This document shows positions 1 through 64,000 of a stretch of DNA of 64,000 bases, one piece after another. Origin of the DNA: an uncultured virus (IMG/VR IMGVR_UViG_3300038393_002953) (taxonomy: Duplodnaviria; Heunggongvirae; Uroviricota; Caudoviricetes); IMG/VR virus record IMGVR_UViG_3300038393_002953; one strand, given 5' to 3'. Both the position numbers and the translations under genes were made by a program. Each line of letters opens with the position of its first letter. Position 1 is the stretch's first letter. The notes beneath the pieces are model-generated. The model searched no databases and was not told where the DNA came from. It saw only the letters and a list, made by a program, of their open reading frames with translations.

Positions 1-3000
1 GCCTACCACAACCCAGACTGGAACGCCGCGCTGCTGCCCGACCCCACGCAGCCGAGCGGGCACCCCAGCCACCAGTACGTCTGGGTCGATCGCTTCCTGG
101 GCCTGGTCTCCGCGCCCACGCCCAGCAACGCGGAGGGCAAGCCCGCGCTGAACGTGAACTGCCAGGACTTCATGAAGCTCGCGGCCAAGGCCGAGACCCA
201 GCGCGTCTACGCGCCCCTGATGGTCACGAATGACTGCCGTCTGGACGCCTCCCGGCTGCCCCTGGCGGCGGACAACTCCGACGACTTCGACACCAACAAG
301 GTCCTCTACGACCCGCGCCGCACCTCGCGATCGCTGAAGGACTTCGCCTACGGCATGCGACCGGTCAACTTCCAGAACGTCAAGGAGGAGGTCCTGGCCT
401 CGATCGGGCCGGACGGCAAGAGCGCGCTCTCGGTCAACCAGGACTGGAGCCCCGTGCCGGAGCCCCAGATCTTCATGGAGGCGCTCCGCTGCAACGACGA
501 CGGCACGATCGCGAACCCCACCTCGCCAACGGTCGCGAACGGCGCGATCGTGCGCTGGTACGACTCCTACGAGCCGACCGGCAAGCCCGTGCGCGTGGAT
601 CGCTGGAACGGCATCGACATGGCGCTGGATCGCTTCTTCGACCCCAACAAGGGCGCGGCGGACCACGCCTTCATCTCGAACTACGGCAACTGGTCGCTCG
701 TGATCGACACGATGGTGGACATCGCGAACGCCGTGGACGACCCGACCGCGAGCGGTATCGCGCTCTTCGCGCTCTACTGCGAGGGCGGCGTGAAGGTCTA
801 CTGGGACGGCCAGGAGATCGCGAGCAAACCCGGCGAGACCACGCTCGCGGACTTCGCGAACTTCCTGACCCAGGGCGCGCAACCCCAGCCCGAGCTGGGC
901 TACCAGGCGTTGCCGACGAACCGCGCGATCGTCCAGCCCGCCGACGACGGCGTGATCGCCTGGACCGCCGACATCGTGCCCAAGGGCGATGACGGCAAGA
1001 GCGTCAAGCTGCACCACCTCAAGATCATCTACCAGTGCGGCTCGCACGTCGGCAACCGAAACATCCTGCGCCTGCGCTGGTGGGGACGGACGGCGGCGCA
1101 GCGCAACGCGTTGATCCAGAACGCCTCGGCGCTGGAGGCCTCGGTGGTCATGCGCACCTACAACGAGGACGCCTCCTCGCCCAGCGCGAAGGAGGGCTGG
1201 GGCTACCGCAACAAGCTCGCCAAGGCGCTGTTCTTCACGAACTCCACGACGCCCCCGACCGGGGTCGAGGCGGCGAACCAGCGCATCGGCGACCTCAAGG
1301 CCGCGCAGGTCGAGGAGAACGACTACGAGGATCCGCTCTACCCGGGCGTCAGCAACGACCAGTCCGTGATGTCGGGCGGCACGAACTTCACGATGGCCTC
1401 GAACGCCTTCGTCTCGGCGCTGAACTACATCATCCAGAAGACCGACGAGTCCGCTCCGGGATCGTTCATCGGCTGGGCGCAGGACGCCGACGCGCCGGAC
1501 CCGCAGTGGCACGACGCGGCGATCGGGCGTCATTACCGCATCCCCCACCTCGGCGAGATCCCGCCCTACGCGGACCTGCTGGTGGCGAGATTGCCGGTGG
1601 AGAAGTCCGACCCCGAGTGGGGCTACAACGCGCTCTACACGCGCGGCGGCATCGAGTTCAACCTGCCCGTGCCATCGCTCGGTCAGCTGATCAGCGGCCC
1701 GGGGGCGGGCTCCTCGCGCCTGTTCCCGGCGGCCAAGTACGTCTACAAGGCGCAGCGCGGCTCGCTGACGGTGGACGACCTGATCTCTGACATTATGATT
1801 GAGGACGCCTTCGGAGTGGACCGCTACACGGGCGCCTTCTCGGACGCCGTGAACGCCTTCAACCCGCCCGCCGAGCTGCCGCTCTACACGCTCATGCGCC
1901 AGGGCTGGTGGGAGCAGCATGCCTCAGGCGGCGCGCTCGTCGCCTACGGCCCGGTGGTCGGTTCCGGAGGCTACGGCACCGACCTGATCGGCGGCGGCGC
2001 GTTCCCCGGGGTCGGCGCACCCGGCGTCTCCGTCTTCCTGCCGAAGGTCGCGCTGGGACAGGTCCAGCAGGCCCCGGACACGCTGCGCCTGGATCTGGAG
2101 ACGGCGGCGAACTCGCACGAGGCGATCCGCAAGGTCCTCGACGTCCTGAAGTCGAACTTCTACCTCAACGCGGACGAGTATGGCCGCGTGCGGGGCCGCT
2201 ACCTGATGCAGGACGGCCTGCCACGCCTGATCCCGCCAGCCTATCCCGCGCTCCAACCGGACAACCGTGACCGCGAGTTCTACTGCATGACCGCGATCGG
2301 CTACAACCGCACGATGGATCTGCCCCAGGACGTCGTGGTCGAGGACGGCGAGAACCCGCCGATGCCGCTCAAACTGGACCGCGAGACGACCTTCTCCGGC
2401 GAGGTCGTGATGGACGTGCCCGACACCACCCAGCCGATCAACGGGACGTCCTACCCGGCGGCGCCCAACCCCTATCCCGCCGACACGAACACGCTGCCCG
2501 AGCGCGTGCTGTTCTTCCAGCCGGTCTTCCTGTCCTCCAGCGCCTCGGATCCCAACGGCGTCTCGGTCTCCGACCGCGACCTGTCCGATCGCGACCACAT
2601 CTCGTCCTACCGGCTCTACCGCCGCCGCTGGAACTGGAGCGCGCGCCGCTGGCAGTGGGACTCCGTGGACATCCCGGCCAACGCGGACGGCACGCCCGCG
2701 CCGACGCCCTTCACCAACACCTACCGGGGCTTCTACGCGCTCAGCGAGAGCCGCCAGACCGACACCTACAAGGTCTTCTGGGTGGTCGGCCCCGACAAGG
2801 TGGACGCCTGGAGCCTGGACGTCGCGCCCCCGCCGACCCAGAACTACGACCCGCGCGAGCTGGTCGAGGAGGCCGCGTACTCCACCGACGCCCCGGCGGC
2901 GCGCACGATCCGCCCGCTGGTGGTCGGCTACGACTACCGTCTCTCGGCGATCACCTCGCTCTCGTTCCCGCGCGACGACTTCGACCAGGTGACCCGCGTC

Positions 3001-5466
3001 CAGCTCTACGGCCAGCGCAACGCGCTCTCGAACCCCGACCTCGTGCAGGAGGAGGGCACGCGCGTGATCTTCACGACGACGGGCGACCTGACCCGCAACC
3101 CCTTCCTGCCCAAGCTCTACGCGACCGCTCCGGGCCTCAGCGCGGGCGAGGCCATCAAGGCCGCGATCTCGCGAGACGCCTTCAACGGCGGCTCGGACTC
3201 GGGCTTCATCTTGGGCTGGCTGCCTAGCGGATCGACGCACGTCTCTGACGTCATCAACTCCTGCTCGAACATCCTGGTGGTGGACGAGCCGAGCGCGGGC
3301 GAGGTCGGGCACTGGTTCGAACAGCCCCACGACGGCAGCGGCAACGCGATCGGCTGCTCGACCTGGTGGTTACCCTCGCGTCCGGCGGGCGAGGTTTTCC
3401 CCGGCTCCTGGGAACTCGACTGGGACGGCTTCGCGCTGGGCGAGACCTTCACGGAGTTGAAGATCGAGCCGACCTCGCCCTCCTCGCTGGGCTGGCCGAA
3501 GGTCGGCAACGTCCTCAAACCACGCCAGCTCCCCTGGAGCGTGACGATCCCCGGACGCTCCGGCACGTCGCCGGAGTTCGGCTGGTGGTCGCCAGAGGGC
3601 AAGGCCCAGAACCTCTACTACCTGAATAGCAACCCTGCGACCCAGAACGCCGACCATATGAAGATCCTGGAGGATCGCGTGCGCGGCGGCTACGTGCAGG
3701 ACGCGCGCTTCTCGCTCGCGACGCCCATGGCCCCGAGCGACGACCGCATCGCCACGCAGGCGCTGAGCGTGCCCGACGACGAGCGCTACTTCGAGCTGTT
3801 CACACTGGACTTCGGCAAGGAGATCGAGGTCGGCGAGATCGGCCTGGCGGTCGGCTACGCGCCCTACGCCCTGGAGGCATTCGGAGGCGCCCAGGCGCAG
3901 ATCGGGCTCGGCCCTCAGGCCAAGCACTTCCGCTGGATCGTCAAGACCGGCGGCAAGACCTTCAACGCGCCCGGCGACAACGTGAGGATCAAGCTGTACG
4001 ACATCGCGGGCTTCGCCGACCCGACGCCCGAGTGGGACGGCGGCGACGTCTACGGCGCGCTCGCGGCCAGCACGACCTGGAACGTGGACGTCAACGCGCT
4101 CGGAGAGCCCGGCTGGCTCAAGGACGCGGTGCGCTTCTGGGTCACGCACGAGGACAACGCGATCCGCTCGACGCAGGGCGGCGCGCCCGTCTGCGAGTTC
4201 TTCCTCCAGCTCGAAGTCGGCAAGATCGCCGAGACCATGCTGACGGCAGACGGCGACCCGGTGACCACCAACGCGATCCAGTGGCAGGTGATCACGACCG
4301 ACCAGCGCCTGATCACCCGCCCCGAGTTCTACAAGTGGGCCGAGGACTTCTTCAAGAATTACCCCGTCTCTGGCCGCTACCTGCGCCTGCGCGCGCGCCG
4401 CGTCTCGCCGGTGGAATACTCGGGCTTCCTGACCCGCTGCCACAACCCCCAGCCCTTCGCGGGCGGCGGCAACAACACCGGGCTGAACGTCACGAGCCGC
4501 CTGCGCTACAAGGGCACGAACGCGCTAGCGGGCGGCACCTACGCGCTGACGCTGCGTCGCCACGAGGACGGCTCCTCGCGCTACGCGATCGGCTGGAACG
4601 GCGCCGAGACCGATTACTTCTCCTGGGCCTCCGGGCGCTCGTTCGACCTGGACGGCGGCCAGGCCGGTATCCTGACCGTCTCGCTCCAGAACGCGGCGCC
4701 CTACCTGCTGCCGGGCGACGTGCTGTCTGACGACCTCCAGGTCGCGGACACGATCGTCCTGGAGGGCAAGCGCCACATCGGCAACGGCGAATACTGGTAC
4801 GCGGGCGTCAACCTGCTGCCGTCCTTCGCGATCCGCTCGACAGAAGGTACCAACCGAATGAAGCTGGCGCCCTGGTTCGGCGCGCTGCCGCCGGTCTTCT
4901 ACCACGTCAAGGCGATCTCGATCCAGAAGCTCTACGTCCTCCAGAAGGCGCAGATCCGCCAAGAGGCGCTGCTCCAGCCCGATCCCCTGGGCGCCGACCC
5001 GCGCGCGAACGAGTGGTACGATCCGAAGATCGCGGCGCTGGGCGATGGGCTGGGCGATCGCCGCGTGGCCTACCAGGCCGCCTCCGTGCCGCGCCGCTCG
5101 ATGACCCGCCTGGATCGCAACGGCAGGCGCCATCATGCCTTCAATCATCGATCGATGCTGAAGCAGGATCCCTCCTCCTACACCGAGGGGCGCGCGCTCA
5201 CCACGGCCTGGCAGGTCCTCCAGGAGGCCAAGGTCCCGCGCCAGGGCGCCTCGGTCAACGTGGTCTACTTCCCCGAGCTTCGCGTGTTCCAGACCGTGCT
5301 GGTGGACGAGCGCTGCGTCAAGGGCGTGGTCTACCACGACTACACCGACCCCGACCAGGGGCCGATCGAGCCGTTCGGGCGCACCATGCTGATCGGCAAG
5401 CTCTCGATCAGCAAGCAGGGGCCGACGCCCTCCTCGTCCATCACGCTCCGAGACTACCAGGGGTAA
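1..5466 (+). CDS. Very large putative virion structural protein (tail/baseplate-like), 5'-truncated by the window edge
   Basis: Frame is open from base 1 (AYHNPDW...) into the 1770-aa ORF; high GC3 codon bias; upstream of the lysis cassette; no enzyme motif recognised. Confidence 0.6.
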   Translation, partial: AYHNPDWNAALLPDPTQPSGHPSHQYVWVDRFLGLVSAPTPSNAEGKPALNVNCQDFMKLAAKAETQRVYAPLMVTNDCRLDASRLPLAADNSDDFDTNKVLYDPRRTSRSLKDFAYGMRPVNFQNVKEEVLASIGPDGKSALSVNQDWSPVPEPQIFMEALRCNDDGTIANPTSPTVANGAIVRWYDSYEPTGKPVRVDRWNGIDMALDRFFDPNKGAADHAFISNYGNWSLVIDTMVDIANAVDDPTASGIALFALYCEGGVKVYWDGQEIASKPGETTLADFANFLTQGAQPQPELGYQALPTNRAIVQPADDGVIAWTADIVPKGDDGKSVKLHHLKIIYQCGSHVGNRNILRLRWWGRTAAQRNALIQNASALEASVVMRTYNEDASSPSAKEGWGYRNKLAKALFFTNSTTPPTGVEAANQRIGDLKAAQVEENDYEDPLYPGVSNDQSVMSGGTNFTMASNAFVSALNYIIQKTDESAPGSFIGWAQDADAPDPQWHDAAIGRHYRIPHLGEIPPYADLLVARLPVEKSDPEWGYNALYTRGGIEFNLPVPSLGQLISGPGAGSSRLFPAAKYVYKAQRGSLTVDDLISDIMIEDAFGVDRYTGAFSDAVNAFNPPAELPLYTLMRQGWWEQHASGGALVAYGPVVGSGGYGTDLIGGGAFPGVGAPGVSVFLPKVALGQVQQAPDTLRLDLETAANSHEAIRKVLDVLKSNFYLNADEYGRVRGRYLMQDGLPRLIPPAYPALQPDNRDREFYCMTAIGYNRTMDLPQDVVVEDGENPPMPLKLDRETTFSGEVVMDVPDTTQPINGTSYPAAPNPYPADTNTLPERVLFFQPVFLSSSASDPNGVSVSDRDLSDRDHISSYRLYRRRWNWSARRWQWDSVDIPANADGTPAPTPFTNTYRGFYALSESRQTDTYKVFWVVGPDKVDAWSLDVAPPPTQNYDPRELVEEAAYSTDAPAARTIRPLVVGYDYRLSAITSLSFPRDDFDQVTRVQLYGQRNALSNPDLVQEEGTRVIFTTTGDLTRNPFLPKLYATAPGLSAGEAIKAAISRDAFNGGSDSGFILGWLPSGSTHVSDVINSCSNILVVDEPSAGEVGHWFEQPHDGSGNAIGCSTWWLPSRPAGEVFPGSWELDWDGFALGETFTELKIEPTSPSSLGWPKVGNVLKPRQLPWSVTIPGRSGTSPEFGWWSPEGKAQNLYYLNSNPATQNADHMKILEDRVRGGYVQDARFSLATPMAPSDDRIATQALSVPDDERYFELFTLDFGKEIEVGEIGLAVGYAPYALEAFGGAQAQIGLGPQAKHFRWIVKTGGKTFNAPGDNVRIKLYDIAGFADPTPEWDGGDVYGALAASTTWNVDVNALGEPGWLKDAVRFWVTHEDNAIRSTQGGAPVCEFFLQLEVGKIAETMLTADGDPVTTNAIQWQVITTDQRLITRPEFYKWAEDFFKNYPVSGRYLRLRARRVSPVEYSGFLTRCHNPQPFAGGGNNTGLNVTSRLRYKGTNALAGGTYALTLRRHEDGSSRYAIGWNGAETDYFSWASGRSFDLDGGQAGILTVSLQNAAPYLLPGDVLSDDLQVADTIVLEGKRHIGNGEYWYAGVNLLPSFAIRSTEGTNRMKLAPWFGALPPVFYHVKAISIQKLYVLQKAQIRQEALLQPDPLGADPRANEWYDPKIAALGDGLGDRRVAYQAASVPRRSMTRLDRNGRRHHAFNHRSMLKQDPSSYTEGRALTTAWQVLQEAKVPRQGASVNVVYFPELRVFQTVLVDERCVKGVVYHDYTDPDQGPIEPFGRTMLIGKLSISKQGPTPSSSITLRDYQG

Positions 5467-5469
5467 GCC

Positions 5470-6840
5470 ATGAGCCACGACCTCCACGCGCCGTTCTTCA
5501 CGGACCATCCGGCCAAGGCGATCTCGGACTTCACGCGCGACCAGATCCAGCGCTCGCAGCGCAACCAGGACCCCACCTCCGGCACGCCGTTCTCCGACCC
5601 GGGCATCTCGACCTCGCCTGTCGTTCGCTCGTTCGGCACGACGCGCTCCGCCGCCGCCGTCTCCGGCGCGCCGACCGGGGCGGTCCAGCAGGCACCGTCC
5701 TCCGGCGGGGTCTCCTCGTCCCAGGCGATCACCTACGCGCCCGAGGTGCTGCGCGGCCTGAGGGTCTGGCTGACCTCCGCCGACCCCTCGGACCCGAGCA
5801 AGCCCGTGAACCTGCTCTTCATCGAGGAAGGCGCGGTGCGCTTCTCCGACGGCACGATCCGGGTCTTCTCGGACGACGCGTCACTGACCTACCAGCAGAT
5901 CATCGACCCGGCCTACTCCCTCAAGGCCTGGCATCCCTCCGGCGTCGGCACCGGGTCGGATCTGATCTCGGCCTACACGCTCGGCGAGGACGACGGCGCG
6001 GGCGGGATCAAGCCCTCATACGCCGCCGACACGGCTTACGAGATGAGCGTCTCGCCCAATGGGCTGGCCTGGCAAAAGGGCGACCTCGCGCGAGACGTCG
6101 TGTGGATCGCCTCGATCTACGTGCCGGGCGCCGACGCGCCGATCCGTGCGCACATGGCGCATGACCGCCGGGTGGTCGAGGCCACCTGGGCCGAGATCAC
6201 CGACCACGACCGCCTGGGCGCTAGGCGCCTGGAAGGCACGGGCTCCGCGCTGCCCGGGCGCGGCGCGGACGACGACTACCTTCTCGGTCGCGTGCCCCAC
6301 GCCGAGGTCTTCGATCGCAAGTTCGCCGAGCTGAGGCCGCTCTACGCCCGCGCCAGCACGCCGAGCGCGGAGCCGATCCCCGCCGCCGAGTCGCCAGGCT
6401 TCATCCCGGGCGAGGGCCTCTCGGCCTCGATCGAGACGCGCAACGGCCTGCCCTGCGTGCGGATCGGCCTCGCGATCGGCCACACGACCGACGCCGAGAG
6501 GCCCCGCACCGGCACGCTGACCTTCGACTTCACCGGGGACGCCGACCTGGAAGTGAGCCAGGCGCTGCCGGATCACTGCGCAGGCAAGACGCTGACCTTT
6601 GTGCTGGTGGGCAATACCACCGGACGCGCCGTGGGGATGCCGCTTCACCAGGGGAACGTCATATCGGTCCGGCTGCCTCGCGAGTACGAGACCGGCCTGG
6701 CGACCCCCAACACGGGGGGCCACTCGCATGGCCTCACGGGCGGCGGCGCCACCGACGAGGCCGTGGTCCCCTACCCGACGCAGATCGCCGAGAAGCCTGC
6801 CACCGGGCAGGTTTCGCTCCGCTGGATCCTTTTGGATTAA
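5470..6840 (+). CDS. Putative virion/tail-associated protein
   Basis: 456-aa ORF 3 nt after the previous stop; GGHSHGLTGG near the C-terminus resembles tail-fibre HxH motifs. Confidence 0.5.
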   Translation: MSHDLHAPFFTDHPAKAISDFTRDQIQRSQRNQDPTSGTPFSDPGISTSPVVRSFGTTRSAAAVSGAPTGAVQQAPSSGGVSSSQAITYAPEVLRGLRVWLTSADPSDPSKPVNLLFIEEGAVRFSDGTIRVFSDDASLTYQQIIDPAYSLKAWHPSGVGTGSDLISAYTLGEDDGAGGIKPSYAADTAYEMSVSPNGLAWQKGDLARDVVWIASIYVPGADAPIRAHMAHDRRVVEATWAEITDHDRLGARRLEGTGSALPGRGADDDYLLGRVPHAEVFDRKFAELRPLYARASTPSAEPIPAAESPGFIPGEGLSASIETRNGLPCVRIGLAIGHTTDAERPRTGTLTFDFTGDADLEVSQALPDHCAGKTLTFVLVGNTTGRAVGMPLHQGNVISVRLPREYETGLATPNTGGHSHGLTGGGATDEAVVPYPTQIAEKPATGQVSLRWILLD

Positions 6841-6921
6841 TCTTAATATAAAGAAAGATATACGGACTCCTCCAGGCGCTCTAAATCTTCGAGAAGAGCG
6901 CGTCGAGAGGAGGTCTTTCCC

Positions 6922-7212
6922 ATGGAGAAACTGCTCGAAGCCATCATCAAGAGCGCGGGGGGCCAGCTCTCCGTCCTCCTGCTGCTGGGCGGCATCCTGA
7001 TGGCCGGGTCGGTCATCGGCGTCCTGTGGATGTCCTTGAACGCCGAGCGCGCCAAGAACGACAAGCTGCACGACCGCATCGACGAGCTGCTCCGGGAGAT
7101 GCTGGACATGTCCACGGAATTCGGTAAGCAGCAGTCCAAGCTGACGGACGAGATGCGTCAGACCATCGCCCTCGTCATCGCTGCGGTGCCGCAGCAGGCC
7201 AAGAGGGACTAA
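6922..7212 (+). CDS. Putative holin (one TM segment plus coiled coil)
   Basis: Hydrophobic LSVLLLLGGILMAGSVIGVLWM; GGAGG RBS; upstream of endolysin. Confidence 0.55.
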   Translation: MEKLLEAIIKSAGGQLSVLLLLGGILMAGSVIGVLWMSLNAERAKNDKLHDRIDELLREMLDMSTEFGKQQSKLTDEMRQTIALVIAAVPQQAKRD

Positions 7213-7214
7213 CG

Positions 7215-7403
7215 ATGTCCAAGCCCATCAAGAAGCACGCACGCCCCACGAACCTGTCCACCGTGCGGGAGGAGAAGGAACGCCAGGCGAAAGCCGCTTA
7301 CCAATCCTCCCTGGATGGGCTGAAGGTCATTTGCGGTGAGTTCAGCGATCTGCGATCGCGGCTGCAATCCGCGATCCCCCCACAGCAATACAAGGAGGCC
7401 TAG
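7215..7403 (+). CDS. Small hypothetical protein in lysis cassette
   Basis: 62-aa ORF tightly packed between holin and endolysin candidates. Confidence 0.55.
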   Translation: MSKPIKKHARPTNLSTVREEKERQAKAAYQSSLDGLKVICGEFSDLRSRLQSAIPPQQYKEA

Positions 7404-7422
7404 CCCTCCGAGAGGTGATACC

Positions 7423-8118
7423 ATGGCCGTCAAGTTTTTCGACGCGTCGGCGCTGTTCGGCAAGAAGGAGTTCGTGACCCTGCCCGACGGCATGGTCGTC
7501 CAGCTCTGCGAGGACAACCCCCAGCGCAAGGATCCGCTGCTGCCCGCCGGGAGCAAGATGCAGGGCATCACGCTGCACTGGAGCGCGGGCACCTACAACC
7601 AGATCTTCGACGGCTACGCCTACTGCGTGGTCTTCAACCCCAAGAACGGCAACGTTTGGATCGTCAAGACGCTGCGCGCCACCGAGAAGGGCTACCACCT
7701 CTGGGGCCGCAACTCCGGACACATGGGCGTCTCCTTCATGGCCATGCGCGGCGCGAGCCCGGACGGCCACACCGGCCAGTACCCGATCCCCGACGTGATG
7801 GCGCAGGCCGCCTGGGCCTTCGTGGCCGAGATGTGCATCGACCTGAAACACAAGCCCGACGACATGATCGCGCACGCCAAGAAGGCATCGAACGCCACGC
7901 AGATCTGGACGGTGCCCGGCGAGATCCAGATGCCCTTCGTGGCCGACCACCGCGCGTTCGCGCGAAAAGACGGCTACCCCGCCGCCCGATTCGACATCGG
8001 CGACTTCTTCCCGGACTGGCACAACAAGATCCTCTGGTACTACGGCAAGTTCATGACGGGCGACAAGCCCCGCCTGTTCAAGAACGAGCTGGCCGACCTC
8101 AAGCCGCTGGCCGCCTGA
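7423..8118 (+). CDS. Endolysin, amidase-2-like N-acetylmuramoyl-L-alanine amidase
   Basis: GITLHWSAG, HLWGRNSGHMGVSF and ADHRAF resemble Zn-amidase motifs; GAGGTG RBS before ATG 7423. Confidence 0.65.
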   Translation: MAVKFFDASALFGKKEFVTLPDGMVVQLCEDNPQRKDPLLPAGSKMQGITLHWSAGTYNQIFDGYAYCVVFNPKNGNVWIVKTLRATEKGYHLWGRNSGHMGVSFMAMRGASPDGHTGQYPIPDVMAQAAWAFVAEMCIDLKHKPDDMIAHAKKASNATQIWTVPGEIQMPFVADHRAFARKDGYPAARFDIGDFFPDWHNKILWYYGKFMTGDKPRLFKNELADLKPLAA

Positions 8119-8121
8119 CAC

Positions 8122-8161
8122 GAGAAGCCCCCGGGACGCCAGGTCCCGGGGGCTTCTTCTT
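8122..8161. terminator. Bidirectional intrinsic terminator
   Basis: AGAAGCCCCCGGGA/TCCCGGGGGCTTCT inverted repeat between convergent genes. Confidence 0.85.
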
Positions 8162-8168
8162 AGGTAGG

Positions 8169-9068
8169 CTACTCGGCCTTGATCGCGCCGTTGGTGCCCG
8201 AGGAGGCGAAGGCGTTCGCGCCACGCCCGTCGGAGGCCGGGAGGTCCTCCGGGGTGTCCACGTAGACCACGCGCTCCTTGATCGGCTTGAGCCGGATCGC
8301 GAGCTGCGCGACGCGATCGCCGCGCTTGATCACGACAGGGTGGTCGTTGCCGTTCTCCAGCACCACGCGGTAGTAGTCTCGGTAGCCCGCGTCGCACGTC
8401 CCGATGTGGGTCGTGATGTGCGAGGGGAAGCAGTCCGGGTCGGGCGGGACCTCGCCCTTCGCCTGGGCCGACTGGATCGCCGAGATGTTGCGCGCCTTGG
8501 AGGGCTTCGAGGCGAGATTGGCGTTGATGCCCGAGCGGCCCCGGATCTGGGCCTCCCAGTGGAACGGGATCGCGATGATCAGTCCCGTGTCGATCAGCCC
8601 GCGCTGACCAGCCCCGATCGTCGTGTCCGCGATCGCCGTGAGGTCCCAGCAGGCGTCCGCCGGGTGGTTCTTCTCCAGGCGGAAGCCGTCCGACTTCTTG
8701 TAGACGAAGATGTCCACCTCGGTGATCGCGTCCAGCCGCTTCGACAGCGCGTCGATGGCCGTGAGGGCCTTCTCGCGCTCGGCGCTGACGTGGCGGGCCA
8801 GCTCGCCCTGCGACTGATAGATCTGGCGCAGGCCGCCGACGATCTGCTTGAACGAGTCCGCCAGCTTGGCGAAGTCGGCCACGGAGACCGCCGGGCGATC
8901 GGCCTTGCGTCGCCCCAGGCGGCTCAAGCGCAGCAGCGCGATGCCGACGCGCTGGCGCAGCGGGATCTTGACGAGGCCCATCTCCGCGAGGGTCTGGAGC
9001 ATCGCCTCGTCCTGCTCGGGGGTGAGGTCGTCGCCCCCCGAGGGAGCGTGGGGGTTACTGGTCGCCAC
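8169..9068 (-). CDS. dut: Trimeric dUTPase with N-terminal extension
   Basis: Motifs ACWDL, GRSG, GTCDAGYR, GDRVAQL, RGANAFASSG. Confidence 0.9.
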   Translation of the reverse strand: MATSNPHAPSGGDDLTPEQDEAMLQTLAEMGLVKIPLRQRVGIALLRLSRLGRRKADRPAVSVADFAKLADSFKQIVGGLRQIYQSQGELARHVSAEREKALTAIDALSKRLDAITEVDIFVYKKSDGFRLEKNHPADACWDLTAIADTTIGAGQRGLIDTGLIIAIPFHWEAQIRGRSGINANLASKPSKARNISAIQSAQAKGEVPPDPDCFPSHITTHIGTCDAGYRDYYRVVLENGNDHPVVIKRGDRVAQLAIRLKPIKERVVYVDTPEDLPASDGRGANAFASSGTNGAIKAE

Positions 9069-9618
9069 CGGCGGCCTCCTTCTCGTGGACGTTCAGCGCG
9101 CTCAGCACGCCGTTGACGGCGGGGATGTCCTTGCCGTACTTGCGCACGACGCCGAGGCTGACCTCGTAGTCGGGCTTCGAGAGGACGTAGAGGTTCTTCT
9201 CGTCGTCGTGGACGATGCGCATCAGCAGCGTGTCCAGCGCGCGCTCCAGCTCGATCTGATCCGACTCGTTCCAGAGCGTCTCGTCGATCTCGACCAGGAA
9301 CTCGGCCTGCGAGCATTCCGCGCAGTCGCGGTAGAACGGCTTCTGGTGGGGCTTGAGCAGCGAGAGCTTGGCGATCTTGCGCCCGGCGGTCTCGGAGACG
9401 CGCGACACCAGCGCGAACTGGTTCGAGGAGAGGCGCTCGCCGCCGAAATTGGGCAGATCCCGCAGGAGCGCCTCCAGGATGAAGCGCAGCGTCTTGTTGT
9501 TGCGGCGCATCTTCACCTTGTCGTTGACGACGTACTCCTCGGTGTCCGGGAGGCGCTTCGAGAACGACGTGTTGTCGTCGAGGACGTTCTTCGCGGTCTC
9601 TTCGGTGTGGACGGTCAT
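9055..9618 (-). CDS. Hypothetical protein
   Basis: 187-aa ORF, AAGGAG RBS, overlaps dut start. Confidence 0.7.
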   Translation of the reverse strand: MTVHTEETAKNVLDDNTSFSKRLPDTEEYVVNDKVKMRRNNKTLRFILEALLRDLPNFGGERLSSNQFALVSRVSETAGRKIAKLSLLKPHQKPFYRDCAECSQAEFLVEIDETLWNESDQIELERALDTLLMRIVHDDEKNLYVLSKPDYEVSLGVVRKYGKDIPAVNGVLSALNVHEKEAAGGDQ

Positions 9619-9653
9619 GGTCTTCTCCTTGGGAATCGGTGGGTGTCTCGTGA

Positions 9654-9682
9654 ATGATAGCGCGGTTGTCCAGCGCTGTCAA
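9654..9682 (-). promoter_or_regulatory. Sigma70-type promoter
   Basis: TTGACA-17-TATCAT. Confidence 0.75.
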
Positions 9683-9691
9683 GCACAAACG

Positions 9692-11110
9692 TTATGCGGG
9701 GAGCTGCTGATCGACGGGATGGCCGTTGCGGTAGTAGTAGCGACCGTGGATGTGGATGAAGTCGCCGCCGCAGTTGACCAGCTCCTGCTGGACACCGCCT
9801 TTGAGCGTGTCCAGGTGGAAGATGCCGAAGCCGTTCTGGGCCTGGTCGAGGCCCTCGACGTAGTGGGCGTTGGTCTTCGCCATGCAGCCGGTGACCATCC
9901 ATGTATGGTCGCCGAAGGCGTTCGAGAAGGGAATCAGCCTGGGCTTGTGGACGTGGCCCGAGGTGCCAGAGAGGCCGTACTTGCCCATGTCGAAGTGGTT
10001 CGCGCAGTACATGGGGTTGCCGAGCTGGTCGTAGTAGAAGCGGTAGTTCTTGCGAAGCTCGTTCTCGATGCCCTTCTTGGTGTGCGCCGCGAAGTCGAGG
10101 TCCTCCTTGGCGATCAGGTTGATGCCGTAGTCCTTGATGCCGAACATGTCGGCCAGCGAGAGGCCCATGACGTCGGAGAGCAGGACCTTGAAGTGCGGCG
10201 TCTTGTCGGCCATCACCTTGAGGATGCGCCAGTCGTGGTTGCCGATCACCCAGTCGATCTGGGCGTTGGGGGCCGCCGCGCGGATCGCGCCGAAGATGTG
10301 CTTCTTCTTGAAGTCAGCGCGCTCCTTGATCTTGTAGTTGCGCGGATCGCAGTTCCACCTGCCGAACTCGGCCTGCTCGGAGACGTCGCCGTTCAGCAGC
10401 ACGATGTCCGGCTGCATGTCCTTGATCACCGCGATCGCGACCGATAGCATGAAGGGGTCGCACTCCAGGTCATGAAGGTCCGAGAGGACCACGCCGACCT
10501 TCATGCGACCGCTCTTCTTGTCCATGAACTCGTACTTGTTGGCGTAGGGCAGGACCTCCTTGCGGTAGAAGTCCCGGTAGACGTCGAGGCTGACGTGCTT
10601 CGCGACCGCGCGCTGCATGGCCTGCTGGCCGCGCGAGAGCTTGAGTCCTGACTGGCGCTGGGCCTCCTCGAAGTCGCCGAAGATCGAGCGGACCGTGGTG
10701 AGCGAGTAGCGCCCGTGAGCGCCGTAGAATTCCTCGGAGATCCACTTCGCGGGGTTCGATATCTTCAGGCGCATGATGTCGGCAACCACGTCGTCGAAGG
10801 TCACGTCCGGCTCGTAGGGTTTGCCTTGCTGGTTCAGGATCGAGCGCTGGCGCATGCCGAGCTTCTCGGGCTCCTTGTCGCCGAACATCTCGTTGTAGGG
10901 GATCTGCGGCTGGGGCGCGTCCAGGTAGATCTGGTACAGATTGATGAGCGAGCTGGGCAGCTCGTGAAGCTTGTGGTTGACGTGCGCCGCGCGGAGCGCC
11001 GAGGCCTCGACGCGCAGATCGGCGGCGAGGTTATCGAAGAAGCCTGGCTCGGACTCGTGTTCGCGCAGGTAGGCCGCGAACTCCTCAGCCTGGTGGAACC
11101 GCTTAAGCAT
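9692..11110 (-). CDS. Calcineurin-like metallophosphoesterase with N-terminal putative DNA-binding repeat
   Basis: SDLH, NGD, GNHD and GHVH motifs; EFYGAHGRYSLTTVRSIFGDFEEAQRQSGL resembles the homing-endonuclease-associated repeat. Confidence 0.8.
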   Translation of the reverse strand: MLKRFHQAEEFAAYLREHESEPGFFDNLAADLRVEASALRAAHVNHKLHELPSSLINLYQIYLDAPQPQIPYNEMFGDKEPEKLGMRQRSILNQQGKPYEPDVTFDDVVADIMRLKISNPAKWISEEFYGAHGRYSLTTVRSIFGDFEEAQRQSGLKLSRGQQAMQRAVAKHVSLDVYRDFYRKEVLPYANKYEFMDKKSGRMKVGVVLSDLHDLECDPFMLSVAIAVIKDMQPDIVLLNGDVSEQAEFGRWNCDPRNYKIKERADFKKKHIFGAIRAAAPNAQIDWVIGNHDWRILKVMADKTPHFKVLLSDVMGLSLADMFGIKDYGINLIAKEDLDFAAHTKKGIENELRKNYRFYYDQLGNPMYCANHFDMGKYGLSGTSGHVHKPRLIPFSNAFGDHTWMVTGCMAKTNAHYVEGLDQAQNGFGIFHLDTLKGGVQQELVNCGGDFIHIHGRYYYRNGHPVDQQLPA

Positions 11111-11121
11111 GGGAAAACCCT

Positions 11122-11370
11122 CTAGCGCTTGCTCTTGGTCTTGAAGCCAAGGACAAACAGATCGTCGTCGGTCAGAATGACCTTCTTCCCGCCCGTGATG
11201 AGCGCCTCCATGTCCACCAGCGCGTCATACGAGCCGAGCATCATCGTCTTGATCGCTTCTTCCTCGTTGTCGTTGGCCTCGTCGGCCTTGTCCATGAAGA
11301 ACGCCTTGCGCTTCTCGATCTGGGCCAGCAGGCCCTTCACGTCCTTCTCGGTGACTTCCATCATCGGCAT
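11122..11370 (-). CDS. Hypothetical protein
   Basis: 82-aa ORF, GAGGAG RBS, in operon. Confidence 0.7.
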   Translation of the reverse strand: MPMMEVTEKDVKGLLAQIEKRKAFFMDKADEANDNEEEAIKTMMLGSYDALVDMEALITGGKKVILTDDDLFVLGFKTKSKR

Positions 11371-11376
11371 GTCCGT

Positions 11377-12000
11377 TTACTCCTCGGTCCTGAGCAGGGT
11401 CAGATTCAGCTTTTCCTGGATGTGCGGCCAGTCCTGCTCGAAGTCGAACACGATGAAGGCTCTGCCCGCCTTGTTGTAGATCACGAGCCCGAAGGCGTCC
11501 GATCCATGTTTGTTGGCCTTGGCCTTGCACTCGTCGTACTGGTCCAGCTCGATGGGAGGATGGACCTTGGTCGAGTAGTTCTTGGTGTCGAAGCGGATCT
11601 CGCCGCCGAGCAGGACGTGATCGTCGTCGTTCGCGACCCGTCCCGAGTTGCCGTCCGCCGATCGCGCCGCGTGACGGGCGAAGGCCTTCTCAGCAGAGCG
11701 CTGGAGCGCCTTGTTGGTTCGCTTCTCGCTCTCGGCGGCGAGCTTCAGCCGCCGCTGCTTGTCGTCGCCCCGCACGCCCCTAAGCGCGTCGTCCAGCTTC
11801 TTGCGCGACTTGCCGATCTTCTCGGCGCGCGCCTGGCTCTTGCGCTCGGCCTTCTCGGCGACGCGGATCGGGTGATCCGGCGCGTCGTCCGTGGCCTTGG
11901 CGTAGTGGAGCGCCGCGCCATTGCCGTCGGCCTGGCAGTACCAGCACTTCACGCCGTTGTTGCGGCAGTGTTCGCGCACCGCACAATCGTTATGTTGCAT
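11377..12000 (-). CDS. PD-(D/E)xK nuclease, Holliday-junction-resolvase-like, with Cys-rich N-terminus
   Basis: SGRVANDDD...IRFDTKN pattern; ATG 12000 overlaps the upstream stop (TGATG). Confidence 0.55.
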   Translation of the reverse strand: MQHNDCAVREHCRNNGVKCWYCQADGNGAALHYAKATDDAPDHPIRVAEKAERKSQARAEKIGKSRKKLDDALRGVRGDDKQRRLKLAAESEKRTNKALQRSAEKAFARHAARSADGNSGRVANDDDHVLLGGEIRFDTKNYSTKVHPPIELDQYDECKAKANKHGSDAFGLVIYNKAGRAFIVFDFEQDWPHIQEKLNLTLLRTEE

Positions 12001-12179
12001 CACCAGTGGACCAGGTAGGTGTGGGGCGCGTCTGCCTTGCCGGACGACTTGCACCGCTTGCAGAACCGCTGGAACTTGTCCATGGGCTCCTCCGTGGGGC
12101 AGATGTTGCACTTGCGCATCGTCTGGCCCGGGCGGATGACCACGGGCTTGGGCGGCTTCTTGGCGGTGGCTCTTGGCAA
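12000..12179 (-). CDS. 59-aa zinc-finger protein (absent from ORF track)
   Basis: TTG start after GGAGGAGG; MPRATAKK...CNIC...CKRC...LVHW; translationally coupled to next gene. Confidence 0.7.
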   Translation of the reverse strand: MPRATAKKPPKPVVIRPGQTMRKCNICPTEEPMDKFQRFCKRCKSSGKADAPHTYLVHW

Positions 12180-12223
12180 TTCGTCCTCCTCCCCCAGGCG
12201 TGGGGGGAAGCTGCGTAGGGGTG

Positions 12224-12739
12224 TCAGACGCCGCCTCGGCGGACCAGGGTGTTCTCCATCTCCAGCAGGCGGTTGCAGGTCACGAGCTTCTTGTCGATCG
12301 AGTCGATTCTGGCCTTGAAAGAGTCAACCAGGTACCCGAACGGCGCGGACACGGAGTCCTGTGTCCTCTCTCTGGTGCGGTCCGTCAAGGTCTGCCCATC
12401 GTTAACCTTGCTGACCCAGCCCTGCTTCTTCGAGTTCTCGTACATTCCCCTGAACTCGCCGTACATATTGGCGATGAACTGACGCATCCCGGTAAGTTGG
12501 TCCGCGACCATCTGAACATAAGCGCCATCCTGGGGGAGCTGAAGAGACAAAAGGGTGTCAACGGCCCTCACCCAGTCGTTGTATCCCACCACCCACTCAT
12601 AGGCGGTCTTGTAGATAGTCGGATCCACCTTGGTGGAGGCCAGTGAGGTCGCCATCAAACCCTGGAATGAATCCAGCATGTCTCTTGTTGGGACAGGTGT
12701 ATCCAGTACCCACTGGACGAGAGGTGAGGGCTCGGGCAT
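12224..12739 (-). CDS. Hypothetical helical protein, lower GC than flanks
   Basis: 171-aa ORF with AAGGAG RBS and own promoter. Confidence 0.7.
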   Translation of the reverse strand: MPEPSPLVQWVLDTPVPTRDMLDSFQGLMATSLASTKVDPTIYKTAYEWVVGYNDWVRAVDTLLSLQLPQDGAYVQMVADQLTGMRQFIANMYGEFRGMYENSKKQGWVSKVNDGQTLTDRTRERTQDSVSAPFGYLVDSFKARIDSIDKKLVTCNRLLEMENTLVRRGGV

Positions 12740-12772
12740 GCGCTTCTGTTCGCTCCTTGGGTATCTTCCCTC

Positions 12773-12801
12773 ACTATATCCAAATTATAACGCAGCGTCA
12801 A
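12773..12801 (-). promoter_or_regulatory. Sigma70-type promoter
   Basis: TTGACG-17-TATAGT. Confidence 0.65.
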
Positions 12802-12818
12802 CGCGACTCAATCATAAT

Positions 12819-13475
12819 TTACGAGGCCATTTTCTTGTAGAGGACCGCCAACCCGACGGCGGCGGCGTCGGAGTCGTCGCACACCTTGTCGTTGCCCGGC
12901 TTGGAGAACGGCACGCCGAACTGCTCGGAGAGGACCTGCTTGACCAGGACCTTCGAGGAGATGCCCTCCAGCTCGACCAGCTTGGTCCAGCCCGGGTGAT
13001 TGCGCAACACGAAGGCCTTGGCCTCCTGAGGCGTCACGGAGTAGAACGGCAGGTTCCGCATGACCGCGACCGCCTCGATAGCGCCGAAGCAACGGAAGAG
13101 CAGCGCGGACGAGCCGAAGTTGCGCCCGATAAAGGGCTCCTCCAGCGCGATCGCGGTCGGCTTGGTCTTCTCGATCAGCAGACCGACCTTGGCGATGATC
13201 ACCGGCACGCGCTGATCCGCGTCCAGCTCCTTGCGGTTCTCGTCGCGCGAGACGTCTAGCAGGCCGTAAGCCACCAGCTTGACCATGCCGCCATGGACCT
13301 CCAGTAGCGACCATCCGGTCAGCTTGGAGGACTGATCGAGCGCGAGCAGCCGGGTCCCATCCTCCGGCAGGCGGTAGAGGATGGTCCCCGGCTTCTTCTT
13401 GGGCGTGACCTTGGGCTTCTTCGCGGGCTTAGACGAGGAGCCGGTGGGCGTAGTCTGAGATGCTTTCGAGGGCAT
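12819..13475 (-). CDS. ruvC: RuvC-like Holliday junction resolvase
   Basis: LLALDQS, IALEEP, DDSDAAAVG catalytic pattern. Confidence 0.85.
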   Translation of the reverse strand: MPSKASQTTPTGSSSKPAKKPKVTPKKKPGTILYRLPEDGTRLLALDQSSKLTGWSLLEVHGGMVKLVAYGLLDVSRDENRKELDADQRVPVIIAKVGLLIEKTKPTAIALEEPFIGRNFGSSALLFRCFGAIEAVAVMRNLPFYSVTPQEAKAFVLRNHPGWTKLVELEGISSKVLVKQVLSEQFGVPFSKPGNDKVCDDSDAAAVGLAVLYKKMAS

Positions 13476-14202
13476 GGTCTTCGCTCGTATCGAACTTCGC
13501 CTCGAAGGGGATGAATTTATGTTCAAGCTCCGAGACGTCGTTGTCCATGTGGGGATTGAAGGCGCCGTCGCGCTCGACAAGGCGGGCGCGTCGGACCTCC
13601 TCGGGGACTTCCAGGCGCACGCTCTTCAGACCGAATCCCTGGCAGACCGCCAGGTACTCGTTGAAGAAGCGCATGTCGTCCGAGGCCACGATGCGCACGC
13701 CCTCGGCTTCGAGCGCCGCGAGCTTCTCGCGCACCTTGTCGGCCCAGAACTTGGGATTGCCCCAGGTCGGGTTGGCGAAACAGAAGTCCAGGAGCGCAGC
13801 CTTGCTCAGCTTCTGCCTGACATCGATCATCTCGCACAGCGCGTCCTGATGGATCTTGTTCGCGGTCGCATCCTTGTAAGGAGAAACCCAGCGGCTACGG
13901 GAATCAAGCTCGGGGTTGTGGCTGTCCAGGTACTTGACCAGGACGTCGAAACCCATGTCTTTCAGGACGTCGGAGCGCATGCCCATGCCGAGCGCCTGGA
14001 GGAACTTGCGGTCGGTCTTCTTGTCGATCGGGCGGCCCAGCAGCTTCACCGCCAGCTCCTTGAGCGGCGCGGCGAAGGAGATCATGCGACCCTCGGAGGC
14101 GGGCAGTAGATCCAGGACGACCTTGGCGGCGGTGGTCTTGCCAGAGCCGATCGGGCCGGTGAACGCGATGCCGACGAGGCGGCTGTTGGCGGTGGTGGTC
14201 AT
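13429..14202 (-). CDS. Deoxynucleoside monophosphate kinase
   Basis: GPIGSGKTT P-loop, SFAAPLKE, LQALG, DDMRFFNE. Confidence 0.85.
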   Translation of the reverse strand: MTTTANSRLVGIAFTGPIGSGKTTAAKVVLDLLPASEGRMISFAAPLKELAVKLLGRPIDKKTDRKFLQALGMGMRSDVLKDMGFDVLVKYLDSHNPELDSRSRWVSPYKDATANKIHQDALCEMIDVRQKLSKAALLDFCFANPTWGNPKFWADKVREKLAALEAEGVRIVASDDMRFFNEYLAVCQGFGLKSVRLEVPEEVRRARLVERDGAFNPHMDNDVSELEHKFIPFEAKFDTSEDHALESISDYAHRLLV

Positions 14203-14240
14203 GGCGTTTTCCTCAAACGTTATGGATTGGGGCGGAGGGG

Positions 14241-15329
14241 TCAGCGGGCGCGCATCTCGCGCATGATGCGGGCATTGGCGACACGCACCGAGGAGGCGTA
14301 CTTGTCCGCGCCGATCACGGTGCAGCCGTGGCGCAGCGCGCCGACCAGGTTGGAGCCGGAGCCCGCCATGAAGTCCACGACGACGGCGCCCGGGCGGGCG
14401 ACGCGGGAGACGATGACCTGGCAGGCGTCGGTGTTCTTGACCGTGGGGTGTTCGTTCTTGAGCGGCTGCATGAGCATCTGCTCCCAGTAGCCGATCTCGT
14501 CCTCGAAGAAGAAGTCTCGCCCGTGCTGCTCGACGAGCGGCTTGCGCAGATCCTCGGAGACGTCTGGCCGGAACTCGTAGATCCCGGAGAGGTCGCGATC
14601 CTCGGGGCGCGCCTTGTGCGAGAAGAAGAACTTCGAGAAACCATCGAAGAGCCCGTCCTCGAAGAGCAGGATGCTCGAAGGCAACTTACCCAGCAGCGCG
14701 GGGTCGCCGGTGTAGAAGCCGCCAGAGGTGCCCCACTTGACCATGTTCTCGGCCATGGTCAGGCCCTTCTCCAGGGGCTTGCGCGCGATCACGATCGGCT
14801 CGTAGGCCGGTCGGACGATATTCTTCCAGTCCTCCCAGTCCCCGGCTAGCTCGGGCGCGAGGCGCGCGACGTCCCTGGAGAGGTCGCGCAGCCCGGTGGG
14901 CATGGCGCCGGGGTAGGCGTAGGCCCACTGGTCACGGATCTCGTAACCCGCGTCCTCGATCCCGCATGCCTGGCGATGGACGGTCTTGGTCGCGCAGAAC
15001 GAGACCAGCATTCCCCCAGGTTTGAGGGCGCGCAGGAAGGGCGCGTACTGGCGCTCGATCCAGTCCTGGTACTCGCGGTTGCCCTCGGCGCCACGGTTGT
15101 ACCGGGGCAGCTCGCGGAGTTTCTTCTGCTCCGTGAAGCCGCCCTGGCACTTCGCGATGCCCCATGCCTCGTTGTCGTCGGCGCCGTCGTCGTCGGGGCG
15201 CTGATAGGGCGGGTCCGGGATCAGCAGGTCCACGGAGTTGTCCGGGAGCAGCTCCGCGAGCCGCGCGGCGGGCATGTGGTGGACCGTGTTCGCCAGCTCG
15301 GCGATCGTACGCCGCTGCGGGGTCGTCAT
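14241..15329 (-). CDS. DNA N6-adenine/N4-cytosine methyltransferase (beta class)
   Basis: DPPY near N-terminus; HPTVK and DFMAGSGS near C-terminus. Confidence 0.9.
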   Translation of the reverse strand: MTTPQRRTIAELANTVHHMPAARLAELLPDNSVDLLIPDPPYQRPDDDGADDNEAWGIAKCQGGFTEQKKLRELPRYNRGAEGNREYQDWIERQYAPFLRALKPGGMLVSFCATKTVHRQACGIEDAGYEIRDQWAYAYPGAMPTGLRDLSRDVARLAPELAGDWEDWKNIVRPAYEPIVIARKPLEKGLTMAENMVKWGTSGGFYTGDPALLGKLPSSILLFEDGLFDGFSKFFFSHKARPEDRDLSGIYEFRPDVSEDLRKPLVEQHGRDFFFEDEIGYWEQMLMQPLKNEHPTVKNTDACQVIVSRVARPGAVVVDFMAGSGSNLVGALRHGCTVIGADKYASSVRVANARIMREMRAR

Positions 15330-15356
15330 GGGGCGTTCTTCCTCAAACGTAATGGA

Positions 15357-16274
15357 TTACTGGCGGATCTGCTTGGCCTGCATCTCGGCGATCACCGGGA
15401 AGAGGCGCTGGTATGCGAGCAGCGACACGCCCTTGCGCTCGCTCTTGAAGAACTCGACGAAGGCGATGTTCTGGTCCTCGGGACGGCGCAGGTGCTTCAG
15501 GATCACCGCGAGGCCGTTATCGACCATTATGCCCCGGCTGTCAACCTGGGTCAAGTCGCCGCAGAGGAAGACGCGCGAGCTGTGGTGCAGGCGGGTGATC
15601 AGCGTGTAGGCCTCGTGCGCTGTGAGGTTCTGCGCCTCGTCGATGATGACGATCGAGTTCTCGTGGCTGACGCCGCGCTGGTACTCGACGGCCTCCTCCT
15701 GGATCTTCTCGGTGACGGCCTCCTTGTGCTTGAAGACCTTGTTGAGGTGCTGGGTCATGGAGCGCATCATGGCCTCCATCTTCTCTTTGAGCGTGCCGGG
15801 CAGCGAGCCCAGCGACTTGCCCAGCGAGACGTTCGGCTTGAGCAGCTTGACGCCCTCGTGGAAGTAGCCGTCGTCCACGAGGCTGCCCGCGCAGGTGGTC
15901 GCCAGGAAGGTCTTGCCGGAGCCCGGGATGCCATAGAGGACCACGCACTGGACGCTGTTGTCCATCATCAGCTCCCAGGCGAAGATCTGCTCCAGGCCGA
16001 TCGGCTCGACGCCCATCTCCTTGCGGGGCTTGCTCACGTAGGAGAGGCCCAGGTTGCCCTTCTCGTCGTACTTGCGCACGCGCGCGAGCGTGGGGGCCTT
16101 GGAGTCGGGGTCGAAGACGATCGGGTCGTTGATGTGGTAGGCGGACTGGGCGAGTTCGGCGGGAAAGGGGAAGATCTCGCCCCTCCCGGCGCGCAAGGCG
16201 GCGACGTAGCTCTGGTCCTCGATCTCGACGCCGTGGCGCTGGAGGAAGGTGCGCGGGGTGCTGGGCTGAAGCAT
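15357..16274 (-). CDS. phoH: PhoH-family ATPase
   Basis: GIPGSGKT, LGSLPGTLKEK, IIDEAQN, GDLTQVD. Confidence 0.9.
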   Translation of the reverse strand: MLQPSTPRTFLQRHGVEIEDQSYVAALRAGRGEIFPFPAELAQSAYHINDPIVFDPDSKAPTLARVRKYDEKGNLGLSYVSKPRKEMGVEPIGLEQIFAWELMMDNSVQCVVLYGIPGSGKTFLATTCAGSLVDDGYFHEGVKLLKPNVSLGKSLGSLPGTLKEKMEAMMRSMTQHLNKVFKHKEAVTEKIQEEAVEYQRGVSHENSIVIIDEAQNLTAHEAYTLITRLHHSSRVFLCGDLTQVDSRGIMVDNGLAVILKHLRRPEDQNIAFVEFFKSERKGVSLLAYQRLFPVIAEMQAKQIRQ

Positions 16275-16346
16275 GGATGGGGCTCCCCTGCCGTCTGGCA
16301 AGCGAAGTGTTCCCCCTTGGCGGGGGAGGCGTGGCGATGGGGCGGT

Positions 16347-16739
16347 CTAGCTGACCACGTTCAGGTGGCTCTTGCGGAGGTAGCGCACGATCGCGCGGGC
16401 GTCGTCGCCGTCGATGGTGGCGAAGTTCTTGCCCTGGGCTGCCAGGATGAACGTCTCGTAGGAGAACACCTCGTCCACGAACGAGCCGCTGATCACGGCG
16501 CGGTAGCCGACCGCGACGATCAGGTCCTTCTCGTTCTTGGCGTTTTCGGGCTCGCCGACGTAGAGCGGCGCGTAGACGTAGACCTTGCCATCGATCGGGT
16601 CGGTGCCGACGTTGCCTGACGTGAAGACCTCCTTCTCGCCCTGCGTCAGGACGCGGACGTACTCGGCAGGCTTGCCCTCGCCCGCCTGGATCTTCTCGAC
16701 GATCTCGGCTTGCTGCTCGTGGTAGTTCTGGTTGCTCAT
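16347..16739 (-). CDS. Hypothetical protein
   Basis: 130-aa ORF, GGAGG RBS. Confidence 0.7.
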   Translation of the reverse strand: MSNQNYHEQQAEIVEKIQAGEGKPAEYVRVLTQGEKEVFTSGNVGTDPIDGKVYVYAPLYVGEPENAKNEKDLIVAVGYRAVISGSFVDEVFSYETFILAAQGKNFATIDGDDARAIVRYLRKSHLNVVS

Positions 16740-16791
16740 GAAGCGTTCCTCCCTATGACATGGGCCTTGGGTTCATTGTAACACGAAGAGT

Positions 16792-16811
16792 GCCGCCCGT
16801 TTCGGGGCGGC
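16792..16811 (-). terminator. GC hairpin, probable terminator of the nrdBA transcript
   Basis: GCCGCCC/GGGCGGC stem with GAAA-containing loop on the minus strand. Confidence 0.55.
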
Positions 16812-16916
16812 TCCTCAATCGTTATGAATCGAAATGGTGCGGCATGCTACTGGCACGCCTCGCACATTGCTCGTTTGGCAGACTTGGGTTAGCATGGGAT
16901 CACCCTGGAGGCGATC

Positions 16917-17618
16917 ATGAGACACGACCGCGAGTGTTACACGTACTTGATCGGCTGGACCCGGTTAGGTCTATTTTACTACGGGTCGCGCACTGCGATA
17001 GGCTGCTCGCCCGAAGACCTCTGGGTGCGTTATTTTACGTCGTCCGAGATTGTGAAGAAGGTCCGAAATACCCATGGAGATCCCGACCTAATCCAGGTGC
17101 GCCAGGGTTTTGGTGACGATCGCCTGGCCTGTATTACATGGGAGAATAAGGTGCTGAAGCGTCTCGGGGCCGTAACCCGTGATGACTTTCTTAATCGTGC
17201 CAATGCCTTCGGTGTGACGGGGGACCCTATGGCCGGAGAGCTAAACCCCATGTTTGGTCGGGAGCGACCCGACTCTGCTGAGCGTATGCGGCACAGCAAC
17301 CCTATGCATGATCCTGAAGTGGTAAAGCGTGCATCAGCATCTCTCAGGGGTCGTAAGACCTGGAATAAGGGCATACCGAATGAGGCGGCCCGGGAGAGAA
17401 TGAGGATGCGGAACCCGATGAAAGATCCCGCAGCCCTTCAGAAGAGGCTATCCAAGCGCACGCCAGAAATGAGCGGCAAGGGTCAGGTATGGGTCGCGAA
17501 CGTAGTTACAGGGGAGAGGAAGAGAGTTGCTCCGGCCAGCCTAGCCAACCTCCTGGCTGGAGGCGAATGGATAAAGCTAAGCAACCGCAAGCCTATTCCC
17601 CTGGAACTAGGATTATGA
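16917..17618 (+). mobile_element. Free-standing GIY-YIG-type (Seg-like) homing endonuclease with NUMOD-like repeats
   Basis: YTYLIGW...YYGSR...YFTSS N-terminus; GELNPMFG/SNPM/RNPM repeats; lower GC; antisense to neighbours. Confidence 0.8.
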
Positions 17619-17619
17619 C

Positions 17620-19341
17620 TCACATACAGGCTTCACATTCACCCTTGCTAGCCTGCACGCCAGCCTGGGTGTAGACGTAGTAGAGCCCGAGGATGTTGGG
17701 GTCACGGAAAGCCTGCTCGTGGATCTGCGAGATGTAGGCCTCGTCCTCGTCCGCCGAGAAGAACAGGTTCAGGCTCTGCCACTGGTCGAGGTACTGCGCG
17801 CGGGCCGACGCCAGGCGCAGCACGGCCTCCTGGTTGATCTCGAAGGCGGTCTTGAAGACCTTCTTCTCATGCTCGTCGAGCCAGGTGACGTGCTGGACCG
17901 AGCCCATGGCATCCTTGATGCCCGTGAGCGTCTTCTTGTTGTGGACGCCGCGCTCCTTCATGATCTCCAGCAGGACCGGGTTGACGCGATCGACCTCGCC
18001 CGCCGAGGTCATCTGGGTGTAGACCATGGCCGGGTCGGGGTTGATGCCCTCGGAGACGCCGCCCATCAGGAGCGCCGTGGACTTCGTGGGCGCGATCGCC
18101 AGGCGGTGCGTGTTGCGCAGGCCGGTGCCCTTGCACCACTCGGGCTCGCCGAGCTTGACGGCCATCCAGCGCGAGGCCCGCAGGCTCTCCTGGTCGAGGT
18201 GCTGCGCGATCTGCGTGGAGAGCAGGTGCGCCGGGAACTCCTCGAAGGCCAGGCGCTTGGTCTGGAAGAGCGTGTGCAGGCCGCACTGGCCGAGGCCGAG
18301 CGCATGCCCCTTCTCGGTGAAGCGCACGGCCTTCTCCAGGCCGGGCTCGCCCTTGCCGCGCTCGATGAACTCCATCGCCACGCAGTCGAGGAAGATCGTG
18401 GCCCAGAACACCGCGTCGGTGTCCTTCCACTCGTCCCACTTCGCGACGTTCATGGACGAGAGGACGCAGGTGAAGGTGTGGTCCTTGTCCGCGAAGAGCG
18501 TGATCTCAGTGCAGAGGTTGGACGCCTTCACGAACAGGTCGTGCATGACGTAGGAGAGCGGGCGCTTGCGGTTGATCTTGTCGATGAAGAGCAGGTAGCC
18601 CTTGCCGTGGACCATGCGCAGCTTCATGGCCTTCTGGTAGCGCCGGATCGCGTCCTCGTCGCCGTCGTCCAGGCGCGCGACGAAGGCGTCGGAGATCAGC
18701 CAGCCGACGTTGGTGTCGTCCACCTCGGTCATCACGAAGTCGCAGATCTCGTCGAAGTCGCCGTGATCGATCTCGATGTAGCCCGCCCAGGCGCCGCGCC
18801 GCGCGGTGCCCTGCGCGACCTCGCGCATGTCGCGCACGAAGTGGTGGTAGACGGGCTTGGCGCCGGAGGCCTTGCCGCCCTTGGAGATGAGCGAGCCGCG
18901 CTTGCGGATGCCGCCCAGGTAGCCCGAGGTGCCGAAGCCGTTCTTGGTCAGCAGCGCGGTCTCGCGGTAGCCGTCGTAGAAGCCCGCGATCGAGTCGTCG
19001 ATCACGGAGCCCGAGCAGGAAACGGGCATGCCACGATCGGTGCCCATGTTGGCGAGGACCGGCGTGGAGAACGAGAGCCAGCCCTTCCAGCACAGCTCCA
19101 TGAACTTCTCGTAGGCGAGCGCCTCCAGGTCCTGGCCGTCGTCGAAGGTCAGGCCGCGCAGGTGGCGCGCGGCGGCGCGCGTGATGCGCTCGAACTGCCC
19201 CTTGAGGGAGTCCGTCTGGTAGAGGTACTTCTCCTTGATCATCTGCCACCCGGCGGTGGAGTACCACTCGGGAAGCTTGCCCTCGGCCTGGTGCGCCTTG
19301 CGCTCCTCGGAGAGGCGGTCGTAGATGTTCTTGGCGCTCAT
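17620..19341 (-). CDS. nrdA: Ribonucleotide reductase class Ia alpha subunit
   Basis: STPVLAN, VSC, SNLCTEI, AIAPTKS, LYY and C-terminal CEAC. Confidence 0.95.
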   Translation of the reverse strand: MSAKNIYDRLSEERKAHQAEGKLPEWYSTAGWQMIKEKYLYQTDSLKGQFERITRAAARHLRGLTFDDGQDLEALAYEKFMELCWKGWLSFSTPVLANMGTDRGMPVSCSGSVIDDSIAGFYDGYRETALLTKNGFGTSGYLGGIRKRGSLISKGGKASGAKPVYHHFVRDMREVAQGTARRGAWAGYIEIDHGDFDEICDFVMTEVDDTNVGWLISDAFVARLDDGDEDAIRRYQKAMKLRMVHGKGYLLFIDKINRKRPLSYVMHDLFVKASNLCTEITLFADKDHTFTCVLSSMNVAKWDEWKDTDAVFWATIFLDCVAMEFIERGKGEPGLEKAVRFTEKGHALGLGQCGLHTLFQTKRLAFEEFPAHLLSTQIAQHLDQESLRASRWMAVKLGEPEWCKGTGLRNTHRLAIAPTKSTALLMGGVSEGINPDPAMVYTQMTSAGEVDRVNPVLLEIMKERGVHNKKTLTGIKDAMGSVQHVTWLDEHEKKVFKTAFEINQEAVLRLASARAQYLDQWQSLNLFFSADEDEAYISQIHEQAFRDPNILGLYYVYTQAGVQASKGECEACM

Positions 19342-19343
19342 GG

Positions 19344-20405
19344 CTACTGCTCCTTCTTGACGTTCTTGCTGTTCCAGACGAACGCGCTGGAGTCCCAGTC
19401 GCGGTTGTACTGGTTACCGACGCCCGAGAAGAAGTCGTTGTACATGAAGCCGTTAATGCCGTCGTAGAACCAGTCGGCGATCGGGTTGTACTTGACGTCG
19501 AAGACCTTGGGGTAGCCGAGTTGCTGCATGCAGAAGTCGATGCGGCTCTGCACGAAGTTCTTCATCTGGGCCTCGGTGATGCCGTCCATGGGGCCCTTCT
19601 CGAAGATCATCTCGACGATGCGGGCCTCATGCTCGTAGACCTTGCGCGCGGCGGTGGTCAACGACTCTTGGAGCGCGGCCTGCTCGGCGGCGTCGAGCGC
19701 GAGCTGCTCCTTGAGTTCCTTGAAGGCCCAGGCGCCCGCGATCGAGTGCAGGTTCTCGTCGCGCACGGAGAAGTTGATGCCGCGCACGATGTTCAGCAGC
19801 TTGTTCTTGCCCTTCGACTGGAAGTGCTTCAGGAAGGCGAACGACGAGTAGAGGATGGCGCCCTCGACCATTGAGAAGGCCCCGAGCGAGTAGAGATTGC
19901 CCAGGGGCGTCATGGGGGCGTCCACGATCGAGTCGATGAAGTCGATGCGGTCCTTGAGGACCGGATCCTTCACGTAGCCGGTGTAGAACTCGTCGGTGGC
20001 GACGTGCAGCAGCTCGTTGATCTTGTTGTAGAAAGGCTTGTGGATCGCCAGCTCGAAGGTGGCGAAGGTCGAGCCCATGCGCTGGAACTCGGGGCGGGGG
20101 AAGGTGCGCATGAAGCGGTTGCCCCAGTATTCCGCGCCCGCCTTCAGCTCGTAGAGCGAGAAGAGCTTGAGCGTGGTCATCACGCCGTGCTTCTCGGACG
20201 GCGTGAAGTTGGTCAGGACGTCCTGGACGTCCTTCTCGACCTTGATCTCGTCGGGCAGCCAGAAGATCTTGAGCTGCTCCTCCGTGAAGGTCACGGCGGG
20301 CTGGTAGCGTACGACCAGGCTCTCGGTCGGCTCCAGGACGTGTGGGATGCGCGCGGTCTCTTCGCCGCTCGCGCTGTTCGCGTTGAGCATGAGGGGGGTC
20401 TCCAA
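19344..20405 (-). CDS. nrdB: Ribonucleotide reductase beta subunit
   Basis: FWLPDEI, ELAIH, EGAILYSSF, RDENLH, DFF...QY. Confidence 0.95.
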   Translation of the reverse strand: METPLMLNANSASGEETARIPHVLEPTESLVVRYQPAVTFTEEQLKIFWLPDEIKVEKDVQDVLTNFTPSEKHGVMTTLKLFSLYELKAGAEYWGNRFMRTFPRPEFQRMGSTFATFELAIHKPFYNKINELLHVATDEFYTGYVKDPVLKDRIDFIDSIVDAPMTPLGNLYSLGAFSMVEGAILYSSFAFLKHFQSKGKNKLLNIVRGINFSVRDENLHSIAGAWAFKELKEQLALDAAEQAALQESLTTAARKVYEHEARIVEMIFEKGPMDGITEAQMKNFVQSRIDFCMQQLGYPKVFDVKYNPIADWFYDGINGFMYNDFFSGVGNQYNRDWDSSAFVWNSKNVKKEQ

Positions 20406-20431
20406 GAATAAGCTTCAGCCAGGGGTAGGAA

Positions 20432-20458
20432 GAGCCAGGGCCTCGGGGGCTCTGGCTC
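20432..20458. terminator. Hairpin upstream of nrdB (terminator or attenuator)
   Basis: GAGCCAGGGC/GCTCTGGCTC inverted repeat. Confidence 0.5.
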
Positions 20459-20472
20459 GGCGGAAGGGGCGA

Positions 20473-20925
20473 TTAGCGGGGCCGAATCAGGCCGCCGGGC
20501 TGGCCCGGCAAGACCAGTCCGCTGCCGGGGGCCTTGAACTGCTTCTCGACGATCGAGGCCGCGACGTTGACCATGGTCAGCAGCAGGTTGTGCATGCTGA
20601 TCTGGTACTTGAGCTGGAAGGCCGGATCGACGTGACGTGCTTCCTCGCCGAGGATGCCCGCCGACATCTGGGCCTCGATGCTCTGCCGGGCCTCCTCGAC
20701 CTCCTCGGGCGTGGGCTCCTGGCAGAAACCGCGCATCGCCAGCTTCGTGGCCGTCTGATTCAGCCCCTCGGCGAGGATCATCATGATGTCGCCGGGGCCG
20801 AAGGAGGGGATCACGCCGCCCAGGATCTGGTCGTTCTCGCCCTCGAAGAGCAGGACCTGCCTGCGTTGGGGGCCGAGATGCTCGGGCGCGGGGCCCTGGG
20901 CCTCGGGGAGCTGTTCGTCGGACAT
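20473..20925 (-). CDS. Hypothetical protein
   Basis: 150-aa ORF, TAAGGAG RBS. Confidence 0.7.
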   Translation of the reverse strand: MSDEQLPEAQGPAPEHLGPQRRQVLLFEGENDQILGGVIPSFGPGDIMMILAEGLNQTATKLAMRGFCQEPTPEEVEEARQSIEAQMSAGILGEEARHVDPAFQLKYQISMHNLLLTMVNVAASIVEKQFKAPGSGLVLPGQPGGLIRPR

Positions 20926-20935
20926 GTCGTTCTCC

Positions 20936-21103
20936 TTAAGGGGTGGTGGGGGTTTCGGACTGAAGCTTCCTGAAGACGAGCATGCCCTCGACGTAGTGCG
21001 ACAGCTCCCATCCGGCGGCGACCCGCTCGGCCAGGAGCTTCTTCATGCCCACCTTGTTGAGGGGAACATTGTCTTCCACGTCATATTCGGGCGCATTCAT
21101 CAT
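20936..21103 (-). CDS. 55-aa protein (absent from ORF track), probably leaderless
   Basis: MMNAPEYDVED...AAGWELSHYVEGMLVFRK; fills the gap below promoter 21110-21137. Confidence 0.6.
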   Translation of the reverse strand: MMNAPEYDVEDNVPLNKVGMKKLLAERVAAGWELSHYVEGMLVFRKLQSETPTTP

Positions 21104-21109
21104 AGCTCA

Positions 21110-21137
21110 ATCCTAACAAATTATGGATGAAAGTCAA
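21110..21137 (-). promoter_or_regulatory. Sigma70-type promoter
   Basis: TTGACT-16-TAGGAT in an AT-rich gap. Confidence 0.6.
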
Positions 21138-21155
21138 TAGATACGGGCACGGGTT

Positions 21156-21722
21156 TCAGGGCTGAGGAGTCAAGAGGACGCGCGTGCAGGTCAGCGGGTT
21201 CCGAAGGTCCCACGGCATGGTGGCACGGTTGCTGATCGCCGGGACGAGATCATAGCCCGCGCGCCAGTATCCCCGCGCGATCAGCTCCGAGCAGACCATC
21301 GGATGGCCGTCGTAGGTCTCGTCGTCGAAGCCGTCGATCTCGCCTCGGCTGAAGTGGCCGCGCAGCAGCACGATCTCGGCCATCCTGCCGTAGTCGTAGA
21401 GCTGGCCGACGTGCTGGCGCATCCACTCCACGGCCTGGGTCTTGGTCGTCGCGTCGCAGTTAGGCCGCCAGACCTCGAAGGAGTCCAGATCGTCAGGCAA
21501 GAGGTACTCGTTGACGCCCGCGAGGGTCCTGCCGAACGGCTTGCCGTCCTCGATGATCCAGACACCGGAGGTGTCGGCGCGCGAGACCACGCGCGCATGA
21601 GGGTAGGGGCGACCGATGATCAGCCGTGCGCATGTGACCCAGGGCTCTCCTCGGTACTGGACCAGGACGTCGCCGGGCTGAAGCAGGCCATGCCCGGTGG
21701 GCATGGCGCTCGTCTGAGGCAT
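21156..21722 (-). CDS. Permuted papain-like (NlpC/P60, YiiX/YebB-like) enzyme
   Basis: LQPGDVL, YPHA, GQLYDY, VCSELI, MPWDL; His precedes Cys. Confidence 0.8.
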   Translation of the reverse strand: MPQTSAMPTGHGLLQPGDVLVQYRGEPWVTCARLIIGRPYPHARVVSRADTSGVWIIEDGKPFGRTLAGVNEYLLPDDLDSFEVWRPNCDATTKTQAVEWMRQHVGQLYDYGRMAEIVLLRGHFSRGEIDGFDDETYDGHPMVCSELIARGYWRAGYDLVPAISNRATMPWDLRNPLTCTRVLLTPQP

Positions 21723-21732
21723 GGGCGGCTCC

Positions 21733-22857
21733 TTAGAACGAGGGGTACTGGACGGCGAGGAAGGTGCCGCGAGCGATCGCGGTCGTGGTGATCGGCTGGT
21801 GGTTATCCATCACCAGATCCAGGCGCTGCTTCTGGCGCGCGTCCAGGACCGGTTCGACCGAGCGCGTGTAGTTGTAGACCATCGCCTGTGTGTAGGACTG
21901 GTTGCCGAACTCCTGGTGGTTGTACTGCGTGTACTCGTTGCAGCCGAAGCGCAGGTCCTGGATCGTGTAGTAGGGGAACTCGACGCCCTTGTAGGCCATG
22001 TCGGTCGGCAGACCGGCCTGCTCTAGCGCGGCCTTCTGCGCGCCAGAGGCCAGGCCGAACGCCTGCCAGCGGAAGGCCAGTCCCTCGGGCAGCTCGGCGG
22101 TCATCTCCAGGTCCATGCCGACCTCCTTGAGGTTGATCAAGGAGTCTTCGTAGGGGTCGATGCGCCAGCGGCTGGAGGTGCGATCGTTGCCATCGGGGTC
22201 CTTCCAGCGCCTGGAGGCGGTGTCGTAGGAGGTGACGACGGAGCCGTCCGGCGCCTTCCAGACGCCCGGGTTGGCCTCGGTGGGACGCACGGGCAGGTCG
22301 AGCCAGGCCAGGACGTTGCCGTTGGCGTCGAGCCACTTGTAGGCCACGTCGTCGTAGCTTGCCGTGATGTGGTGCATGAGCGCGCCGTAAAGCACCTGGT
22401 CGTTCATGTAGTCGGGGTTCGGGACCATGTTGCCCGCGCCGTCGTCGATCTGGGGCGTGGCGTAGGACTGGAGCATCTGCGCGCCGGTCGCGTCCACCCA
22501 GAGCCCCGTCATGGGGTGCAGCGCCACGCCGCCTGCTGCCCAGGCCGCCGGGTCGCCGCAGGTCTTGCCGTTCCAGGTCCAGGGGTTGGCCCAGTCGTGG
22601 GTGTAGAAGCGAACTTCTTTCTGTTCGATCGGCTTATCGCATAGCGGCAGCACGCGCGAGGTGAAGTCGCTCCATTCGGGATAGCTCTGGTCGATCCAGC
22701 TGGTGCGCACGATGCTGCCGCACTCGATCGCCAGTTTATACCCGAGCAACTGAGCAGGCTGAGCATCATCCGAGACCGGCTGGGAATGCAGGATCGTCTT
22801 CGGTCGGCTGGCTCGCAGCGCCAGCAGCTTGTTGTAATCGATGTCCAGGGTGATCAT
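21733..22857 (-). CDS. Hypothetical, probable virion protein
   Basis: Trp/Asp/Gly-rich; follows the fibre-like gene. Confidence 0.5.
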   Translation of the reverse strand: MITLDIDYNKLLALRASRPKTILHSQPVSDDAQPAQLLGYKLAIECGSIVRTSWIDQSYPEWSDFTSRVLPLCDKPIEQKEVRFYTHDWANPWTWNGKTCGDPAAWAAGGVALHPMTGLWVDATGAQMLQSYATPQIDDGAGNMVPNPDYMNDQVLYGALMHHITASYDDVAYKWLDANGNVLAWLDLPVRPTEANPGVWKAPDGSVVTSYDTASRRWKDPDGNDRTSSRWRIDPYEDSLINLKEVGMDLEMTAELPEGLAFRWQAFGLASGAQKAALEQAGLPTDMAYKGVEFPYYTIQDLRFGCNEYTQYNHQEFGNQSYTQAMVYNYTRSVEPVLDARQKQRLDLVMDNHQPITTTAIARGTFLAVQYPSF

Positions 22858-22870
22858 ACGAGGCTTGTCC

Positions 22871-25800
22871 TTACTTGGTGTAACCAATCAGGTTGGCGCG
22901 GCCTACGGTGCCGTTGCCGCCGGGCTGAAGCGTCAGGACCGCACTCTGTCCCGGCGCGATCTTGATCGGGTTGGGGAAGTTGAGCGGCCCCTTGTTCGTG
23001 CTGGTGTAGGAGCTGAAATAAGTCTTGCCTGCGCCGTCTTTCAGCTCGATCAGGATGACCGGGGTGCTGCTGGAGAAGCTCCCCTCCATCGACTTGATGT
23101 AATGAGACATGTTGCCCGGAGGCGCGGGCTGGGTCAGCGTGACCGTCGCGTTCGTCGCGTTGCCGTTCATCACCCAGTCCTGCGGCTCGCTCTCGATCGT
23201 GACCGGCATGGTCTGGAGGCGATCGACGTTCGAGACCGTCAGCACGTCCACGTTCATGCTGCTGTTCGAGGCGGGCGCACTGCTGCCGTTCTGCCAGCCT
23301 GCATAGAAGCCCAGCACGCTGTAAGGACCGGGCATGTGCGTCACATGGTCGGCGACCATCACGTCGTCGTAGAAAGCCCTGACGCGATCGACCAGGATCT
23401 CGATCCGGAGCTTGTCGGAGCTGGCAGTGGTCCCGCCGTTCGGGATCGTGAACGTCGTCGTCTCGATATCGGAGGCCGCGACCGTCTGGCCGGGGTTGAC
23501 GCCCGCCGATTCGAAGGTCATCTGGGTGTTGACCGTGCCGGTCAGCTTGAAGCGCGCGTAGTTCAGCGGAGCCGCCGGGTCGTCCTGCAACCCGATATAG
23601 CCCGTCTGGTTGGCGATGCGCTGGGAGGTATCGACCACGGCGGCCAGCACCAGCGGGCCGTAGTCCACGTCTCGCCAGATATGGGTGTCGGAGTTGGCGA
23701 TCGTGCCCGAGTTGACTGTGACCTTGGAGTTCGCGACGCTGATGGATCCGCCGGTACCGGTGGTCGTCGCGATCGAGGAGATGTGGGTAGTGCCGCTCGC
23801 GGTGCCGCCCGCGTAGCCGTCCTTCAAAACGGCCTGCGTATCGCTCAGGATGCTGCCTACCTGGATGAGGGCCGACTCCGCATGGCTGGTCAGTTTGATG
23901 TACGCGCCAACGGAAAGCTCGCTCAGGAAGGCCGTGCCGGTTCCCGTGATCGTCGCGTCGCCGTTGGTGAAGGCCACGGTTCCCGTCAGGGTCTTGTAGA
24001 GAGAGGTTCCGGAGAAGTCCTCTCGGACCGAGCCCTCGTCCGTCGTGACCGGGCCGCGAGTGCGCAGGTTGCCGTTCGAGTCCACCATCAGGGCGCCGCC
24101 CTCTCCGTTGCCGATGCCGGGATAGTTCTCGCCGGTGGGGTCCGGCCAGAAGGTTCCGGTCGAAGGCGGAGTCAGCAGCGTCTGGATCGAGGCCATATAG
24201 CCGAGCGCGCCCCAGCCGCCATTGAGAGGGCCAACGGGCTGCCCGTTGATGAAGCCGCCCGCACCGTCGGTGACGTTGGCGTTGGAGGCGACGTAATAGG
24301 TGCCGGTGATGTTGCCGGTGCCGTAGGTCGTGCAGATGATCCGGACCGATCGACGACCGCCCATGGGGCAGATGTAGACGCCGGGATCGGACGCCTGAGT
24401 CACGAGCGCGCCCGTGCCGTCGGCCTTGATCTGCCAGACCTCGGCCAGCGAGGTCGTCGCGCCGTTCATGCCGTCCTCGCTCACGAACTTGAACGAGCCT
24501 CCGTTGGTGGCCGTGACGACCCAGACGATCGTGGAGCCCATCTGGCTCACGGCGACCGAGTTGCCCGAGCCGACGCCACTCAGCGAGAAAGCCAGTGAGA
24601 CATCGGACACAGAGTAAGAGACCTTCAGGACGCCGGAGGAGTCCACCTGACCCAGCGCCGGGTAGAAGGGCTGCGGGGAGCCGTAGGCCGTGACGTTGGC
24701 GGCTCCAGAGGTCAGCGCGGTGACGTTGAGCCGAGCGTACTGGTAACCCAGACAGTTCGCGGTCATGGAGTAAGCGTTCGTGCCGGTCACGCTGGCGCCG
24801 CTCAGGTTGGAGTTGACCGCCTGGAGGCCGTTCTGGGTCGAAGAGACAGAGACGAAGTTGACGCCATCCTTGGAGAGCTGGATCTGAGCCGAGAGACCCG
24901 TGTAGGGGCCTGACACGACCATCGTGACCGTCCCCGATCCGTACAGATCGAAGGCCTGTGAGTTACCGGTCGCTGACATCGAGAACGACGTGTTGTGCGT
25001 CCTTCCCAGCGAGACGGCGTTGGCGCCCTCGGATGCCTGATCGAGCCCGACGGTTCCGGCGATGTAGAGCAGGTTGCCCATGCTCGTGCCAGGCCCTTCG
25101 AGCCTCACGGTCCCCTGGCCGTAGCCGGGAGCGGAAGACGCCACCAGGGCCGCCGTGGCGGACCCGCTGGAATAGGCGCTGACGCGGGCGCGGACGTGGC
25201 GCACCGATCCGAGCATGCCGCCGAAAAAGCGGGTCTCGGGGACGCCGCTGAGAGACATCACCGAAAACGAACCCATGCCGGGGTCATTCAGCGGGACGCC
25301 CAGGATCTCGAACCAGTTCGTGCCGTCCTGCGAGCCCTCCAGAGTGACGTCGCCGATCAGGTCGGTCACGACCAGCGTCAGGCCCCAGGAGGAGCGACCG
25401 TCGAGCGGACCGAGCGCCACGGCGTCGTTGAGCGCGTCGAGCGTACCCACGATCATGTCGTCGGGGATCGGGCCGGGGGACGAGCCATCCGTGACGTAGA
25501 TCGGGCTGGTCGGAGAGCCACCGAGCCCACCTGCCGAGACCTCGACGGGCTGAACTTCGGGAAAGTTGGTGACGGAGGTATAGAGAGGCGAAGCGGACGC
25601 CGAGCCTGGCCCCGATGCTAGATGCATGGGTTGATCGGTCGTGCCGAGCGCCTGGACCGCCGCCGTGACCGCATCGATCGCGGCCTTGGCGGCATCCTGC
25701 TTCGCGGCGGTGGCGTAGTCCTTGCCGGTCAGCGTCAGCAAGTAGGACTCGACTTGATCGACGGCGGTATAAACCTGATCCAGCGTCGCCTTGAGCGCGT

Positions 25801-26215
25801 CCTGCTTCGCGGCGGTGGCGAAGTCCTTGAGGTTGAGCGTGTCGAGCGCTGACTTCGCGGCGGCCAGGGTCGTTTGGGTGGCGAAGTCCTTCGTATTGAT
25901 CGAATCGAGCAGCACGCGGATAGCCTCGACCTTGGTCTGGGTCGCGAGCGTACCGAGTAGCGTCTTGATATCTTCTTGCTTGGCACCGGTCGCGAGGTCC
26001 TTGCCATCGATCGAGGCCAGGATCACGCGCGACGCTTCGAGCTTCGCCAGCGCGTCGGCGTCGTGCGTCGTCAGCTCGGCGTTGCCGTTGACGGTCAGCT
26101 TGCCGAGGATCTGCTGGAGCCACCAGGCCAGCGTGTAGCGGGTGGCGGGATTGGCGTTGGGGTCGGAGGTCTTGGGGAAGGCGCCGCCGTGCAGCACGCG
26201 CAGGAATTCGAACAT
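22871..26215 (-). CDS. Tail-fibre/receptor-binding-like protein
   Basis: 1114 aa; N-terminal helical KD(F/Y/L)AT repeats followed by Ser/Thr/Gly-rich beta-type domains. Confidence 0.6.
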   Translation of the reverse strand: MFEFLRVLHGGAFPKTSDPNANPATRYTLAWWLQQILGKLTVNGNAELTTHDADALAKLEASRVILASIDGKDLATGAKQEDIKTLLGTLATQTKVEAIRVLLDSINTKDFATQTTLAAAKSALDTLNLKDFATAAKQDALKATLDQVYTAVDQVESYLLTLTGKDYATAAKQDAAKAAIDAVTAAVQALGTTDQPMHLASGPGSASASPLYTSVTNFPEVQPVEVSAGGLGGSPTSPIYVTDGSSPGPIPDDMIVGTLDALNDAVALGPLDGRSSWGLTLVVTDLIGDVTLEGSQDGTNWFEILGVPLNDPGMGSFSVMSLSGVPETRFFGGMLGSVRHVRARVSAYSSGSATAALVASSAPGYGQGTVRLEGPGTSMGNLLYIAGTVGLDQASEGANAVSLGRTHNTSFSMSATGNSQAFDLYGSGTVTMVVSGPYTGLSAQIQLSKDGVNFVSVSSTQNGLQAVNSNLSGASVTGTNAYSMTANCLGYQYARLNVTALTSGAANVTAYGSPQPFYPALGQVDSSGVLKVSYSVSDVSLAFSLSGVGSGNSVAVSQMGSTIVWVVTATNGGSFKFVSEDGMNGATTSLAEVWQIKADGTGALVTQASDPGVYICPMGGRRSVRIICTTYGTGNITGTYYVASNANVTDGAGGFINGQPVGPLNGGWGALGYMASIQTLLTPPSTGTFWPDPTGENYPGIGNGEGGALMVDSNGNLRTRGPVTTDEGSVREDFSGTSLYKTLTGTVAFTNGDATITGTGTAFLSELSVGAYIKLTSHAESALIQVGSILSDTQAVLKDGYAGGTASGTTHISSIATTTGTGGSISVANSKVTVNSGTIANSDTHIWRDVDYGPLVLAAVVDTSQRIANQTGYIGLQDDPAAPLNYARFKLTGTVNTQMTFESAGVNPGQTVAASDIETTTFTIPNGGTTASSDKLRIEILVDRVRAFYDDVMVADHVTHMPGPYSVLGFYAGWQNGSSAPASNSSMNVDVLTVSNVDRLQTMPVTIESEPQDWVMNGNATNATVTLTQPAPPGNMSHYIKSMEGSFSSSTPVILIELKDGAGKTYFSSYTSTNKGPLNFPNPIKIAPGQSAVLTLQPGGNGTVGRANLIGYTK

Positions 26216-26224
26216 GGGCCACCT

Positions 26225-26632
26225 CTAGGAAGTGTAGGGGACGCTCTGGCCGTCGAGTTCGACGTCCATGCCGGTCTGCTCGCCATCGGCGTCGTACACG
26301 GGGACGAGCTTGACGGTATGGGCGGACTCGCCGGTCGGCCCGGTCAGCGTGTATAGCAGGTAATCGATCTCGCCCGGGAGCGTGGCGTCGTCGTCGGCCT
26401 TGTAGGTGATCGCGAGGACGATCTCCGAGGCTTTGCCCTGCACCGGACCGGCGGCGCGCAGCTGCGTGGGCTGGCCGTTGGCGTCCGAGGTGACCAGGCG
26501 CCACGGCAAGACGGCCATGTCGCGCATGGTCAGCGTGAAGTCCTGGATGTCGCGTCCTGAGGGATGTCCCATGGGCTTGTCACCAATGAGGCGGTCATGC
26601 CGCGAGGACATGACCGCCTGAGCGTCCGGCAT
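26225..26632 (-). CDS. Hypothetical protein
   Basis: 135-aa ORF in operon. Confidence 0.65.
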   Translation of the reverse strand: MPDAQAVMSSRHDRLIGDKPMGHPSGRDIQDFTLTMRDMAVLPWRLVTSDANGQPTQLRAAGPVQGKASEIVLAITYKADDDATLPGEIDYLLYTLTGPTGESAHTVKLVPVYDADGEQTGMDVELDGQSVPYTS

Positions 26633-26671
26633 GTATATAGGAGCCCGGGCGGACCCCGTATATCCGATGCG

Positions 26672-26935
26672 CTAGGTGTAATGGAAGCCGACGGTATCGC
26701 CTTCCGAGAGGTGTCCCTTGACCGACTCAGGCTTGTCCGGATCGGCGGGAAGCAGCGCCAGACCGACCACGAAGCCCTGCTCGCGCAGGAGCTTGTAGCC
26801 GAAGCCCTCGTAATGCACCAGGCCGTTCAGCGTGATGAAGGTGGGGACCATGGACTGCTCCATGGTGTAGATGACGCCCGAGCCGGCCTCATCGGCGGTG
26901 ATGCGGCGGCGCAGCGGCTGCGTGGACAGCGGCAT
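26672..26935 (-). CDS. Hypothetical protein
   Basis: 87-aa ORF in operon. Confidence 0.65.
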   Translation of the reverse strand: MPLSTQPLRRRITADEAGSGVIYTMEQSMVPTFITLNGLVHYEGFGYKLLREQGFVVGLALLPADPDKPESVKGHLSEGDTVGFHYT

Positions 26936-26942
26936 GGCGGAC

Positions 26943-27215
26943 CTACTTCACGTCGGGCGAGGGCTGGACAACGCCGACGAGCGAGGCCACGGTGTCCTCG
27001 GCGCTCTCCAGGAAGTCCACGCCCTGCTGGATACCCGCGACCAGCGCGGAGGTGTCCTTGCCAGTGACCTTGCCCGCCTCGACGAGGGCCTCCTCGGAGG
27101 CCTTGAGGACGTTCTGGATCTGGTTGATCATGGCGGGGAGGGTCTTGAGGAAGCCGAGGATCACGGTCAGCTTGGGCAGCAGCTTGAGGATCTCGATCAT
27201 GTTGGAGGGGTTCAC
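26943..27215 (-). CDS. Small amphipathic/membrane protein
   Basis: 90 aa, hydrophobic N-terminus, AAGGAG RBS. Confidence 0.6.
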   Translation of the reverse strand: MNPSNMIEILKLLPKLTVILGFLKTLPAMINQIQNVLKASEEALVEAGKVTGKDTSALVAGIQQGVDFLESAEDTVASLVGVVQPSPDVK

Positions 27216-27253
27216 GGCGGGGCTCCTTTGCGTGAAGGATGGGGGAAGGGGGC

Positions 27254-27622
27254 CTAAGATTCGAGGACGGCGGCGATCTTATCAGCACCGACCACCAGGT
27301 GGTCCTCGGCGTGATTGAACTCGCTGAAGAAGGCATGCTCGTAGCCGGGGTCGGTGCTGAGGCGCATCCTCCCCAGCGCCGCCGGGCCGAACTTCGGCAG
27401 CAGCACCAGATCGCCGGGGAGGACCTCCACCGCGACGCGTCGCCCGTCCTCGTCGAAGCCGTCGGGGCCGACGGCGATCACGCGCGCGCGGATGAACGTG
27501 TTCTCGTCCTCCGTCTCGCGGGTCAGGATCAGGCCGCCCTCGGTCTGCTCCTCGCGGATGCGGAGGACGAGGACCTTGCCGGGGGCGGGGACGAACTTCT
27601 CGGTGGCGGCGGGCATGCTCAT
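27254..27622 (-). CDS. groES: GroES-like co-chaperonin
   Basis: PAPGKVLV, TEGGLIL, VIAVGPDG, VLPGDLVLLPKF. Confidence 0.9.
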   Translation of the reverse strand: MSMPAATEKFVPAPGKVLVLRIREEQTEGGLILTRETEDENTFIRARVIAVGPDGFDEDGRRVAVEVLPGDLVLLPKFGPAALGRMRLSTDPGYEHAFFSEFNHAEDHLVVGADKIAAVLES

Positions 27623-27693
27623 GGCTTCTCCTCTGGATCGAAAGGGATATCTCGATGATAGCACAAACGTTATGAACGATCCGCGAACGAAAG

Positions 27694-27718
27694 CCGGGCC
27701 CCCTAAAAGGAGGCCCGG
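27694..27718 (-). terminator. Intrinsic terminator
   Basis: CCGGGCC/GGCCCGG stem followed by CTTT on the minus strand. Confidence 0.6.
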
Positions 27719-27948
27719 ACGATGCGCGCGCGGAACGCGGAGAGGAGTTCTGAGGTGAGGTCGATCGCCCCGCCGCCGGTCGGGTGGTGATCCACGGGCG
27801 GCGGCTGGCCGGTGGTGGCGACTCGCGCCTGTTGGGGTCCGAGCGGCGCGGCGGGAGGGGTCGGGCGCGCGCCGGGGAGGAACGCGCCCAGGGTCTTGGG
27901 CTGCGCGGCGCGCAGGGCGTCCTCCTCGTCCAGGTTGCGCATGCCCAT
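27703..27948 (-). CDS. Hypothetical protein
   Basis: 81-aa ORF 3 nt after the upstream stop. Confidence 0.5.
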   Translation of the reverse strand: MGMRNLDEEDALRAAQPKTLGAFLPGARPTPPAAPLGPQQARVATTGQPPPVDHHPTGGGAIDLTSELLSAFRARIVRASF

Positions 27949-27951
27949 GGC

Positions 27952-28740
27952 TTACTTGGCCTCCTTGGCCTTCGCGCCCTTGGCCGACTTGGCGGACCTG
28001 GTGTCGGGCGTGACGTCGGCGGCCACATTGCCGGAGGCATCCTTGACCTCGGCCTGCAACGGCGCCCCGGCGACGCTCGCGTCGCCGTCCTGGACGTCCG
28101 TCGGGGCCTGGGGCAGCACGGAGCCCTCGGGCGCCACGCCGGACAGGCCGGTCTCGCGCGCCAGGCCATCCCCGGCGGCGGGGGGCGAACCTGCCGCGCC
28201 TGCGCCACCCGCCAGCTCGATGGTCGCGGTGACGGTCTCGGTCTCGGTCTTCGGCGAGGCGGGCTGATCCTCGTCTTCGACGGAGGGGCGATCCGGCGTG
28301 GCGATCAGCGTGGGCTCGCGATCCTCAAGGACCGCCAGCGCGATCTCCAGGCCGTTCGCCATGCCGCGCAGGTAGTCGTCCTCGACGGACTCGCCCGCCT
28401 TGAGGGCGGCCTCGCCCAGCAGGTCCCGCACCGCGCCCGTGATCTGCACCAGCGGCGACTCGATGGGCGCCAGGACGCTCTGGGGCTGGAAGGCATGGTC
28501 GAGGTCGATGCGGCGGACCTTGGGGCGGCGCATGTCGCTGACGGGGTAGTGGCAGTTGGCCTTGAACGACTCGATGTCGAGGTTGCCTTCGCGAGGCTGC
28601 TGCGTGGTGAAGCCGTCGGCGATGCCCTGATGGATCAGCGTGTCGAGCGCGTCCTCGGCGTCGGTGAACAGGTAGTACGCGGTCGGCGCGTCGATCGAGA
28701 CGAGCGTGGCGTTGTCGTAGACATGAGCGGTAACTTGCAT
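27952..28740 (-). CDS. Hypothetical protein with disordered acidic C-terminus
   Basis: 262-aa ORF, high GC3. Confidence 0.7.
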   Translation of the reverse strand: MQVTAHVYDNATLVSIDAPTAYYLFTDAEDALDTLIHQGIADGFTTQQPREGNLDIESFKANCHYPVSDMRRPKVRRIDLDHAFQPQSVLAPIESPLVQITGAVRDLLGEAALKAGESVEDDYLRGMANGLEIALAVLEDREPTLIATPDRPSVEDEDQPASPKTETETVTATIELAGGAGAAGSPPAAGDGLARETGLSGVAPEGSVLPQAPTDVQDGDASVAGAPLQAEVKDASGNVAADVTPDTRSAKSAKGAKAKEAK

Positions 28741-28773
28741 GGGACCTTTCCTTGTGGGTGGCCGCCGAGGCGG

Positions 28774-29139
28774 CTATCGGCGAGGCAGGAAGCTCGCCAG
28801 CGATCGGGGTGCGGGGGGAGAGGCCTCCAGCAAGTCCTTGGTGCAGGCCGCCTCGTTCAGCTTGGGACAGACATGGGTCGCGCCGTGCCTGGCGATCACG
28901 GCCTCGGATCGGCAGAAGCCGGTGTCCTTGAGCCAGTGGCACTTCACGTCCCTGATGCGCTTGCGCCAGCCCTGCTCCTGGGCCAGGTAGGCCAGGACGG
29001 ACTGGGCGGTGTAGCGGTCCTGGTCGGTCAGATCCATGTCCAGGCGCTTGGTCCAGGAGGCCACGAGGTCCTTGATCTCGTCGTCCCCCATCTGGGCCAG
29101 GTTGGCGCCGGTGATCGGCTCGATGTACTCGCGCTTCAT
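28774..29139 (-). CDS. Hypothetical Cys-containing protein
   Basis: 121-aa ORF, GGAGG RBS. Confidence 0.65.
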   Translation of the reverse strand: MKREYIEPITGANLAQMGDDEIKDLVASWTKRLDMDLTDQDRYTAQSVLAYLAQEQGWRKRIRDVKCHWLKDTGFCRSEAVIARHGATHVCPKLNEAACTKDLLEASPPAPRSLASFLPRR

Positions 29140-29152
29140 GCGTCCCTCCAGG

Positions 29153-29686
29153 CTAGCCGACGGCGACCAGCCCCTGACCCTTCAGGCGCTCGATCTCGGC
29201 GCGCAGGGCGGCGTTCTCGTTCTCCAGGCGACGGCGCTCCAGCATGTCCTGCGAGGCCTGGAGGTTGCCGAGGCGCAGCTGGTTCAGCTCGTCCAGGATC
29301 TGCGCGAAGCCCTCGCGGAGCTGGTAGACCTCGCTGAGCAGGCGCTCCTCGTTGGCCTCGGTCTCGCGCAGGCGCACGTTGGCCTCGTGGCCGCCGACCG
29401 CACGGTAGTGGCCGCGCTCGTCGCGCTCCAGGAAGCCCGACGCGTAGAGGACGTGGACGATGTTCTGGATCGTGGACTCGCGCCCGGGGAAGGACGTGTA
29501 GAAAGCCGAGAGCGGCTGGAGTTCCTGACTCGACAGGATGTGGACCGCGATGTCTCGCACGCCGGGGCGCGTCTTCTGCGTCTCGCGCGTCCATTTCGCG
29601 GGGTTCTTCTTGGAAGAGGGCTTCTGGATGGAGACAACCGCCTTGTTAGAGGGCGCCTCCGGCTGAGGGGATGAGGTCTTCGCCAT
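29153..29686 (-). CDS. Putative winged-helix plus coiled-coil protein
   Basis: LYASGFLERDERGHYR wing-like motif; C-terminal heptads. Confidence 0.55.
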   Translation of the reverse strand: MAKTSSPQPEAPSNKAVVSIQKPSSKKNPAKWTRETQKTRPGVRDIAVHILSSQELQPLSAFYTSFPGRESTIQNIVHVLYASGFLERDERGHYRAVGGHEANVRLRETEANEERLLSEVYQLREGFAQILDELNQLRLGNLQASQDMLERRRLENENAALRAEIERLKGQGLVAVG

Positions 29687-29822
29687 GGTCTTGCTCCTTA
29701 CCGAGTGCGTCGCACCTTGCGATCAGGCCCTGGACTCTTCCGATCAGGCTCTGGATGCGCATATCGGTGGCGACATGCGGGGATACTTCGCGACGGATGG
29801 GGGTGATGGACACGGCTTCTCC

Positions 29823-30959
29823 TCAGGCCCTCGTCCTGGTCTCCAGGACGTAATGGATGAGATCAACACCGTGTTCGCCGATGACGTCTCCGACGTCGTT
29901 GTAGGGCCGCATCAGGCGCGCACAGTAGACCGTGACGAACTTCCCCAGAACATCCTTGGCGGCTTTCACGAGATCCTCGCCAGCCTGGTCGCTATCCAGG
30001 ATGACGGTGATCTGATCCGTGTATTGTTCCAGGAGCTTGCCGTGGTTTTCCGTGAACGCGGTTCCACCTGTGGCGACCGCTAGAGGGAAGCCGTACTGAT
30101 GCAAGCGCATCACGTCGAGCTGACCCTCGGTAACGAGGATACCTGGATGTGCCGAACATGTCAACCCTTTTCGGAGTTCCATAATGTTGCGCACACGCCA
30201 CATGTTGTAGAGGTGGTCTCCCTTGGGGAAGACGCCGTGGATGTATTTGGGGTTGGGCGCGACGCCAAGAGCCTGCGCCTGCTTCTTCTTGACGACCTTC
30301 GAATCGTCCACGACGCGCTTCACGATCGTGATCAGGTTGCCCTCGATGTCGCGGAACGGGAAGGTGATCCGCTCGGTCACCGGGTCGTAGCCACACTCGA
30401 AGAGGTCCATGATCTCGCGCGTGAAGAAGCGGTTCAGCAGGTAGGGGTGGAAGTGCTTGTAGCGCTCCAGCTCCTGCTCCAGGAGGACTTTGGCCGAGGT
30501 CGGCTTCGGCGCGATCAGCCGCGAGAGCTGCTTGTCCACGAGCTGGTGGAAGTCGAAGTCCTGCTTCGCCATCTCGCCGAGCGATCGCCCGAGCAACGAT
30601 TCGATCGTTCGCTTGGCCTCGCCGAAGCGCGTGCGCGACGCGTCGGGGAGCATGTCCCGGGTGACGCCCATGGAGCGGGCGCGCTTCTCGTCCAGCACCG
30701 CCGCGACGAATCCGAACGCGTCCGTCCCCTGATACTTGCCCTCGCGCAGGCAGTGGTGGGTCAGGCAGACGAAGGACCCGTACTTGCGCGAATCGAAGTA
30801 GGCGACGAACCCGTCCGGGTTGTCGGCGCCAGGATGCACCGGACAAGCTCCTTGCGCGAGCTTGCCCGGTATCAGCGAGCTGGCCGTGAACTCGAACTCC
30901 GCCCAGCCCAGGATCGCAAGGATGTCCGCCTCGCTCAAGGCGGGGGTGTCGTCCCTCAT
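29823..30959 (-). CDS. DnaG-like DNA primase
   Basis: CPVH...C Zn finger, RITFP, PKY, Toprim LVTEGQLDV and LDSDQAG. Confidence 0.9.
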   Translation of the reverse strand: MRDDTPALSEADILAILGWAEFEFTASSLIPGKLAQGACPVHPGADNPDGFVAYFDSRKYGSFVCLTHHCLREGKYQGTDAFGFVAAVLDEKRARSMGVTRDMLPDASRTRFGEAKRTIESLLGRSLGEMAKQDFDFHQLVDKQLSRLIAPKPTSAKVLLEQELERYKHFHPYLLNRFFTREIMDLFECGYDPVTERITFPFRDIEGNLITIVKRVVDDSKVVKKKQAQALGVAPNPKYIHGVFPKGDHLYNMWRVRNIMELRKGLTCSAHPGILVTEGQLDVMRLHQYGFPLAVATGGTAFTENHGKLLEQYTDQITVILDSDQAGEDLVKAAKDVLGKFVTVYCARLMRPYNDVGDVIGEHGVDLIHYVLETRTRA

Positions 30960-30975
30960 GCCGTTCGGTGGTTCA

Positions 30976-32691
30976 CTAGGAGGCGCTTCGAAGGAAGGAG
31001 CCGAGGCTCTTGGGCTGGGCGACGACCGGGGCGACCATGGCGCCTGACGGGGCGATCACGGGCGGCGGGGGCGTCAGTAGGCCGACGGCCTGGCTGGTGA
31101 CGTCGAAGGTCTCGCTCTCGACGATCGCCTCGTCCACCGGGTCGAGCCCGGCGGTGGGCACGATCACGCGGTTCGCCACGGCCTTGTTCGGGTCGCCCGC
31201 GCGATCGACCGGCGTGATCGTGCGGTTCTCGACCACGGTCAGGCGCGCGCGGCGCAGATCGCCCAGCAGCAGCATATGCTCGTCCTTGTAGTGGACCTGA
31301 TCGTTGCGGCCCTTCTGGATCATCAGGATGCGGTTGTGGTTCGCGGGGTCCTCGTGGTTCTCCCAGTCCATGACGCCGCCGATGTCCGCGTTCTGGAGCG
31401 TGCGCTGGCCGCCCGCGAACATGGAGATGTGCGGGCGCGCCATGCCGACCTTCTTGCGGCCCGTGATCGAGCCGTCCGAGGTGAGCTGGATGAAGGCCAC
31501 GACCGGGATCTCGAAGGCGACGGCAGCGTCCTTCAGGTACTGCGCCAGATCGCCGATCATGTTGTGGGTCTCCTTGCCGTCCCAGCGCGGGTTGATCTTG
31601 ATGTTGTCGAACAGCACGAGGTCCACGCCCTCGCGCTTGACCAGCGTGCGGATCAGCGCGTAGATGCCCGGGCCGTCGAAGTCCGGCATGGAGTACCAGA
31701 GGATCGGGTTCTGTTGGAACTGCCGCATGGCGCGGCGGACCGCCTCCTCCTCGGCGCGGTTGTTGACGAACCAGTTCTTCTGGATCGACTTGGTTTTGAC
31801 GCCAGAGGCGCAGGCCAGCATGCGCGGGAACCAGTCCTCCCAGTACATCAGCTCGCCGGTGTCGATGACAGCGACCTTGCACTGGCGATCGCCGGGCTTC
31901 AAACCATAAGCGCAGGTATAGGAAAAGTTAACATTCATTAAACTTTTGCCACAACCCGTCGGCGCGCCGAAGACGTGCAAGCGCCCGTTGCCGAAGCCGT
32001 CCATCATCTCGTCGTAGCCGGGCATGTTGGTGGGCACGCCACGGAACGTGATGCCCTGGGCCATCTCCTGGCGCTTGGCCTCGATATACTCCTCGGGGTC
32101 GTGGGCCACGACGATCCAGCTCTTCTTCTGGTGGACCGCCGCCGAGGCGTCGATGATGGTCTGCTCGGCCTGCTTGAGCAGGTCCTCGGGCGACACGTTG
32201 TCGTCCTGCGCGAGCGAGCGGATGCCGCCCACCGAGCCCTCGAACTTCTCGACGACCTTGCGCTTGGAGTGCAGGGTCTTGAGCGTCTCGCGGGTCAGCG
32301 GGAAGTTGGTCAGGGAGAGCTTGTAGGCGGCGATGCGATCGATCGCGCCGATGCCGCCCATCGAGGCCAGCACCTCGCGGACCTGCGGGTCGCGCTCGGC
32401 GTGGTTGACGATGGTGAACTTGTCGATGTCCTTCCAGCCCTGATCGTAGAGGTAGATGATCGAGCCCATGATCTGCCGGTACTCCGGCATGGTGAACATC
32501 GCCAGATCGTCTTCCTTGGCGACCTCGATCAGCTCGTTGTTGTTCAGGACGGCGGAGACGTAGGACTTCTCGATGCCGGGGCGGGACAGCTCACCCCAGA
32601 TCTCGGGCCCGGTCTTCGGGGCCGGGCTCGGGGACGACGGACCCTGCGACGGGGCCTCCGTTTGCAGCGCTTCCATGGGCATTGGGTTCAC
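30976..32691 (-). CDS. dnaB: DnaB-like replicative helicase
   Basis: GAPTGCGKS Walker A, VLFDNI, IPVVAFIQL, QNAD, KGRN. Confidence 0.85.
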   Translation of the reverse strand: MNPMPMEALQTEAPSQGPSSPSPAPKTGPEIWGELSRPGIEKSYVSAVLNNNELIEVAKEDDLAMFTMPEYRQIMGSIIYLYDQGWKDIDKFTIVNHAERDPQVREVLASMGGIGAIDRIAAYKLSLTNFPLTRETLKTLHSKRKVVEKFEGSVGGIRSLAQDDNVSPEDLLKQAEQTIIDASAAVHQKKSWIVVAHDPEEYIEAKRQEMAQGITFRGVPTNMPGYDEMMDGFGNGRLHVFGAPTGCGKSLMNVNFSYTCAYGLKPGDRQCKVAVIDTGELMYWEDWFPRMLACASGVKTKSIQKNWFVNNRAEEEAVRRAMRQFQQNPILWYSMPDFDGPGIYALIRTLVKREGVDLVLFDNIKINPRWDGKETHNMIGDLAQYLKDAAVAFEIPVVAFIQLTSDGSITGRKKVGMARPHISMFAGGQRTLQNADIGGVMDWENHEDPANHNRILMIQKGRNDQVHYKDEHMLLLGDLRRARLTVVENRTITPVDRAGDPNKAVANRVIVPTAGLDPVDEAIVESETFDVTSQAVGLLTPPPPVIAPSGAMVAPVVAQPKSLGSFLRSAS

Positions 32692-33403
32692 CCCTCAGGT
32701 GGTCGAAGTCGATCGTGGGCACGTCCTCCGGGCCGTCGATCGGCGCATGGCAGTGCGCGTCCTCGGCGATCAGGCGGTCGAAGTAGTCCCAGATCAAGCG
32801 GTAGTCATACGTCTCCGGATGCTCCTGGCAGAAAGCCCGGACGATGTTGTAGAACTCCAGGCGCGAGAGCGCCGACACCTTGCGATCGGTGTAGGGCGCC
32901 ACGACGCTGGCGAGAAAAGCTTGCTTGGCGGCGCGCGCGTCGTCGCTGGCCGCGTAGACGAGCTGGTGCTGGCGCTCGAAGGCCAGCGCGCGCAGGAACT
33001 CGGCGTCGTTGTTGCCGTACAGGTCGAAGAACTCCTTGGCCTTCTTGGCGATCATGCCGGAGGGGTCGCCCTCGTGGACCAGATCCTCGGCCACGCGGAC
33101 GCCCTCGTCGGTCGCGACCAGGCCGTAGGACCCGATCATGCGGACCACGAAGTTGAACAGGCCCCGCCCTTCGACGCGGTTCCGCTTGCAGATCGCGGAA
33201 ACGCGGAGGTACAGCTTCTGGGCCTGCGTGGTCTTCTCCTCGCGGGAGAGGGCGATCTCGTCGCCGCCCCGGGTGCCGCGCAGCTCGGCGATCTCCTTCT
33301 GGAGCGCGCCGACCGCTTCCAGCAGGGCCTCGGTGTTCCCGGCGGCGGCGGCCTGCTGAGCCTTGGTCGGCTTCTTCACGGCGGTCTCCTTGGGTTTCGT
33401 CAT
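32591..33403 (-). CDS. Hypothetical protein heading the helicase-primase operon
   Basis: GGAGAGG RBS, promoter upstream, overlaps helicase start. Confidence 0.7.
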   Translation of the reverse strand: MTKPKETAVKKPTKAQQAAAAGNTEALLEAVGALQKEIAELRGTRGGDEIALSREEKTTQAQKLYLRVSAICKRNRVEGRGLFNFVVRMIGSYGLVATDEGVRVAEDLVHEGDPSGMIAKKAKEFFDLYGNNDAEFLRALAFERQHQLVYAASDDARAAKQAFLASVVAPYTDRKVSALSRLEFYNIVRAFCQEHPETYDYRLIWDYFDRLIAEDAHCHAPIDGPEDVPTIDFDHLRGEPNAHGSAANGGPVAGSVVPEPGPEDRARDLG

Positions 33404-33429
33404 GGCCTCTCCTTCGATCGGGTTTCCCA

Positions 33430-33458
33430 AAGCTAACACGATCTTCTCGACAAATCAA
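33430..33458 (-). promoter_or_regulatory. Promoter of helicase/primase operon
   Basis: TTGATT-17-TAGCTT; near-copy of the dnaE promoter. Confidence 0.6.
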
Positions 33459-33780
33459 GGCCCCCCGATCGGGCCGATCGCATGCAAAAGCATGCGGTCG
33501 CTTGGCTTCGGGCCTTCGGGGAGCCTCATGCCCCTCACTTCGCCTCCAGGCTCGCCATCCGAGACTGAAACCTTCTCCAGGCCCAGGTCTCCACCCGGCG
33601 GCGGAGCCTGCGCAGCCGCCGTCCAGAAGATCCTACGAACGAAGTGAGTAGGATCTTCATGGGCCCCATGGTCTCTCTTAGGATCCAGGATCCCGAAGGG
33701 ATCATGGTTCATCTTCCGCACCCGCGCGCGCGAACAAAGGCAGCGCGCCCATGCGCATGCATGAGGACTGGCGGCGGGGT
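33459..33780. ncRNA. Highly structured intergenic element (candidate ncRNA or replication origin)
   Basis: Multiple inverted repeats enclosed by a long-range helix; no credible ORF. Confidence 0.45.
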
Positions 33781-33809
33781 TGACAGCGGCAAACATTATG
33801 GCGTAGACT
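33780..33809 (+). promoter_or_regulatory. Sigma70-type promoter
   Basis: TTGACA-18-TAGACT. Confidence 0.7.
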
Positions 33810-33816
33810 CCTCGAA

Positions 33817-33874
33817 GGCATACGACCCACCAGGCGCGACGAGACCCCAGGTAGACGAGCAGAAGGCATACGAC
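33817..33874 (+). repeat. Two GAAGGCATACGACC direct repeats in the 5' leader
   Basis: GGCATACGAC core at 33817 and 33865. Confidence 0.85.
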
Positions 33875-33902
33875 CGGCCCCCACCCTACACGAGGAAGAC
33901 CC

Positions 33903-34748
33903 ATGTCGGAACTCATCATCGTTGGCGCCGGGTCGGCGTTCAACGCCAAGGCCGGGCATTGCTCGGCGCTGATCAAGAGCGGCAAGGCGGGTGTCCTGCT
34001 CGACTGCGGCGCGCTGGTGCCCTTCGCGCTCCAGGACGCCGGGCTGATCGACGACGTGACCCACGTCCTGGTCTCGCACGGCCATGCCGACCACATCGGC
34101 GGCATCGAGCCGCTCGCGCAGATCCGCTACTTCGTCTCCCTGAAGGGCTACCCGCTGATGGGCAAGCCCTCCGTGCCGGTGCCCGCCCTGGTGGCGCCCC
34201 AGCGCATGATCGACGTCCTCCGGACCGAAGAGGTGCGCGGGCTGGGCAAGATTCAGGATGACTTCGGTCGCCCGCTTAACGCCACGCTGGAGACCTACTT
34301 CGACCTCGACGTCATCGAGGCCTTCAGCACGTTCTGCCCTGAAGGCGCGGACGACATGCTCGGCCTGCGCTACCTGCACGCCGATCACGTCCCGGGCGAC
34401 TTCCCCGCCTACTCGTTCGAGGTGATCGCCTCGCAGCCTTACAGGTCGCAGCGCCGAATCCTCTGGAGCGCGGACACCCGCGTGCCGCTGCGCGTGGACG
34501 GCTACGATCTCGTCTTCCACGACTGCCAGCTCTTCCAGGGACCGAACCGGGGCGGCGGCGACGTCCACGCCTACTTCGACGATCTGGTCGCGGCGATCCC
34601 GCCCGAGCAGCGCGGCAAGGTCTGGCTGATGCACTTCGGCAAGAACGTGGACGCCTGGCGCGAGAAGGCCGCCGAGGCCGGGTTCGCGGGCTTCGCCCAG
34701 CCGGGTCAGCGCTTCGACCTCCGCACCTGCACCCCCATCGACGCCTAG
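33903..34748 (+). CDS. MBL-fold hydrolase, Apyc1 (anti-Pycsar)-like cyclic nucleotide phosphodiesterase
   Basis: GAGSAF, LLDCG, SHGHADHIGG, HVPG, SADTR, FHDCQL, VHA, LMHFG. Confidence 0.75.
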   Translation: MSELIIVGAGSAFNAKAGHCSALIKSGKAGVLLDCGALVPFALQDAGLIDDVTHVLVSHGHADHIGGIEPLAQIRYFVSLKGYPLMGKPSVPVPALVAPQRMIDVLRTEEVRGLGKIQDDFGRPLNATLETYFDLDVIEAFSTFCPEGADDMLGLRYLHADHVPGDFPAYSFEVIASQPYRSQRRILWSADTRVPLRVDGYDLVFHDCQLFQGPNRGGGDVHAYFDDLVAAIPPEQRGKVWLMHFGKNVDAWREKAAEAGFAGFAQPGQRFDLRTCTPIDA

Positions 34749-34756
34749 GAGGCCCC

Positions 34757-36571
34757 ATGGACCCCAACCAGATCGAGCAAGCGGTTTCCCAGATCGAACG
34801 CAGCTTCGGGCTCTCGCGCCTGACCTCCGGCCTGCTGGTGGGCCGGGGCTACCAGACGGTCGATCAGGTCGCGAACTACCTCGGCCACACCTCCGAGCCA
34901 TTCGACCCGCTCTCGGTCTGGGGCGTCAAGGCGGCGGCGGAGCGCATCCTCTACGCGCTCTCGACCGGCCAGCGCATCCTGGTCTACGGCGACTACGACG
35001 TGGACGGCATCACCGGCGCCAGCATCATGTACTCGTACCTCGCGCAGTACGCGCCGGGTGATCGCCATCGGATCGACTACTACGTGCCGGACCGCTTCCG
35101 CGACGGCTACGGCCTGACCATCCAGGGCGTCGATCGCCTCTACAACGAGGGCTTCGAGGGCCTGGTCGTCACGGTGGACAACGGCATCGCGGCGGTCGCG
35201 CCGGTCCAGCGCGCCAACGATCTGGGCAAGTTCCAGATCGTCGTGACCGACCACCACGAATTGCTGGCCGATGGCACGTTCCCGAACACCTGGATCGTCA
35301 ACCCGCGCATCAACGGTGAGTACCCCATGATGTCCGGCGCGGGCGTGGCCTACATGGTCTGTTGCGCGCTGGAGCGGCTCTGGCCGACGCCCAAGGGCAC
35401 GGACTGGCTCGCGGATCTCGCGGCGATCGGGACGATCGCGGACATGTGCCCGCTGACCTCGATCAATCGCCCTCTGGTGCGTTTCGGTCTCTCGAAGATG
35501 CAGAGCGGCCTGCGCACGGGGCTCTACGAGCTGCTGCTCGCCAACGACTTCTCGTTCGAGACCGACACGATCAACTCCGAGACGATCGGCTTCAAGATCG
35601 GCCCCTGCCTGAACGCGGCGGGCCGCATCGACAATCCCATGCAGTGCGTCGAGCTGCTGATCACCGAGGACGGCGAGTACGCCGAGAAGATCTCGCGCAA
35701 TTTGATCAAGCTGAACGAGGAGCGCAAGAAGATCTCGAAGAGCGCCGCCGAGGAGGCGGAGGAGCTGGCCGAGAAGATCGTCGCCGACAACCCGGACACC
35801 GGCGTGATCGTGATCTCCTCCAAGGAGTTCCACGGCGGCGTCGTCGGCCTCGCGGCGGCCAAGATCGTCGAGAAGTTCCACCGCCCCACGATCCTGCTCC
35901 ACGAGGGCGAGGACGGCAAGCTCGTAGGCTCCGCGCGCTCGATCCCGGGCTACAACGTCCGCGAGAGCCTCGACACCGCCGCGCACCTGATGGTCAAGTA
36001 CGGCGGCCACGCCGGGGCGGCGGGCATGACACTCCAGACCGAGAACCTGGAGGCCCTGCGCGCGCAGCTCAACGACCACTTCGCTCGCACGGTCGGCCCG
36101 GTGGTGGACGTCAAGCACCACCCCTTCGATCGCGACGTGCCCTTCGGCATGCTCTCGGTCAAGCTGGTCAAGGAGCTTCGCGCGGTCTTCGAGCCTTGCG
36201 GCATGGGCAACCCCTTCGTGACCTTCCGCACCAAGGGCTGCCTGGTCGAGGACGATAAGCTGGTCGGCAAGAAGGAGAGGGTCCACCTCAAGACCACGCT
36301 CTCGCAGGGCGGTCGCCGGATGGACGGCATCGGCTTCTTCATGGACCACGCCTACCCGCTACCGCGCGACCGCGAGGTGATCGTGACCTACAACCCCGAC
36401 AACAACACCTTCCGGGGCCGCACCTCCGTGCAGATGAAGATCAAGGAGATCTACGCGGAGGATCCGGAACCCGTCGCGTTGCCCCCGCTGCCGCCCTTCT
36501 CCGCGCCGGTGATGCCCGCGCCCCCCGGCGGCGAGGCGCCCATGCTGGGCGGCCCGCGCGCTTTCCAGTAG
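34757..36571 (+). CDS. recJ: ssDNA exonuclease RecJ
   Basis: GDYDVDG, TVDNG, TDHH, GTIAD, NAAGR, GSARS, GGHAGAAG. Confidence 0.95.
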   Translation: MDPNQIEQAVSQIERSFGLSRLTSGLLVGRGYQTVDQVANYLGHTSEPFDPLSVWGVKAAAERILYALSTGQRILVYGDYDVDGITGASIMYSYLAQYAPGDRHRIDYYVPDRFRDGYGLTIQGVDRLYNEGFEGLVVTVDNGIAAVAPVQRANDLGKFQIVVTDHHELLADGTFPNTWIVNPRINGEYPMMSGAGVAYMVCCALERLWPTPKGTDWLADLAAIGTIADMCPLTSINRPLVRFGLSKMQSGLRTGLYELLLANDFSFETDTINSETIGFKIGPCLNAAGRIDNPMQCVELLITEDGEYAEKISRNLIKLNEERKKISKSAAEEAEELAEKIVADNPDTGVIVISSKEFHGGVVGLAAAKIVEKFHRPTILLHEGEDGKLVGSARSIPGYNVRESLDTAAHLMVKYGGHAGAAGMTLQTENLEALRAQLNDHFARTVGPVVDVKHHPFDRDVPFGMLSVKLVKELRAVFEPCGMGNPFVTFRTKGCLVEDDKLVGKKERVHLKTTLSQGGRRMDGIGFFMDHAYPLPRDREVIVTYNPDNNTFRGRTSVQMKIKEIYAEDPEPVALPPLPPFSAPVMPAPPGGEAPMLGGPRAFQ

Positions 36572-36574
36572 GCA

Positions 36575-36604
36575 TTGACAATCAACATAATACCGAGCTA
36601 AGAT
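36575..36604 (+). promoter_or_regulatory. Sigma70-type promoter
   Basis: TTGACA-18-TAAGAT. Confidence 0.7.
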
Positions 36605-36629
36605 AGCCCCCCGAGGAGAACGAAAGCCC

Positions 36630-39600
36630 ATGAGTGAGAAGTCGCTGAGCGTGTTCCTGCGGCGTCCGGCCCCCGAGGCCGCGCCCGCCCCCGCGCCGGA
36701 GCCGCCTGCGGCCTCCTGGGAGGCGCCGCCGCCCGCGCTCGTGCTGCCCTCGCTGGCGCCGCCGACGCTGCCCGGCGGGGAGACGCCGGTGGTCTCGATC
36801 ACGCCGATCGCGCCGCTGTCCCAGGGCGCCCCGCTGCCGCCGCCCGCGCCGACCGCGCAGGCATTCTACGTGCCCGCCGGGCTCTCGCCCGCGCAGTACC
36901 TGGCGCGCCTGGACGACGAGCAGCGCGCGCTCGCCATGGCGATCGACGGCCCGGTGCGCGGCATCGCCGGGGCGGGATCGGGGAAGACGTCAACCTTCGT
37001 GCGCCGCATCCTGCACATGGTCGTCCAGGGTATCCCCCCGCACCAGATCCTCGCGACGACCTTCACCAAGAAGGCCGCGAACGAGATGACCTCGCGCCTG
37101 CGTGCGCTCTTCAAGGACTTCGGCCTGCCCTGGGCCGAGGGCTTCGCGATCGGCACGATGCACTCGCTCGCCTCGCGGATCTGCCGCGAGTACGGGCGTT
37201 ACATCGACCTCGACACGTCCTACACGATCATCGACCAGGACGACGCCGAGACCATGATCAACCGCCTGATCAAGAGCGTGATCGGCAAGGACACCAAGGT
37301 CAGCGACCGCGATCTGCTCGACGCGATCTCCTACGCCCGCAACGCCCGCGTCCGCCTGCGCGACGCGCTGGAGATGAAGATGTCCACCTTCGGATCGCTG
37401 TTCGGCGCGTTCGAGCGCATCGCCGACCAGTACGTCGAGGACAAGCGCAACATCAACGTCATGGACTTCGACGACCTGCTGGAGAAGTGGCTGGAGCTGC
37501 TGGAGTTCTCGCCCGAGGCCAAGGCCGCCATGCAGGGCCGCTGGCGCTACGTCATGATGGATGAGTACCAGGACACGAACACGCTCCAGAACGAGATCCT
37601 GCGCCACCTCTGCGAGAACCACCGCAACATCTTCGTGGTCGGCGACGACAAACAGTGCCTGCCCGGCGATACGCTGATCCGCACGCCCGAGGGCGACCGT
37701 CCCATCTCGCAGATCCGCGAGGGCGATCTGGTGCTTTGCGCCGCCGGGCATGGGCGGTCGGCCTTCGGTCGGGTTGACAAGGTGTTCTCTCGCCCGGTGA
37801 GCGAGTCCCTTTACCAGATCCGCCTGGCTTCGGGTCGCACCGTGCGCGCCACGGGGAACCACGTCGGTTTCGCCCGGCTCCCCATCAAGCCCGGTCGCCA
37901 TTACGTCTACCTGATACACCGCGACGATCTGGGCTACCGGATCGGCAAGACAGCCAGTATGGCGCAAACGTCCTCCGAGGGCCGCTGCAAGGACGCCAGC
38001 GGGCTCAAGGTCCGCGCCAACCAGGAGCGCGCCGACGCCGCCTGGGTGCTGGGGGTCTACGACTCCGAGCAGGAGGCCCAGCGCATGGAGCAGATCCTGT
38101 CGCTGCGCTACGGCGTGCCCCAGACCATGTTCGTGGCGCGCGGCAAGCTGGACGAAGGCGACATCCAGGCGATCTTCGCCGAGGGCGCCCAGCGCTGGCG
38201 CGTGGAGGACCTGATGGCCGACTTCGGCCTGGACCCCCGCTTCCCCCACTACTTCCCCCAGAACTGCGCGCGCGGTCGTTTCTCGCGCCAGCAGGTCAAG
38301 TTCGCCATGTTCTCGGGGTCCCGCAACATGCACCGCGTATCGCTTGAGACCCGTGACGCCGACGTGCATGATCTCGTCACGACCCATGCCTGGCGCGAGA
38401 GCAAGGCGGGCAAGAAGATCGAGAAAAACAGGGCTTCCTACGACGAGGCCCTGTGTGTGGCAGAGGTGCTGGCGAACGAAGGCGGGCTTGAGATCCGCAA
38501 GTCGGCGCTCATGGTGGACGGCGATCGCGCCTTCCCCTTCCTGCCTGTTTCGTCCTTCCGCGTCGGCATGGAGGTGCCTTCCTACGATGGCGAGGCGGTG
38601 GTGACCGATACGATCGTCGAGATCGTTCGCCTTGAGGCTGAGCCGCAGACGGTCTGGGATCTCTCGGTGCCGGAGTACCGCAACTTCGTGGCCGATGGCG
38701 TGGTTGTCCACAACTCGATCTACGCCTTCCGCGCCGCCAACGTCGAGAACATCCTCACGTTCGAGCAGCGCTGGCCCGGCTGTCAGACCTTCTACATCTC
38801 CAGCAACTACCGCTCGACGCCGCAGATCGTCGCGGTGGGCAACTCGCTGATCGCCAAGAACTCGCGCCAGCTCCCCTACGTCGCCCAGACGCCCAACGCC
38901 AACGGCATGAAGCCGATGGTGATCCGCTCGGAGAACGACGGCGAGCAGGACCGCGACATCGTGGAGAAGATCACCTTCTACCACGAGGAGCATAACGTTC
39001 CCTACGACGAGATGATGGTGCTGATGCGCCAGAACCGCCAGTCGATCATGCTGGAGCGCGACCTCGTGCGCGCGGGCATCCCCTACTACAAGCGCGGCCC
39101 GCAGTTCTGGCGCTCGCAGCACATGAAGATGGTGCTGGCCTGGGTCAAGCTGCTCCAGAACCCGATGGAGAAGCTCGCGCTGGCCCGTGTGGTCGCGCTC
39201 TACCCCGGGCTAGGCAAGAAGGCGATCGACGACGCCTCCAAGGCGATCGAGAAGCCCGAGGACTTCGACCGCTTCATGCGCGGCGAGATCGCGCTCGGCA
39301 AGGCGGCGGGCTGGCTGAAGTGCCAGGAGGATCTGCGCGAGATCGTCGAGGCCTACCGCTCCGGCGCCCCCCGCTGCCTCCAGGAGTCGCTGGGCCGCCT
39401 GCGCGCGGTCGCCGAGCCCTTCATCCTCGACATGGAGAAGGCCGACAGCCGCCTCGCCGACGTGGACACGATGCTCGCGCTGGCCGAGGGCTTCGAGAAG
39501 GTCGAGGATCTGCTCGAAGAGATCGCGCTCCAGGACGAGTCCTCGGGTTCCAAGGAGAACCGCGTCCTGCTCTCCACGATCCACGGCGTCAAGGGCCTGG

Positions 39601-39851
39601 AGTGCCGCATCGGCTTCATCATGGGCATGAACGAGGAGATCTTCCCGGGCAACGTCACCTCCCTGGCCGATCTGGAGGAGGAGCGCCGCCTGGCCTACGT
39701 CGGCATCACCCGCCCCAAGGAGATCCTGATTATGTACGCGCCGCTCATGCAAACCGGTACGGCTGGTCGCAAGCCTGGAGAGCTGACGCCTTCGCGCTTC
39801 CTGGACGAGATCGATCCGGACCTCCTGATTGTCAAGGGCACGGTCTCTTGA
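36630..39851 (+). CDS. uvrD: UvrD/PcrA-like SF1 helicase containing an intein
   Basis: AGAGSGKT, TFTKKAA, DEYQD, GDDKQ|SIYAFR, NYRS, STIHGVKGLE, EERRLAYVGITR. Confidence 0.95.
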   Translation: MSEKSLSVFLRRPAPEAAPAPAPEPPAASWEAPPPALVLPSLAPPTLPGGETPVVSITPIAPLSQGAPLPPPAPTAQAFYVPAGLSPAQYLARLDDEQRALAMAIDGPVRGIAGAGSGKTSTFVRRILHMVVQGIPPHQILATTFTKKAANEMTSRLRALFKDFGLPWAEGFAIGTMHSLASRICREYGRYIDLDTSYTIIDQDDAETMINRLIKSVIGKDTKVSDRDLLDAISYARNARVRLRDALEMKMSTFGSLFGAFERIADQYVEDKRNINVMDFDDLLEKWLELLEFSPEAKAAMQGRWRYVMMDEYQDTNTLQNEILRHLCENHRNIFVVGDDKQCLPGDTLIRTPEGDRPISQIREGDLVLCAAGHGRSAFGRVDKVFSRPVSESLYQIRLASGRTVRATGNHVGFARLPIKPGRHYVYLIHRDDLGYRIGKTASMAQTSSEGRCKDASGLKVRANQERADAAWVLGVYDSEQEAQRMEQILSLRYGVPQTMFVARGKLDEGDIQAIFAEGAQRWRVEDLMADFGLDPRFPHYFPQNCARGRFSRQQVKFAMFSGSRNMHRVSLETRDADVHDLVTTHAWRESKAGKKIEKNRASYDEALCVAEVLANEGGLEIRKSALMVDGDRAFPFLPVSSFRVGMEVPSYDGEAVVTDTIVEIVRLEAEPQTVWDLSVPEYRNFVADGVVVHNSIYAFRAANVENILTFEQRWPGCQTFYISSNYRSTPQIVAVGNSLIAKNSRQLPYVAQTPNANGMKPMVIRSENDGEQDRDIVEKITFYHEEHNVPYDEMMVLMRQNRQSIMLERDLVRAGIPYYKRGPQFWRSQHMKMVLAWVKLLQNPMEKLALARVVALYPGLGKKAIDDASKAIEKPEDFDRFMRGEIALGKAAGWLKCQEDLREIVEAYRSGAPRCLQESLGRLRAVAEPFILDMEKADSRLADVDTMLALAEGFEKVEDLLEEIALQDESSGSKENRVLLSTIHGVKGLECRIGFIMGMNEEIFPGNVTSLADLEEERRLAYVGITRPKEILIMYAPLMQTGTAGRKPGELTPSRFLDEIDPDLLIVKGTVS
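37656..38714 (+). mobile_element. Intein (353 aa) in UvrD motif III
   Basis: CLPGDT...TGNH...VVHN|S; removal restores GDDKQSIYAFR. Confidence 0.95.
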
Positions 39852-39876
39852 CAATTCGTAACTCGATCGCTATAGT
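39848..39876 (+). promoter_or_regulatory. Sigma70-type promoter
   Basis: TTGACA-17-TATAGT. Confidence 0.8.
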
Positions 39877-39903
39877 GGGGGCGTTGAAGGAAGGAGCCCC
39901 CGC

Positions 39904-40719
39904 ATGAAGACCCTCGCCCACGAGCCGCAGACGCTGGCCCATCCCGCGCCGTCCTCCGAGGACGCGCAACTGAAGTCCCTGATGCACCAGCGCCTGGAGC
40001 GCGCGAAGCACGACGTACTGGAGAAGCGCGACCGCCTGTTGCGCGCCCGGGGCGATCAGCGTGCCGCCGAGCTACGCGCGCAACGGGAGCGTGAGATCGA
40101 GGCCGCCCGCCAGGCGACCGCCGAGGAAGAGCGGGCCATCCAGGCCCGCATCGACTCCTACCAGGCGCTGATGGACGATCTGCGCCGGACCCGCGAGGAG
40201 ACCATCGCGAAGATCAATGCTCGCTTCGATGCCGAGGCCCCGGCGCCGGTCGAGGCGATGAGCGAGGCCGAGGCCCGCGCGGCGCGCTCCTCCCTCTCGG
40301 CCTCGCTCCAGCAGTACCACCGCGCGGCGCAGGTCCTCATGCTGGAGGACCCGGCGTTCGAGCCCGAGAAGCTGGACATCGACCCCGAGCTGCTGGTCGA
40401 ACCCACGCTCGCGCCAGCCCCGCAGAAGACCGAGGCGCACGTCGCGCATGCGGCAAAACCCGCTCCCGTGGTCACGGGCGCCCGGGCGCGTCGCAAGAAG
40501 GCCTCCGTGCCCGAGGCGGTCCGTCACGTCATGCTCACGCACGGCGCGGGCGGCATCAGCATCGGCCAGATCTTCGAGATGGTCAAGAAGGGCGGGGTCA
40601 AGGCTAACCTCAAGGACGTGACCCAGGCCGTCGATCGGATGGTGCAGCAGAAGGTCCTGGGGTATAATAACGACAGCAACCTGTACACGCTCCTGCTGGA
40701 GGCCACCCGCAAGGTCTGA
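39904..40719 (+). CDS. Coiled-coil protein with C-terminal winged-helix-like domain
   Basis: Heptad-rich N-terminus; ISIGQIFEMV...VTQAVDRMVQQKVL. Confidence 0.55.
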   Translation: MKTLAHEPQTLAHPAPSSEDAQLKSLMHQRLERAKHDVLEKRDRLLRARGDQRAAELRAQREREIEAARQATAEEERAIQARIDSYQALMDDLRRTREETIAKINARFDAEAPAPVEAMSEAEARAARSSLSASLQQYHRAAQVLMLEDPAFEPEKLDIDPELLVEPTLAPAPQKTEAHVAHAAKPAPVVTGARARRKKASVPEAVRHVMLTHGAGGISIGQIFEMVKKGGVKANLKDVTQAVDRMVQQKVLGYNNDSNLYTLLLEATRKV

Positions 40720-41279
40720 TGTCCGACGTCGCGCTGCCGATTCTCTCCCTGGAAGAGATCACCAAGATGCGAGAGGCTGCCGCGTTGGCGGCAGCCGACC
40801 ACCCCTACCGGCCCCTCCTTCTGGAGATGGCGCTGGTGGGGCTTTCGCGCTATGCGATCGCCTCGCTGACCATGGCGTCCTTCAAGCGCGACGTCCCTGG
40901 CAAGCTGGGCGGCAAGCCCACCGTCTTCAAGTACGCGGTGGTCTGGAGCCCCGGCCACAACCGGACCAAGACCACGCGGCTCTCCGAGGCGCAGTGGGCG
41001 CTCGCGATGTCCTACCTGCGCTGGCGACAGCGCGACGTGTACATCAAGGGCCCCAACCTCTTCGTCTGCAAGGGCAAGGGCGATCGGGCCTACTGGCAGG
41101 CGATGAAGCACGAGCGCGTGCGCTCGGAGGTGCGATCGATCGCGCGCGACGCCTACGTCGGCGAGAAGGTCGAGGTGCCGGATCTGCACCGTGCCATGCG
41201 CAACCACTTGCGGCTCAACGGCATCCCGGAAAACGTAATTTTTGACATCTACGGTGACGAGCGCACCGTAGGCAAGTGA
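40719..41279 (+). CDS. Degenerate tyrosine-recombinase-fold protein
   Basis: ILSLEEI..., GLSRYAIASL, DLHRAMRNHL..NG....IFDIYG echo integrase boxes I and II. Confidence 0.55.
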   Translation: MSDVALPILSLEEITKMREAAALAAADHPYRPLLLEMALVGLSRYAIASLTMASFKRDVPGKLGGKPTVFKYAVVWSPGHNRTKTTRLSEAQWALAMSYLRWRQRDVYIKGPNLFVCKGKGDRAYWQAMKHERVRSEVRSIARDAYVGEKVEVPDLHRAMRNHLRLNGIPENVIFDIYGDERTVGK

Positions 41280-41291
41280 AGGAGACCTCTC

Positions 41292-41729
41292 ATGGAAAAC
41301 CAGGCCGAACTGCCCCCGGTTCCCGAGTTCGCGGACGCCTCGAAGGTCTACACCGAGACCTCGCAGATCGGCGATCTGATCGTCGCGACCTCCATGCGTC
41401 GCAAGGCGCTCGGCATCGACGGCGCGAGCTTCTGGCTCGCCACGGTGCTGCTGGAGAGCGGCGGCGAGAGCGCCCCCTTCGTGCCCGTCGCGAACATCCC
41501 CCACATCAACATGCTCGCGGCGCACGCCTTCCACGGCAAGCTCGTCGCGGCGCTCCAGAAGCTGGAGGAGCAGATCGAGCAGAAGGCCAAGGCGCCCCTG
41601 CTGAACGAGATCAAGCAATTGAAGGCGGGCGAGGAGTCTCTCCAGTTCGAGGTCAAGCGCCTGAAGGGGCTGCTCGAACAGGCCCAGGTCAAGAAGCCCA
41701 AGCCCGCGCCCAAGCGCTCCAGAAAATAA
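41292..41729 (+). CDS. Hypothetical coiled-coil protein
   Basis: 145-aa ORF, AAGGAG RBS. Confidence 0.7.
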   Translation: MENQAELPPVPEFADASKVYTETSQIGDLIVATSMRRKALGIDGASFWLATVLLESGGESAPFVPVANIPHINMLAAHAFHGKLVAALQKLEEQIEQKAKAPLLNEIKQLKAGEESLQFEVKRLKGLLEQAQVKKPKPAPKRSRK

Positions 41730-41741
41730 CGTTTGCTCCTG

Positions 41742-41770
41742 TTGACATTCCTGGAAGTCTGGGTTATAAC
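41742..41770 (+). promoter_or_regulatory. Sigma70-type promoter
   Basis: TTGACA-17-TATAAC. Confidence 0.8.
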
Positions 41771-41797
41771 TGAACCAACGGTACACCCCAACCGTCA

Positions 41798-41856
41798 GGC
41801 ATACGACCTCGAAGGCATACGACACCTGCGGTAGGAAAGACGACTCGGCATACGAC
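41798..41856 (+). repeat. Three GGCATACGAC direct repeats in the 5' leader
   Basis: Copies at 41798, 41814, 41847. Confidence 0.85.
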
Positions 41857-41875
41857 CGAAAGAGAGGTATCTCCC

Positions 41876-43270
41876 ATGGGAATGGAACATTTCTCCGCCC
41901 GGCACAACGGCGAGAACGGCGGAGGGCAGGCGGATACGCCTCGCCAGGGCCTGAAGGGCACGCTGCACGTCTGGATCCAGAGCTTCAAGTTCAAGACCAG
42001 CCAGCGCGGCAAGCCCTACGCGGACGGGCGGCTGGTGATCTGCCAGAAGCAGCCCGACGGCACGGTCGCCTGGAGCAAGAACCACACGTTCTTCCAGGTC
42101 TACCCGACCGACTCGAAGCTGGACTTCCACGAGCAGTTCGCCAGGGCCTTCCCCCAGGCCTACCAGGCCCAGGAGGGCCAGCAGGTCCCCGGCTGCGAGG
42201 CGTTCCTCTGGTGCGAGCCCCGGGGCCGCATGCCCGAGGAAGGCACGGGCGAGGAGAAGGCCAAGGCCTACTCCGCGTCTCTCAAGATCCTCGGCTGGAA
42301 GTCCCGCGAGGAGCTGAACGACCGCGAGAAGGAGGCCATGGGCAAGGGCGAGATGAACCTCTCGGGCATCTGCCTGTTCGTGGACGACAAGGAGATCACG
42401 GGCTACCGTGGCGCCAAGGTCGTCGATGGCAAGCCCAAGGACGCCTTCGCGCAGACCATCGTGCGCGCGATCAACGCCTTCGTCTCGGGCCGCGACCAGA
42501 GCCTCCAGGCCTCGGTGGATCACTACATCCTCAAGGCCTTCGGCCCCGCCGCCGATGCGGTCTTCTCGGTCCTCGGCAAGCCCGAGGTCACCGACACCAC
42601 GCCGCTCTACGTCCGTGCGAACATGGATGGCAGCCGGATCAACATCGTCGGCGTCGAGATCGCGAAGAACCAGAACGTGCCCCGCACCGTCGAGGAAGCC
42701 AAGCTCCGGGAGGCGCAGAAGCAGATGCCGCAGCCGATGGCCGCGCCCACGCTCGGCGCGTTCACGCAGCCGCAGTCGCCCTTCGGTCAGCCCCAGCAGC
42801 CCGGCTACCCGCAGCCTGCCCCGCAGGGCTACCCCGCGCCGCAGCAGCCGGGTTACCCGGGTCAGGCCCCTCAGCCCGGCTACGGCCAGCCCGTGCCCCA
42901 GGCCCCGCAGGGTTACCCCGCGCCGCAGCCCGGATACCCGGCGCCCCAGCCGCAGCCCGGCTACCCGCCGCAGCAGGGTTATCCCCAGGCCGCGCCCCAG
43001 CCCGGCTACCCCGCGCAGGCCCCCGCGCCGCAGGGCTACCCCGCGCCGCAGCCCGGTTACCCGCCGCAGGCCGCGCCCGCCCCCCAGCAGCCCGGTTACC
43101 CGCCGCAGGCGGCTCCCCAGGCCCCGCAGGGCTACCCGGCTCCGGCGCCTCAGGCGCCCCAGGGTTACCCCGCGCAGTCGCAGGGATACGGACAGCCCGC
43201 CCCGGCGCCCCAGCCCGGTTACCCGCCGCAGGGCCAGCCCGGTCCCGGCTACCCGCCGACCCAGCAGTAG
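41876..43270 (+). CDS. Putative SSB/OB-fold protein with long PQGY-repeat tail
   Basis: [15 protein letters not shown] is OB-like; about 170-aa tail of (P/Q)GYP repeats; upstream of an annealase. Confidence 0.55.
42780..43267 (+). repeat. Degenerate coding tandem repeats ([10 protein letters not shown])
   Basis: Recurrent CAGCCCGG(C/T)TACCC and CAGGG(C/T)TACCC units. Confidence 0.9.
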
Positions 43271-43299
43271 AACCCCCTTAAGCAAGAGGAAAAACCGAC

Positions 43300-44709
43300 A
43301 TGGCGAAAAGCGACAAGGTGGGCGGCGGTTCCCTGGAACTGTCCGCCCAGGCCAAGGCCCGACAGGCGGCGCTCTCCGCTCCGTTCTCGTCGGAGCAGGT
43401 GAAGAAGAAGGGCGCCGAGCCCTACGTGCCCATCGAGTATGTGATGGCTCGGCTGCACGCGGTCTTCGGCCCGCGCATCTCAGTGACCGTCCCCGGCTCG
43501 GAGAACGGCGTGGCCCAGTACATGGTGCAGCGCCTGCACGAGGGTAAGCAGCACCCGACCGGTTTCCAGTACCTCACGGAGATCGTGCTGCCCGTGCGCG
43601 TCGTGATCTACGACGAGGAGCAGGAGCGCGAGATCGTGCTGGAGGGCTTCGGATCGAAGATCTACAACGCCTTCAAGAAGGATATCGGCGAGGCCTTCCG
43701 CTCCGCCAAGTCCACGGGTATCAAGAACGCCGTCAAGGCGCTCGGCATCCCGCTCGACGGCGGCTCCGAGGAGAACGAGGACGACGGCGCCGTGGACGGC
43801 TTCGCGCCGCCGCCGCCGATCACGGGCGCGATCACCCCGCCGCCGCCGGTCACCACCGCGCAGCCCCTCACGGCCCAGGCTCAGGCTCAGGTCGCCCAGG
43901 TGCCGCCCGCTCCGCCGACCGGCCAGGAGGCAGTCGCCCAGGTTCCGCCCATCGCCCAGGCCCCGCTGCCTCCCGCGCCCGACGCGGCCCCCGGCTTCGC
44001 GCCCGCGCCCGTGGCGCCTCCGATGACGCCGCCTCCCGTTCCGCAGGCCCCTCAGCCGCCCCAGGCGGCCCAGGTCCCGCCCGCGCCGATGGCGCCTCCC
44101 CAGGCCCCTCTGATGCCTCCTCCGGCGCCGCAGGCCCCGCCCCAGCAGCCGGTCCTGCCTCCGCCGCCTGCCGCGCAGTGGGAGCAGCCCGTGCCGCCGC
44201 AGGCGCCTCCTGCCCAGGCGCCCGTCCCCCAGGCCCCTCAGCAGCCGACCATGGTCTCGAACGAGTACCAGGCGCCGCCCCAGCAACCCGTCTACCCGCA
44301 GGCGATCCAGCAGCCGATGGCTCCGCCCGTCCCTCAGGCCCCTCAGGTGATGGCGCCTCCCCCGGCCCCGCCTCAGGCGCCTCAGGTTCCCCCGTCGATG
44401 CCGCCTCAGCATCCGGTCGCGCCCCCGCCCGCGCCGCCTCAGGCCCCTCAGGTCCCGGCTCCTCAGGCGCCGCAGGCTCAGCCGCAGTATCCGCAGCCGA
44501 TCATCCATGCTCATCAGCCGGGCGATCCGATCAACTACTGCACGCAGTGCCAGCACCTGATCACGGGCGTGACCGACCCCGAAGGCCACTACTGGCCCGC
44601 GCAGGAGGTCTTCGATACGACCTCCAATCCGAACAAGGGTTATGGCCGGGCGCTCTGCATCCCCTGCTACACGTCGCTCGCCACGTCGCAGGCCCAGGCG
44701 CCGCAGTAG
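43300..44709 (+). CDS. Rad52/Sak-like single-strand annealing protein with Pro/Gln linker and C-terminal Zn finger
   Basis: LSAPF...YVPIEYVMARLHAVFGP...AFRSAKSTGIKNAVKALGI; CTQC...CIPC. Confidence 0.75.
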   Translation: MAKSDKVGGGSLELSAQAKARQAALSAPFSSEQVKKKGAEPYVPIEYVMARLHAVFGPRISVTVPGSENGVAQYMVQRLHEGKQHPTGFQYLTEIVLPVRVVIYDEEQEREIVLEGFGSKIYNAFKKDIGEAFRSAKSTGIKNAVKALGIPLDGGSEENEDDGAVDGFAPPPPITGAITPPPPVTTAQPLTAQAQAQVAQVPPAPPTGQEAVAQVPPIAQAPLPPAPDAAPGFAPAPVAPPMTPPPVPQAPQPPQAAQVPPAPMAPPQAPLMPPPAPQAPPQQPVLPPPPAAQWEQPVPPQAPPAQAPVPQAPQQPTMVSNEYQAPPQQPVYPQAIQQPMAPPVPQAPQVMAPPPAPPQAPQVPPSMPPQHPVAPPPAPPQAPQVPAPQAPQAQPQYPQPIIHAHQPGDPINYCTQCQHLITGVTDPEGHYWPAQEVFDTTSNPNKGYGRALCIPCYTSLATSQAQAPQ

Positions 44710-44727
44710 GCCCGATCCTCATCCGCA

Positions 44728-44759
44728 GGGGGCGGGGGAAATCCCCCCGCCCCCCTTTC
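44728..44759 (+). terminator. Intrinsic terminator
   Basis: GGGGGCGGGGG/CCCCCGCCCCC stem followed by TTT. Confidence 0.75.
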
Positions 44760-44773
44760 CCAAGGAAAGACCT

Positions 44774-45406
44774 ATGCTCCACACCATCACGAACGCTCAC
44801 CGGATGTCGCTGCCCGAGATCGGCGTGGATCTCGACGGCGTGGTTGCGGACTTCAACGAGGCGTTCCTCGCGAAGGTCAACGCGATCCACGGCACGGACT
44901 GGAAGCACCACCACGTCACGGATTACGGCTACGGCCCGCTCGGCCTGGGCAGGGAAGCGGTCTACCGCTACTTCGACGAGATGATCGCCGACGGGTGCTA
45001 CGCCACGCTCTCCGCGCTGCCCCAGCACGATCTGGTCAATATGCTGCCCGGCAACGTGCGGCTGGTGACCAGCCGTCTGGCCTCGACTCAGGACCAGACT
45101 CTGGAGTGGCTCGCCGCGCACGGCATCTTCCGCTGGGAGTCCTTGACCTTCGTGGTCGGGCCCAAGTCCCAGCTCGGCGGGTTCGACTACTTCATCGAGG
45201 ACTGCCTCGCCAACGTGATCGACCTCTCGCCGGTCGTGCGCGAGCGGATTTTCCTGATCGACCACCCCTACAACCAGTGCGACGATCTGCCCGAGAACGT
45301 CACGCGCGTCAAGGACTGGACGGAGATCCTAGCCCTGATGGGGCGCGACTTCCAGCGCCAGAAGGCTTTGACCGCCGCTGACAACTCTGGTATCATGGAG
45401 GAATAG
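44774..45406 (+). CDS. HAD-family 5'(3')-deoxyribonucleotidase
   Basis: IGVDLDGVVADF, VTSR, TLEWL, FIED, PYN. Confidence 0.85.
   Translation: MLHTITNAHRMSLPEIGVDLDGVVADFNEAFLAKVNAIHGTDWKHHHVTDYGYGPLGLGREAVYRYFDEMIADGCYATLSALPQHDLVNMLPGNVRLVTSRLASTQDQTLEWLAAHGIFRWESLTFVVGPKSQLGGFDYFIEDCLANVIDLSPVVRERIFLIDHPYNQCDDLPENVTRVKDWTEILALMGRDFQRQKALTAADNSGIMEE
45368..45396 (+). promoter_or_regulatory. Sigma70-type promoter for recA
   Basis: TTGACC-17-TATCAT with extended TG. Confidence 0.7.
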
Positions 45407-45432
45407 CCCTCCACCCCGAAGAGGTAACTCAG

Positions 45433-47769
45433 ATGTCCACTCTCAAGCCGCTCAACCAGAAGGACAAGAAGGCCGCGATCACCAATGCGCTGGCCCAGAT
45501 CAACAAGCAGCATGGCGAAGGCACCGCCATGATGATGGGCGCCAACAAGCACATGCAAGTCGAGGCGCTCTCGTCGGGCATCCTCTCGATCGATCTGGCG
45601 ACCGGCGTGGGCGGCGTGCCCAGGGGCCGCGTGGTCGAGATATACGGCCCTGAGTCCGGCGGCAAGTGTCTGGTCGCTGATACCTTGATCGCGACGCCCG
45701 GCGGCCTCAAGACGATTGCCGAAGTCTTCGAAGAGAACGGCCTTCCTGCTTCTTGCGTCTCTCGCACTACCGAGAAGCGCGTTCCGCTGATCAACCGGTA
45801 TGGCGAGGTGGAGTACACGACGCATTTCACCCACAACAACCGTCGCAAGGTCGCCAGGATCACCACCTTCACTGGCGCGCAAACCACTTCGACTCTCAAC
45901 CATCCTCACCTCGTTTTGAGCGTGCGCGGAAACCTGGTCTGGCGCAAGACCTCGGATCTCCGCGTGGGCGACATACTCGTGGCGCCTCGTAGCCTGCCTT
46001 TCGGTGAGGCACGCCGTGACGCAGATGAGATGTACATGCTCGGCCTGCTCGTCGCGGACGGCACGCTGGGCGAAAACCGCGTCCAGGTCACGAACGACGA
46101 CCCGGTGGTCAAGAGCTTCGTCGAGGAGCGCATGCCCGCGCTCGTGGGCGCTGGCCCGAAGTCTTACGTCAACAACGAGCGCGGCAGCGTCAACTACCAC
46201 TTCAACGGCAAGGAGGCCGTCTCCGACCTGTACGCGCGCTACGGGCTCGATCCCGTCAAGGCCTCGGGTAAGGAAGTACCCAGGCTCGTCCGCGAGTCGG
46301 ACCGCGACGCGGTGCGGGAGTTCCTGCGCGGCTACATGGACTCCGAGTGCTCGATCGACCTGGAGAAGTGCGGGATCGAGGTCACCTCGGCCTCCGGCAA
46401 GCTGCTGCGTGGCGTCAAGCTGCTGCTCCAGCAGTTCGGCATCGTCTCGCTGCTCCGTCCCAAGGAGGTCAAGGGCTACGAGCAGAACGATTACTGGCGC
46501 CTGACCGTCACGGGCCGCGACGCGCGGCTGTACGCCGAACGGATCGGCGCGCGCTCCGAGATCCGGCGGGCGCAATTGATGGCGCTTCCCCAGCGGGAGC
46601 AGTTCCAGACGAACTACGACTCGATCCCCCACCTCGGCGGCATGCTGCGCGATCTCTACGACTCGTGCGAGACGACTCGCCATGAGTCGGATCTGCTCTG
46701 CGACTACATGGGCGACGAGCCGCGCGCGAGCCTGACCTACGATCGCCTCAAGCAGATCGTCGAGACGCCCGCGTTCCAGGATGCTCCGATCCTCGCTGCG
46801 CTCCGTCGCTTCGCCGAGGACGAGTACCTTTTCGACGCGGTGGTCTCGATCGAGGACGGGGGAGAGCAACCGACGTTCGACTTCGCCATGGAGCGCACGC
46901 ACTCGTTCGTCGCGAACGGCCTCGTGACCCACAACACCACCACCACGCTCCACTTCGTCGCGGAGTGCCAGCGGCGCGGCGGCCAGTGCGCCTTCGTGGA
47001 CGCGGAGCATGCGCTCGACCCGGCCTACGCGAAGGCGCTCGGCGTGGACGTGGACACCCTGATCGTCTCGCAGCCGGACTACGGCGAGCAGGCACTCGAC
47101 GTCGTGGAGTCCCTCGCGGCCTCCGGCGCGATCGACCTGATCATCGTGGACTCCGTGGCCGCGCTCACGCCCAAGGCCGAGATCGAGGGCGAGATGGGCG
47201 ACTCCCAGGTCGGCGCCCAGGCCCGCATGATGGGCAAGGCCATGCGCAAGCTGACCGCGACCGCCGGGCGCACGCGCTGCACGATCATCTTCATCAACCA
47301 GATCCGCGAGAAGGTCGGCGTCATGTTCGGCAACCCCGAGGTCACGACGGGTGGGCGCGCGCTGCGCTTCTTCTCGTCGATGCGCCTGGAGGTCCGCCGC
47401 GTCGAGACGATCAAGGTGGACGGCCAGGAGGTCGCCAACCGCGTCAAGGTCAAGCTCGCCAAGAACAAGGTCTCGCGCCCCTTCACGGTCGCCGAGGCCG
47501 AGCTGACCTTCGGGTTCGGCTTCTCGCGCGCCGCCTCGATCCTCGACACCGCCGAGGCCAACGGCCTGATCCAGAAGTCCGGCGCCTGGTACGCTTACAG
47601 CGGCCAGAAGATCGGGCAGGGCCGCGCCAAGGCGATCGAGTTCCTGAACGCCAACCCCGAGATCGCGGACAAGCTGGACAAGACCCTGCGCGAGAAGTTC
47701 TTCGCGGCGCCCACGACCCTCGACCCGACCGTCAGGGACGACGAGGAAGATCAGGAGCAGGAGGACTAG
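45433..47769 (+). CDS. recA: RecA recombinase containing an intein
   Basis: GRVVEIYGPESGGK|TT, DAEHALD, DSVAAL, FINQIREKVGVMFGNPE. Confidence 0.97.
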   Translation: MSTLKPLNQKDKKAAITNALAQINKQHGEGTAMMMGANKHMQVEALSSGILSIDLATGVGGVPRGRVVEIYGPESGGKCLVADTLIATPGGLKTIAEVFEENGLPASCVSRTTEKRVPLINRYGEVEYTTHFTHNNRRKVARITTFTGAQTTSTLNHPHLVLSVRGNLVWRKTSDLRVGDILVAPRSLPFGEARRDADEMYMLGLLVADGTLGENRVQVTNDDPVVKSFVEERMPALVGAGPKSYVNNERGSVNYHFNGKEAVSDLYARYGLDPVKASGKEVPRLVRESDRDAVREFLRGYMDSECSIDLEKCGIEVTSASGKLLRGVKLLLQQFGIVSLLRPKEVKGYEQNDYWRLTVTGRDARLYAERIGARSEIRRAQLMALPQREQFQTNYDSIPHLGGMLRDLYDSCETTRHESDLLCDYMGDEPRASLTYDRLKQIVETPAFQDAPILAALRRFAEDEYLFDAVVSIEDGGEQPTFDFAMERTHSFVANGLVTHNTTTTLHFVAECQRRGGQCAFVDAEHALDPAYAKALGVDVDTLIVSQPDYGEQALDVVESLAASGAIDLIIVDSVAALTPKAEIEGEMGDSQVGAQARMMGKAMRKLTATAGRTRCTIIFINQIREKVGVMFGNPEVTTGGRALRFFSSMRLEVRRVETIKVDGQEVANRVKVKLAKNKVSRPFTVAEAELTFGFGFSRAASILDTAEANGLIQKSGAWYAYSGQKIGQGRAKAIEFLNANPEIADKLDKTLREKFFAAPTTLDPTVRDDEEDQEQED
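45667..46935 (+). mobile_element. LAGLIDADG intein (423 aa) in the RecA Walker A motif
   Basis: CLVADT...TLNH...LGLLVADG...FLRGYMDSE...VTHN|T. Confidence 0.95.
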
Positions 47770-47772
47770 CCC

Positions 47773-47991
47773 GTGGACGCCCCCGAGCCCTTCCACCCGC
47801 ACACGCACTGCTGCCACTGCGGCCAGGACAACCGCCACGGCACGTCCGGCTACGCGGGCGAGCGCGTGTGCCCGCACTGCGGCCTCGGGGGCGAGGGGGA
47901 ATACACGCGCCCCGACGCGTTCGTCCACACCCCGGCGGCGGGTCGCTTCTACCACCCGTGGCGCCCGCTGCTCGCCGGAAACGAGGGCTAG
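47773..47991 (+). CDS. Small Zn-finger protein
   Basis: CCHC and CPHC; fills the gap between recA and the helicase. Confidence 0.65.
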   Translation: MDAPEPFHPHTHCCHCGQDNRHGTSGYAGERVCPHCGLGGEGEYTRPDAFVHTPAAGRFYHPWRPLLAGNEG

Positions 47992-47994
47992 CCG

Positions 47995-49665
47995 ATGATC
48001 GAGATGCAGGCCAAGCCCTGGAGCCTGTCGGTCGAGGTCGCCTTCAAGCCGTTCCACCCCGCCGCGCGCGAGAAGATGGACGCGTTCAAGACGGCGGGCG
48101 TGGCGTTCTACCACAAGGAACGCAAGGTCTGGTACGTGAAGCTCTCGGCCTTCCTGGCGCTCTACCACGCCATGAGCGACGAGTTCATGGTCAAGCTCTC
48201 GCGCCCGCTGCGCATGCTGGTGGATCTGCACGCCAAGGCCGAGGCGCACGTCTTCAACTTCCCGATCGTCGAGGGGCTCGACAACCTGCTGCTGCCGGGA
48301 TTCTCGTTCATGCAGCACCAGCGCGAGGCGCTCTCCCAGGCGATCTGCCAGTGGCACTACGACCGCAAGGGCACGATCGTCGCGATCCCGGTCGGCGGCG
48401 GCAAGACCATGGTCGGCATGGGCTTCCAGAAGTACACCGGCATGAAGGCGCTGCTGGTCTGCCCCACCTCGATCAAGGCGCAGTGGGCGCGCGAGATCCT
48501 GAAGTTCATTGGCGCGACCTCGGTGGTGATCCCGAACGGCAAGACGCCCCAGCAGCGCGCGAAGATCTGGGCCAAGGCCGCCGAGGAGAACCCCGACTTC
48601 ATCATCTGCAACTTCGAGCAGGTGCGGCTGGACTACGAACACATCCCCCGGCGCGACCTCGTGATCATCGACGAGGCGCACCGCTACAAGAACCCCAAGT
48701 CGAAGAACTCGAAGCAGATGGTCCAGTACCGACGCCACAAGGCGAAGGTCTGCCTGCTGCTGACCGGCACGTTCCTGATCAACGCGAAGCACGACGCCTG
48801 GAACCTGATGCGCCTCGCGGGCTACCCGTTCGAGGACTCCATGAAGAACTTCGAGGAGAAGTATTGCTACGTGGACGAGAAGTTCGGCAAGGTGATCGGC
48901 TGGAAGCCGCAGATCAAGGGCTTCCTGGAGACGCTGCGCAAGGTCACCTACTACCGCTCGAAGGCCGAGCTGATGAAGGACCTGCCGCCGCGCCACGAGA
49001 TCATCCACGAGGTCGAACTCGGGCCCGGCCAGCGCAAGTTCTACGAGCAGATCCGCGCGGGCGAGATCACCTACCTCGACGCGCTGGGCCGCGAGGTCAC
49101 CGACGCGAACCTGAAGGCCGTCTGGGCTCGCTGCGGGCAGGCCGCCGCGATCCCGTCGGTCGTCCGGCTTGAGGACCACGACGGCAACCCGCTCGACATC
49201 AAGGTGCCAGACGAGTCGGCGAAGCTGGACTGGATGAAGGACTTCCTCCAGGACTTCGACGACGACTACATGATCGTCTTCTCGCTCTCGACGCGCGTGC
49301 TGGACGCGATCCAGGCCGCCTTCCCGGACGAGCCCTGGGTGCGCATCGACGGCTCGGTGGACGGCGCGGCGCGCCAGGCCGTGATCGACCAGGCCCGCGA
49401 GAGCGGCAAGGCCTACTTCCTGATCTCCGGCGCGATCAAGGAGGGCGCGAACCTCCAGTTCTGCAACCAGCTCGTCTTCTTCACGCTGCCCATGACAGAC
49501 GCCGATCGCGTCCAGATCGAGGGCCGCATCTGGCGCACCGGCCAGCAACGCCAGTCGAACATCCACTACGTGATCGCGCTCGGCACGACCGACGAGGACC
49601 AGTACCGGATGCTCCAGGCCAAGGGCGATCTGATGGGCTCCTTCGCGGGCCTGCAAGTCGTCTGA
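47995..49665 (+). CDS. SNF2-like SF2 helicase
   Basis: GGGKT, LVCP, IIDEAH, LLTGT, EGANLQ, QIEGRIWR. Confidence 0.9.
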   Translation: MIEMQAKPWSLSVEVAFKPFHPAAREKMDAFKTAGVAFYHKERKVWYVKLSAFLALYHAMSDEFMVKLSRPLRMLVDLHAKAEAHVFNFPIVEGLDNLLLPGFSFMQHQREALSQAICQWHYDRKGTIVAIPVGGGKTMVGMGFQKYTGMKALLVCPTSIKAQWAREILKFIGATSVVIPNGKTPQQRAKIWAKAAEENPDFIICNFEQVRLDYEHIPRRDLVIIDEAHRYKNPKSKNSKQMVQYRRHKAKVCLLLTGTFLINAKHDAWNLMRLAGYPFEDSMKNFEEKYCYVDEKFGKVIGWKPQIKGFLETLRKVTYYRSKAELMKDLPPRHEIIHEVELGPGQRKFYEQIRAGEITYLDALGREVTDANLKAVWARCGQAAAIPSVVRLEDHDGNPLDIKVPDESAKLDWMKDFLQDFDDDYMIVFSLSTRVLDAIQAAFPDEPWVRIDGSVDGAARQAVIDQARESGKAYFLISGAIKEGANLQFCNQLVFFTLPMTDADRVQIEGRIWRTGQQRQSNIHYVIALGTTDEDQYRMLQAKGDLMGSFAGLQVV

Positions 49666-49696
49666 CCCCCGCCCCATTCCTACCAGGAGAAACGCC

Positions 49697-50734
49697 ATGA
49701 TCTACGACGTCATCATCATCGGCGGCGGTCCCGCCGCGTACACCGCCGCGATCTACGCCGCCCGCTACGGCCTCAGCGTGGTCGTGCTGGAGGGCTCTCA
49801 GCCCGGCGGCCAGCTCATGATCACCAAGGCGGTCGAGAACTACCCTGGCTTCGCCAACGGCATCGACGGCCCCGACCTGATGGCCCAGATGCGCGAGCAG
49901 GCCAGCCTCAACGGCGCTGAGCTGCGCACCGCCATGGTGAACGACGTCGCCTTCTCGGAGACGGGCTCCCGCCCGCACTTGATCACGGTCGAGGGCCAGG
50001 CCGAGATCCTGCGCGCCAGGACCGTGATCATCGCCACCGGCGCCAAGGCAAAGTGGCTCGGCATTATGAATGAAGACGCCCTGATGGGTAAGGGCGTCTC
50101 GGCCTGCGCGACCTGCGACGGCTTCTTCTTCCGGGGCAAGGAGGTCGCGGTGATCGGCGGCGGCGACACCGCCTGCGAGGAGGCCGACTTCCTCTCGAAG
50201 CTCTGCTCGAAGGTCACGATGATCCTGCGCGGGCCGAAGTTCCGCGCGAGCAAGGCCATGCAGGACCGCGTGCTGGCGAACCCCAAGATCGAGGTCCTCT
50301 ACAACCGCGCGCCGATCTCGTTCCAGCTCCACGGCTCGAAGCACGGCGGCACCCAAGAGGATCGCCTGGGCGGCATCGCGCTCGCGGACACCACCGCAGG
50401 GCCCAAGGGCTACAGCGATAGCCTGGTCGTCGAGGGCGCCTTCGTGGCGATCGGTCACTCCCCGGCGACAGAGTTCCTGAAGGATCGGGTCGCGTTCGAC
50501 GCCAGCGGCTACATCAAGACCGATGACACCAAGGTGATGCGCCTCGCGGGGAACGCCAACACGTCCTTCTACGCGGTCCTCCCCGGCGTCTTCGCGGCGG
50601 GCGACTGCGCCGATCCCAAATACCGCCAGGCCATCACGGCGGCGGGCGACGGCTGCAAGGCCGCACGCGACGCGCGCGACTACATCGCCGAGGTCGAGGC
50701 CGCCCAGGCCGCCAACGCCCAACAGGGGGCCTGA
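49697..50734 (+). CDS. trxB: Thioredoxin reductase
   Basis: GGGPA, ENYPGF, CATCDG, GGGDTACEEA, GVFAAGD, YRQAITAAG. Confidence 0.97.
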   Translation: MIYDVIIIGGGPAAYTAAIYAARYGLSVVVLEGSQPGGQLMITKAVENYPGFANGIDGPDLMAQMREQASLNGAELRTAMVNDVAFSETGSRPHLITVEGQAEILRARTVIIATGAKAKWLGIMNEDALMGKGVSACATCDGFFFRGKEVAVIGGGDTACEEADFLSKLCSKVTMILRGPKFRASKAMQDRVLANPKIEVLYNRAPISFQLHGSKHGGTQEDRLGGIALADTTAGPKGYSDSLVVEGAFVAIGHSPATEFLKDRVAFDASGYIKTDDTKVMRLAGNANTSFYAVLPGVFAAGDCADPKYRQAITAAGDGCKAARDARDYIAEVEAAQAANAQQGA

Positions 50735-50973
50735 TGCACGACAAGATCACCCAGCGCATCCACCGCGCCGAGCAGTTCCTGGATAACGCGGCGGCCACGC
50801 TGGACAAGCGCGACCTCGGCTCGACCCGCCTCCGGCTGGAAGCGGCGGCGCTGGAGATCCGCTCAGCGCTCGACGACCTCGCCAAGGCCCAGCACATCGA
50901 GTACGTCTACGCGGAAGACAGGGCCTGCGAGTGCAGCACGCTGGGTGTCTTCGGATGCTCGGTTCATCACTAG
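50734..50973 (+). CDS. Hypothetical protein
   Basis: 79 aa, TGATG-coupled to trxB. Confidence 0.65.
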   Translation: MHDKITQRIHRAEQFLDNAAATLDKRDLGSTRLRLEAAALEIRSALDDLAKAQHIEYVYAEDRACECSTLGVFGCSVHH

Positions 50974-50996
50974 GCACCCAGCTTCCTGGACCTGAA

Positions 50997-51034
50997 GCGA
51001 GCCGCTCGGATCATCGTCGATCCGGGCGGCTCGC
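50997..51034. terminator. Long hairpin between convergent genes
   Basis: GCGAGCCGCTCGGAT/ATCCGGGCGGCTCGC. Confidence 0.75.
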
Positions 51035-51063
51035 TGGGTGAATATGGGTTATCGCTGAGTTGA

Positions 51064-52143
51064 TTATACCCGCGCGGCGGAGAGAATACTCCTGGGCACC
51101 ACGATCGCCTGGGGGATCACCCGGGGCGCGGCGACGGGGCGCGAGCGGGCATCTTCCTCCAGGGCGGTGATCGTGCTGGCGAGCTTGTCGATAGTCTGGC
51201 CGTACTCCAGGCACTGCTGGCGCAGGCGCTCGATCTCCTCGTGCTGCTTCGTGATCAGGGCGAGCGCGCGCTCGGGCGTGATCACCTCGACGTCGCCATC
51301 GACCGGCCCCACGACGATCGGCGCGGTCTCGACCACCCTGACGTCCTGGAGTTCGCGGAGCAGCGCGAGCCCATCGACTTCCGCGTCGGCCTGGACGGGC
51401 TGGGCCTCGATCTGCGCGGCGACGCGCGGCGAGAACCGCGCCAGGCCCGCCGCCGTCAGGAAGTAGCGGTTGCGCTTGTGGCGATCGCCCACGGGCTCGT
51501 CCTCAGAGGCGAGGTAATGCCGGTAGCTCTTGGTGCCGATGATGTGGAAGAGGACGTCCCGCAGCAACTGTTTGCCGTTGGCGCCGTAGGCCTCGCCGCG
51601 AGCATCCAGCCCATCCTGGAAGGCTTGCTGCGTGAAGGGGAACTCGCCGAAGCGGCGACCGACGAAGCCCAGCACCAGATCGAAGACGCGATCGCGATCG
51701 TGGGCCACCCTGGCGATAGCCGCGCGGGTCAGCGCGCCATCCGTGCCGATCGCCAGGTCCGCTACGCCGTGACCCTTGACGAAGTGAGCGACGCCCTTGG
51801 GAGTCAGGCTGTAGTAGCAGAACCAGCCCGACACACCCTTGACGGTCTCGCGACCGGAAGTCGTCAGCAGGTCGGCCATGTGCTTGCGCTGCGAGAGGCG
51901 GCGGGCCACCTCGTCCAGGCGCGACTCGCCTTCGGGGCCGTAGCAGGCATCTTTGGCGTAGCCGAGCGCGGTGCGGAGATCCTCGGCGGTGAAGCGGCGC
52001 GCGCCGAAATTGCGGGCGACGAAGCCCATGACGAGGTTCTTCACGCCGCGCTTGTCGTGGATGTTCGCCCGGATGGCTTCCATGGTCATCATGGCGTCCA
52101 CGGGGTCGTAGCTCGGCGAGGTGGGGGTAACGTTCAGAGACAT
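51064..52143 (-). CDS. Putative DNA-binding protein with two internal repeats and C-terminal coiled coil
   Basis: LVMGFVARNFG...YSLTPKG and LVLGFVGRRFG...YFLTAAG. Confidence 0.65.
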   Translation of the reverse strand: MSLNVTPTSPSYDPVDAMMTMEAIRANIHDKRGVKNLVMGFVARNFGARRFTAEDLRTALGYAKDACYGPEGESRLDEVARRLSQRKHMADLLTTSGRETVKGVSGWFCYYSLTPKGVAHFVKGHGVADLAIGTDGALTRAAIARVAHDRDRVFDLVLGFVGRRFGEFPFTQQAFQDGLDARGEAYGANGKQLLRDVLFHIIGTKSYRHYLASEDEPVGDRHKRNRYFLTAAGLARFSPRVAAQIEAQPVQADAEVDGLALLRELQDVRVVETAPIVVGPVDGDVEVITPERALALITKQHEEIERLRQQCLEYGQTIDKLASTITALEEDARSRPVAAPRVIPQAIVVPRSILSAARV

Positions 52144-52153
52144 GGGTAGCTCC

Positions 52154-53137
52154 TTATTCGTGGTCGCGCCAGCCGCCCAGGCGGTGGCAGGCGATGTTGA
52201 AGGCGGTCTGGTTGCCGTCGTTTCCGACGAACTTGAGGCCCAGCTTGGCGGCGGCGACGCCCGCCGCGCACGAGCCGAAGAAGGGGTCGGCCACGACGTC
52301 GCCGGGGTCGGTCACCATCGAGAACAGGTATCGCATCAGGCCGACCGGCTTCTGCGCGGGGTAGCTGCTCGCGGTGTCGGGGTTCCCGTCCTTGTCCTTG
52401 GTGTGGTACCAGTAGTGCCCGTCCGGCGCGAGCCATTTCTCGGCGTCCTGGATGTACCATTTCTCGGCGTCGCTCGCGGTCGGGTGCGTGATGATCGTCT
52501 TGACCTGCGTGGGTTTGGTGGCGACGTAGCGCTCGCCGCAGTAAGGGCAGAACGTGTGTCCTGCCTTGCCGACCCGCCCGCACTTCGACTTCTTGCAGTA
52601 GGGGATCCGGTTAGCATGCTTGATGGCATCGTAGTTGAATTTGTGCAGCAGCTTGCCGCCAGGCCCCTTGCCGGGCGTGGCCCAGAGGATCGTCTCGTGG
52701 TCGTCCGTGAGCTGGCGGCAGCCGAAGTTCGGCGGCGGCGCGGGCTTCTCCCAGACGATCTCGTTCAGGATGTGGAAGCCCAGTTTCTGCATGGCGAACG
52801 CGATCGAGCCGATGCAGTGGTGCGTGCCCGAGATGAAGATCGAGCCGGTGGGCTTGAGGACGCGCTGGGCCTCGGTCAGGAATTCCAGGAAGAACGCATG
52901 GTCGTTCTCGGGTCCCCGGGAGACGTCCCAGTCGCCCTTGTGGACGCTGACGCGGCGACCGCCGTGGACCGTCGTGCCGCCGTTGGAGAGCAGGTAGGGC
53001 GGATCGGTGTTGATCGCGTCGAGCGACGCGTCCTCCAGCGAGCGCATCATCTGGATCGAGTCGCCCCGGGTCAGCGTGGCGTCGCCGACGGTCCGGCGCT
53101 CCTGACACCAGTCAGGCAGTGGTGGCGTCTTCTGCAT
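52154..53137 (-). CDS. DNA N6-adenine/N4-cytosine methyltransferase with Zn-ribbon insertion
   Basis: TDPPY, EIVWEKP, YPAQKP, DPFFGS; CKKSKC...CPYC insert. Confidence 0.9.
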   Translation of the reverse strand: MQKTPPLPDWCQERRTVGDATLTRGDSIQMMRSLEDASLDAINTDPPYLLSNGGTTVHGGRRVSVHKGDWDVSRGPENDHAFFLEFLTEAQRVLKPTGSIFISGTHHCIGSIAFAMQKLGFHILNEIVWEKPAPPPNFGCRQLTDDHETILWATPGKGPGGKLLHKFNYDAIKHANRIPYCKKSKCGRVGKAGHTFCPYCGERYVATKPTQVKTIITHPTASDAEKWYIQDAEKWLAPDGHYWYHTKDKDGNPDTASSYPAQKPVGLMRYLFSMVTDPGDVVADPFFGSCAAGVAAAKLGLKFVGNDGNQTAFNIACHRLGGWRDHE

Positions 53138-53267
53138 TCGCGTCCCTTCCTTTGGCACGGCGCATTCATAATGGTTCCGCTCGTAGATGGCGTGAAGCCT
53201 GTGGCGGCAAGGGTCTCGGGGCGGCGCCGTCGCTCTCTTACCCGAATATATCCATCATATCACGGTC

Positions 53268-53296
53268 TTGATCTGTCGGGAAGGGCGTGATAACAT
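53268..53296 (+). promoter_or_regulatory. Promoter of dnaE
   Basis: TTGATC-17-TAACAT with extended TG. Confidence 0.6.
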
Positions 53297-53327
53297 CTGG
53301 AAAGCAAAGGCTGTTCAGGAGAACCAC

Positions 53328-55925
53328 ATGAAGCGGCGATTCGTTCACCTCCACGGGCATTCCCAATATTCGCTCCAGGACGGCGCGAGCCGCATCGACA
53401 AGCTGGTGGGCGCGGTGGTGGCGAACGGCATGGACGCGGTGGCGCTGACCGACCACGGCGTCATGTACGGCTCGCTGGAGTTCTACAAGGAAGCGCAGAA
53501 GAAGGGCATCAAGCCCATCATCGGCTGCGAGGCCTATATCTGCAAGAATCGTAACGAAAAGGTCGGCGGCAACAAGAAGGACCACGAGAACCGCACCTAC
53601 CACCTGGTGCTGCTGGCGGAGAACAAGAAGGGCTACCTGAACCTGTTGAAGATGGTCTCGGAGGCCAACACCCGGGGCTTCTACTCCAAGCCGCGCATCG
53701 ACCACGGCCTGCTCTACGAGTGCCGAGAGGGTATCATCGCGCTTTCGGCCTGCCTGGGCGGCGAGGTCTCGCAGCACCTGCTCAAGGGCGACTACGAGCG
53801 CGCCAAGGCGATCGCGATCTACTACGATCAGCTCATGGGGCGCGGCAACTACTTCCTGGAGATGCAGGACCACGGCATCGAACTCCAGCGCCAGGTCAAC
53901 GACATGCTGCGCCGCATCTCCGTCGAGACTGGGATCCCGCTCGTCGTGACCAACGACTACCACTACGTCGAGCATGGGCACCACAAGCACCACTGCGCGC
54001 ACGTCTGCTCGGGCCAGCGCAAGACGGTCAACGACCCCACGGCCTACGAGGCCTACTCGACCAAGCAGTTCTACATCAAGAGCCCCGAGGAGATGTGGGC
54101 GATCTTCCCCAACGACCCCGAGGCGCTGCTGAACACCGTGCGCATCGCGGACCGCTGCAACGTGCTGGTCGAGATGGGCAAGTATATCCTGCCGGATTTC
54201 CCGGTTCCGGAAGGTTACACCGAATCTTCCTACATGCGCAAGCTCGCTTGGGAGGGCCTCGCGATTCGAGGGCTCGACCAGGACCCCGCCTGCCGGGAGC
54301 GCCTCACCTACGAGCTGGACATGATCGACCAGATGGGCTTCCCGGGTTACTTCCTGATCGTCCAGGACTTCATCAACTGGGCGCGCGGCAAAGACATCCC
54401 CGTGGGGCCAGGGCGCGGCTCTTGCGCTGGCTCGCTCGCGGCTTATTGTCTCCAGATCACCGACATCGAACCGCTCAAGTACGACCTTCTCTTCGAGCGC
54501 TTCCTCAATCCGGACCGCATCTCGATGCCCGATATCGATACGGACTTCTGCATCGAGCGGCGCGGCGAGGTGATCCAGTACGTCCAGGACAAGTACGGCG
54601 CCGACAAGGTGTCCGGCATCGGCGCGATCGGCACGCTCGCGGTCAAGGCCTCGATCAAGGACGTGGGCCGCGTCTTCGGCTTCGACTTCCAGACCATGAA
54701 CCGCGTCTCGAAGCTCGTGCCCGACGGCCCCAACCACACCTGGGACGATCCCGACGTCGCGGGCGAAGGCTCCGAGCTGATGAAGGTCTGCAAGAACGAC
54801 CCTCGGCTCATGGAGGTCGTCGAGCTGGCGAAGGAACTCGGCCCGCGCCGCAAGGACGGCAAGGAGACCAAGGGTATCGCGCGCAACATCTCGAAGCACG
54901 CGGCGGGCGTGATCATCGGCTCAGATCCGCTGGAGACCTGCGTGCCGCTGTTCTTCGACCGCAAGAGCGCCTCGACGATCCCGAACACGCAGTGGGACAT
55001 GGTGTGGAGCGAGAAGCTCGGCCTGGTCAAGATGGACTTCCTCGGGCTGCGCAACCTGACGGTCATGCGCAAGGCCCGCGACATCATCCACCAGTCCACC
55101 GGCGCCTGGATCGACCTGCGCACGCTGCCGCTGGACGACCCCAAGGTCTACGACCTCTTCAAGGCGGGCGATCTGCTGGGCATCTTCCAGGTCGAGGGCG
55201 AGGGCATCTCAGAGGTCGCGCAGCAGATCGCGCCGACCAACATGGAAGAGATCGGCGCCATCCTGGCGCTCTACCGCCCGGGCCCGATGGACTCCGGCGC
55301 CATGCAGGAGTACATCGACCGCAAGGCGGGGCGCAAGTCCGTCTCCTACGACCACCCGGATCTGGAGCCGATCCTCAAGAAAACCTACGGCTGCATGATC
55401 TACCAGGAGCAGGTCATGCAGACCGCCGTGGCGATCGCGGGCTACACGATGCCGATGGCCGACAACCTGCGCAAGGTAATGGGAAAGAAGGACATGAACA
55501 AGATCGCCGAGGAGTGCGATCGCTTCGTCAAGGGCGCGGTCGCCAAGGGCCACGACGAGACCTGGGCCAAGAAGCTGGCGGACGACATCTCGAAGTTCGC
55601 GCGCTACGGCTTCAACAAGTGCCTGATGGGGGACACGCTGATCCGGGATACGGAGGGCAATGTCCGCACGATCCGTGAGATGTGGGAGACGCCACCGCCC
55701 AAGGGCACCAAGCTGCACAGCGTCACGCCCGAGGGCCAGGTGGTCGAGAACGACTTCATCGAGGCGTTCCCTACGGGCAAGAGGAAGGTGGTCCGCGTGA
55801 AGACGCGCGACGGTCGGGTGGTCGAGTGTACGCCGGATCACAAGTTCCTGACCCCGGACGGAACGTACAAGACCATCGCCGAGATCGGTGTCGGAGGCCA
55901 GATCGTTGCGGCAAAGCTTGATTGA
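53328..55925 (+). CDS. dnaE: DNA polymerase III alpha N-terminal part fused to split intein N-half
   Basis: PHP HLHGHS/TDHG, GPGRGS, MPDIDTDF, KMDFLGL, YGFNK then CLMGDT...TPDHKF and stop. Confidence 0.95.
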   Translation: MKRRFVHLHGHSQYSLQDGASRIDKLVGAVVANGMDAVALTDHGVMYGSLEFYKEAQKKGIKPIIGCEAYICKNRNEKVGGNKKDHENRTYHLVLLAENKKGYLNLLKMVSEANTRGFYSKPRIDHGLLYECREGIIALSACLGGEVSQHLLKGDYERAKAIAIYYDQLMGRGNYFLEMQDHGIELQRQVNDMLRRISVETGIPLVVTNDYHYVEHGHHKHHCAHVCSGQRKTVNDPTAYEAYSTKQFYIKSPEEMWAIFPNDPEALLNTVRIADRCNVLVEMGKYILPDFPVPEGYTESSYMRKLAWEGLAIRGLDQDPACRERLTYELDMIDQMGFPGYFLIVQDFINWARGKDIPVGPGRGSCAGSLAAYCLQITDIEPLKYDLLFERFLNPDRISMPDIDTDFCIERRGEVIQYVQDKYGADKVSGIGAIGTLAVKASIKDVGRVFGFDFQTMNRVSKLVPDGPNHTWDDPDVAGEGSELMKVCKNDPRLMEVVELAKELGPRRKDGKETKGIARNISKHAAGVIIGSDPLETCVPLFFDRKSASTIPNTQWDMVWSEKLGLVKMDFLGLRNLTVMRKARDIIHQSTGAWIDLRTLPLDDPKVYDLFKAGDLLGIFQVEGEGISEVAQQIAPTNMEEIGAILALYRPGPMDSGAMQEYIDRKAGRKSVSYDHPDLEPILKKTYGCMIYQEQVMQTAVAIAGYTMPMADNLRKVMGKKDMNKIAEECDRFVKGAVAKGHDETWAKKLADDISKFARYGFNKCLMGDTLIRDTEGNVRTIREMWETPPPKGTKLHSVTPEGQVVENDFIEAFPTGKRKVVRVKTRDGRVVECTPDHKFLTPDGTYKTIAEIGVGGQIVAAKLD
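55620..55922 (+). mobile_element. Split intein N-fragment (101 aa)
   Basis: Block A CLMGDTLI and block B ECTPDHKFLT. Confidence 0.92.
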
Positions 55926-57069
55926 CAACCGGGAGCGCGTGATCGCCGTTTACGAGGGCGGCATGACCTGCCGAGAGGTCTGGCAGGCCATGCCGGAACT
56001 CGGCATCTCGCGCGACGCGACGATCGCCAGCGCGCTGCGCGAATGGGGCGTCCAGATGCGTCCCCGTCGCCCAAGGCAGGCGCTGACCGGCCAGCAGGAG
56101 GCGCAGGTCGTCGAGCTTTACCGCTCCGGGCTGTCCGCGCCTCAGATCATTGAGCGACTTGGCCTCTCCGCGTCGGTGGGCCCCATTCATGCGCTGCTGG
56201 ATCGTGCGGGAATCGACGCTCGCGATGCGGGGCATTATAAGAAGGGTCGAGCGCCGGTAAACAAGCGATTGTCTGATGAGATGGAGGGCGCGATGGTGGA
56301 GGCGTACCTCGGTGGGCGATCGGCCCAGCGGGTCGCCGACGACTTCGGCTTCAAGACCGACAAGACGGTGCTGGACGTGCTTCACAAGCGTGGCGTAGCG
56401 GTCAAGGAGGGGTCGCGCGACTACGCGCTCGACTCCTGCTGGCACGAGGCGTTCGCCGACGTTCAGACCGAGGAGCAGGCGTACTGGCTGGGCATGCTGA
56501 TCACCGATGGCTGGATCTCGAAGGCGTCCGAGAAAGACGCATGGCAGGTTGGGCTCCAGCTCAAGGAAAGCGACCTGGCGCACATCGAGAAGTTCAAGGC
56601 ATTCCTGAAGTCTGACTCCAAGATCTCGCGGGTCAAGAAGATCCACGAAGGTAAGACCTACTGGATGTATCGGCTGATGGTCAACTCGCGCCAGATGAAA
56701 CGTGACCTGGAAAAGTACGGCGTCGTCGAGCGGAAGAGCGACAAGACCTTCTTGCCCGAGCTTCGGCCCGATCTGATGCGGCACTTGTTGCGCGGCATTC
56801 TGGATGGAGATGGGTGTATTTTTAGGTCTTACGGCGTTCTTGAAGGTGTCACTTTCTCTGGTTCGGAGTGCCTTGTGCGAACTATCGCTGTGTTGCTGAA
56901 CGCAACGCTAGGGGTTGCGCAGAACAAGGTTCGCGGTAAGGGCATGTGCAAGAGTCACGCCTGGGCTGCCAGGGAGGACGTTTCCAGGATTCTGAATTTC
57001 CTGTATAACGATTGCCATGTCGCTCTTGAGCGTAAGTTCTCTCTTTATAAGGAGTGGTTTGATGCCTGA
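55918..57069 (+). mobile_element. Free-standing LAGLIDADG homing endonuclease with N-terminal HTH-like repeats
   Basis: AYWLGMLITDG and LLRGILDGDG; start uncertain (TTG 55918 or GTG 55888). Confidence 0.9.
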
Positions 57070-58423
57070 GTTGATGATCGACGAGATTGAGAGCATCGAA
57101 TATATAGGGGAGGATGAGACCTACTCCTTAGAGATGGCCGACCCCTATCACAATTACCGACTTGGAAATTCTCTTATTAGTTTGAATTCCCATTCCGTGG
57201 CTTACGCCTTCATCGCGTACCAGACTGCCTGGCTCAAGGCGAACTACCCGCGCCAGTACATGGCCGCGCTCCTGTCGTCGGTGGTCGGCAACCACGAGAA
57301 GATCCAGGTCTACATCGACAACTGCCGCCGCATGAACATCCCGATCCTGCCGCCCGACGTGAACCACTCGGAGGAGGACTTCTCGGTGGACGCCTCCGGC
57401 GCGATCCGCTTCGGCCTGGGCGCGGTCAAGAACGTCGGCGCCGACGTGATCCGCCAGCTGATCGCGCACCGCAAGCGCGTGGGAGGCTTCCGCGACCTGA
57501 ATCACTTCTACGCCGAGGTCGGTCTTTCGCTCTGCAACGCGCGCGTGATGGAGAGCCTGATCCGCGCGGGTTGCTTCGACTCCATGGGGGTCCACCGCAA
57601 CGGGCTGCTCCAGCAGTTCCCGCTGATCCGCGAGGCCTACTCGAAGGCCATGAAGAAGGGCAAGAAGCAGATCCCGGGCCAGACCATGCTGTTCCAGCTC
57701 GCGACCCGCTTCGTGGCAGATCCAGTGGCCGTGCCCGAGTGCGAGGCGTTCACGCGTCTCCAGTGCCTGGCGGACGAGCGCGAGAAGATCGGCACCTACG
57801 TCTCCGGCCACCCGCTCGACGACTACGCGCTGGGCCTGCCCTACCTGACCACGATCGACGTCTCGCCCAAGCAGCCCGATGCGGTCGAGGAGGATGCCGA
57901 GGAAGGCACGGAGGCGCCGGTCGCGCCCTGGCCCGCCGAGAACGAGCTGATCGCCATGGCTGGCATCCTGACCCGCACGCGCAAGATCACCACCCGCACC
58001 ACGGGCGCGGCCATGATGCTCGGCGAGATCCAGAACAAGTACGGCTCGATCAAGGTCGTCTTCTTCCCCAAGACCTTCGAGGCCTACGGCGACTGCCTGG
58101 GCGAGGACGTCTTCGTCTCGGTGATCGGCAAGTTCAAGATGGACGGCGACACGCCCGAGATCATGGCCGACAAGGTGGTCCCGCTCGACCAGGCGCGCGT
58201 GATGGTGGTCAGGCTGCCTGCCGACATGGACGGCACGGGCGTGCTGCCCATCAAGGCTGCGCTCGGCGGCGGCGACACCCCGGTGGTGTTCGTCAACCAG
58301 CACCGCCCCGGCGAACACGTCGTCGCGCACCCCTCGCTCTGGGTCAAGCCTTCCGAGGAGCTGGAGGCGCGCATCTACCGCTTGTGCCGTGGCGTCACCC
58401 TGGAGGTGCGCCGCCTCTTCTAA
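57062..58423 (+). CDS. dnaE: Split intein C-half (42 aa) fused to DNA polymerase III alpha C-terminal part
   Basis: AAGGAG RBS; IESIEYIGEDETYSLEM...SLN|SHSVAY; PPDVN, IRFGLGAVKNVG, YVSGHPL, OB fold. Confidence 0.95.
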   Translation: MPELMIDEIESIEYIGEDETYSLEMADPYHNYRLGNSLISLNSHSVAYAFIAYQTAWLKANYPRQYMAALLSSVVGNHEKIQVYIDNCRRMNIPILPPDVNHSEEDFSVDASGAIRFGLGAVKNVGADVIRQLIAHRKRVGGFRDLNHFYAEVGLSLCNARVMESLIRAGCFDSMGVHRNGLLQQFPLIREAYSKAMKKGKKQIPGQTMLFQLATRFVADPVAVPECEAFTRLQCLADEREKIGTYVSGHPLDDYALGLPYLTTIDVSPKQPDAVEEDAEEGTEAPVAPWPAENELIAMAGILTRTRKITTRTTGAAMMLGEIQNKYGSIKVVFFPKTFEAYGDCLGEDVFVSVIGKFKMDGDTPEIMADKVVPLDQARVMVVRLPADMDGTGVLPIKAALGGGDTPVVFVNQHRPGEHVVAHPSLWVKPSEELEARIYRLCRGVTLEVRRLF

Positions 58424-58433
58424 GGAGCCGGTC

Positions 58434-58988
58434 GTGTCCGTCTTCAAGTTCGACAGGGACGTCAACTTCGAGGGGATGGTGTCCATCGAGGACGCCATCT
58501 CCGCCTTGTATGCGGGCCGGGCCGTCAGCATGATCGACCTGCCGATCGCGTGGCGATCGCCCAGCACCGCCATCCCGGTCCCGCTGGTGATCAAGGCGGT
58601 CCGACCGCGCAAGGGGCGCTTCCCGGAGGCGGTTCCGCTGACGCGCGAAAACATAATGAAACGCGACGAGACCTGCCAGTATTGCGGCGTGGGCGGCAGG
58701 CTGACGATCGATCATGTCGTGCCCCAGGCTCACTTCAAGAGCGGCAAGGCCGCCTTGCGCCACCCGGGCCTCAAGGTCTGGTGCTGGGAGAACGTGGTCG
58801 CGGCCTGCGCGCGCTGCAATAACCGCAAGGCCAATCGGACGCCCGAGGAAGCGGGGATGAGGCTGCTACGCAGACCGTTCGTGCCGCGCCCCGCCGACAT
58901 CCTGAAGAGTCAGACGGTCTGGGATCGCATCGCGGAGTGCATGCGCGAACACGGCATGGGGGATTCTTCGTCCATGGGGTTGACGTAG
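58434..58988 (+). CDS. HNH endonuclease (McrA-like)
   Basis: RDETCQYCG...LTIDHVVP...WENVVAACARCNNRK. Confidence 0.92.
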   Translation: MSVFKFDRDVNFEGMVSIEDAISALYAGRAVSMIDLPIAWRSPSTAIPVPLVIKAVRPRKGRFPEAVPLTRENIMKRDETCQYCGVGGRLTIDHVVPQAHFKSGKAALRHPGLKVWCWENVVAACARCNNRKANRTPEEAGMRLLRRPFVPRPADILKSQTVWDRIAECMREHGMGDSSSMGLT

Positions 58989-59008
58989 CGTTTTATGTAG
59001 TTTACAAT
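58980..59008 (+). promoter_or_regulatory. Strong sigma70-type promoter firing into a non-coding region
   Basis: TTGACG-17-TACAAT. Confidence 0.8.
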
Positions 59009-59014
59009 TCAATA

Positions 59015-59410
59015 CATTCCGGGCGGGTCCAGCGCCCCGTCCAGCCGCGCGGCGCTCCACTCCACTAGGCACCGTCTCGCGGCTCTCAGGAAGTCACCGG
59101 GTGAAGGTCATCCACAAACGGAAGAGGCTCCAGGCCTGGCAGGGCCCGAAGCCTCAGAAGATCTCACGGCGAACACGTTGCGGGCCGTTCCTTTGGAACG
59201 AGGCGACGACCCAAGTGAGATCCCTCTCAAGAGTCCGGACCGCTAGCGACACGGTTCGGACTCTTCCGTTTGTACCCCCGGAGCGGCGGTCGAAACCGGC
59301 CAGTCATCAGGCACATAGATATACTAAGCTTGTTAGGGTTAAATGTCCATACCCTCATGAGCAAATTTACCTTTGTTCATAATTTTGGCAACCGACCGTA
59401 AGATCGGCAC
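59015..59410 (+). ncRNA. Candidate structured non-coding RNA, class unknown
   Basis: Own promoter; nested long-range helices; no credible ORF; 3' end uncertain. Confidence 0.6.
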
Positions 59411-59416
59411 GGCGCG

Positions 59417-59445
59417 TTGGTGTAAAACGCCAGAGATGCTACAAT
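59417..59445 (+). promoter_or_regulatory. Extended -10 promoter, leaderless
   Basis: TTGGTG-17-TACAAT with TG; ATG follows after 6 nt. Confidence 0.55.
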
Positions 59446-59451
59446 GGCTCT

Positions 59452-60015
59452 ATGCAGTACCAGGTGGAGCGATTCGAACACGTTATGGTTGTCCCCTCAG
59501 GCGCGTGGGTCGGCACTCCGACCACGTTGTTCCGCCTGGGCGACGGCCCGGGCGCCGAGGCATTGAGCCGCGAGGAGATGGTCGGGCTGTGCGCGATGTC
59601 GTCGGCGGAGGTCGTCACGATCGCCGGGAAGGCGCCGCTACGGATGCCCGGCGTCTCCTCGCTGATCATGACGCTCTCCAGGACGCACCGCGTGCTGGTC
59701 CGGGCGACATGCCCCAGTCAGCCCTGGATGGCTGGTCGCATCCCATTCCGCCGCGCCCAGATCGTCGAGGAGGTATCCGTCCCAGACCCCTGGCTCCAGG
59801 CCGACGAGGTGATCTTCGTCCTGTCCGAGCGGAACCCGCTCCCGGGTCTCGCTGCCTGGTCGTCGGTTTGCCCGGAGGTCTATCTCCAGCCCGCCACGTC
59901 GGCGGAGGTCGAGGAGGCTATGCGCTTCGTCGCCACCCATCCCGGCTACCGCCTGTCCCCGCCGTTGGAGGCCATGCGGCTTCCGGACGGCAGCAATCAT
60001 AACGTTTGGAGTTGA
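59452..60015 (+). CDS. QueE-like protein lacking the radical-SAM Cys motif
   Basis: GAWVGTPTTLFRLG, VVTIAGKAP, VYLQP, HPGYRLS follow the QueE layout. Confidence 0.6.
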   Translation: MQYQVERFEHVMVVPSGAWVGTPTTLFRLGDGPGAEALSREEMVGLCAMSSAEVVTIAGKAPLRMPGVSSLIMTLSRTHRVLVRATCPSQPWMAGRIPFRRAQIVEEVSVPDPWLQADEVIFVLSERNPLPGLAAWSSVCPEVYLQPATSAEVEEAMRFVATHPGYRLSPPLEAMRLPDGSNHNVWS

Positions 60016-60017
60016 AG

Positions 60018-60368
60018 ATGGAACGCGTGGTACAGGAGGCCGTCCAGGCCCTCGCGCTCGCGCTGGACGACGAGATGGCGCGCGGCGAGTTCGTCTCGGC
60101 CAAGCGCGTCGAGCAGGACATCGTGATCGCGCTGCTCCACCCGAACCCCTACATGAAGGGGAAGCACCTCGCCACGGTCTGGCGGGTGACCGAGGGCGGT
60201 CGCCTCCGGCACTGCGTCCGCATCAACCCGGACGGCGATTTGCCGACCCAGGGCGTCGGCGCGCGCGACGCCTTCCTGGCCTACCTCTCGGAGAACGACT
60301 TCGCCCAGACCACGCCGCAGGACAGCTTCTGGCCCACCTGGACCCGCGAGCGCCACCTTCTCGCCTAG
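60018..60368 (+). CDS. Hypothetical protein
   Basis: ORF in operon, GGAG RBS. Confidence 0.65.
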   Translation: MERVVQEAVQALALALDDEMARGEFVSAKRVEQDIVIALLHPNPYMKGKHLATVWRVTEGGRLRHCVRINPDGDLPTQGVGARDAFLAYLSENDFAQTTPQDSFWPTWTRERHLLA

Positions 60369-60380
60369 GAGACCCGCCCC

Positions 60381-61151
60381 ATGCACTCGTTCGAAAGCCC
60401 CGAGATCGAATACCACCGCCGCAAGCTGATCCGTCGCGAGGACCTCTCGATCCTGCGCAAGGAAGTGCTGCCGCCCTTCTTCAACGGCGTGCAGGCCCAG
60501 GGCCACCCCCCGGCCATGGTCGTGGTGGACTTCGCGCTGACCAAGCCCCACGAGCCCGTGATCCTCTGCTGGTACAACGGCGTGGTCGAGGAGTGGGACA
60601 TGACGCGCACCTTCGGCCTGCGCTACCAGGACGTCGAGTTCGACATGCGCCGCTACGCCCGCGCGATCCGCTGGGTCGGCGAGCGCCTCGACCACCTGGA
60701 CCTCGCGTCGTTCGGGGCGAAGCCGGTGATCCGTGAGGACAGGCTCGCCTGGAACCACGAGGCCTTCGAGCCTGTTAAGAATATTAAATACGTCGCGCAT
60801 GTCGCCAAGGCGATGGGTATTGAACGTATCGGGGTGCTGTGCGAGCCCGGCATCGCCTACAACTTCCCGCCGAACGTGGACGGGATCAAGCTCTCCGGGC
60901 TCTTCGGCTATCGCGGCGCGATCGATCGCGACGATGCCTTCCACGCCCTCGCCCACAGCTTGTTCCGGCGCCAGATTCGGCTCCTGCCAGAGTCGGAGTT
61001 GTTCAAGAAGGTGCAGGACGTCAAGAGCCTCAAGGTCCCCGGAGCGGACTACCTCTTGGCCGACGAAGCGCACCCGCTGGTGGAGACCCTCGCGGGCTTC
61101 ATCATGAACCTCGCCCTGGACGACTTCAACCAGCTCCAGTTGATGGAGTAG
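60381..61151 (+). CDS. Hypothetical protein
   Basis: 256-aa ORF, AGGAG RBS. Confidence 0.7.
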   Translation: MHSFESPEIEYHRRKLIRREDLSILRKEVLPPFFNGVQAQGHPPAMVVVDFALTKPHEPVILCWYNGVVEEWDMTRTFGLRYQDVEFDMRRYARAIRWVGERLDHLDLASFGAKPVIREDRLAWNHEAFEPVKNIKYVAHVAKAMGIERIGVLCEPGIAYNFPPNVDGIKLSGLFGYRGAIDRDDAFHALAHSLFRRQIRLLPESELFKKVQDVKSLKVPGADYLLADEAHPLVETLAGFIMNLALDDFNQLQLME

Positions 61152-61164
61152 AAAGCAAGGTCCC

Positions 61165-61386
61165 ATGTCGCTCACCGCCTCCACCTCGCCCTCCGCCGTC
61201 TCCGCCGAGCTGCGCGCGCTGGCCGCGCTCGCGGACAATCTCCAGACCCGCGCCGACGTCGAGAGGCTCGCGCTCTCGCTCCAGAGCCTGGTGGCCGACG
61301 TGAAGGGCCAGGTCGAGGCCGCGCCGAGCTGGGCGCTGGAGAGCCCGGAGTACCGCGCCCGCTTCGAGTCTCTGATGCGGCTCTAG
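61165..61386 (+). CDS. Hypothetical protein
   Basis: 73-aa ORF in operon. Confidence 0.6.
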   Translation: MSLTASTSPSAVSAELRALAALADNLQTRADVERLALSLQSLVADVKGQVEAAPSWALESPEYRARFESLMRL

Positions 61387-61389
61387 CCG

Positions 61390-61418
61390 TTGACATTCTG
61401 CTTGCCTCATGCCATAAT
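61390..61418 (+). promoter_or_regulatory. Sigma70-type promoter, leaderless
   Basis: TTGACA-17-CATAAT; ATG follows after 6 nt. Confidence 0.75.
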
Positions 61419-61424
61419 TCGGTT

Positions 61425-62165
61425 ATGAGGCAAGCAGATCCCAACCTTCGCTATTACGACTACTCGGCCTTGCAAGCATGCGAGGCCGGGTATTGGTTCG
61501 AACACGCCATCGCCGGGGTCTCCATGCCCAGCCGCGACGGCCACGACCGCCAGGCGCTCGTTCAGACCTTCGTGCCCCGCCAGGAGCTGTTCCTGGTGCG
61601 CGAGCCGAACAACGAGTTCGACCGCAACGCGATCAAGATCGTGGACCAGTACGGTCGCAGCCCGGGCTACGTCTCGGCCAAGCCTGCCGACTGGTGGGGC
61701 ATCCCGGGCGGGCTCGCGGGCTTCCTGGCCGAACGCATGGACAAGGGGGAGGTCTGGCGCGCTTTCGTGGTCGGCGTCTTCGGCGGCAAGCCCATGTACG
61801 GCAAGCCCACCTGGGGCTGCCGCGTCTGCTTCGTCATGCTGAAGGGAGCGCCCTTCTCGCTGACCTCGCGCTTGCCGCTGGGCGAGCAGACCTGGCGCGA
61901 CGACGGCCTGCCGTTCCCCGACGATGCCGCCGCGATGCTCGCGACGATCATGCCGCAGGCGGGCGCGCTGCCCGAGTCCTGGCAGGCCTACCTGGCGCAG
62001 GTGTCCTTTGCGGTGAACCGCTTCGGCGGCGCGCCCCTGGTCGTGCGCAACGCGCTGCGCGGCCTGCTGGGCCTCCCGGCGCTGTCCGAGATCGTGGTGC
62101 CCGCCCAGCGCGACCACGAGCCCCAGCCGGTCGCGGCCAACGACGACTGGGACACCTATGCCTAG
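61425..62165 (+). CDS. HIRAN-domain protein
   Basis: IAGV...LFLVREPNNEFDRNAIKIV...GYV. Confidence 0.8.
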   Translation: MRQADPNLRYYDYSALQACEAGYWFEHAIAGVSMPSRDGHDRQALVQTFVPRQELFLVREPNNEFDRNAIKIVDQYGRSPGYVSAKPADWWGIPGGLAGFLAERMDKGEVWRAFVVGVFGGKPMYGKPTWGCRVCFVMLKGAPFSLTSRLPLGEQTWRDDGLPFPDDAAAMLATIMPQAGALPESWQAYLAQVSFAVNRFGGAPLVVRNALRGLLGLPALSEIVVPAQRDHEPQPVAANDDWDTYA

Positions 62166-62538
62166 CGAGCTGATCTTCTCGTCGTTCGCCCAGGCCAAGA
62201 AGCGCAAGGGCCAGCCGCTCTACTCGATCGCGCTGTTCTCGCCCCAGGGCGTCTCGGGCATGCGCGAGCTGCCGGTCTTCTACCCGACGGAGTACATGCT
62301 CGCCCAGAGCAAGGCCGGTGCCATGCCCTGGGCGGAGTATGTCGAGCGCTTCTACGGCCTGCTGCTGGAGCGCCACGAGCGCGTCGTCGCCCAGCTGGAG
62401 CGCCTGCCCGAGCGCGCCGTGCTGTGCTGCTGGTGTTCGCTCAAGCCGACCGCCGCAGACCCGGCGCCGCATTGCCACCGCCAGCTCGTGGCGGCCTACC
62501 TGGAGCGCAACTTCGCGATCCGGGCCCTCGTGGAGTGA
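62158..62538 (+). CDS. DUF488-like protein
   Basis: WAEYVERFY, VLCCWC, CHRQLVAAYL. Confidence 0.65.
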   Translation: MPSELIFSSFAQAKKRKGQPLYSIALFSPQGVSGMRELPVFYPTEYMLAQSKAGAMPWAEYVERFYGLLLERHERVVAQLERLPERAVLCCWCSLKPTAADPAPHCHRQLVAAYLERNFAIRALVE

Positions 62539-62540
62539 GC

Positions 62541-62834
62541 ATGAAGGACGACCTCAAACCCGTTCGCAAGATCATCCCGCCGCCGCTACTGGGTCCGCGC
62601 GCCGAGCCCCGCGCCCACGATCACCCCTGCAAGCATTGCCCGTCCGCGCACCACCCTGACGATCCCGAGTCGGCGGAAATCAAGACCTGGCCCCACGAGG
62701 AGCGCCTGAAGACGGCCTTCCCCTGCGGCTGGAACGGGCGGCGCTACTGCAAGGGCTACTGCGACCAAATGGGCCTCTCGGACGCCGACCTGGTGCGGCT
62801 CCAGGCCATGCAAGACAGAGGAGAAGTCGGATGA
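62541..62834 (+). CDS. Small Cys-rich protein
   Basis: PCKHCP, FPCGW, YCKGYC. Confidence 0.65.
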   Translation: MKDDLKPVRKIIPPPLLGPRAEPRAHDHPCKHCPSAHHPDDPESAEIKTWPHEERLKTAFPCGWNGRRYCKGYCDQMGLSDADLVRLQAMQDRGEVG

Positions 62835-63151
62835 GCGATACCAAACCCGTCGAGACCCAACGCGGCTGGACCTTCCAGGCCAACAAGAAGGGCGTGATCC
62901 CTGTCGAGGTCAAGCTGGACCAGTGGAATAAGCGCTATTTCAACGGTAAGCGCCTCGACGCGAAGGGCGAGGTCCAGCCGGGGCACATCTACGTGGCGGT
63001 CGAGCAGTTCTTCCTCGACCCTGAGGAGGCCCGCCAGAAGCTCGTGGAGTACCATGAGGAGACGCTCAAGAAGCACCTGGAGAACGCCGAGAAGACCCGC
63101 GCGAGTCTCGCCAGGGTCCGCGCGCAGAAGCTGAGCAAGGAGGCGCCATGA
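62831..63151 (+). CDS. Hypothetical protein
   Basis: ATGA overlap, GAGGAG RBS. Confidence 0.7.
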   Translation: MSDTKPVETQRGWTFQANKKGVIPVEVKLDQWNKRYFNGKRLDAKGEVQPGHIYVAVEQFFLDPEEARQKLVEYHEETLKKHLENAEKTRASLARVRAQKLSKEAP

Positions 63152-63564
63152 ACCAGAGCGAGATCGACCCCGAGATCCAGGCTTGCCGCGACGCGATCGA
63201 GGGGGCCCTCAACGACGAGTCCCAGGGCATGGGCGAGGTCGCCGACGCGCTATTCCGCTACGTCTCGGTGCTGGAGCGGCGCATGCGCCTGCCCCAGTTC
63301 CGCCCGCATGATCCCGAGGACGGCGCGCCCAGGCCGACGGGCTGGTATATCTCCGGCGATCCCGTCGAGGGTTCCGACGGCTTCTCGCTGGTCGGGCTGA
63401 TCGAGGGCCCCTCGCATCTCAACCACAACCGCCCTTTCGTGGTCTACAGCGGCGAACGGCGCGAGCTGCTGGGCTTCGCCAGCGAGGGCGTCCTGGATCA
63501 CGAGATCCTCAAGGTCGTCCGGGAGCAGAACCGAGAGGCCACCCGCATCATGTGGGTGGCCTAG
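63148..63564 (+). CDS. Hypothetical protein
   Basis: ATGA overlap, AAGGAGG RBS. Confidence 0.7.
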   Translation: MNQSEIDPEIQACRDAIEGALNDESQGMGEVADALFRYVSVLERRMRLPQFRPHDPEDGAPRPTGWYISGDPVEGSDGFSLVGLIEGPSHLNHNRPFVVYSGERRELLGFASEGVLDHEILKVVREQNREATRIMWVA

Positions 63565-63595
63565 TCCTTTTGCGGCGCGCGCCGTTGTATAATGT

Positions 63596-63952
63596 TTGAA
63601 GAAACTCCCGAAACGAGGCCCTGACAGGATGGGATACCCGAAACCAGAGCCGAGGGCGTGGTGCCACTTCCAGGGCGAATGGTGGTGGTGTCACGACCTC
63701 TTCCCCTACCAGGGGCAGCAGTACGCGATGCTCATGCGCGAGACCCCGATCGAGCGCGTCACCTTCGGCCAAGTCGAGGGCAGTCGGTTGATCCTGCCAC
63801 CGCCGGGCCTCTACCAGCGCGTGGTCCAGGCCTTCGAGAGCCGGTTGACGCTGCAACTCATGGAGCAAGGAGAGTCGGCCCTCCCGCGCGTCGGGGAGTT
63901 CGAGGAGGACCGCCGCATGATCGAGCTATTCGAAAGGGAAAGCGAGCTATGA
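63596..63952 (+). CDS. Hypothetical protein (start TTG 63596 or ATG 63629)
   Basis: ORF downstream of a TATAAT box. Confidence 0.6.
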   Translation: MKKLPKRGPDRMGYPKPEPRAWCHFQGEWWWCHDLFPYQGQQYAMLMRETPIERVTFGQVEGSRLILPPPGLYQRVVQAFESRLTLQLMEQGESALPRVGEFEEDRRMIELFERESEL

Positions 63953-64000
63953 ACAACTACGGCAACCAGGCGCTCACCGCGCTCGGCCAGAACACCTGGC
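63949..64000 (+). CDS. Start of a CDS truncated by the window edge
   Basis: ATGA overlap; MNNYGNQALTALGQNTW... Confidence 0.5.
   Translation, partial: MNNYGNQALTALGQNTW

Follow-up and report, generated by a model that had tools for sequence, protein, structure and literature searches.

A likely trans-splicing split intein in the fractured dnaE gene of a large soil phage, with a LAGLIDADG endonuclease gene between its halves

Can a phage DNA polymerase III alpha subunit that is encoded in two pieces, with a homing-endonuclease gene between them, be made whole by protein splicing, or is its gene simply broken? The question is raised by a dnaE locus in the window analyzed here, a 64,000-nt stretch of DNA from an uncultured member of the Caudoviricetes (IMGVR_UViG_3300038393_002953). 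We consider it likely that a large soil phage has here a genuine fractured dnaE, which would work via class-1 trans-splicing, with the homing-endonuclease gene lying between its halves. A sequence-only reading had come to a similar interpretation. Our analysis supports its anatomy and the mechanism it proposed, whereas its novelty was overstated and the mosaic junction it placed here is compositional only.

Layout of the dnaE locus

The locus consists of three ORFs on the plus strand, in three different frames and each with its own Shine-Dalgarno sequence, as judged by sequence reading. ORF1 is open from position 53268 and its likely start is the ATG at 53328, 6 nt downstream of a Shine-Dalgarno-like AGGAG (53317–53321). 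It encodes the DnaE N-extein (53328–55619, 764 codons ending ...ARYGFNK), with the PHP, Pol III alpha catalytic and finger domains (Pfam PF02811, PF07733, and PF17657), followed by a 101-residue IntN (CLMGDT...AAKLD, 55620–55925, comprising coding sequence at 55620–55922 and a TGA at 55923–55925). ORF2, the free-standing homing-endonuclease gene, occupies the open frame 55888–57069 and likely starts at TTG 55906 (55906–57069, 387 residues), 8 nt downstream of a GGAGG within the end of IntN (55893–55897); GTG 55888 and TTG 55918 are alternative starts, the latter being used in the gene call on record (P0121). ORF3 extends from ATG 57062, 7 nt downstream of an AAGGAG (57049–57054), to 58423, and encodes a 42-residue IntC (MPELMIDE...SLISLN, 57062–57187) and the DnaE C-extein (57188–58423, 411 codons and a stop, beginning SHSVAYAF), containing the Pfam domains HHH_6 (PF14579) and OB-fold (PF01336). 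The overlap of ORF2 with IntN is 20 nt and that with IntC 8 nt. In an intein-less relative, P0002, the sequence across the site is YGFNKSHSIAY.

The sequence-only reading had described this same anatomy: dnaE-N–IntN, a nuclease ORF and IntC–dnaE-C in three overlapping frames, with YGFNK followed by a 101-residue IntN (CLMGDT...) and a stop, an ORF of ~380 residues with HTH and LAGLIDADG domains (387 from TTG 55906, with Pfam support), and a third ORF with its own AAGGAG and a 42-residue IntC ending SLN|SHSVAY. All of these features were found, the position given for the third ORF being at most one base off.

The intein halves and their relatives

IntN contains the block A Cys1 and a block B T71-x-x-H74 and, except for its last residue, which is misplaced, can be aligned along its length with the N-terminal parts of same-site contiguous inteins; C1, H74, T78, and G81 are invariant in 9/9 alignment rows. 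Its profile best matched the gp41-1 intein among structures in the PDB (E 3e-13), followed by DnaB and DnaE inteins, and it matched Pfam Intein_splicing with an E-value of 1.7e-5, below the gathering score. IntC, with a block F His30 and a terminal Asn42, aligns with the C-terminal ends of the same-site contiguous inteins, and H30, N42, S+1, and H+2 are likewise invariant in all nine rows. The position of the break corresponds to that of the HNH insert or short linker in those inteins. By alignment, all of the class-1 splicing residues are kept, and the data support a naturally split class-1 intein, with its break at the usual point of endonuclease insertion, whose halves would be expected to trans-splice.

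IntC has Leu in the penultimate position and is followed by Ser at +1; the sequence-only reading had likewise noted this Ser and the lack of a penultimate His. Leu at the penultimate position might slow Asn cyclisation, and the strong opposite charges of the halves described below would be enough for association, so it is conceivable, though improbable in our view, that the intein halves merely dock and hold DnaE-N and DnaE-C together non-covalently. Against docking without splicing, Cys1, the block B Thr and His, the block F His, the terminal Asn, and Ser+1 are all retained, and contiguous relatives need cis-splicing to produce any DnaE, yet seven of the eight that were aligned also have a residue other than His at the penultimate position (the eight have His, Cys, Gly, or Ser there, and none has Leu). 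We therefore continue with trans-splicing as the preferred reading.

The nearest intein to that of the window is in a Chloroflexota dnaE (L227, from a MAG), with 58/100 identical residues in IntN and 19/40 in IntC, and the two inteins form a clade with support of 99/96. L227 also carries the endonuclease nearest to ORF2 (44% identity), nested out of frame in a contiguous intein of 422 residues. Split dnaE genes with an endonuclease of the same LAGLIDADG family were found in four IMG/VR contigs (L168, L169, L186, and L187) and in nine Acidobacteriota MAGs (L228–L236). Together with L227 and two further loci, L170 and L174, these relatives have endonucleases of the ORF2 subfamily (31–44% identity), share the dnaE site of the window, except L187, where it is two residues downstream, and have halves of similar size (IntN 92–116 and IntC 38–44 residues). 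In the window and the four viral loci, the ones in which this was measured, the endonuclease gene runs into the start of IntC. Unlike the window, L227, L170, and L174 have a contiguous intein whose endonuclease is nested in another frame, and the split inteins of the four viral and nine acidobacterial loci belong to other intein branches than that of the window. Split inteins at the same dnaE site are also common among IMG/VR contigs, which, with the LAGLIDADG layout in four contigs and nine acidobacterial genomes, takes away the novelty of site and layout, although no description of L227–L236 or of the IMG/VR relatives was found in the literature searched.

The net charge is +5 for the IntN strand and −9 for IntC. 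Opposite local charges on interacting strands are a signature of natural split inteins (Dassa et al., 2009; PMC2677866), and the charges are weaker in eight HNH-type or mini contiguous relatives (IntN strand −5 to +1, IntC −7 to +3). The contiguous sister L227 has the pattern as well (+4 and −6), so we regard it as a trait of the lineage, which does not prove that the halves have adapted to being split. IntN is negative and IntC positive in 13/13 of the viral and acidobacterial split relatives, with charges of −3 to −7 for the IntN strand and +4 to +10 for IntC at the loci measured (the four viral and six of the nine acidobacterial). The polarity of the window intein is thus reversed relative to the 13 LAGLIDADG-type split relatives, which we count as new.

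Codon composition varies sharply along the locus. GC3 is 0.93–0.95 in the exteins (0.93 in the N-extein), 0.85 in IntN, and 0.81–0.86 in the first 287 codons of ORF2; it is down to 0.59 over the last 100 codons of that gene and to 0.57 over IntC, and returns to 0.85–1.0 directly past the splice site, a sharp boundary. The low-GC3 stretch, about 100 endonuclease codons and the whole of IntC, lies at 56776–57200, and GC falls to 0.42–0.48 over 56985–57209. The sequence-only reading had taken this drop in GC for a mosaic junction. The compositional drop is real, but a search for a donor of the stretch found none, and IntN and IntC share their nearest relatives. IntC and the 3′ end of ORF2 have foreign codon usage, the cause of which is unexplained.

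This foreign codon usage and the unusual penultimate Leu could mark a recent, unselected event, namely that a contiguous intein was recently destroyed by the endonuclease gene, leaving a non-functional dnaE, no splicing, and another polymerase to replicate the phage. The open frames could simply be young, no close relative shows this exact allele conserved (a search for a close relative of the window phage found none), and the phage genome is seen within the 64,000-nt window only, so that a second polymerase gene may lie outside it. We consider a freshly broken gene unlikely, as all splicing residues are retained, a strong AAGGAG-N7-ATG is located exactly at the start of IntC, the exteins are intact (764 and 411 codons) with host-like GC3, and an identical sequence is present in sequencing runs of at least three other studies. 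The nearly host-like GC3 of IntN and the first two thirds of ORF2 also indicates that the element is not a newcomer. Furthermore, in 5/5 acidobacterial genomes searched the fractured gene was the sole Pol III alpha match, and consequently the layout must yield a working polymerase there, with the proviso that these genomes are MAGs of unstated completeness in which a second dnaE may be missed. A functional fractured gene is thus the reading we favor.

Integrity of the sequence and the endonuclease gene

The overlaps at both junctions are places where a single indel could hide, and the sister locus L227 is contiguous, so one might suspect that sequencing or assembly errors have broken the frame of a contiguous LAGLIDADG intein or of a nested out-of-frame one like that of L227. 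Indels that fuse the three ORFs had been named as the finding that would overturn the sequence-only reading, and none was seen. Logan contigs from three other studies had 0 differences and 0 gaps relative to the locus, reproducing both junctions (55915–55925 and 57055–57070): X3 record 6 (55825–57508) spans both, X5 record 20 (55610–56538) spans the first, and X5 record 21 (56690–57349) and X4 record 13 (56227–57950) span the second. As these are contigs and not raw reads, rare variants would escape detection, and all supporting runs are from soil or rhizosphere in 2025, possibly from one campaign. Between the end of IntN and the start of IntC there are 16 stop codons in the DnaE-N frame and 13 in the DnaE-C frame, versus 0 in the endonuclease frame; the length of the insert (55620–57187), 1568 nt, is not divisible by three; and the canonical in-frame inteins that the window has in RecA and UvrD show normal read-through. 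As far as contigs can show, the fractured layout is not an assembly error, and we give an artefact hardly any credence.

ORF2 matched Pfam LAGLIDADG_3 with 41.5 bits (cut-off 22.5), as well as HTH domains, and phrog_4645 with an E-value of 2e-45. A family search retrieved 18,477 representatives at E ≤ 1e-3, the top matches being mostly stand-alone proteins of 250–440 residues. The protein has three N-terminal helical HTH modules (~180 residues) followed by a single-chain double LAGLIDADG core, in which the acidic residues of the first (YWLGMLITDG; Asp201, 56506–56508) and second (LLRGILDGDG; Asp302, 56809–56811) motifs are invariant among 50 aligned sequences. Its AlphaFold model (mean pLDDT 91.6) has a monomeric LAGLIDADG fold, with I-AniI, bI3 maturase, I-HjeMI, I-SmaMI, and I-SceI as top Foldseek matches. 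When compared with the in-frame LAGLIDADG intein that a cellular-type dnaE carries at this site, ORF2 showed no significant similarity (E 1.8). ORF2 resembles the monomeric group I intron endonucleases I-AniI, bI3 maturase, I-SmaMI, and I-SceI in fold (Foldseek probability 1.00, TM to target 0.45–0.63) and, like these and phrog_4645, has two LAGLIDADG motifs with acidic residues; it differs from the intron endonucleases in its three HTH modules and in having no intron location, and its sequence identity to solved structures is only 10–20%. By its sequence and modeled fold, ORF2 is intact and belongs to a free-standing family. Staphylococcus and Bacillus phages have distant relatives with the annotation of intron-encoded endonuclease, yet a group I intron around ORF2, whose RNA splicing would restore a contiguous mini-intein, is extremely improbable, as Rfam returned no intron match at E ≤ 1 over 55300–57500, IntC is preceded by a ribosome-binding site and begins with a start codon of its own, and there is no room for a non-coding intron core because ORF2 takes up all of the gap and runs into the intein half on either side.

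Known systems and a proposed explanation

That fractured genes with an intervening homing-endonuclease gene are a known architecture, as the sequence-only reading held, is borne out by the loci of Dassa et al. (2009; PMC2677866). Three of these, DnaE-1 to DnaE-3, are fractured DnaE loci and precede the window, so to call its Pol III alpha instance new was an overstatement. Like the window, these loci have host-gene halves that lie in cis on one strand, carry a split-intein half each and are separated by a free-standing homing-endonuclease gene; they also share with it a break between blocks B/N4 and F/C2, oppositely charged interacting strands, and a phage-like context. The DnaE-3 IntC also has a non-His residue and Asn at its end and a +1 Ser, and it resembles marine IMG/VR IntCs at the site of the window, by which the site of DnaE-3 may be the same. 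The Dassa loci differ in that their endonucleases are GIY-YIG or Vsr-like and not LAGLIDADG, in that the DnaE loci are partial whereas the window has both full-length exteins, and in a 5′ hairpin before the endonuclease gene, which was looked for ahead of ORF2 and not found. The same source states that LAGLIDADG enzymes “could fracture genes”, as a prediction only, and no report of a LAGLIDADG-type fractured dnaE was found in the literature searched.

The Ssp and Npu DnaE inteins share with the window a DnaE host, a class-1 split into about 100 and 40 residues, Cys1, and complementary charges. Their site (FAEY|CFNK) is four residues upstream, in agreement with the earlier placement and as confirmed against the Ssp IntC end ...AAN|CFNK, and their +1 residue is Cys instead of Ser (PMC3154154). 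Classically their halves are encoded apart from each other, with no endonuclease gene, their polarity (N negative, C positive) is the reverse (PMC2677866), and their sequence relation to the window intein is distant (profile E about 1e-9). In both site and lineage, the window intein is separate from the cyanobacterial DnaE split intein, and the proposal of an independent split intein holds. The gp41-1 intein has a +1 Ser and the same polarity (N positive, C negative; PMC2677866) as the window but differs in its DnaB-type helicase host, its endonuclease class, and its penultimate His (PMC2677866 supplement), the window having Leu.

Gosselin, Arsenault and Gogarten (bioRxiv 10.1101/2025.01.02.630785) describe non-canonical actinophage inteins, with Pol III alpha among the hosts, in which, as in the window, the endonuclease frame differs from the intein frame; an intein invaded by a free-standing endonuclease gene is their proposed origin, as it is ours. 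Their polymerase inteins include in-frame HNH domains, as in the HNH-type relatives of the window intein, and their other cases, all within contiguous inteins, are antisense genes of the LAGLIDADG and Vsr-like types and EndoVII-like genes that are out of frame. The part of that preprint used here has no case of an intein split by an HTH-LAGLIDADG gene on the sense strand. The arrangement in the window is a variant of a known one; its novelty lies in the lineage of the intein, in a class of nuclease that was predicted in 2009 but did not turn up in the literature searched, and in the polarity. Use of the halves as an orthogonal protein-ligation tool, suggested earlier, is plausible.

We propose that a class-1 intein sat at the finger/HhH junction of Pol III alpha, at Lys|Ser of YGFNK|SHS, that a free-standing HTH-LAGLIDADG gene in another frame invaded it at the usual place of the endonuclease domain, and that the dnaE frame then closed in the window lineage. 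Three proteins, DnaE-N–IntN, the endonuclease, and IntC–DnaE-C, would be made from the overlapping, separately initiated ORFs. Electrostatic steering between the basic IntN strand and the acidic IntC would bring the halves together as one HINT domain, whose conserved residues would carry out standard class-1 trans-splicing to produce a DnaE of 1175 residues, joined as YGFNK-SHSVAY. The most likely targets of the endonuclease are dnaE alleles without it, and by cutting these it would spread the whole cassette through homing.

Layout of the locus and its coding frames

The dnaE locus at 53328-58423 comprises three ORFs on the plus strand, each in a different frame. The first (ORF1, 53328-55925) likely starts at ATG 53328, with AGGAG upstream, and has the PHP, Pol III alpha catalytic and finger domains by Pfam; its DnaE part ends in ARYGFNK and runs on into 101 residues beginning CLMGDT, the N-terminal half of an intein (IntN), which terminates at the TGA at 55923. 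The second (ORF2) ends at 57069 and likely starts at TTG 55906, 8 nt downstream of a GGAGG, while its recorded gene call (P0121) starts at TTG 55918. The third (ORF3, 57062-58423) has AAGGAG and a 7-nt spacer ahead of ATG 57062 and encodes 42 residues ending SLISLN, the C-terminal intein half (IntC), that continue as SHSVAY into a C-extein with the HhH and OB domains of DnaE by Pfam. The halves are separately encoded, the first closed by the stop at 55923 and the second having its own Shine-Dalgarno sequence and ATG at 57062. The order on one strand (N half, free-standing endonuclease gene, C half) is that of a fractured gene as defined by Dassa et al. (2009, PMC2677866). P0002, the nearest DnaE found that lacks an intein (46% identical), has the sequence YGFNKSHSIAY at the site. 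The sequence-only reading had this layout right down to the residue counts.

In the available text of Dassa et al. (2009, PMC2677866), a hairpin or late-promoter motif precedes the endonuclease ORF in many loci. In the window RNA folding gave no structure above shuffled controls at either internal start site (z of +1.72 for 55860-55950 and -0.35 for 57010-57100), and so no such hairpin before the endonuclease ORF, and a promoter and terminator scan of the plus strand of the locus returned nothing, including no sigma-70-like site. Directly behind dnaE-C lies an HNH endonuclease gene (58389-58988, plus strand), whose longest ORF overlaps the dnaE stop by 35 nt.

An alternative envisaged from the outset was that indel errors had broken one contiguous intein into three ORFs. 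We compared Logan contigs (contigs, not reads) from four other runs, all of soil or rhizosphere and from 2025, over 53000-58700. The junction between IntN and ORF2 (contig sets X3 and X5) and that between ORF2 and IntC (X3, X4, and X5) were recovered with no differences and no gaps, in contigs from three other studies. Between the IntN stop and the IntC start there are 16 stop codons in the DnaE-N frame, 13 in the DnaE-C frame and none in the ORF2 frame, and the insert (55620-57187) is 1568 nt, which is not a multiple of three; a contiguous intein therefore cannot be regained by one or two indels. Elsewhere in the window, a UvrD-like helicase and RecA each carry an ordinary in-frame intein.

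The helicase (36630-39851, plus strand; 1073 aa) has a contiguous intein with matches to Hint_2 (residues 343-374) and the C part of Intein_splicing (606-695), and RecA (45433-47769, plus strand; 778 aa) has a canonical in-frame LAGLIDADG intein (Intein_splicing, 93-501; LAGLIDADG_3, 293-372). Counting that of dnaE, three inteins lie within 22 kb of a single phage-like genome. The window appears to belong to a large phage genome and encodes ribonucleotide reductase, PhoH, dUTPase, helicases of the DnaB, UvrD and SNF2 types, primase, RecA, RecJ-like and RuvC proteins and DNA methyltransferases, together with a weak tail-fibre match and many ORFs without a family. A gene at 33903-34748 (plus strand) has a metallo-beta-lactamase fold and matches the anti-Pycsar Apyc1 family (53.9 bits; cut-off 50).

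The split intein and the charge of its halves

By sequence criteria the element is a catalytically complete class-1 split intein, predicted to be active in splicing. The Cys encoded at 55620-55622, immediately after YGFNK, is the N-terminal nucleophile and is invariant in all nine aligned N parts, as are the His of block B (T71-P-D-H74), T78 and G81. On the C side, H30 of block F, the terminal N42, Ser+1 and His+2 are likewise invariant (9/9 aligned C parts). Two particulars of the sequence-only reading, the position of the site four residues downstream of the cyanobacterial FAEY/CFNK (the slash marks the splice site) and the absence of the penultimate His from IntC, agree with what we found. 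The site is K/S, which excludes the element from the cyanobacterial DnaE split-intein allelic family, and the penultimate residue (block G) is Leu41. A His occurs at this position in just one of eight contiguous relatives; Leu41 is unusual in kind, not in principle, and judging from the alignment the penultimate His is not strictly required in this intein family.

A profile of the N parts matched the solved structure of the gp41-1 intein with an E value of 3e-13, as well as DnaB, DnaE, and RecA inteins. IntN scored 25.1 bits against Pfam Intein_splicing (cut-off 35.8), below the threshold because only half a domain is present. Protein searches with IntC alone (residues 1-48) or IntN alone (745-865) gave no match at E<=1e-3, a result that is not evidence against relatives. 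Contiguous inteins at exactly the same dnaE site are present in IMG/VR and GenBank phages, both as mini-inteins (loci L001/L016 and L004, and Rhodococcus phage Trina) and with an HNH insert (L003/L011, L007, L009, L040, and L050). IntN and IntC align with the two ends of these relatives and the break falls at their HNH insert or short linker; as in fractured genes, the break point is the insertion point of the endonuclease domain, between blocks B/N4 and F/C2.

Natural split inteins bear opposite local charges, with gp41-1 and gp41-8 positive on the N side and negative on the C side, according to the available text of Dassa et al. (2009, PMC2677866), from whose description of the fold we also took the contact between IntC and a strand of IntN, here the 21 residues before block B. 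In the window the interacting parts are oppositely charged, as in fractured genes, with +5 for the IntN strand and -9 for IntC. This polarity is the reverse of that in the same-site LAGLIDADG-split relatives, where the strand ranges from -3 to -7 and IntC from +4 to +10 (four viral and six acidobacterial inteins measured); in eight HNH-type or mini contiguous relatives the ranges are -5 to +1 and -7 to +3. That charge complementarity arose as an adaptation to splitting was an explanation we withdrew in part, because the sister intein at locus L227, which is contiguous with a nested endonuclease gene, has the same pattern (+4 and -6); the pattern is thus a lineage trait and not evidence of adaptation after the split.

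The free-standing endonuclease gene

ORF2 (55906-57069) contains HTH domains and LAGLIDADG_3 (41.6 bits; Pfam cut-off 22.5), and D201/G202 and D302/G303 of its two LAGLIDADG motifs are invariant in 50 aligned sequences. The AlphaFold model (pLDDT 91.6) has three helical modules and two alpha-beta-beta-alpha-beta-beta-alpha halves (residues 189-269 and 288-367), and its best Foldseek matches are the monomeric intron-type enzymes I-AniI, bI3 maturase, I-HjeMI, I-SmaMI, and I-SceI, with a probability of 1.00 for I-AniI, bI3, I-SmaMI, and I-SceI. By motifs and fold, ORF2 is a single-chain LAGLIDADG homing endonuclease that is predicted to cleave and to home.

At E<=1e-3 the ORF2 family comprises 18,477 representatives, the best matches being mostly stand-alone proteins of 250-440 residues that match end-to-end; five longer members, when scanned, showed additional HTH repeats but no intein domain. 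ORF2 could conceivably have been the frameshifted domain of an intein; this is ruled out by its stand-alone family and by its lack of significant similarity (E 1.8) to the canonical 427-aa LAGLIDADG intein that L090 carries at the same site of a cellular-type dnaE. An origin as a group I intron-encoded endonuclease is made very unlikely by the lack of non-coding space and by the Rfam search over 55300-57500, which detected no intron or other family (no intron match at E<=1).

Relatives of ORF2 recur at dnaE. With ORF2 as the only query, a viral scan detected no relative, but an IMG/VR scan that used ORF2 aligned with its closest relatives succeeded, yielding 60 loci, 47 of which we examined (the other 13 repeated a neighbor's figures or lay at a contig edge), and a scan of species-representative genomes for this type of endonuclease gave 19 loci, 15 of them examined. 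The gene was in or adjoining dnaE at 8 of the 47 viral and 10 of the 15 genome loci. Three viral loci (L168, L169, and L186) share both the layout and the site of the window; in two (L170 and L174) the intein is contiguous and the endonuclease gene is nested within it in a different frame; and in two (L173 and L213) the gene lies beside dnaE. A further IMG/VR locus, L187:460-5483, is a LAGLIDADG-type fractured dnaE whose split intein lies two residues downstream (FNLSH/C...KN/STAY) and whose 401-aa endonuclease has extra HTH repeats.

The genome scan also identified the split layout at FN[RK]/SHS in nine acidobacterial MAGs (L228-L236; Pyrinomonadaceae, Chloracidobacterium, and others), with an intact HTH-LAGLIDADG gene, 39-43% identical to ORF2, between the halves. 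In these loci IntN is 109-116 aa with a net charge of -14 to -20 and IntC is 38-40 aa with +4 to +6, IntN starting near 3676 and IntC near 4786 in most. In each of the five acidobacterial genomes searched, all MAGs of unstated completeness, the fractured gene was the only Pol III alpha match.

Same-site inteins, lineage and significance

An IMG/VR scan with an alignment of IntC and extein gave 538 confirmed loci, of which 80 were kept and the 37 with a match covering IntC were examined. The IntC-like stretch stood at the very start of its frame in 12 of these, on low-GC contigs (the "marine" split family) in which dnaE is split at the same site, GFNK/S...SN/SH. The intein starts with Ser rather than Cys in three of the four loci whose junction was read. 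An endonuclease gene of another family (phrog_559/3339) lies between the dnaE halves in L034 and L044; the halves are directly adjacent, with no endonuclease gene between them, in L042 and L043; and in L035, L037-L039, and L049 unrelated genes precede IntC-DnaE-C and no dnaE-N ORF lies upstream, so that the halves are unlinked. A metagenome scan, in which we examined the 49 of 80 kept loci that matched from query residue 30 or earlier, found a contiguous intein at this site in eight, with a length of about 427 aa at L090, where it was measured; the remaining examined loci are intein-less cellular dnaE genes, and the scan yielded no close relative of this phage.

Two other sequences bear mention. 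The 445-aa protein P0010 starts with an IntC-like stretch ending VHN/SHSTAY, followed by DnaE-C, and is probably another split allele at this dnaE site. The DnaE-like gene of Gordonia phage Wojtek (L006:2015-6055) has an HNH-type intein-like insert flanked by YSF/C...HHN/NIAH; its terminal Asn would be followed by Asn, not Ser, Thr, or Cys, and either the boundaries are shifted or the element is unable to splice in the standard way.

For a tree of 25 inteins with N and C parts joined, we omitted three of the nine acidobacterial rows, L032, and Trina. In it the window intein pairs with that of L227, from a Chloroflexota MAG (support 99/96), with 58/100 identical residues in IntN and 19/40 in IntC. 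At L227:1471-6486 a contiguous 422-aa intein occupies the same site of a 1672-aa DnaE ORF, and the endonuclease gene nested in it, in a different frame, encodes the closest endonuclease to ORF2 (44% identity over residues 34-385). Identity is lower in the exteins (about 41% for the N-extein and 33% for the C-extein) than in the inteins, which is consistent with the cassette having moved laterally. Separate branches hold the marine split family and the remaining LAGLIDADG-split inteins, both viral and acidobacterial. Free trees separate the window intein from the marine split family (99/97), and a single clade of the window and marine split forms was not rejected by the AU test (p 0.145); we favor a split independent of the marine family. 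The most economical reading, which we favor without regarding it as proven, is that this endonuclease family became nested in, and then split, same-site inteins more than once.

Composition is uneven across the element. GC3 is 0.59 in the last 100 endonuclease codons and 0.57 in IntC, compared with 0.81-0.86 elsewhere in the element and 0.93-0.95 in the exteins, and it is back up within about 20 codons past the splice site. IntN and IntC share their nearest relatives. No donor of the low-GC block was found by blastn against phage records, in which the C-extein part alone matched a Streptomyces phage dnaE. One possible cause is that a lower-GC allele within this lineage replaced part of the sequence by gene conversion.

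Splicing in trans through a split intein with an intervening endonuclease gene, as first proposed from the sequence, stands as the best reading of the locus: with the splicing residues kept, the two halves would likely be joined by a catalytically complete split intein, the endonuclease gene being a passenger and the probable cause of the split. The accompanying suggestion that this Pol III alpha instance may be new was overstated, as three fractured DnaE loci, in which the intein is split and the endonuclease gene is of the GIY-YIG or Vsr-like type, are already in the available text of Dassa et al. (2009, PMC2677866) and the same layout occurs in public viral and acidobacterial data. That text also states that LAGLIDADG and HNH endonucleases "could fracture genes", and in the literature searched we found no report of a LAGLIDADG-type fracture, predicted in 2009, or of the acidobacterial case. 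The nearest paper, as far as its accessible text goes, is an actinophage survey describing antisense and out-of-frame endonuclease genes in contiguous inteins (Gosselin et al., 2025, bioRxiv 10.1101/2025.01.02.630785).

By itself, the window locus adds another fractured gene to those known; its importance comes from completing a series. One dnaE splice site is found in public data in four states: contiguous as a mini- or HNH intein, contiguous with a nested LAGLIDADG gene, split with a LAGLIDADG gene, and split without a nuclease. These are the intermediates needed by the model, in the available text of Dassa et al. (2009) and Gosselin et al. (2025), in which split inteins originate when a free-standing endonuclease invades an intein.

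A joint reading of all these observations is speculative, and we think it rather unlikely to hold in full. One HTH-LAGLIDADG subfamily would specialize on the dnaE FNK/SHS intein of phages and bacteria, converting it from contiguous to nested to split more than once; the window pair, charge-swapped relative to the same-site pairs of acidobacteria and low-GC phages (N negative, C positive), would therefore be their natural orthogonal counterpart; and the low-GC3 block would be a recently exchanged cassette. If such a cassette, made up of the endonuclease end and IntC, was exchanged, IntC can travel with the endonuclease gene.

The window pair is small (101 and 42 aa), has Ser at +1 and has gp41-1-like polarity, opposite to that of its same-site relatives, and same-site pairs of both polarities make a ready test set for whether charge polarity alone gives orthogonality. 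For the bacteria, the fractured genes suggest that a group of soil Acidobacteria depends on protein trans-splicing, as cyanobacteria do, for its replicative polymerase. If so, Acidobacteria would be the second bacterial group, after cyanobacteria, with a replicative polymerase dependent on a split intein.

Follow-up and report, generated by a model that had tools for sequence, protein, structure and literature searches.

Layout and coding status of the locus

Does the long spacer behind a small HNH nuclease gene of an uncultured phage encode a structured RNA of its own, and if so, is that RNA a partner of the nuclease? A preliminary description of the window, i.e., the whole 64-kb (64,000 nt) stretch of DNA analyzed here, had proposed a promoter-driven non-coding RNA possibly paired with the HNH protein, an interpretation that our analysis partly supports. 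The phage originates from soil. The relevant parts of the locus are:

58434-58988, plus strand: nuclease gene of 184 aa with predicted IshB-like architecture (PLMP-like domain plus HNH), Shine-Dalgarno sequence AAGGAG upstream
58989-59451: non-coding spacer of 463 bp between the nuclease gene and the next operon
59101-59382: longest open reading frame in the spacer, 93 aa
59306-59385, either strand: A+T-rich tract, G+C 0.34, the lowest of any 80 bp in the whole window
59452-60015, plus strand: first gene past the spacer, a 187-aa orphan

The spacer carries no coding signal, as had been stated before. GC3 is 0.55-0.70 in every frame, compared with 0.86-0.97 in the genes of the window. The 93-aa reading frame has no Pfam match, and a search of 1.84 billion protein representatives returned only six multi-stretch matches to proteins of 424-3746 aa, which we read as low-complexity matches. 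A type I toxin-antitoxin system was also considered: the top 15-residue hydropathy among the ten small reading frames of the spacer is 1.47, and none of the ten combines a convincing Shine-Dalgarno sequence with a membrane helix. A pseudogene remnant was considered and dropped. The genome is otherwise tightly packed, with gaps mostly below about 60 nt in a GC3-based gene call; the stop codon of DnaE at 58423 and the start of the HNH gene at 58434 are 10 nt apart.

In gene order, the spacer element together with the HNH gene directly follows DnaE, whose best phage match is 46% identical, and is located in the replication module. Primase, a DnaB-like helicase, a RecJ-like exonuclease, other helicases and a RecA-type recombinase are encoded in the same window. 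Selfish elements are found nearby: DnaE is split and accompanied by a free-standing LAGLIDADG gene, and the RecA-type gene contains an intein.

The core folds into a predicted four-way junction

Folding of the spacer on either strand yielded the following elements:

59114-59273, either strand: core, a predicted four-way junction of about 160 nt with three hairpins and a closing helix
59114-59126/59261-59273: closing helix P1, 13 bp, perfect
59124-59155: hairpin A of the core
59156-59227: hairpin B of the core
59229-59265: hairpin C of the core
59229-59242/59252-59265: inverted repeat within the core, 14 bp, 93% complementary
59098-59285: core as stretched by the outer extension CGGG/CCCG
59017-59097, plus strand: 5' flank, two hairpins, structure not significant
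59284-59303: small hairpin with loop CGAA on the plus and UUCG on the minus strand, -10.1 kcal/mol on the plus strand, z -1.63

Both the 13-bp and the 14-bp repeat had been listed in the preliminary description and are confirmed; all other helices named there recur in the minimum-free-energy folds. Exceptional folding is limited to the core. For 59098-59285, z amounts to -4.72 on the plus and -4.16 on the minus strand (200 shuffles), compared with a mean z of -0.27 (sd 1.12) for 80 control windows of 188 nt distributed over the 64 kb, only one of which, containing the terminator at 8101, reached a value as low. The flanks are ordinary: the 5' flank has a z of -1.38, with 22 of 200 shuffles folding as well, and the 3' pieces of the spacer range from -1.2 to -1.6. 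The proposal of a highly structured RNA of some 300-400 nt thus holds for a core of about 160-188 nt but not for its flanks. Note that values near -4 also arise outside the spacer, with a z of -3.69 in the HNH coding stretch 58440-58599.

What is unusual about P1 is not the 13/13 match itself, for which BLAST gives an E of 0.36 against the whole window, but its placement flush against three hairpins with 0-2 unpaired bases at the junction. The pair probabilities of its outer 9 bp are 0.77-1.0. Farther inside, P1 and hairpin C compete for CUCUU, resulting in two junction registers with a probability of 0.77 for the pair 59122/59265 and of 0.25 for 59123/59264, in line with the two conformations postulated earlier. 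As P1 contains neither a G.U pair nor a mismatch, it is equally expected from a DNA inverted repeat. The core fold as a whole is nearly symmetric between the strands. Of the 64 pairs in the minus fold, nine are G.U and correspond to A.C mismatches on the plus strand, where the fold comprises 57 pairs, three of them G.U. This asymmetry is suggestive of the minus strand, but the imbalance of 9:3 is not significant once the excess of A over T is allowed for (our own estimate, p about 0.2).

The element matches no RNA family we searched for. At gathering score, the comparison with Rfam suggested in the preliminary description matched no family in the 64-kb window, and of the six chance-level matches that 58700-59700 yielded in a permissive scan (E up to 10), none was to HEARO, tRNA or a riboswitch (preQ1 included). 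ARAGORN found 0 tRNA or tmRNA genes in the whole window. A tRNA-like element was dropped on the basis of these two results, as was a known riboswitch on that of the permissive scan. Group I and group II introns were likewise dropped: there is no Rfam match, the DnaE gene terminates at a stop codon of its own, and the reading frame after it has a start of its own. The earlier statement that the element is not recognizable as a tRNA, tmRNA or intron is thus upheld. A retron msr-msd was also dismissed; inverted repeats are present, but the neighboring reading frames match no reverse transcriptase family.

Promoter- and terminator-like sites on both strands

The spacer and its borders contain the following candidate transcription signals:

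58980-59008, plus strand: sigma-70-type promoter-like site TTGACG-17-TACAAT, 10/12 in the promoter scan
59419-59447, plus strand: second promoter-like site TTGGTG-17-TACAAT, leaderless-type, ending 5 nt before ATG 59452
59391 to 59364 and 59349 to 59321, minus strand: promoter-like sites in the A+T-rich tract, 9/12 in the promoter scan
59114-59155, minus strand: terminator-like hairpin A with a 13-bp G+C-rich stem, followed by UUCCGUUUGU
59357-59388, plus strand: weak A+U-rich hairpin of 9 bp followed by UAAUUUU, a possible terminator or attenuator

The first site overlaps the HNH stop codon (TAG, 58986-58988), just as had been described. It is one of eleven sites in the window that score at least 10/12. 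Seven of the ten others are located 26-94 nt ahead of a gene start, so sites of this quality look functional in this genome. The gene at ATG 59452 appears to have a promoter of its own, as also proposed before, and one of leaderless type: the site scores under the threshold of the scan tool, the gene lacks a Shine-Dalgarno sequence, and there is a clear precedent in TTGACA-17-CATAAT, 6 nt upstream of ATG 61425.

On the minus strand, the two promoter-like sites score only 9/12, and matches of this kind arise readily in an A+T-rich tract. Hairpin A has the make-up of an intrinsic terminator on this strand, with 13 pairs, nine of them G-C, followed by TTCCGTTTGT (-26.4 kcal/mol, z -4.03). It is built like the terminator-like hairpins at 8119-8160 and 27718-27694 and is a candidate terminator of the phage's own type; its U-rich tail is the 3' arm of P1. 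The strands therefore differ in their signals, the plus strand having the better promoter and the minus strand the phage-type terminator and more G.U pairs. The weak hairpin on the plus strand is part of a -13 kcal/mol fold with a z of -1.63 and is absent from the list produced by the terminator scan.

Promoter, structured domain, hairpin with U-run and gene lie in series on one strand, and all other intergenic high-scoring promoters in the window serve the next gene. The promoter at 58980 may accordingly drive the operon from 59452 onward through a structured 5' leader of ~440 nt, in which the junction would act as a sensor or RNA-polymerase-modifying element and 59357-59388 as an attenuator, in the manner of a riboswitch or a put-type antiterminator. 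The two registers created by the competition for CUCUU would suit such a function. So would the first downstream gene, as queuosine-pathway genes are classic riboswitch targets and the Atlas model of the 187-aa protein resembles QueE and radical-SAM half-barrels (TM 0.75-0.78 over residues 1-179). Despite these points we consider a leader unlikely. No preQ1 or other riboswitch family was detected at E up to 10, and the fold of the putative attenuator hairpin is weak and does not reach significance. The missing Shine-Dalgarno sequence and the -10 element 5 nt upstream of ATG 59452 fit a leaderless mRNA from the gene's own promoter, and for the same reasons a long read-through leader would be expected to translate this gene poorly. 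No radical-SAM cysteine motif is recognizable in the translation when read by eye, and Pfam revealed no other gene of the 7-deazaguanine pathway in the window. The 187-aa protein matches no Pfam or PHROG family, a search of 5.8 billion protein clusters recovered nothing but a 123-aa fragment, 100% identical and attributed to the window itself, and an AF2 model from the single sequence was unusable (pLDDT 45). There are also no homologues in which a conserved expression platform might be seen.

The arrangement of a strong promoter that fires through a G+C-rich, strongly folding stretch and, beyond it, into the DNA of the region that melts most readily would also be compatible with a transcription-primed replication origin, possibly regulated by an opposing transcript. 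The location directly after DnaE in the replication module, the extreme A+T content of 59306-59385, the promoter- and terminator-like sites on the opposite strand and the presence of the three hairpins on both strands are in line with this idea. Nevertheless, it appears quite improbable. A repeat search found neither direct repeats nor iterons, and an iteron origin was dropped for this reason. GC skew across the window tracks gene orientation and turns near 33 kb, the divergent intergenic region 33440-33902 is an equally good candidate, and other A+T-rich tracts (6818-6897, 12762-12841 and 21064-21143) mark ordinary promoter regions.

Searches for homologues of the core

A blastn search of 50,697 phage records with the spacer as query gave 0 matches. 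Loci anchored by neighboring proteins were also collected. Among viral contigs, the HNH protein led to 14 loci, in which the HNH domain alone aligned with at most 53% identity, and the N-terminal part of DnaE led to two loci (43% and 30% identity), the complete records of which contain no match to a covariance model of the core. The downstream protein and the 256-aa reading frame yielded no loci in viral contigs, and the C-terminal part of DnaE none in viral or metagenome contigs. Eleven further loci of the HNH protein came from genome contigs. The two P1 arms separated by a gap of 120-150 nt were not found in metagenome or viral contigs.

The covariance model, termed R1, was built from the single core sequence. 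Applied to 28 and then to 36 sources, it matched the window alone (best E 0.1 in the 36-source search), and it matched 0 of 3 actinobacterial genomes. In sampled Actinomycetota genomes, five of 151 gave matches at E up to 1 (best E 0.0115, genome G004), which we regard as noise since about as many are expected across 151 genomes. No homologue was obtained by blastn, protein-anchored loci, the arm pattern or R1, and the core stands as a single sequence. The window contains no second copy of it and no complementarity to it beyond chance; the best 15-nt match (E 0.023) has the wrong polarity for a plus-strand RNA. Ten sequencing runs contain the region, with no RNA run among them. Contigs from four DNA runs in which its share is lower represent the same strain in fragments and offer no spacer variants; in three of these four runs, the spacer is partly without cover.

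These results also bear on whether the element has a dedicated function at all. It may be a relic, whether an insertion of MITE-like or palindromic type with the 13-bp inverted repeats at its ends or a cluster of terminators that insulates the DnaE-HNH unit from the next operon and possibly arrived with the HNH gene. Perfect terminal repeats surround a hairpin-rich non-coding body of ~160 bp amid selfish elements (the split DnaE, the LAGLIDADG gene and the RecA-type intein), hairpin A resembles the phage's terminators, and the fold is equally good as DNA on either strand. We nonetheless regard this possibility as rather unlikely. A MITE was dropped as an identity: inverted repeats are present, but the flanks ATCC and ACCC show no target-site duplication, the window holds a single copy, and the P1 arms do not occur together in the metagenome or viral contigs searched. 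R1 found no convincing match in the 151 sampled Actinomycetota genomes, and independent terminators would need no closing helix flush against them.

A predicted IshB-like nuclease adjoins the spacer

The nuclease matches HNH (4.1e-8), HNH_5 and HNH_4 in Pfam and no other family, RuvC included. The best PDB match of its family profile is TbaIscB (E 2.6e-19, HNH part), and the invariant residues D93-H94, N120 and N129 as well as two CxxC pairs are present. In the AF2 model (pLDDT 82.5), the stretch of residues 1-60 superposes on residues 1-54 in five IscB/IsrB chains with an rmsd of 1.7-3.3 over 46-48 aligned residues. The Z values are 7.0 for HfmIscB, 6.8 for TbaIscB, 6.1 for DtIsrB, 6.0 for OrufIscB and 5.1 for 9liq, all of them under 8, a range in which, according to the structure tool's own caveat, similarity can reflect a common arrangement. 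Among unrelated folds, the IF3 N-domain comes next with Z 3.4. The N-terminal domain is thus predicted to have the PLMP fold of IscB/IsrB, although sequence comparison does not reveal the PLMP motif: of 31 family members, one matched Pfam RRXRR at E 0.16, and the profile alignment over the PLMP stretch of TbaIscB scores 0.2 bits. An Atlas search with the N-terminal 62 residues gave no usable match, and Foldseek with the whole model gave none at E <= 0.001, probably because the model has two domains. With 184 aa, an HNH domain and no RuvC, the protein resembles IshB, which three papers describe as a PLMP plus HNH protein of ~180 aa counted among the OMEGA nucleases (PMC10734217, PMC11610941, PMC10530073). 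Judging from the model, we classify the nuclease as IshB-like.

Given this predicted architecture, the analogy with OMEGA systems drawn in the preliminary description is apt. The junction RNA might be the cognate cofactor of the adjacent protein, whose PLMP domain would grip the RNA hairpins by analogy with the terminal hairpins of omega RNA in IscB/IsrB. Gene and element adjoin directly, with the candidate RNA promoter overlapping the nuclease stop codon, and some relatives' genes adjoin stable-RNA genes. In two structural studies, PLMP contacts the terminal hairpins of omega RNA mainly without sequence specificity (PMC9640706, PMC9581776).

Even so, we assign little probability to such a pair, comparable to that of the replication origin. 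In IscB, guide and target are held by the RuvC, bridge-helix, WED and TI parts, all of which are missing from this nuclease. With only 10 nt upstream of the HNH start, the structured element is found downstream of the gene and not upstream. No transposase family is present among the window proteins that would point to carriage by an IS200/IS605 element. Members of the family occur in 224 of 401 sampled Actinomycetota genomes, mostly in single copy, a pattern of ordinary chromosomal genes rather than of RNA-guided mobile elements. Linkage of RNA and HNH genes, proposed earlier as a check, was not seen: R1 matched none of the 45 full-length relatives' loci that were searched, of which 11 come from genome contigs, four from GenBank phages and 30 from Actinomycetota. 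In the 14 of these judged for layout, the next reading frame or tRNA follows within about 170 nt of the gene, which leaves no room for such an RNA. HEARO/omega RNA was absent from the window and from 18 relatives' loci. The GC3 of the nuclease gene is 0.88, i.e., its codon usage is like that of the phage.

A discrete small RNA as the preferred explanation

Taken together, we tentatively propose, with a probability of roughly 0.4, that the spacer encodes a discrete, stable, structured phage small RNA of an undescribed class. This reading is favored because the spacer is non-coding in a packed genome, the core has z values of -4.72 and -4.16 with P1 flush against its hairpins, a strong plus-strand promoter is combined with a separate promoter of the next gene and a terminator-like hairpin on the minus strand, and no Rfam, tRNA or tmRNA match exists. 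It is weakened by the single sequence, the near symmetry of the strands, the flanks without significant structure, the z of -3.69 in the HNH coding stretch, the weak plus-strand terminator and the 9/12 promoters of the minus strand.

The functional body of this small RNA would be the four-way junction of ~160 nt, its three hairpins clamped by the 13-bp helix. We infer that the region is transcribed, and two candidate transcripts are conceivable. The first, on the plus strand, would start at about 59015 from the promoter at 58980 and end after ~370 nt near 59388 at the weak hairpin with its U-run. The second, of ~200 nt on the minus strand, would run from about 59314 in the A+T-rich tract as far as hairpin A. 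P1 would then arise from pairing of this transcript's 5' segment with its U-rich 3' tail, leaving it with paired termini like many stable RNAs. Either RNA might serve in trans as a scaffold or decoy for protein binding, rather than as a guide.

Clearly, although the folding statistics are strong and the signals good, a single sequence makes the locus a lead, not a discovery. If the fold is that of a real RNA, it would represent a new class of phage-encoded structured RNA in a lineage without close relatives. If a nuclease-RNA pair did exist, the IshB branch of the OMEGA nucleases would gain its first assigned RNA partner, one that differs from IscB/IsrB omega RNAs in both gene order and RNA architecture. 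That an IshB-type nuclease uses a separately promoted junction RNA as cofactor, so that an RNA scaffold would target or regulate an HNH-only enzyme, is in our view very improbable. The adjacency still bears on whether IshB binds or is guided by RNA, and we found neither a demonstration of this nor a study of an IshB RNA partner in the searchable literature.

Comparison with known systems

The locus resembles the OMEGA systems of IscB/IsrB and their IshB branch in that a nuclease of about 180 aa with a predicted N-terminal PLMP fold and without RuvC, whose HNH domain is closest to those of IscB and small Cas9s, adjoins a structured, non-coding element that contains multi-helix junctions and has the size of an omega RNA. 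Differences are equally evident. The element matches neither HEARO (omega RNA, RF02033) nor any other Rfam model, no guide segment is definable in it, no IS200/IS605 ends or TnpA were seen at the locus, and relatives of the nuclease are mostly single-copy chromosomal genes without a neighboring RNA of this kind. Furthermore, PMC9581776 places omega RNA upstream of the nuclease on the same strand, its 3' hairpins reaching the Shine-Dalgarno sequence, whereas the putative spacer RNA lies downstream with its own promoter.

Like free-standing homing endonuclease cassettes, the HNH gene directly follows a conserved replication gene and has other homing elements nearby. In contrast to such cassettes, its family is widespread and mostly single-copy in bacterial chromosomes, and its codon usage is phage-like.

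Transcription-primed origins are represented by ColE1 RNA II/RNA I and by the promoter-plus-unwinding-element origins of T7 and T4. The spacer shares with them a promoter, a strongly folding region that comprises three hairpins and is followed by an A+T-rich tract, and a putative opposing promoter and terminator on the other strand. It differs in having no definable RNase H or primer site, and the 13-bp closing helix has no counterpart there.

Phage small RNAs such as lambda OOP and P22 sar each have a promoter and an intrinsic terminator of their own. The spacer resembles them in its self-contained set of promoter, hairpins and terminator-like end within an intergenic region, and its RNA would possibly be antisense to a transcript from the opposite promoter. 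Unlike these RNAs, the putative spacer RNA has no above-chance target complementarity in the window; it would also be much larger, with the closed four-way junction as its defining feature.

Coding potential and promoters of the spacer behind the HNH gene

The 463-bp spacer (58989-59451) between the stop codon of the HNH gene (58434-58988, plus strand, 184 aa) and ATG 59452 carries no coding signal, in agreement with the preliminary description, which had seen no credible ORF here. Whichever frame of the spacer is read, GC3 lies at 0.55-0.70, as opposed to 0.86-0.97 in the genes of the window. The longest spacer ORF (93 aa) belongs to no Pfam family, and a search of 1.84 billion representatives returned only six matches, each in several stretches, to proteins of 424-3746 aa; we read them as low-complexity. 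No short ORF coding for a hydrophobic peptide, as in type I toxins, was found in the spacer.

The promoter proposed to overlap the HNH stop codon is present as TTGACG-17-TACAAT (58980-59008). Promoter scans of the window yielded 11 sites scoring at least 10/12, seven of them 26-94 nt ahead of a correctly oriented gene start and three intragenic; from the site at 58980-59008 it is 444 nt to the next gene. That gene appears to have its own promoter, as had been claimed: TTGGTG-17-TACAAT ends 5 nt ahead of ATG 59452, which lacks a Shine-Dalgarno sequence. The same leaderless layout is found for the HIRAN-domain gene starting at ATG 61425 (TTGACA, 17 nt, CATAAT, 6 nt; 61391-61427; again no Shine-Dalgarno sequence), showing that leaderless starts are used beside the usual AGGAG sites in this genome. 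A cis-acting leader or attenuator is a possible, if doubtful, reading of the feature between these two promoters. The spacer also contains the most A+T-rich 80 bp of the entire window (59306-59385), compatible with a promoter region or a DNA-unwinding element; that the feature serves as a transcription-primed origin appears improbable to us.

The 187-aa product of the downstream ORF (59452-60015) is an orphan, its sole match among 5.8 billion protein clusters being a 123-aa fragment with 100% identity that is listed as belonging to the window itself. The ESM Atlas model of this product resembles QueE (7-carboxy-7-deazaguanine synthase) and radical-SAM half-barrels (TM 0.75-0.78, residues 1-179). 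The cysteine motif for radical-SAM cluster binding was not seen in the translation, and no other genes of the 7-deazaguanine pathway were found among the window proteins. A QueE-like protein that has degenerated or taken on a new role is a possible reading of this ORF.

A predicted four-way junction in the spacer

Neither tRNA nor tmRNA was detected, in line with the preliminary description, which had recognised neither. No Rfam family reached its gathering score in the window, and a permissive scan of 58700-59700 gave nothing better than E 2.8. Within the reach of the models, this excludes HEARO/omega RNA, introns, known riboswitches, known ribozymes and pRNA. No search route (phage records, viral and metagenome contigs, Actinomycetota genomes) returned a homologue of the spacer. 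There are no direct repeats at the element, no second copy within the window and no reverse transcriptase among the neighbouring ORFs. A structural or mobile relic is an unlikely explanation of the feature.

Every helix listed in the preliminary description was found again. The core of the fold consists of the following elements:

Elements of the four-way junction (plus-strand coordinates)
59114-59126/59261-59273: P1, a perfect 13-bp helix closing straight onto three hairpins
59124-59155: hairpin A
59156-59227: hairpin B
59229-59265: hairpin C

The preliminary description had called some 300-400 nt highly structured. The whole 411-nt stretch indeed folds beyond its shuffles (z -4.05 on the plus and -3.96 on the minus strand), but the signal is confined to the core; the flanks are weak, with z -1.38 on the 5' side and z -1.2 to -1.6 for the 3' pieces. 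The core with its outer extension (59098-59285) reaches z -4.72 (plus) and -4.16 (minus), to be read with the caution that a 160-nt stretch within the HNH coding region attains z -3.69. Among 80 control windows of equal length (mean z -0.27, sd 1.12), comparable values occurred only where a terminator sits at 8119-8160. The latter is a strong bidirectional terminator-like hairpin between convergent genes, with a 16-bp G+C-rich stem (-37.7 kcal/mol, z -6.2). Note that the 13-bp repeat forming P1 has, by itself, an E value of 0.36 against the whole window. What is remarkable is the architecture of the core, in which this perfect helix stands flush on three hairpins with 0-2 unpaired bases at the junction. 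Because AAGAG is repeated, the junction can shift between P1 and hairpin C, by about 4 bp. The feature is real and not a product of chance, and we consider a discrete structured phage RNA of a putative, undescribed class its best reading (probability about 0.4).

The core fold is almost symmetric with respect to strand. For the plus strand speak the best promoter in the window and the direction shared with the neighbouring genes. For the minus strand speaks that hairpin A there forms a 13-bp stem without interruption (-26.4 kcal/mol, z -4.0), with UUCCGUUUGU after it, the same build as in the phage's terminator-like hairpins at 8119-8160 and 27718-27694; in addition, two 9/12 promoter-like sites lie within the A+T-rich tract. 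The minus fold has 64 pairs including nine G.U, whose plus-strand counterparts are A.C mismatches, and the plus fold 57 pairs with three G.U, an imbalance that is not significant given the A>T composition (estimated p about 0.2). In a minus-strand RNA the termini would be paired, the 3' arm of P1 being the U-rich 3' tail of that RNA.

The putative RNA does not accompany the nuclease family

By analogy with HEARO/OMEGA-type pairs, the RNA had been proposed as a possible partner of the HNH protein. This did not hold at the family level: at 45 loci with a full-length relative, of which 11 are in species-representative genomes, four in GenBank phages and 30 in Actinomycetota genomes, a covariance model built from the single core sequence gave no match, so the evidence says that the RNA does not accompany the nuclease. 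A role as an IshB cofactor RNA is quite improbable. Weakly in its favour, relatives often adjoin stable-RNA genes. Of the four GenBank phage homologues, two (Virus Rctr197k, L037; Salicola phage SCTP-2, L038) are located within arrays of tRNA genes, three related candidate-phylum genomes (L019, L025, L026) have tRNA-Ser genes upstream and two of them also tRNA-Asp downstream, and tRNA-Arg(CCG) is found at most 1.5 kb from the gene in five of 30 Actinomycetota loci (L043, L046, L047, L051, L055). Such adjacency could be inherited synteny or point to a link of the nuclease family with stable-RNA genes. Against a cofactor role, in the 14 relatives' loci judged for gene layout no more than about 170 nt separate the gene from the next ORF or tRNA gene downstream, which leaves no space for a 200-400-nt RNA, and HEARO gave no match across 18 relatives' loci. 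Moreover, the PLMP-like plus HNH family occurs in 224 of 401 sampled Actinomycetota genomes (E <= 1e-10; 14 flagged unpublished are included), mostly as one copy each, the pattern of a common chromosomal gene and not of an insertion-sequence passenger.

Phage lineage, host and intein-bearing genes

The window is phage-like, densely packed and 65.7% G+C, with replication and nucleotide-metabolism genes (ribonucleotide reductase, primase, DnaB-like helicase, RecJ-like exonuclease, more helicases, RecA-type recombinase, DnaE, methyltransferases). The HNH protein's own cluster occurs on four contigs, the longest of 143,485 bp, and the region is present in 10 runs from soil and rhizosphere metagenomes, all of DNA and none of RNA. 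This phage lineage has no close sequenced relative, since the nearest phage records are only 44-46% identical to the DnaE N-part. From the high G+C content, the leaderless-type promoters, the likeness at DNA level between the DnaE C-part and Streptomyces phages and the frequency of the HNH family in Actinomycetota, we infer, weakly, that the host is likely actinobacterial.

DnaE is a fractured gene (53268-58423). At its end the N-part ORF (53268-55925) has some 100 additional residues with a match to positions 9-94 of the 155 in the Pfam intein splicing profile, its N-half (E 5.8e-7), and the C-part ORF (57017-58423) picks up the polymerase profile exactly where the N-part ends (PHROG 405 positions 793/794). 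Between them lies a free-standing LAGLIDADG gene (55888-57069) in a different reading frame and with lower G+C. The layout is the same as that of the split intein with free-standing endonuclease in PMC2677866. A complete in-frame intein that includes a LAGLIDADG domain (Intein_splicing 4.2e-12, residues 93-501; LAGLIDADG_3 1.4e-16) sits in the RecA-type recombinase gene (45433-47769), whose RecA match (2.6e-116) falls into two stretches.

An 880-bp stretch (16740-17619) flanked by high-GC3 genes has a sole long ORF (16917-17618, GC3 0.61), which belongs to no Pfam family, and terminator-like sites at three places within 16945-17027. Either a foreign gene of low GC3 or a second long non-coding region lies here. 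At 42770-44500, within the adjacent ORFs 41876-43270 and 43300-44709, in-frame direct repeats rich in CCG, CAG and TAC codons are densely packed, at spacings of 27-129 nt. Neither matches any family; their predicted products would be long proline/glutamine/tyrosine-rich repeat proteins.

An IshB-like nuclease

The nuclease is of more interest than the label compact HNH conveys. Alignment with 30 relatives revealed a conserved N-terminal domain of about 60 residues preceding an HNH core with invariant D-H, N, N and two CxxC pairs. Among solved structures the family profile matched IscB best (TbaIscB, E 2.6e-19), and a sub-threshold alignment places the family N-terminus on the PLMP-motif stretch of IscB. 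Sequence searches did not detect a PLMP domain; Pfam RRXRR matched one of 31 members, at E 0.16. When the AF2 model (pLDDT 82.5) was compared with 48,161 chains, residues 1-60 resembled the N-terminal 50 or so residues of HfmIscB, TbaIscB, DtIsrB, OrufIscB and a further IscB (Z 7.0, 6.8, 6.1, 6.0 and 5.1), and residues 61-152 the HNH domains of small Cas9s (Z 7.8, 7.4).

Just within the HNH coding start, the 66 nt at 58440-58505 form two tandem hairpins, one with a 13-bp stem (-31.1 kcal/mol, z -3.70; none of 200 shuffles was as stable). Passages of PMC9581776 report that the PLMP domain of IsrB contacts hairpins at the ribosome-binding site of its own gene. By analogy, autoregulation of the HNH gene through the 58440-58505 hairpins is conceivable. 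The literature searched yielded no characterisation or RNA partner of IshB. For IscB and IsrB, sections of PMC9640706 and PMC9581776 describe the PLMP domain as touching omega RNA terminal hairpins.

In PMC11610941, PMC10734217 and PMC13284715, IshB is a protein of about 180 aa with PLMP and HNH domains and no RuvC; judging from its model, the HNH protein appears to have this architecture. The next different fold resembling its N-terminal domain, the N-terminal domain of IF3 (Z 3.4), agrees with the IsrB structure paper, which likens PLMP to IF3 (PMC9581776).
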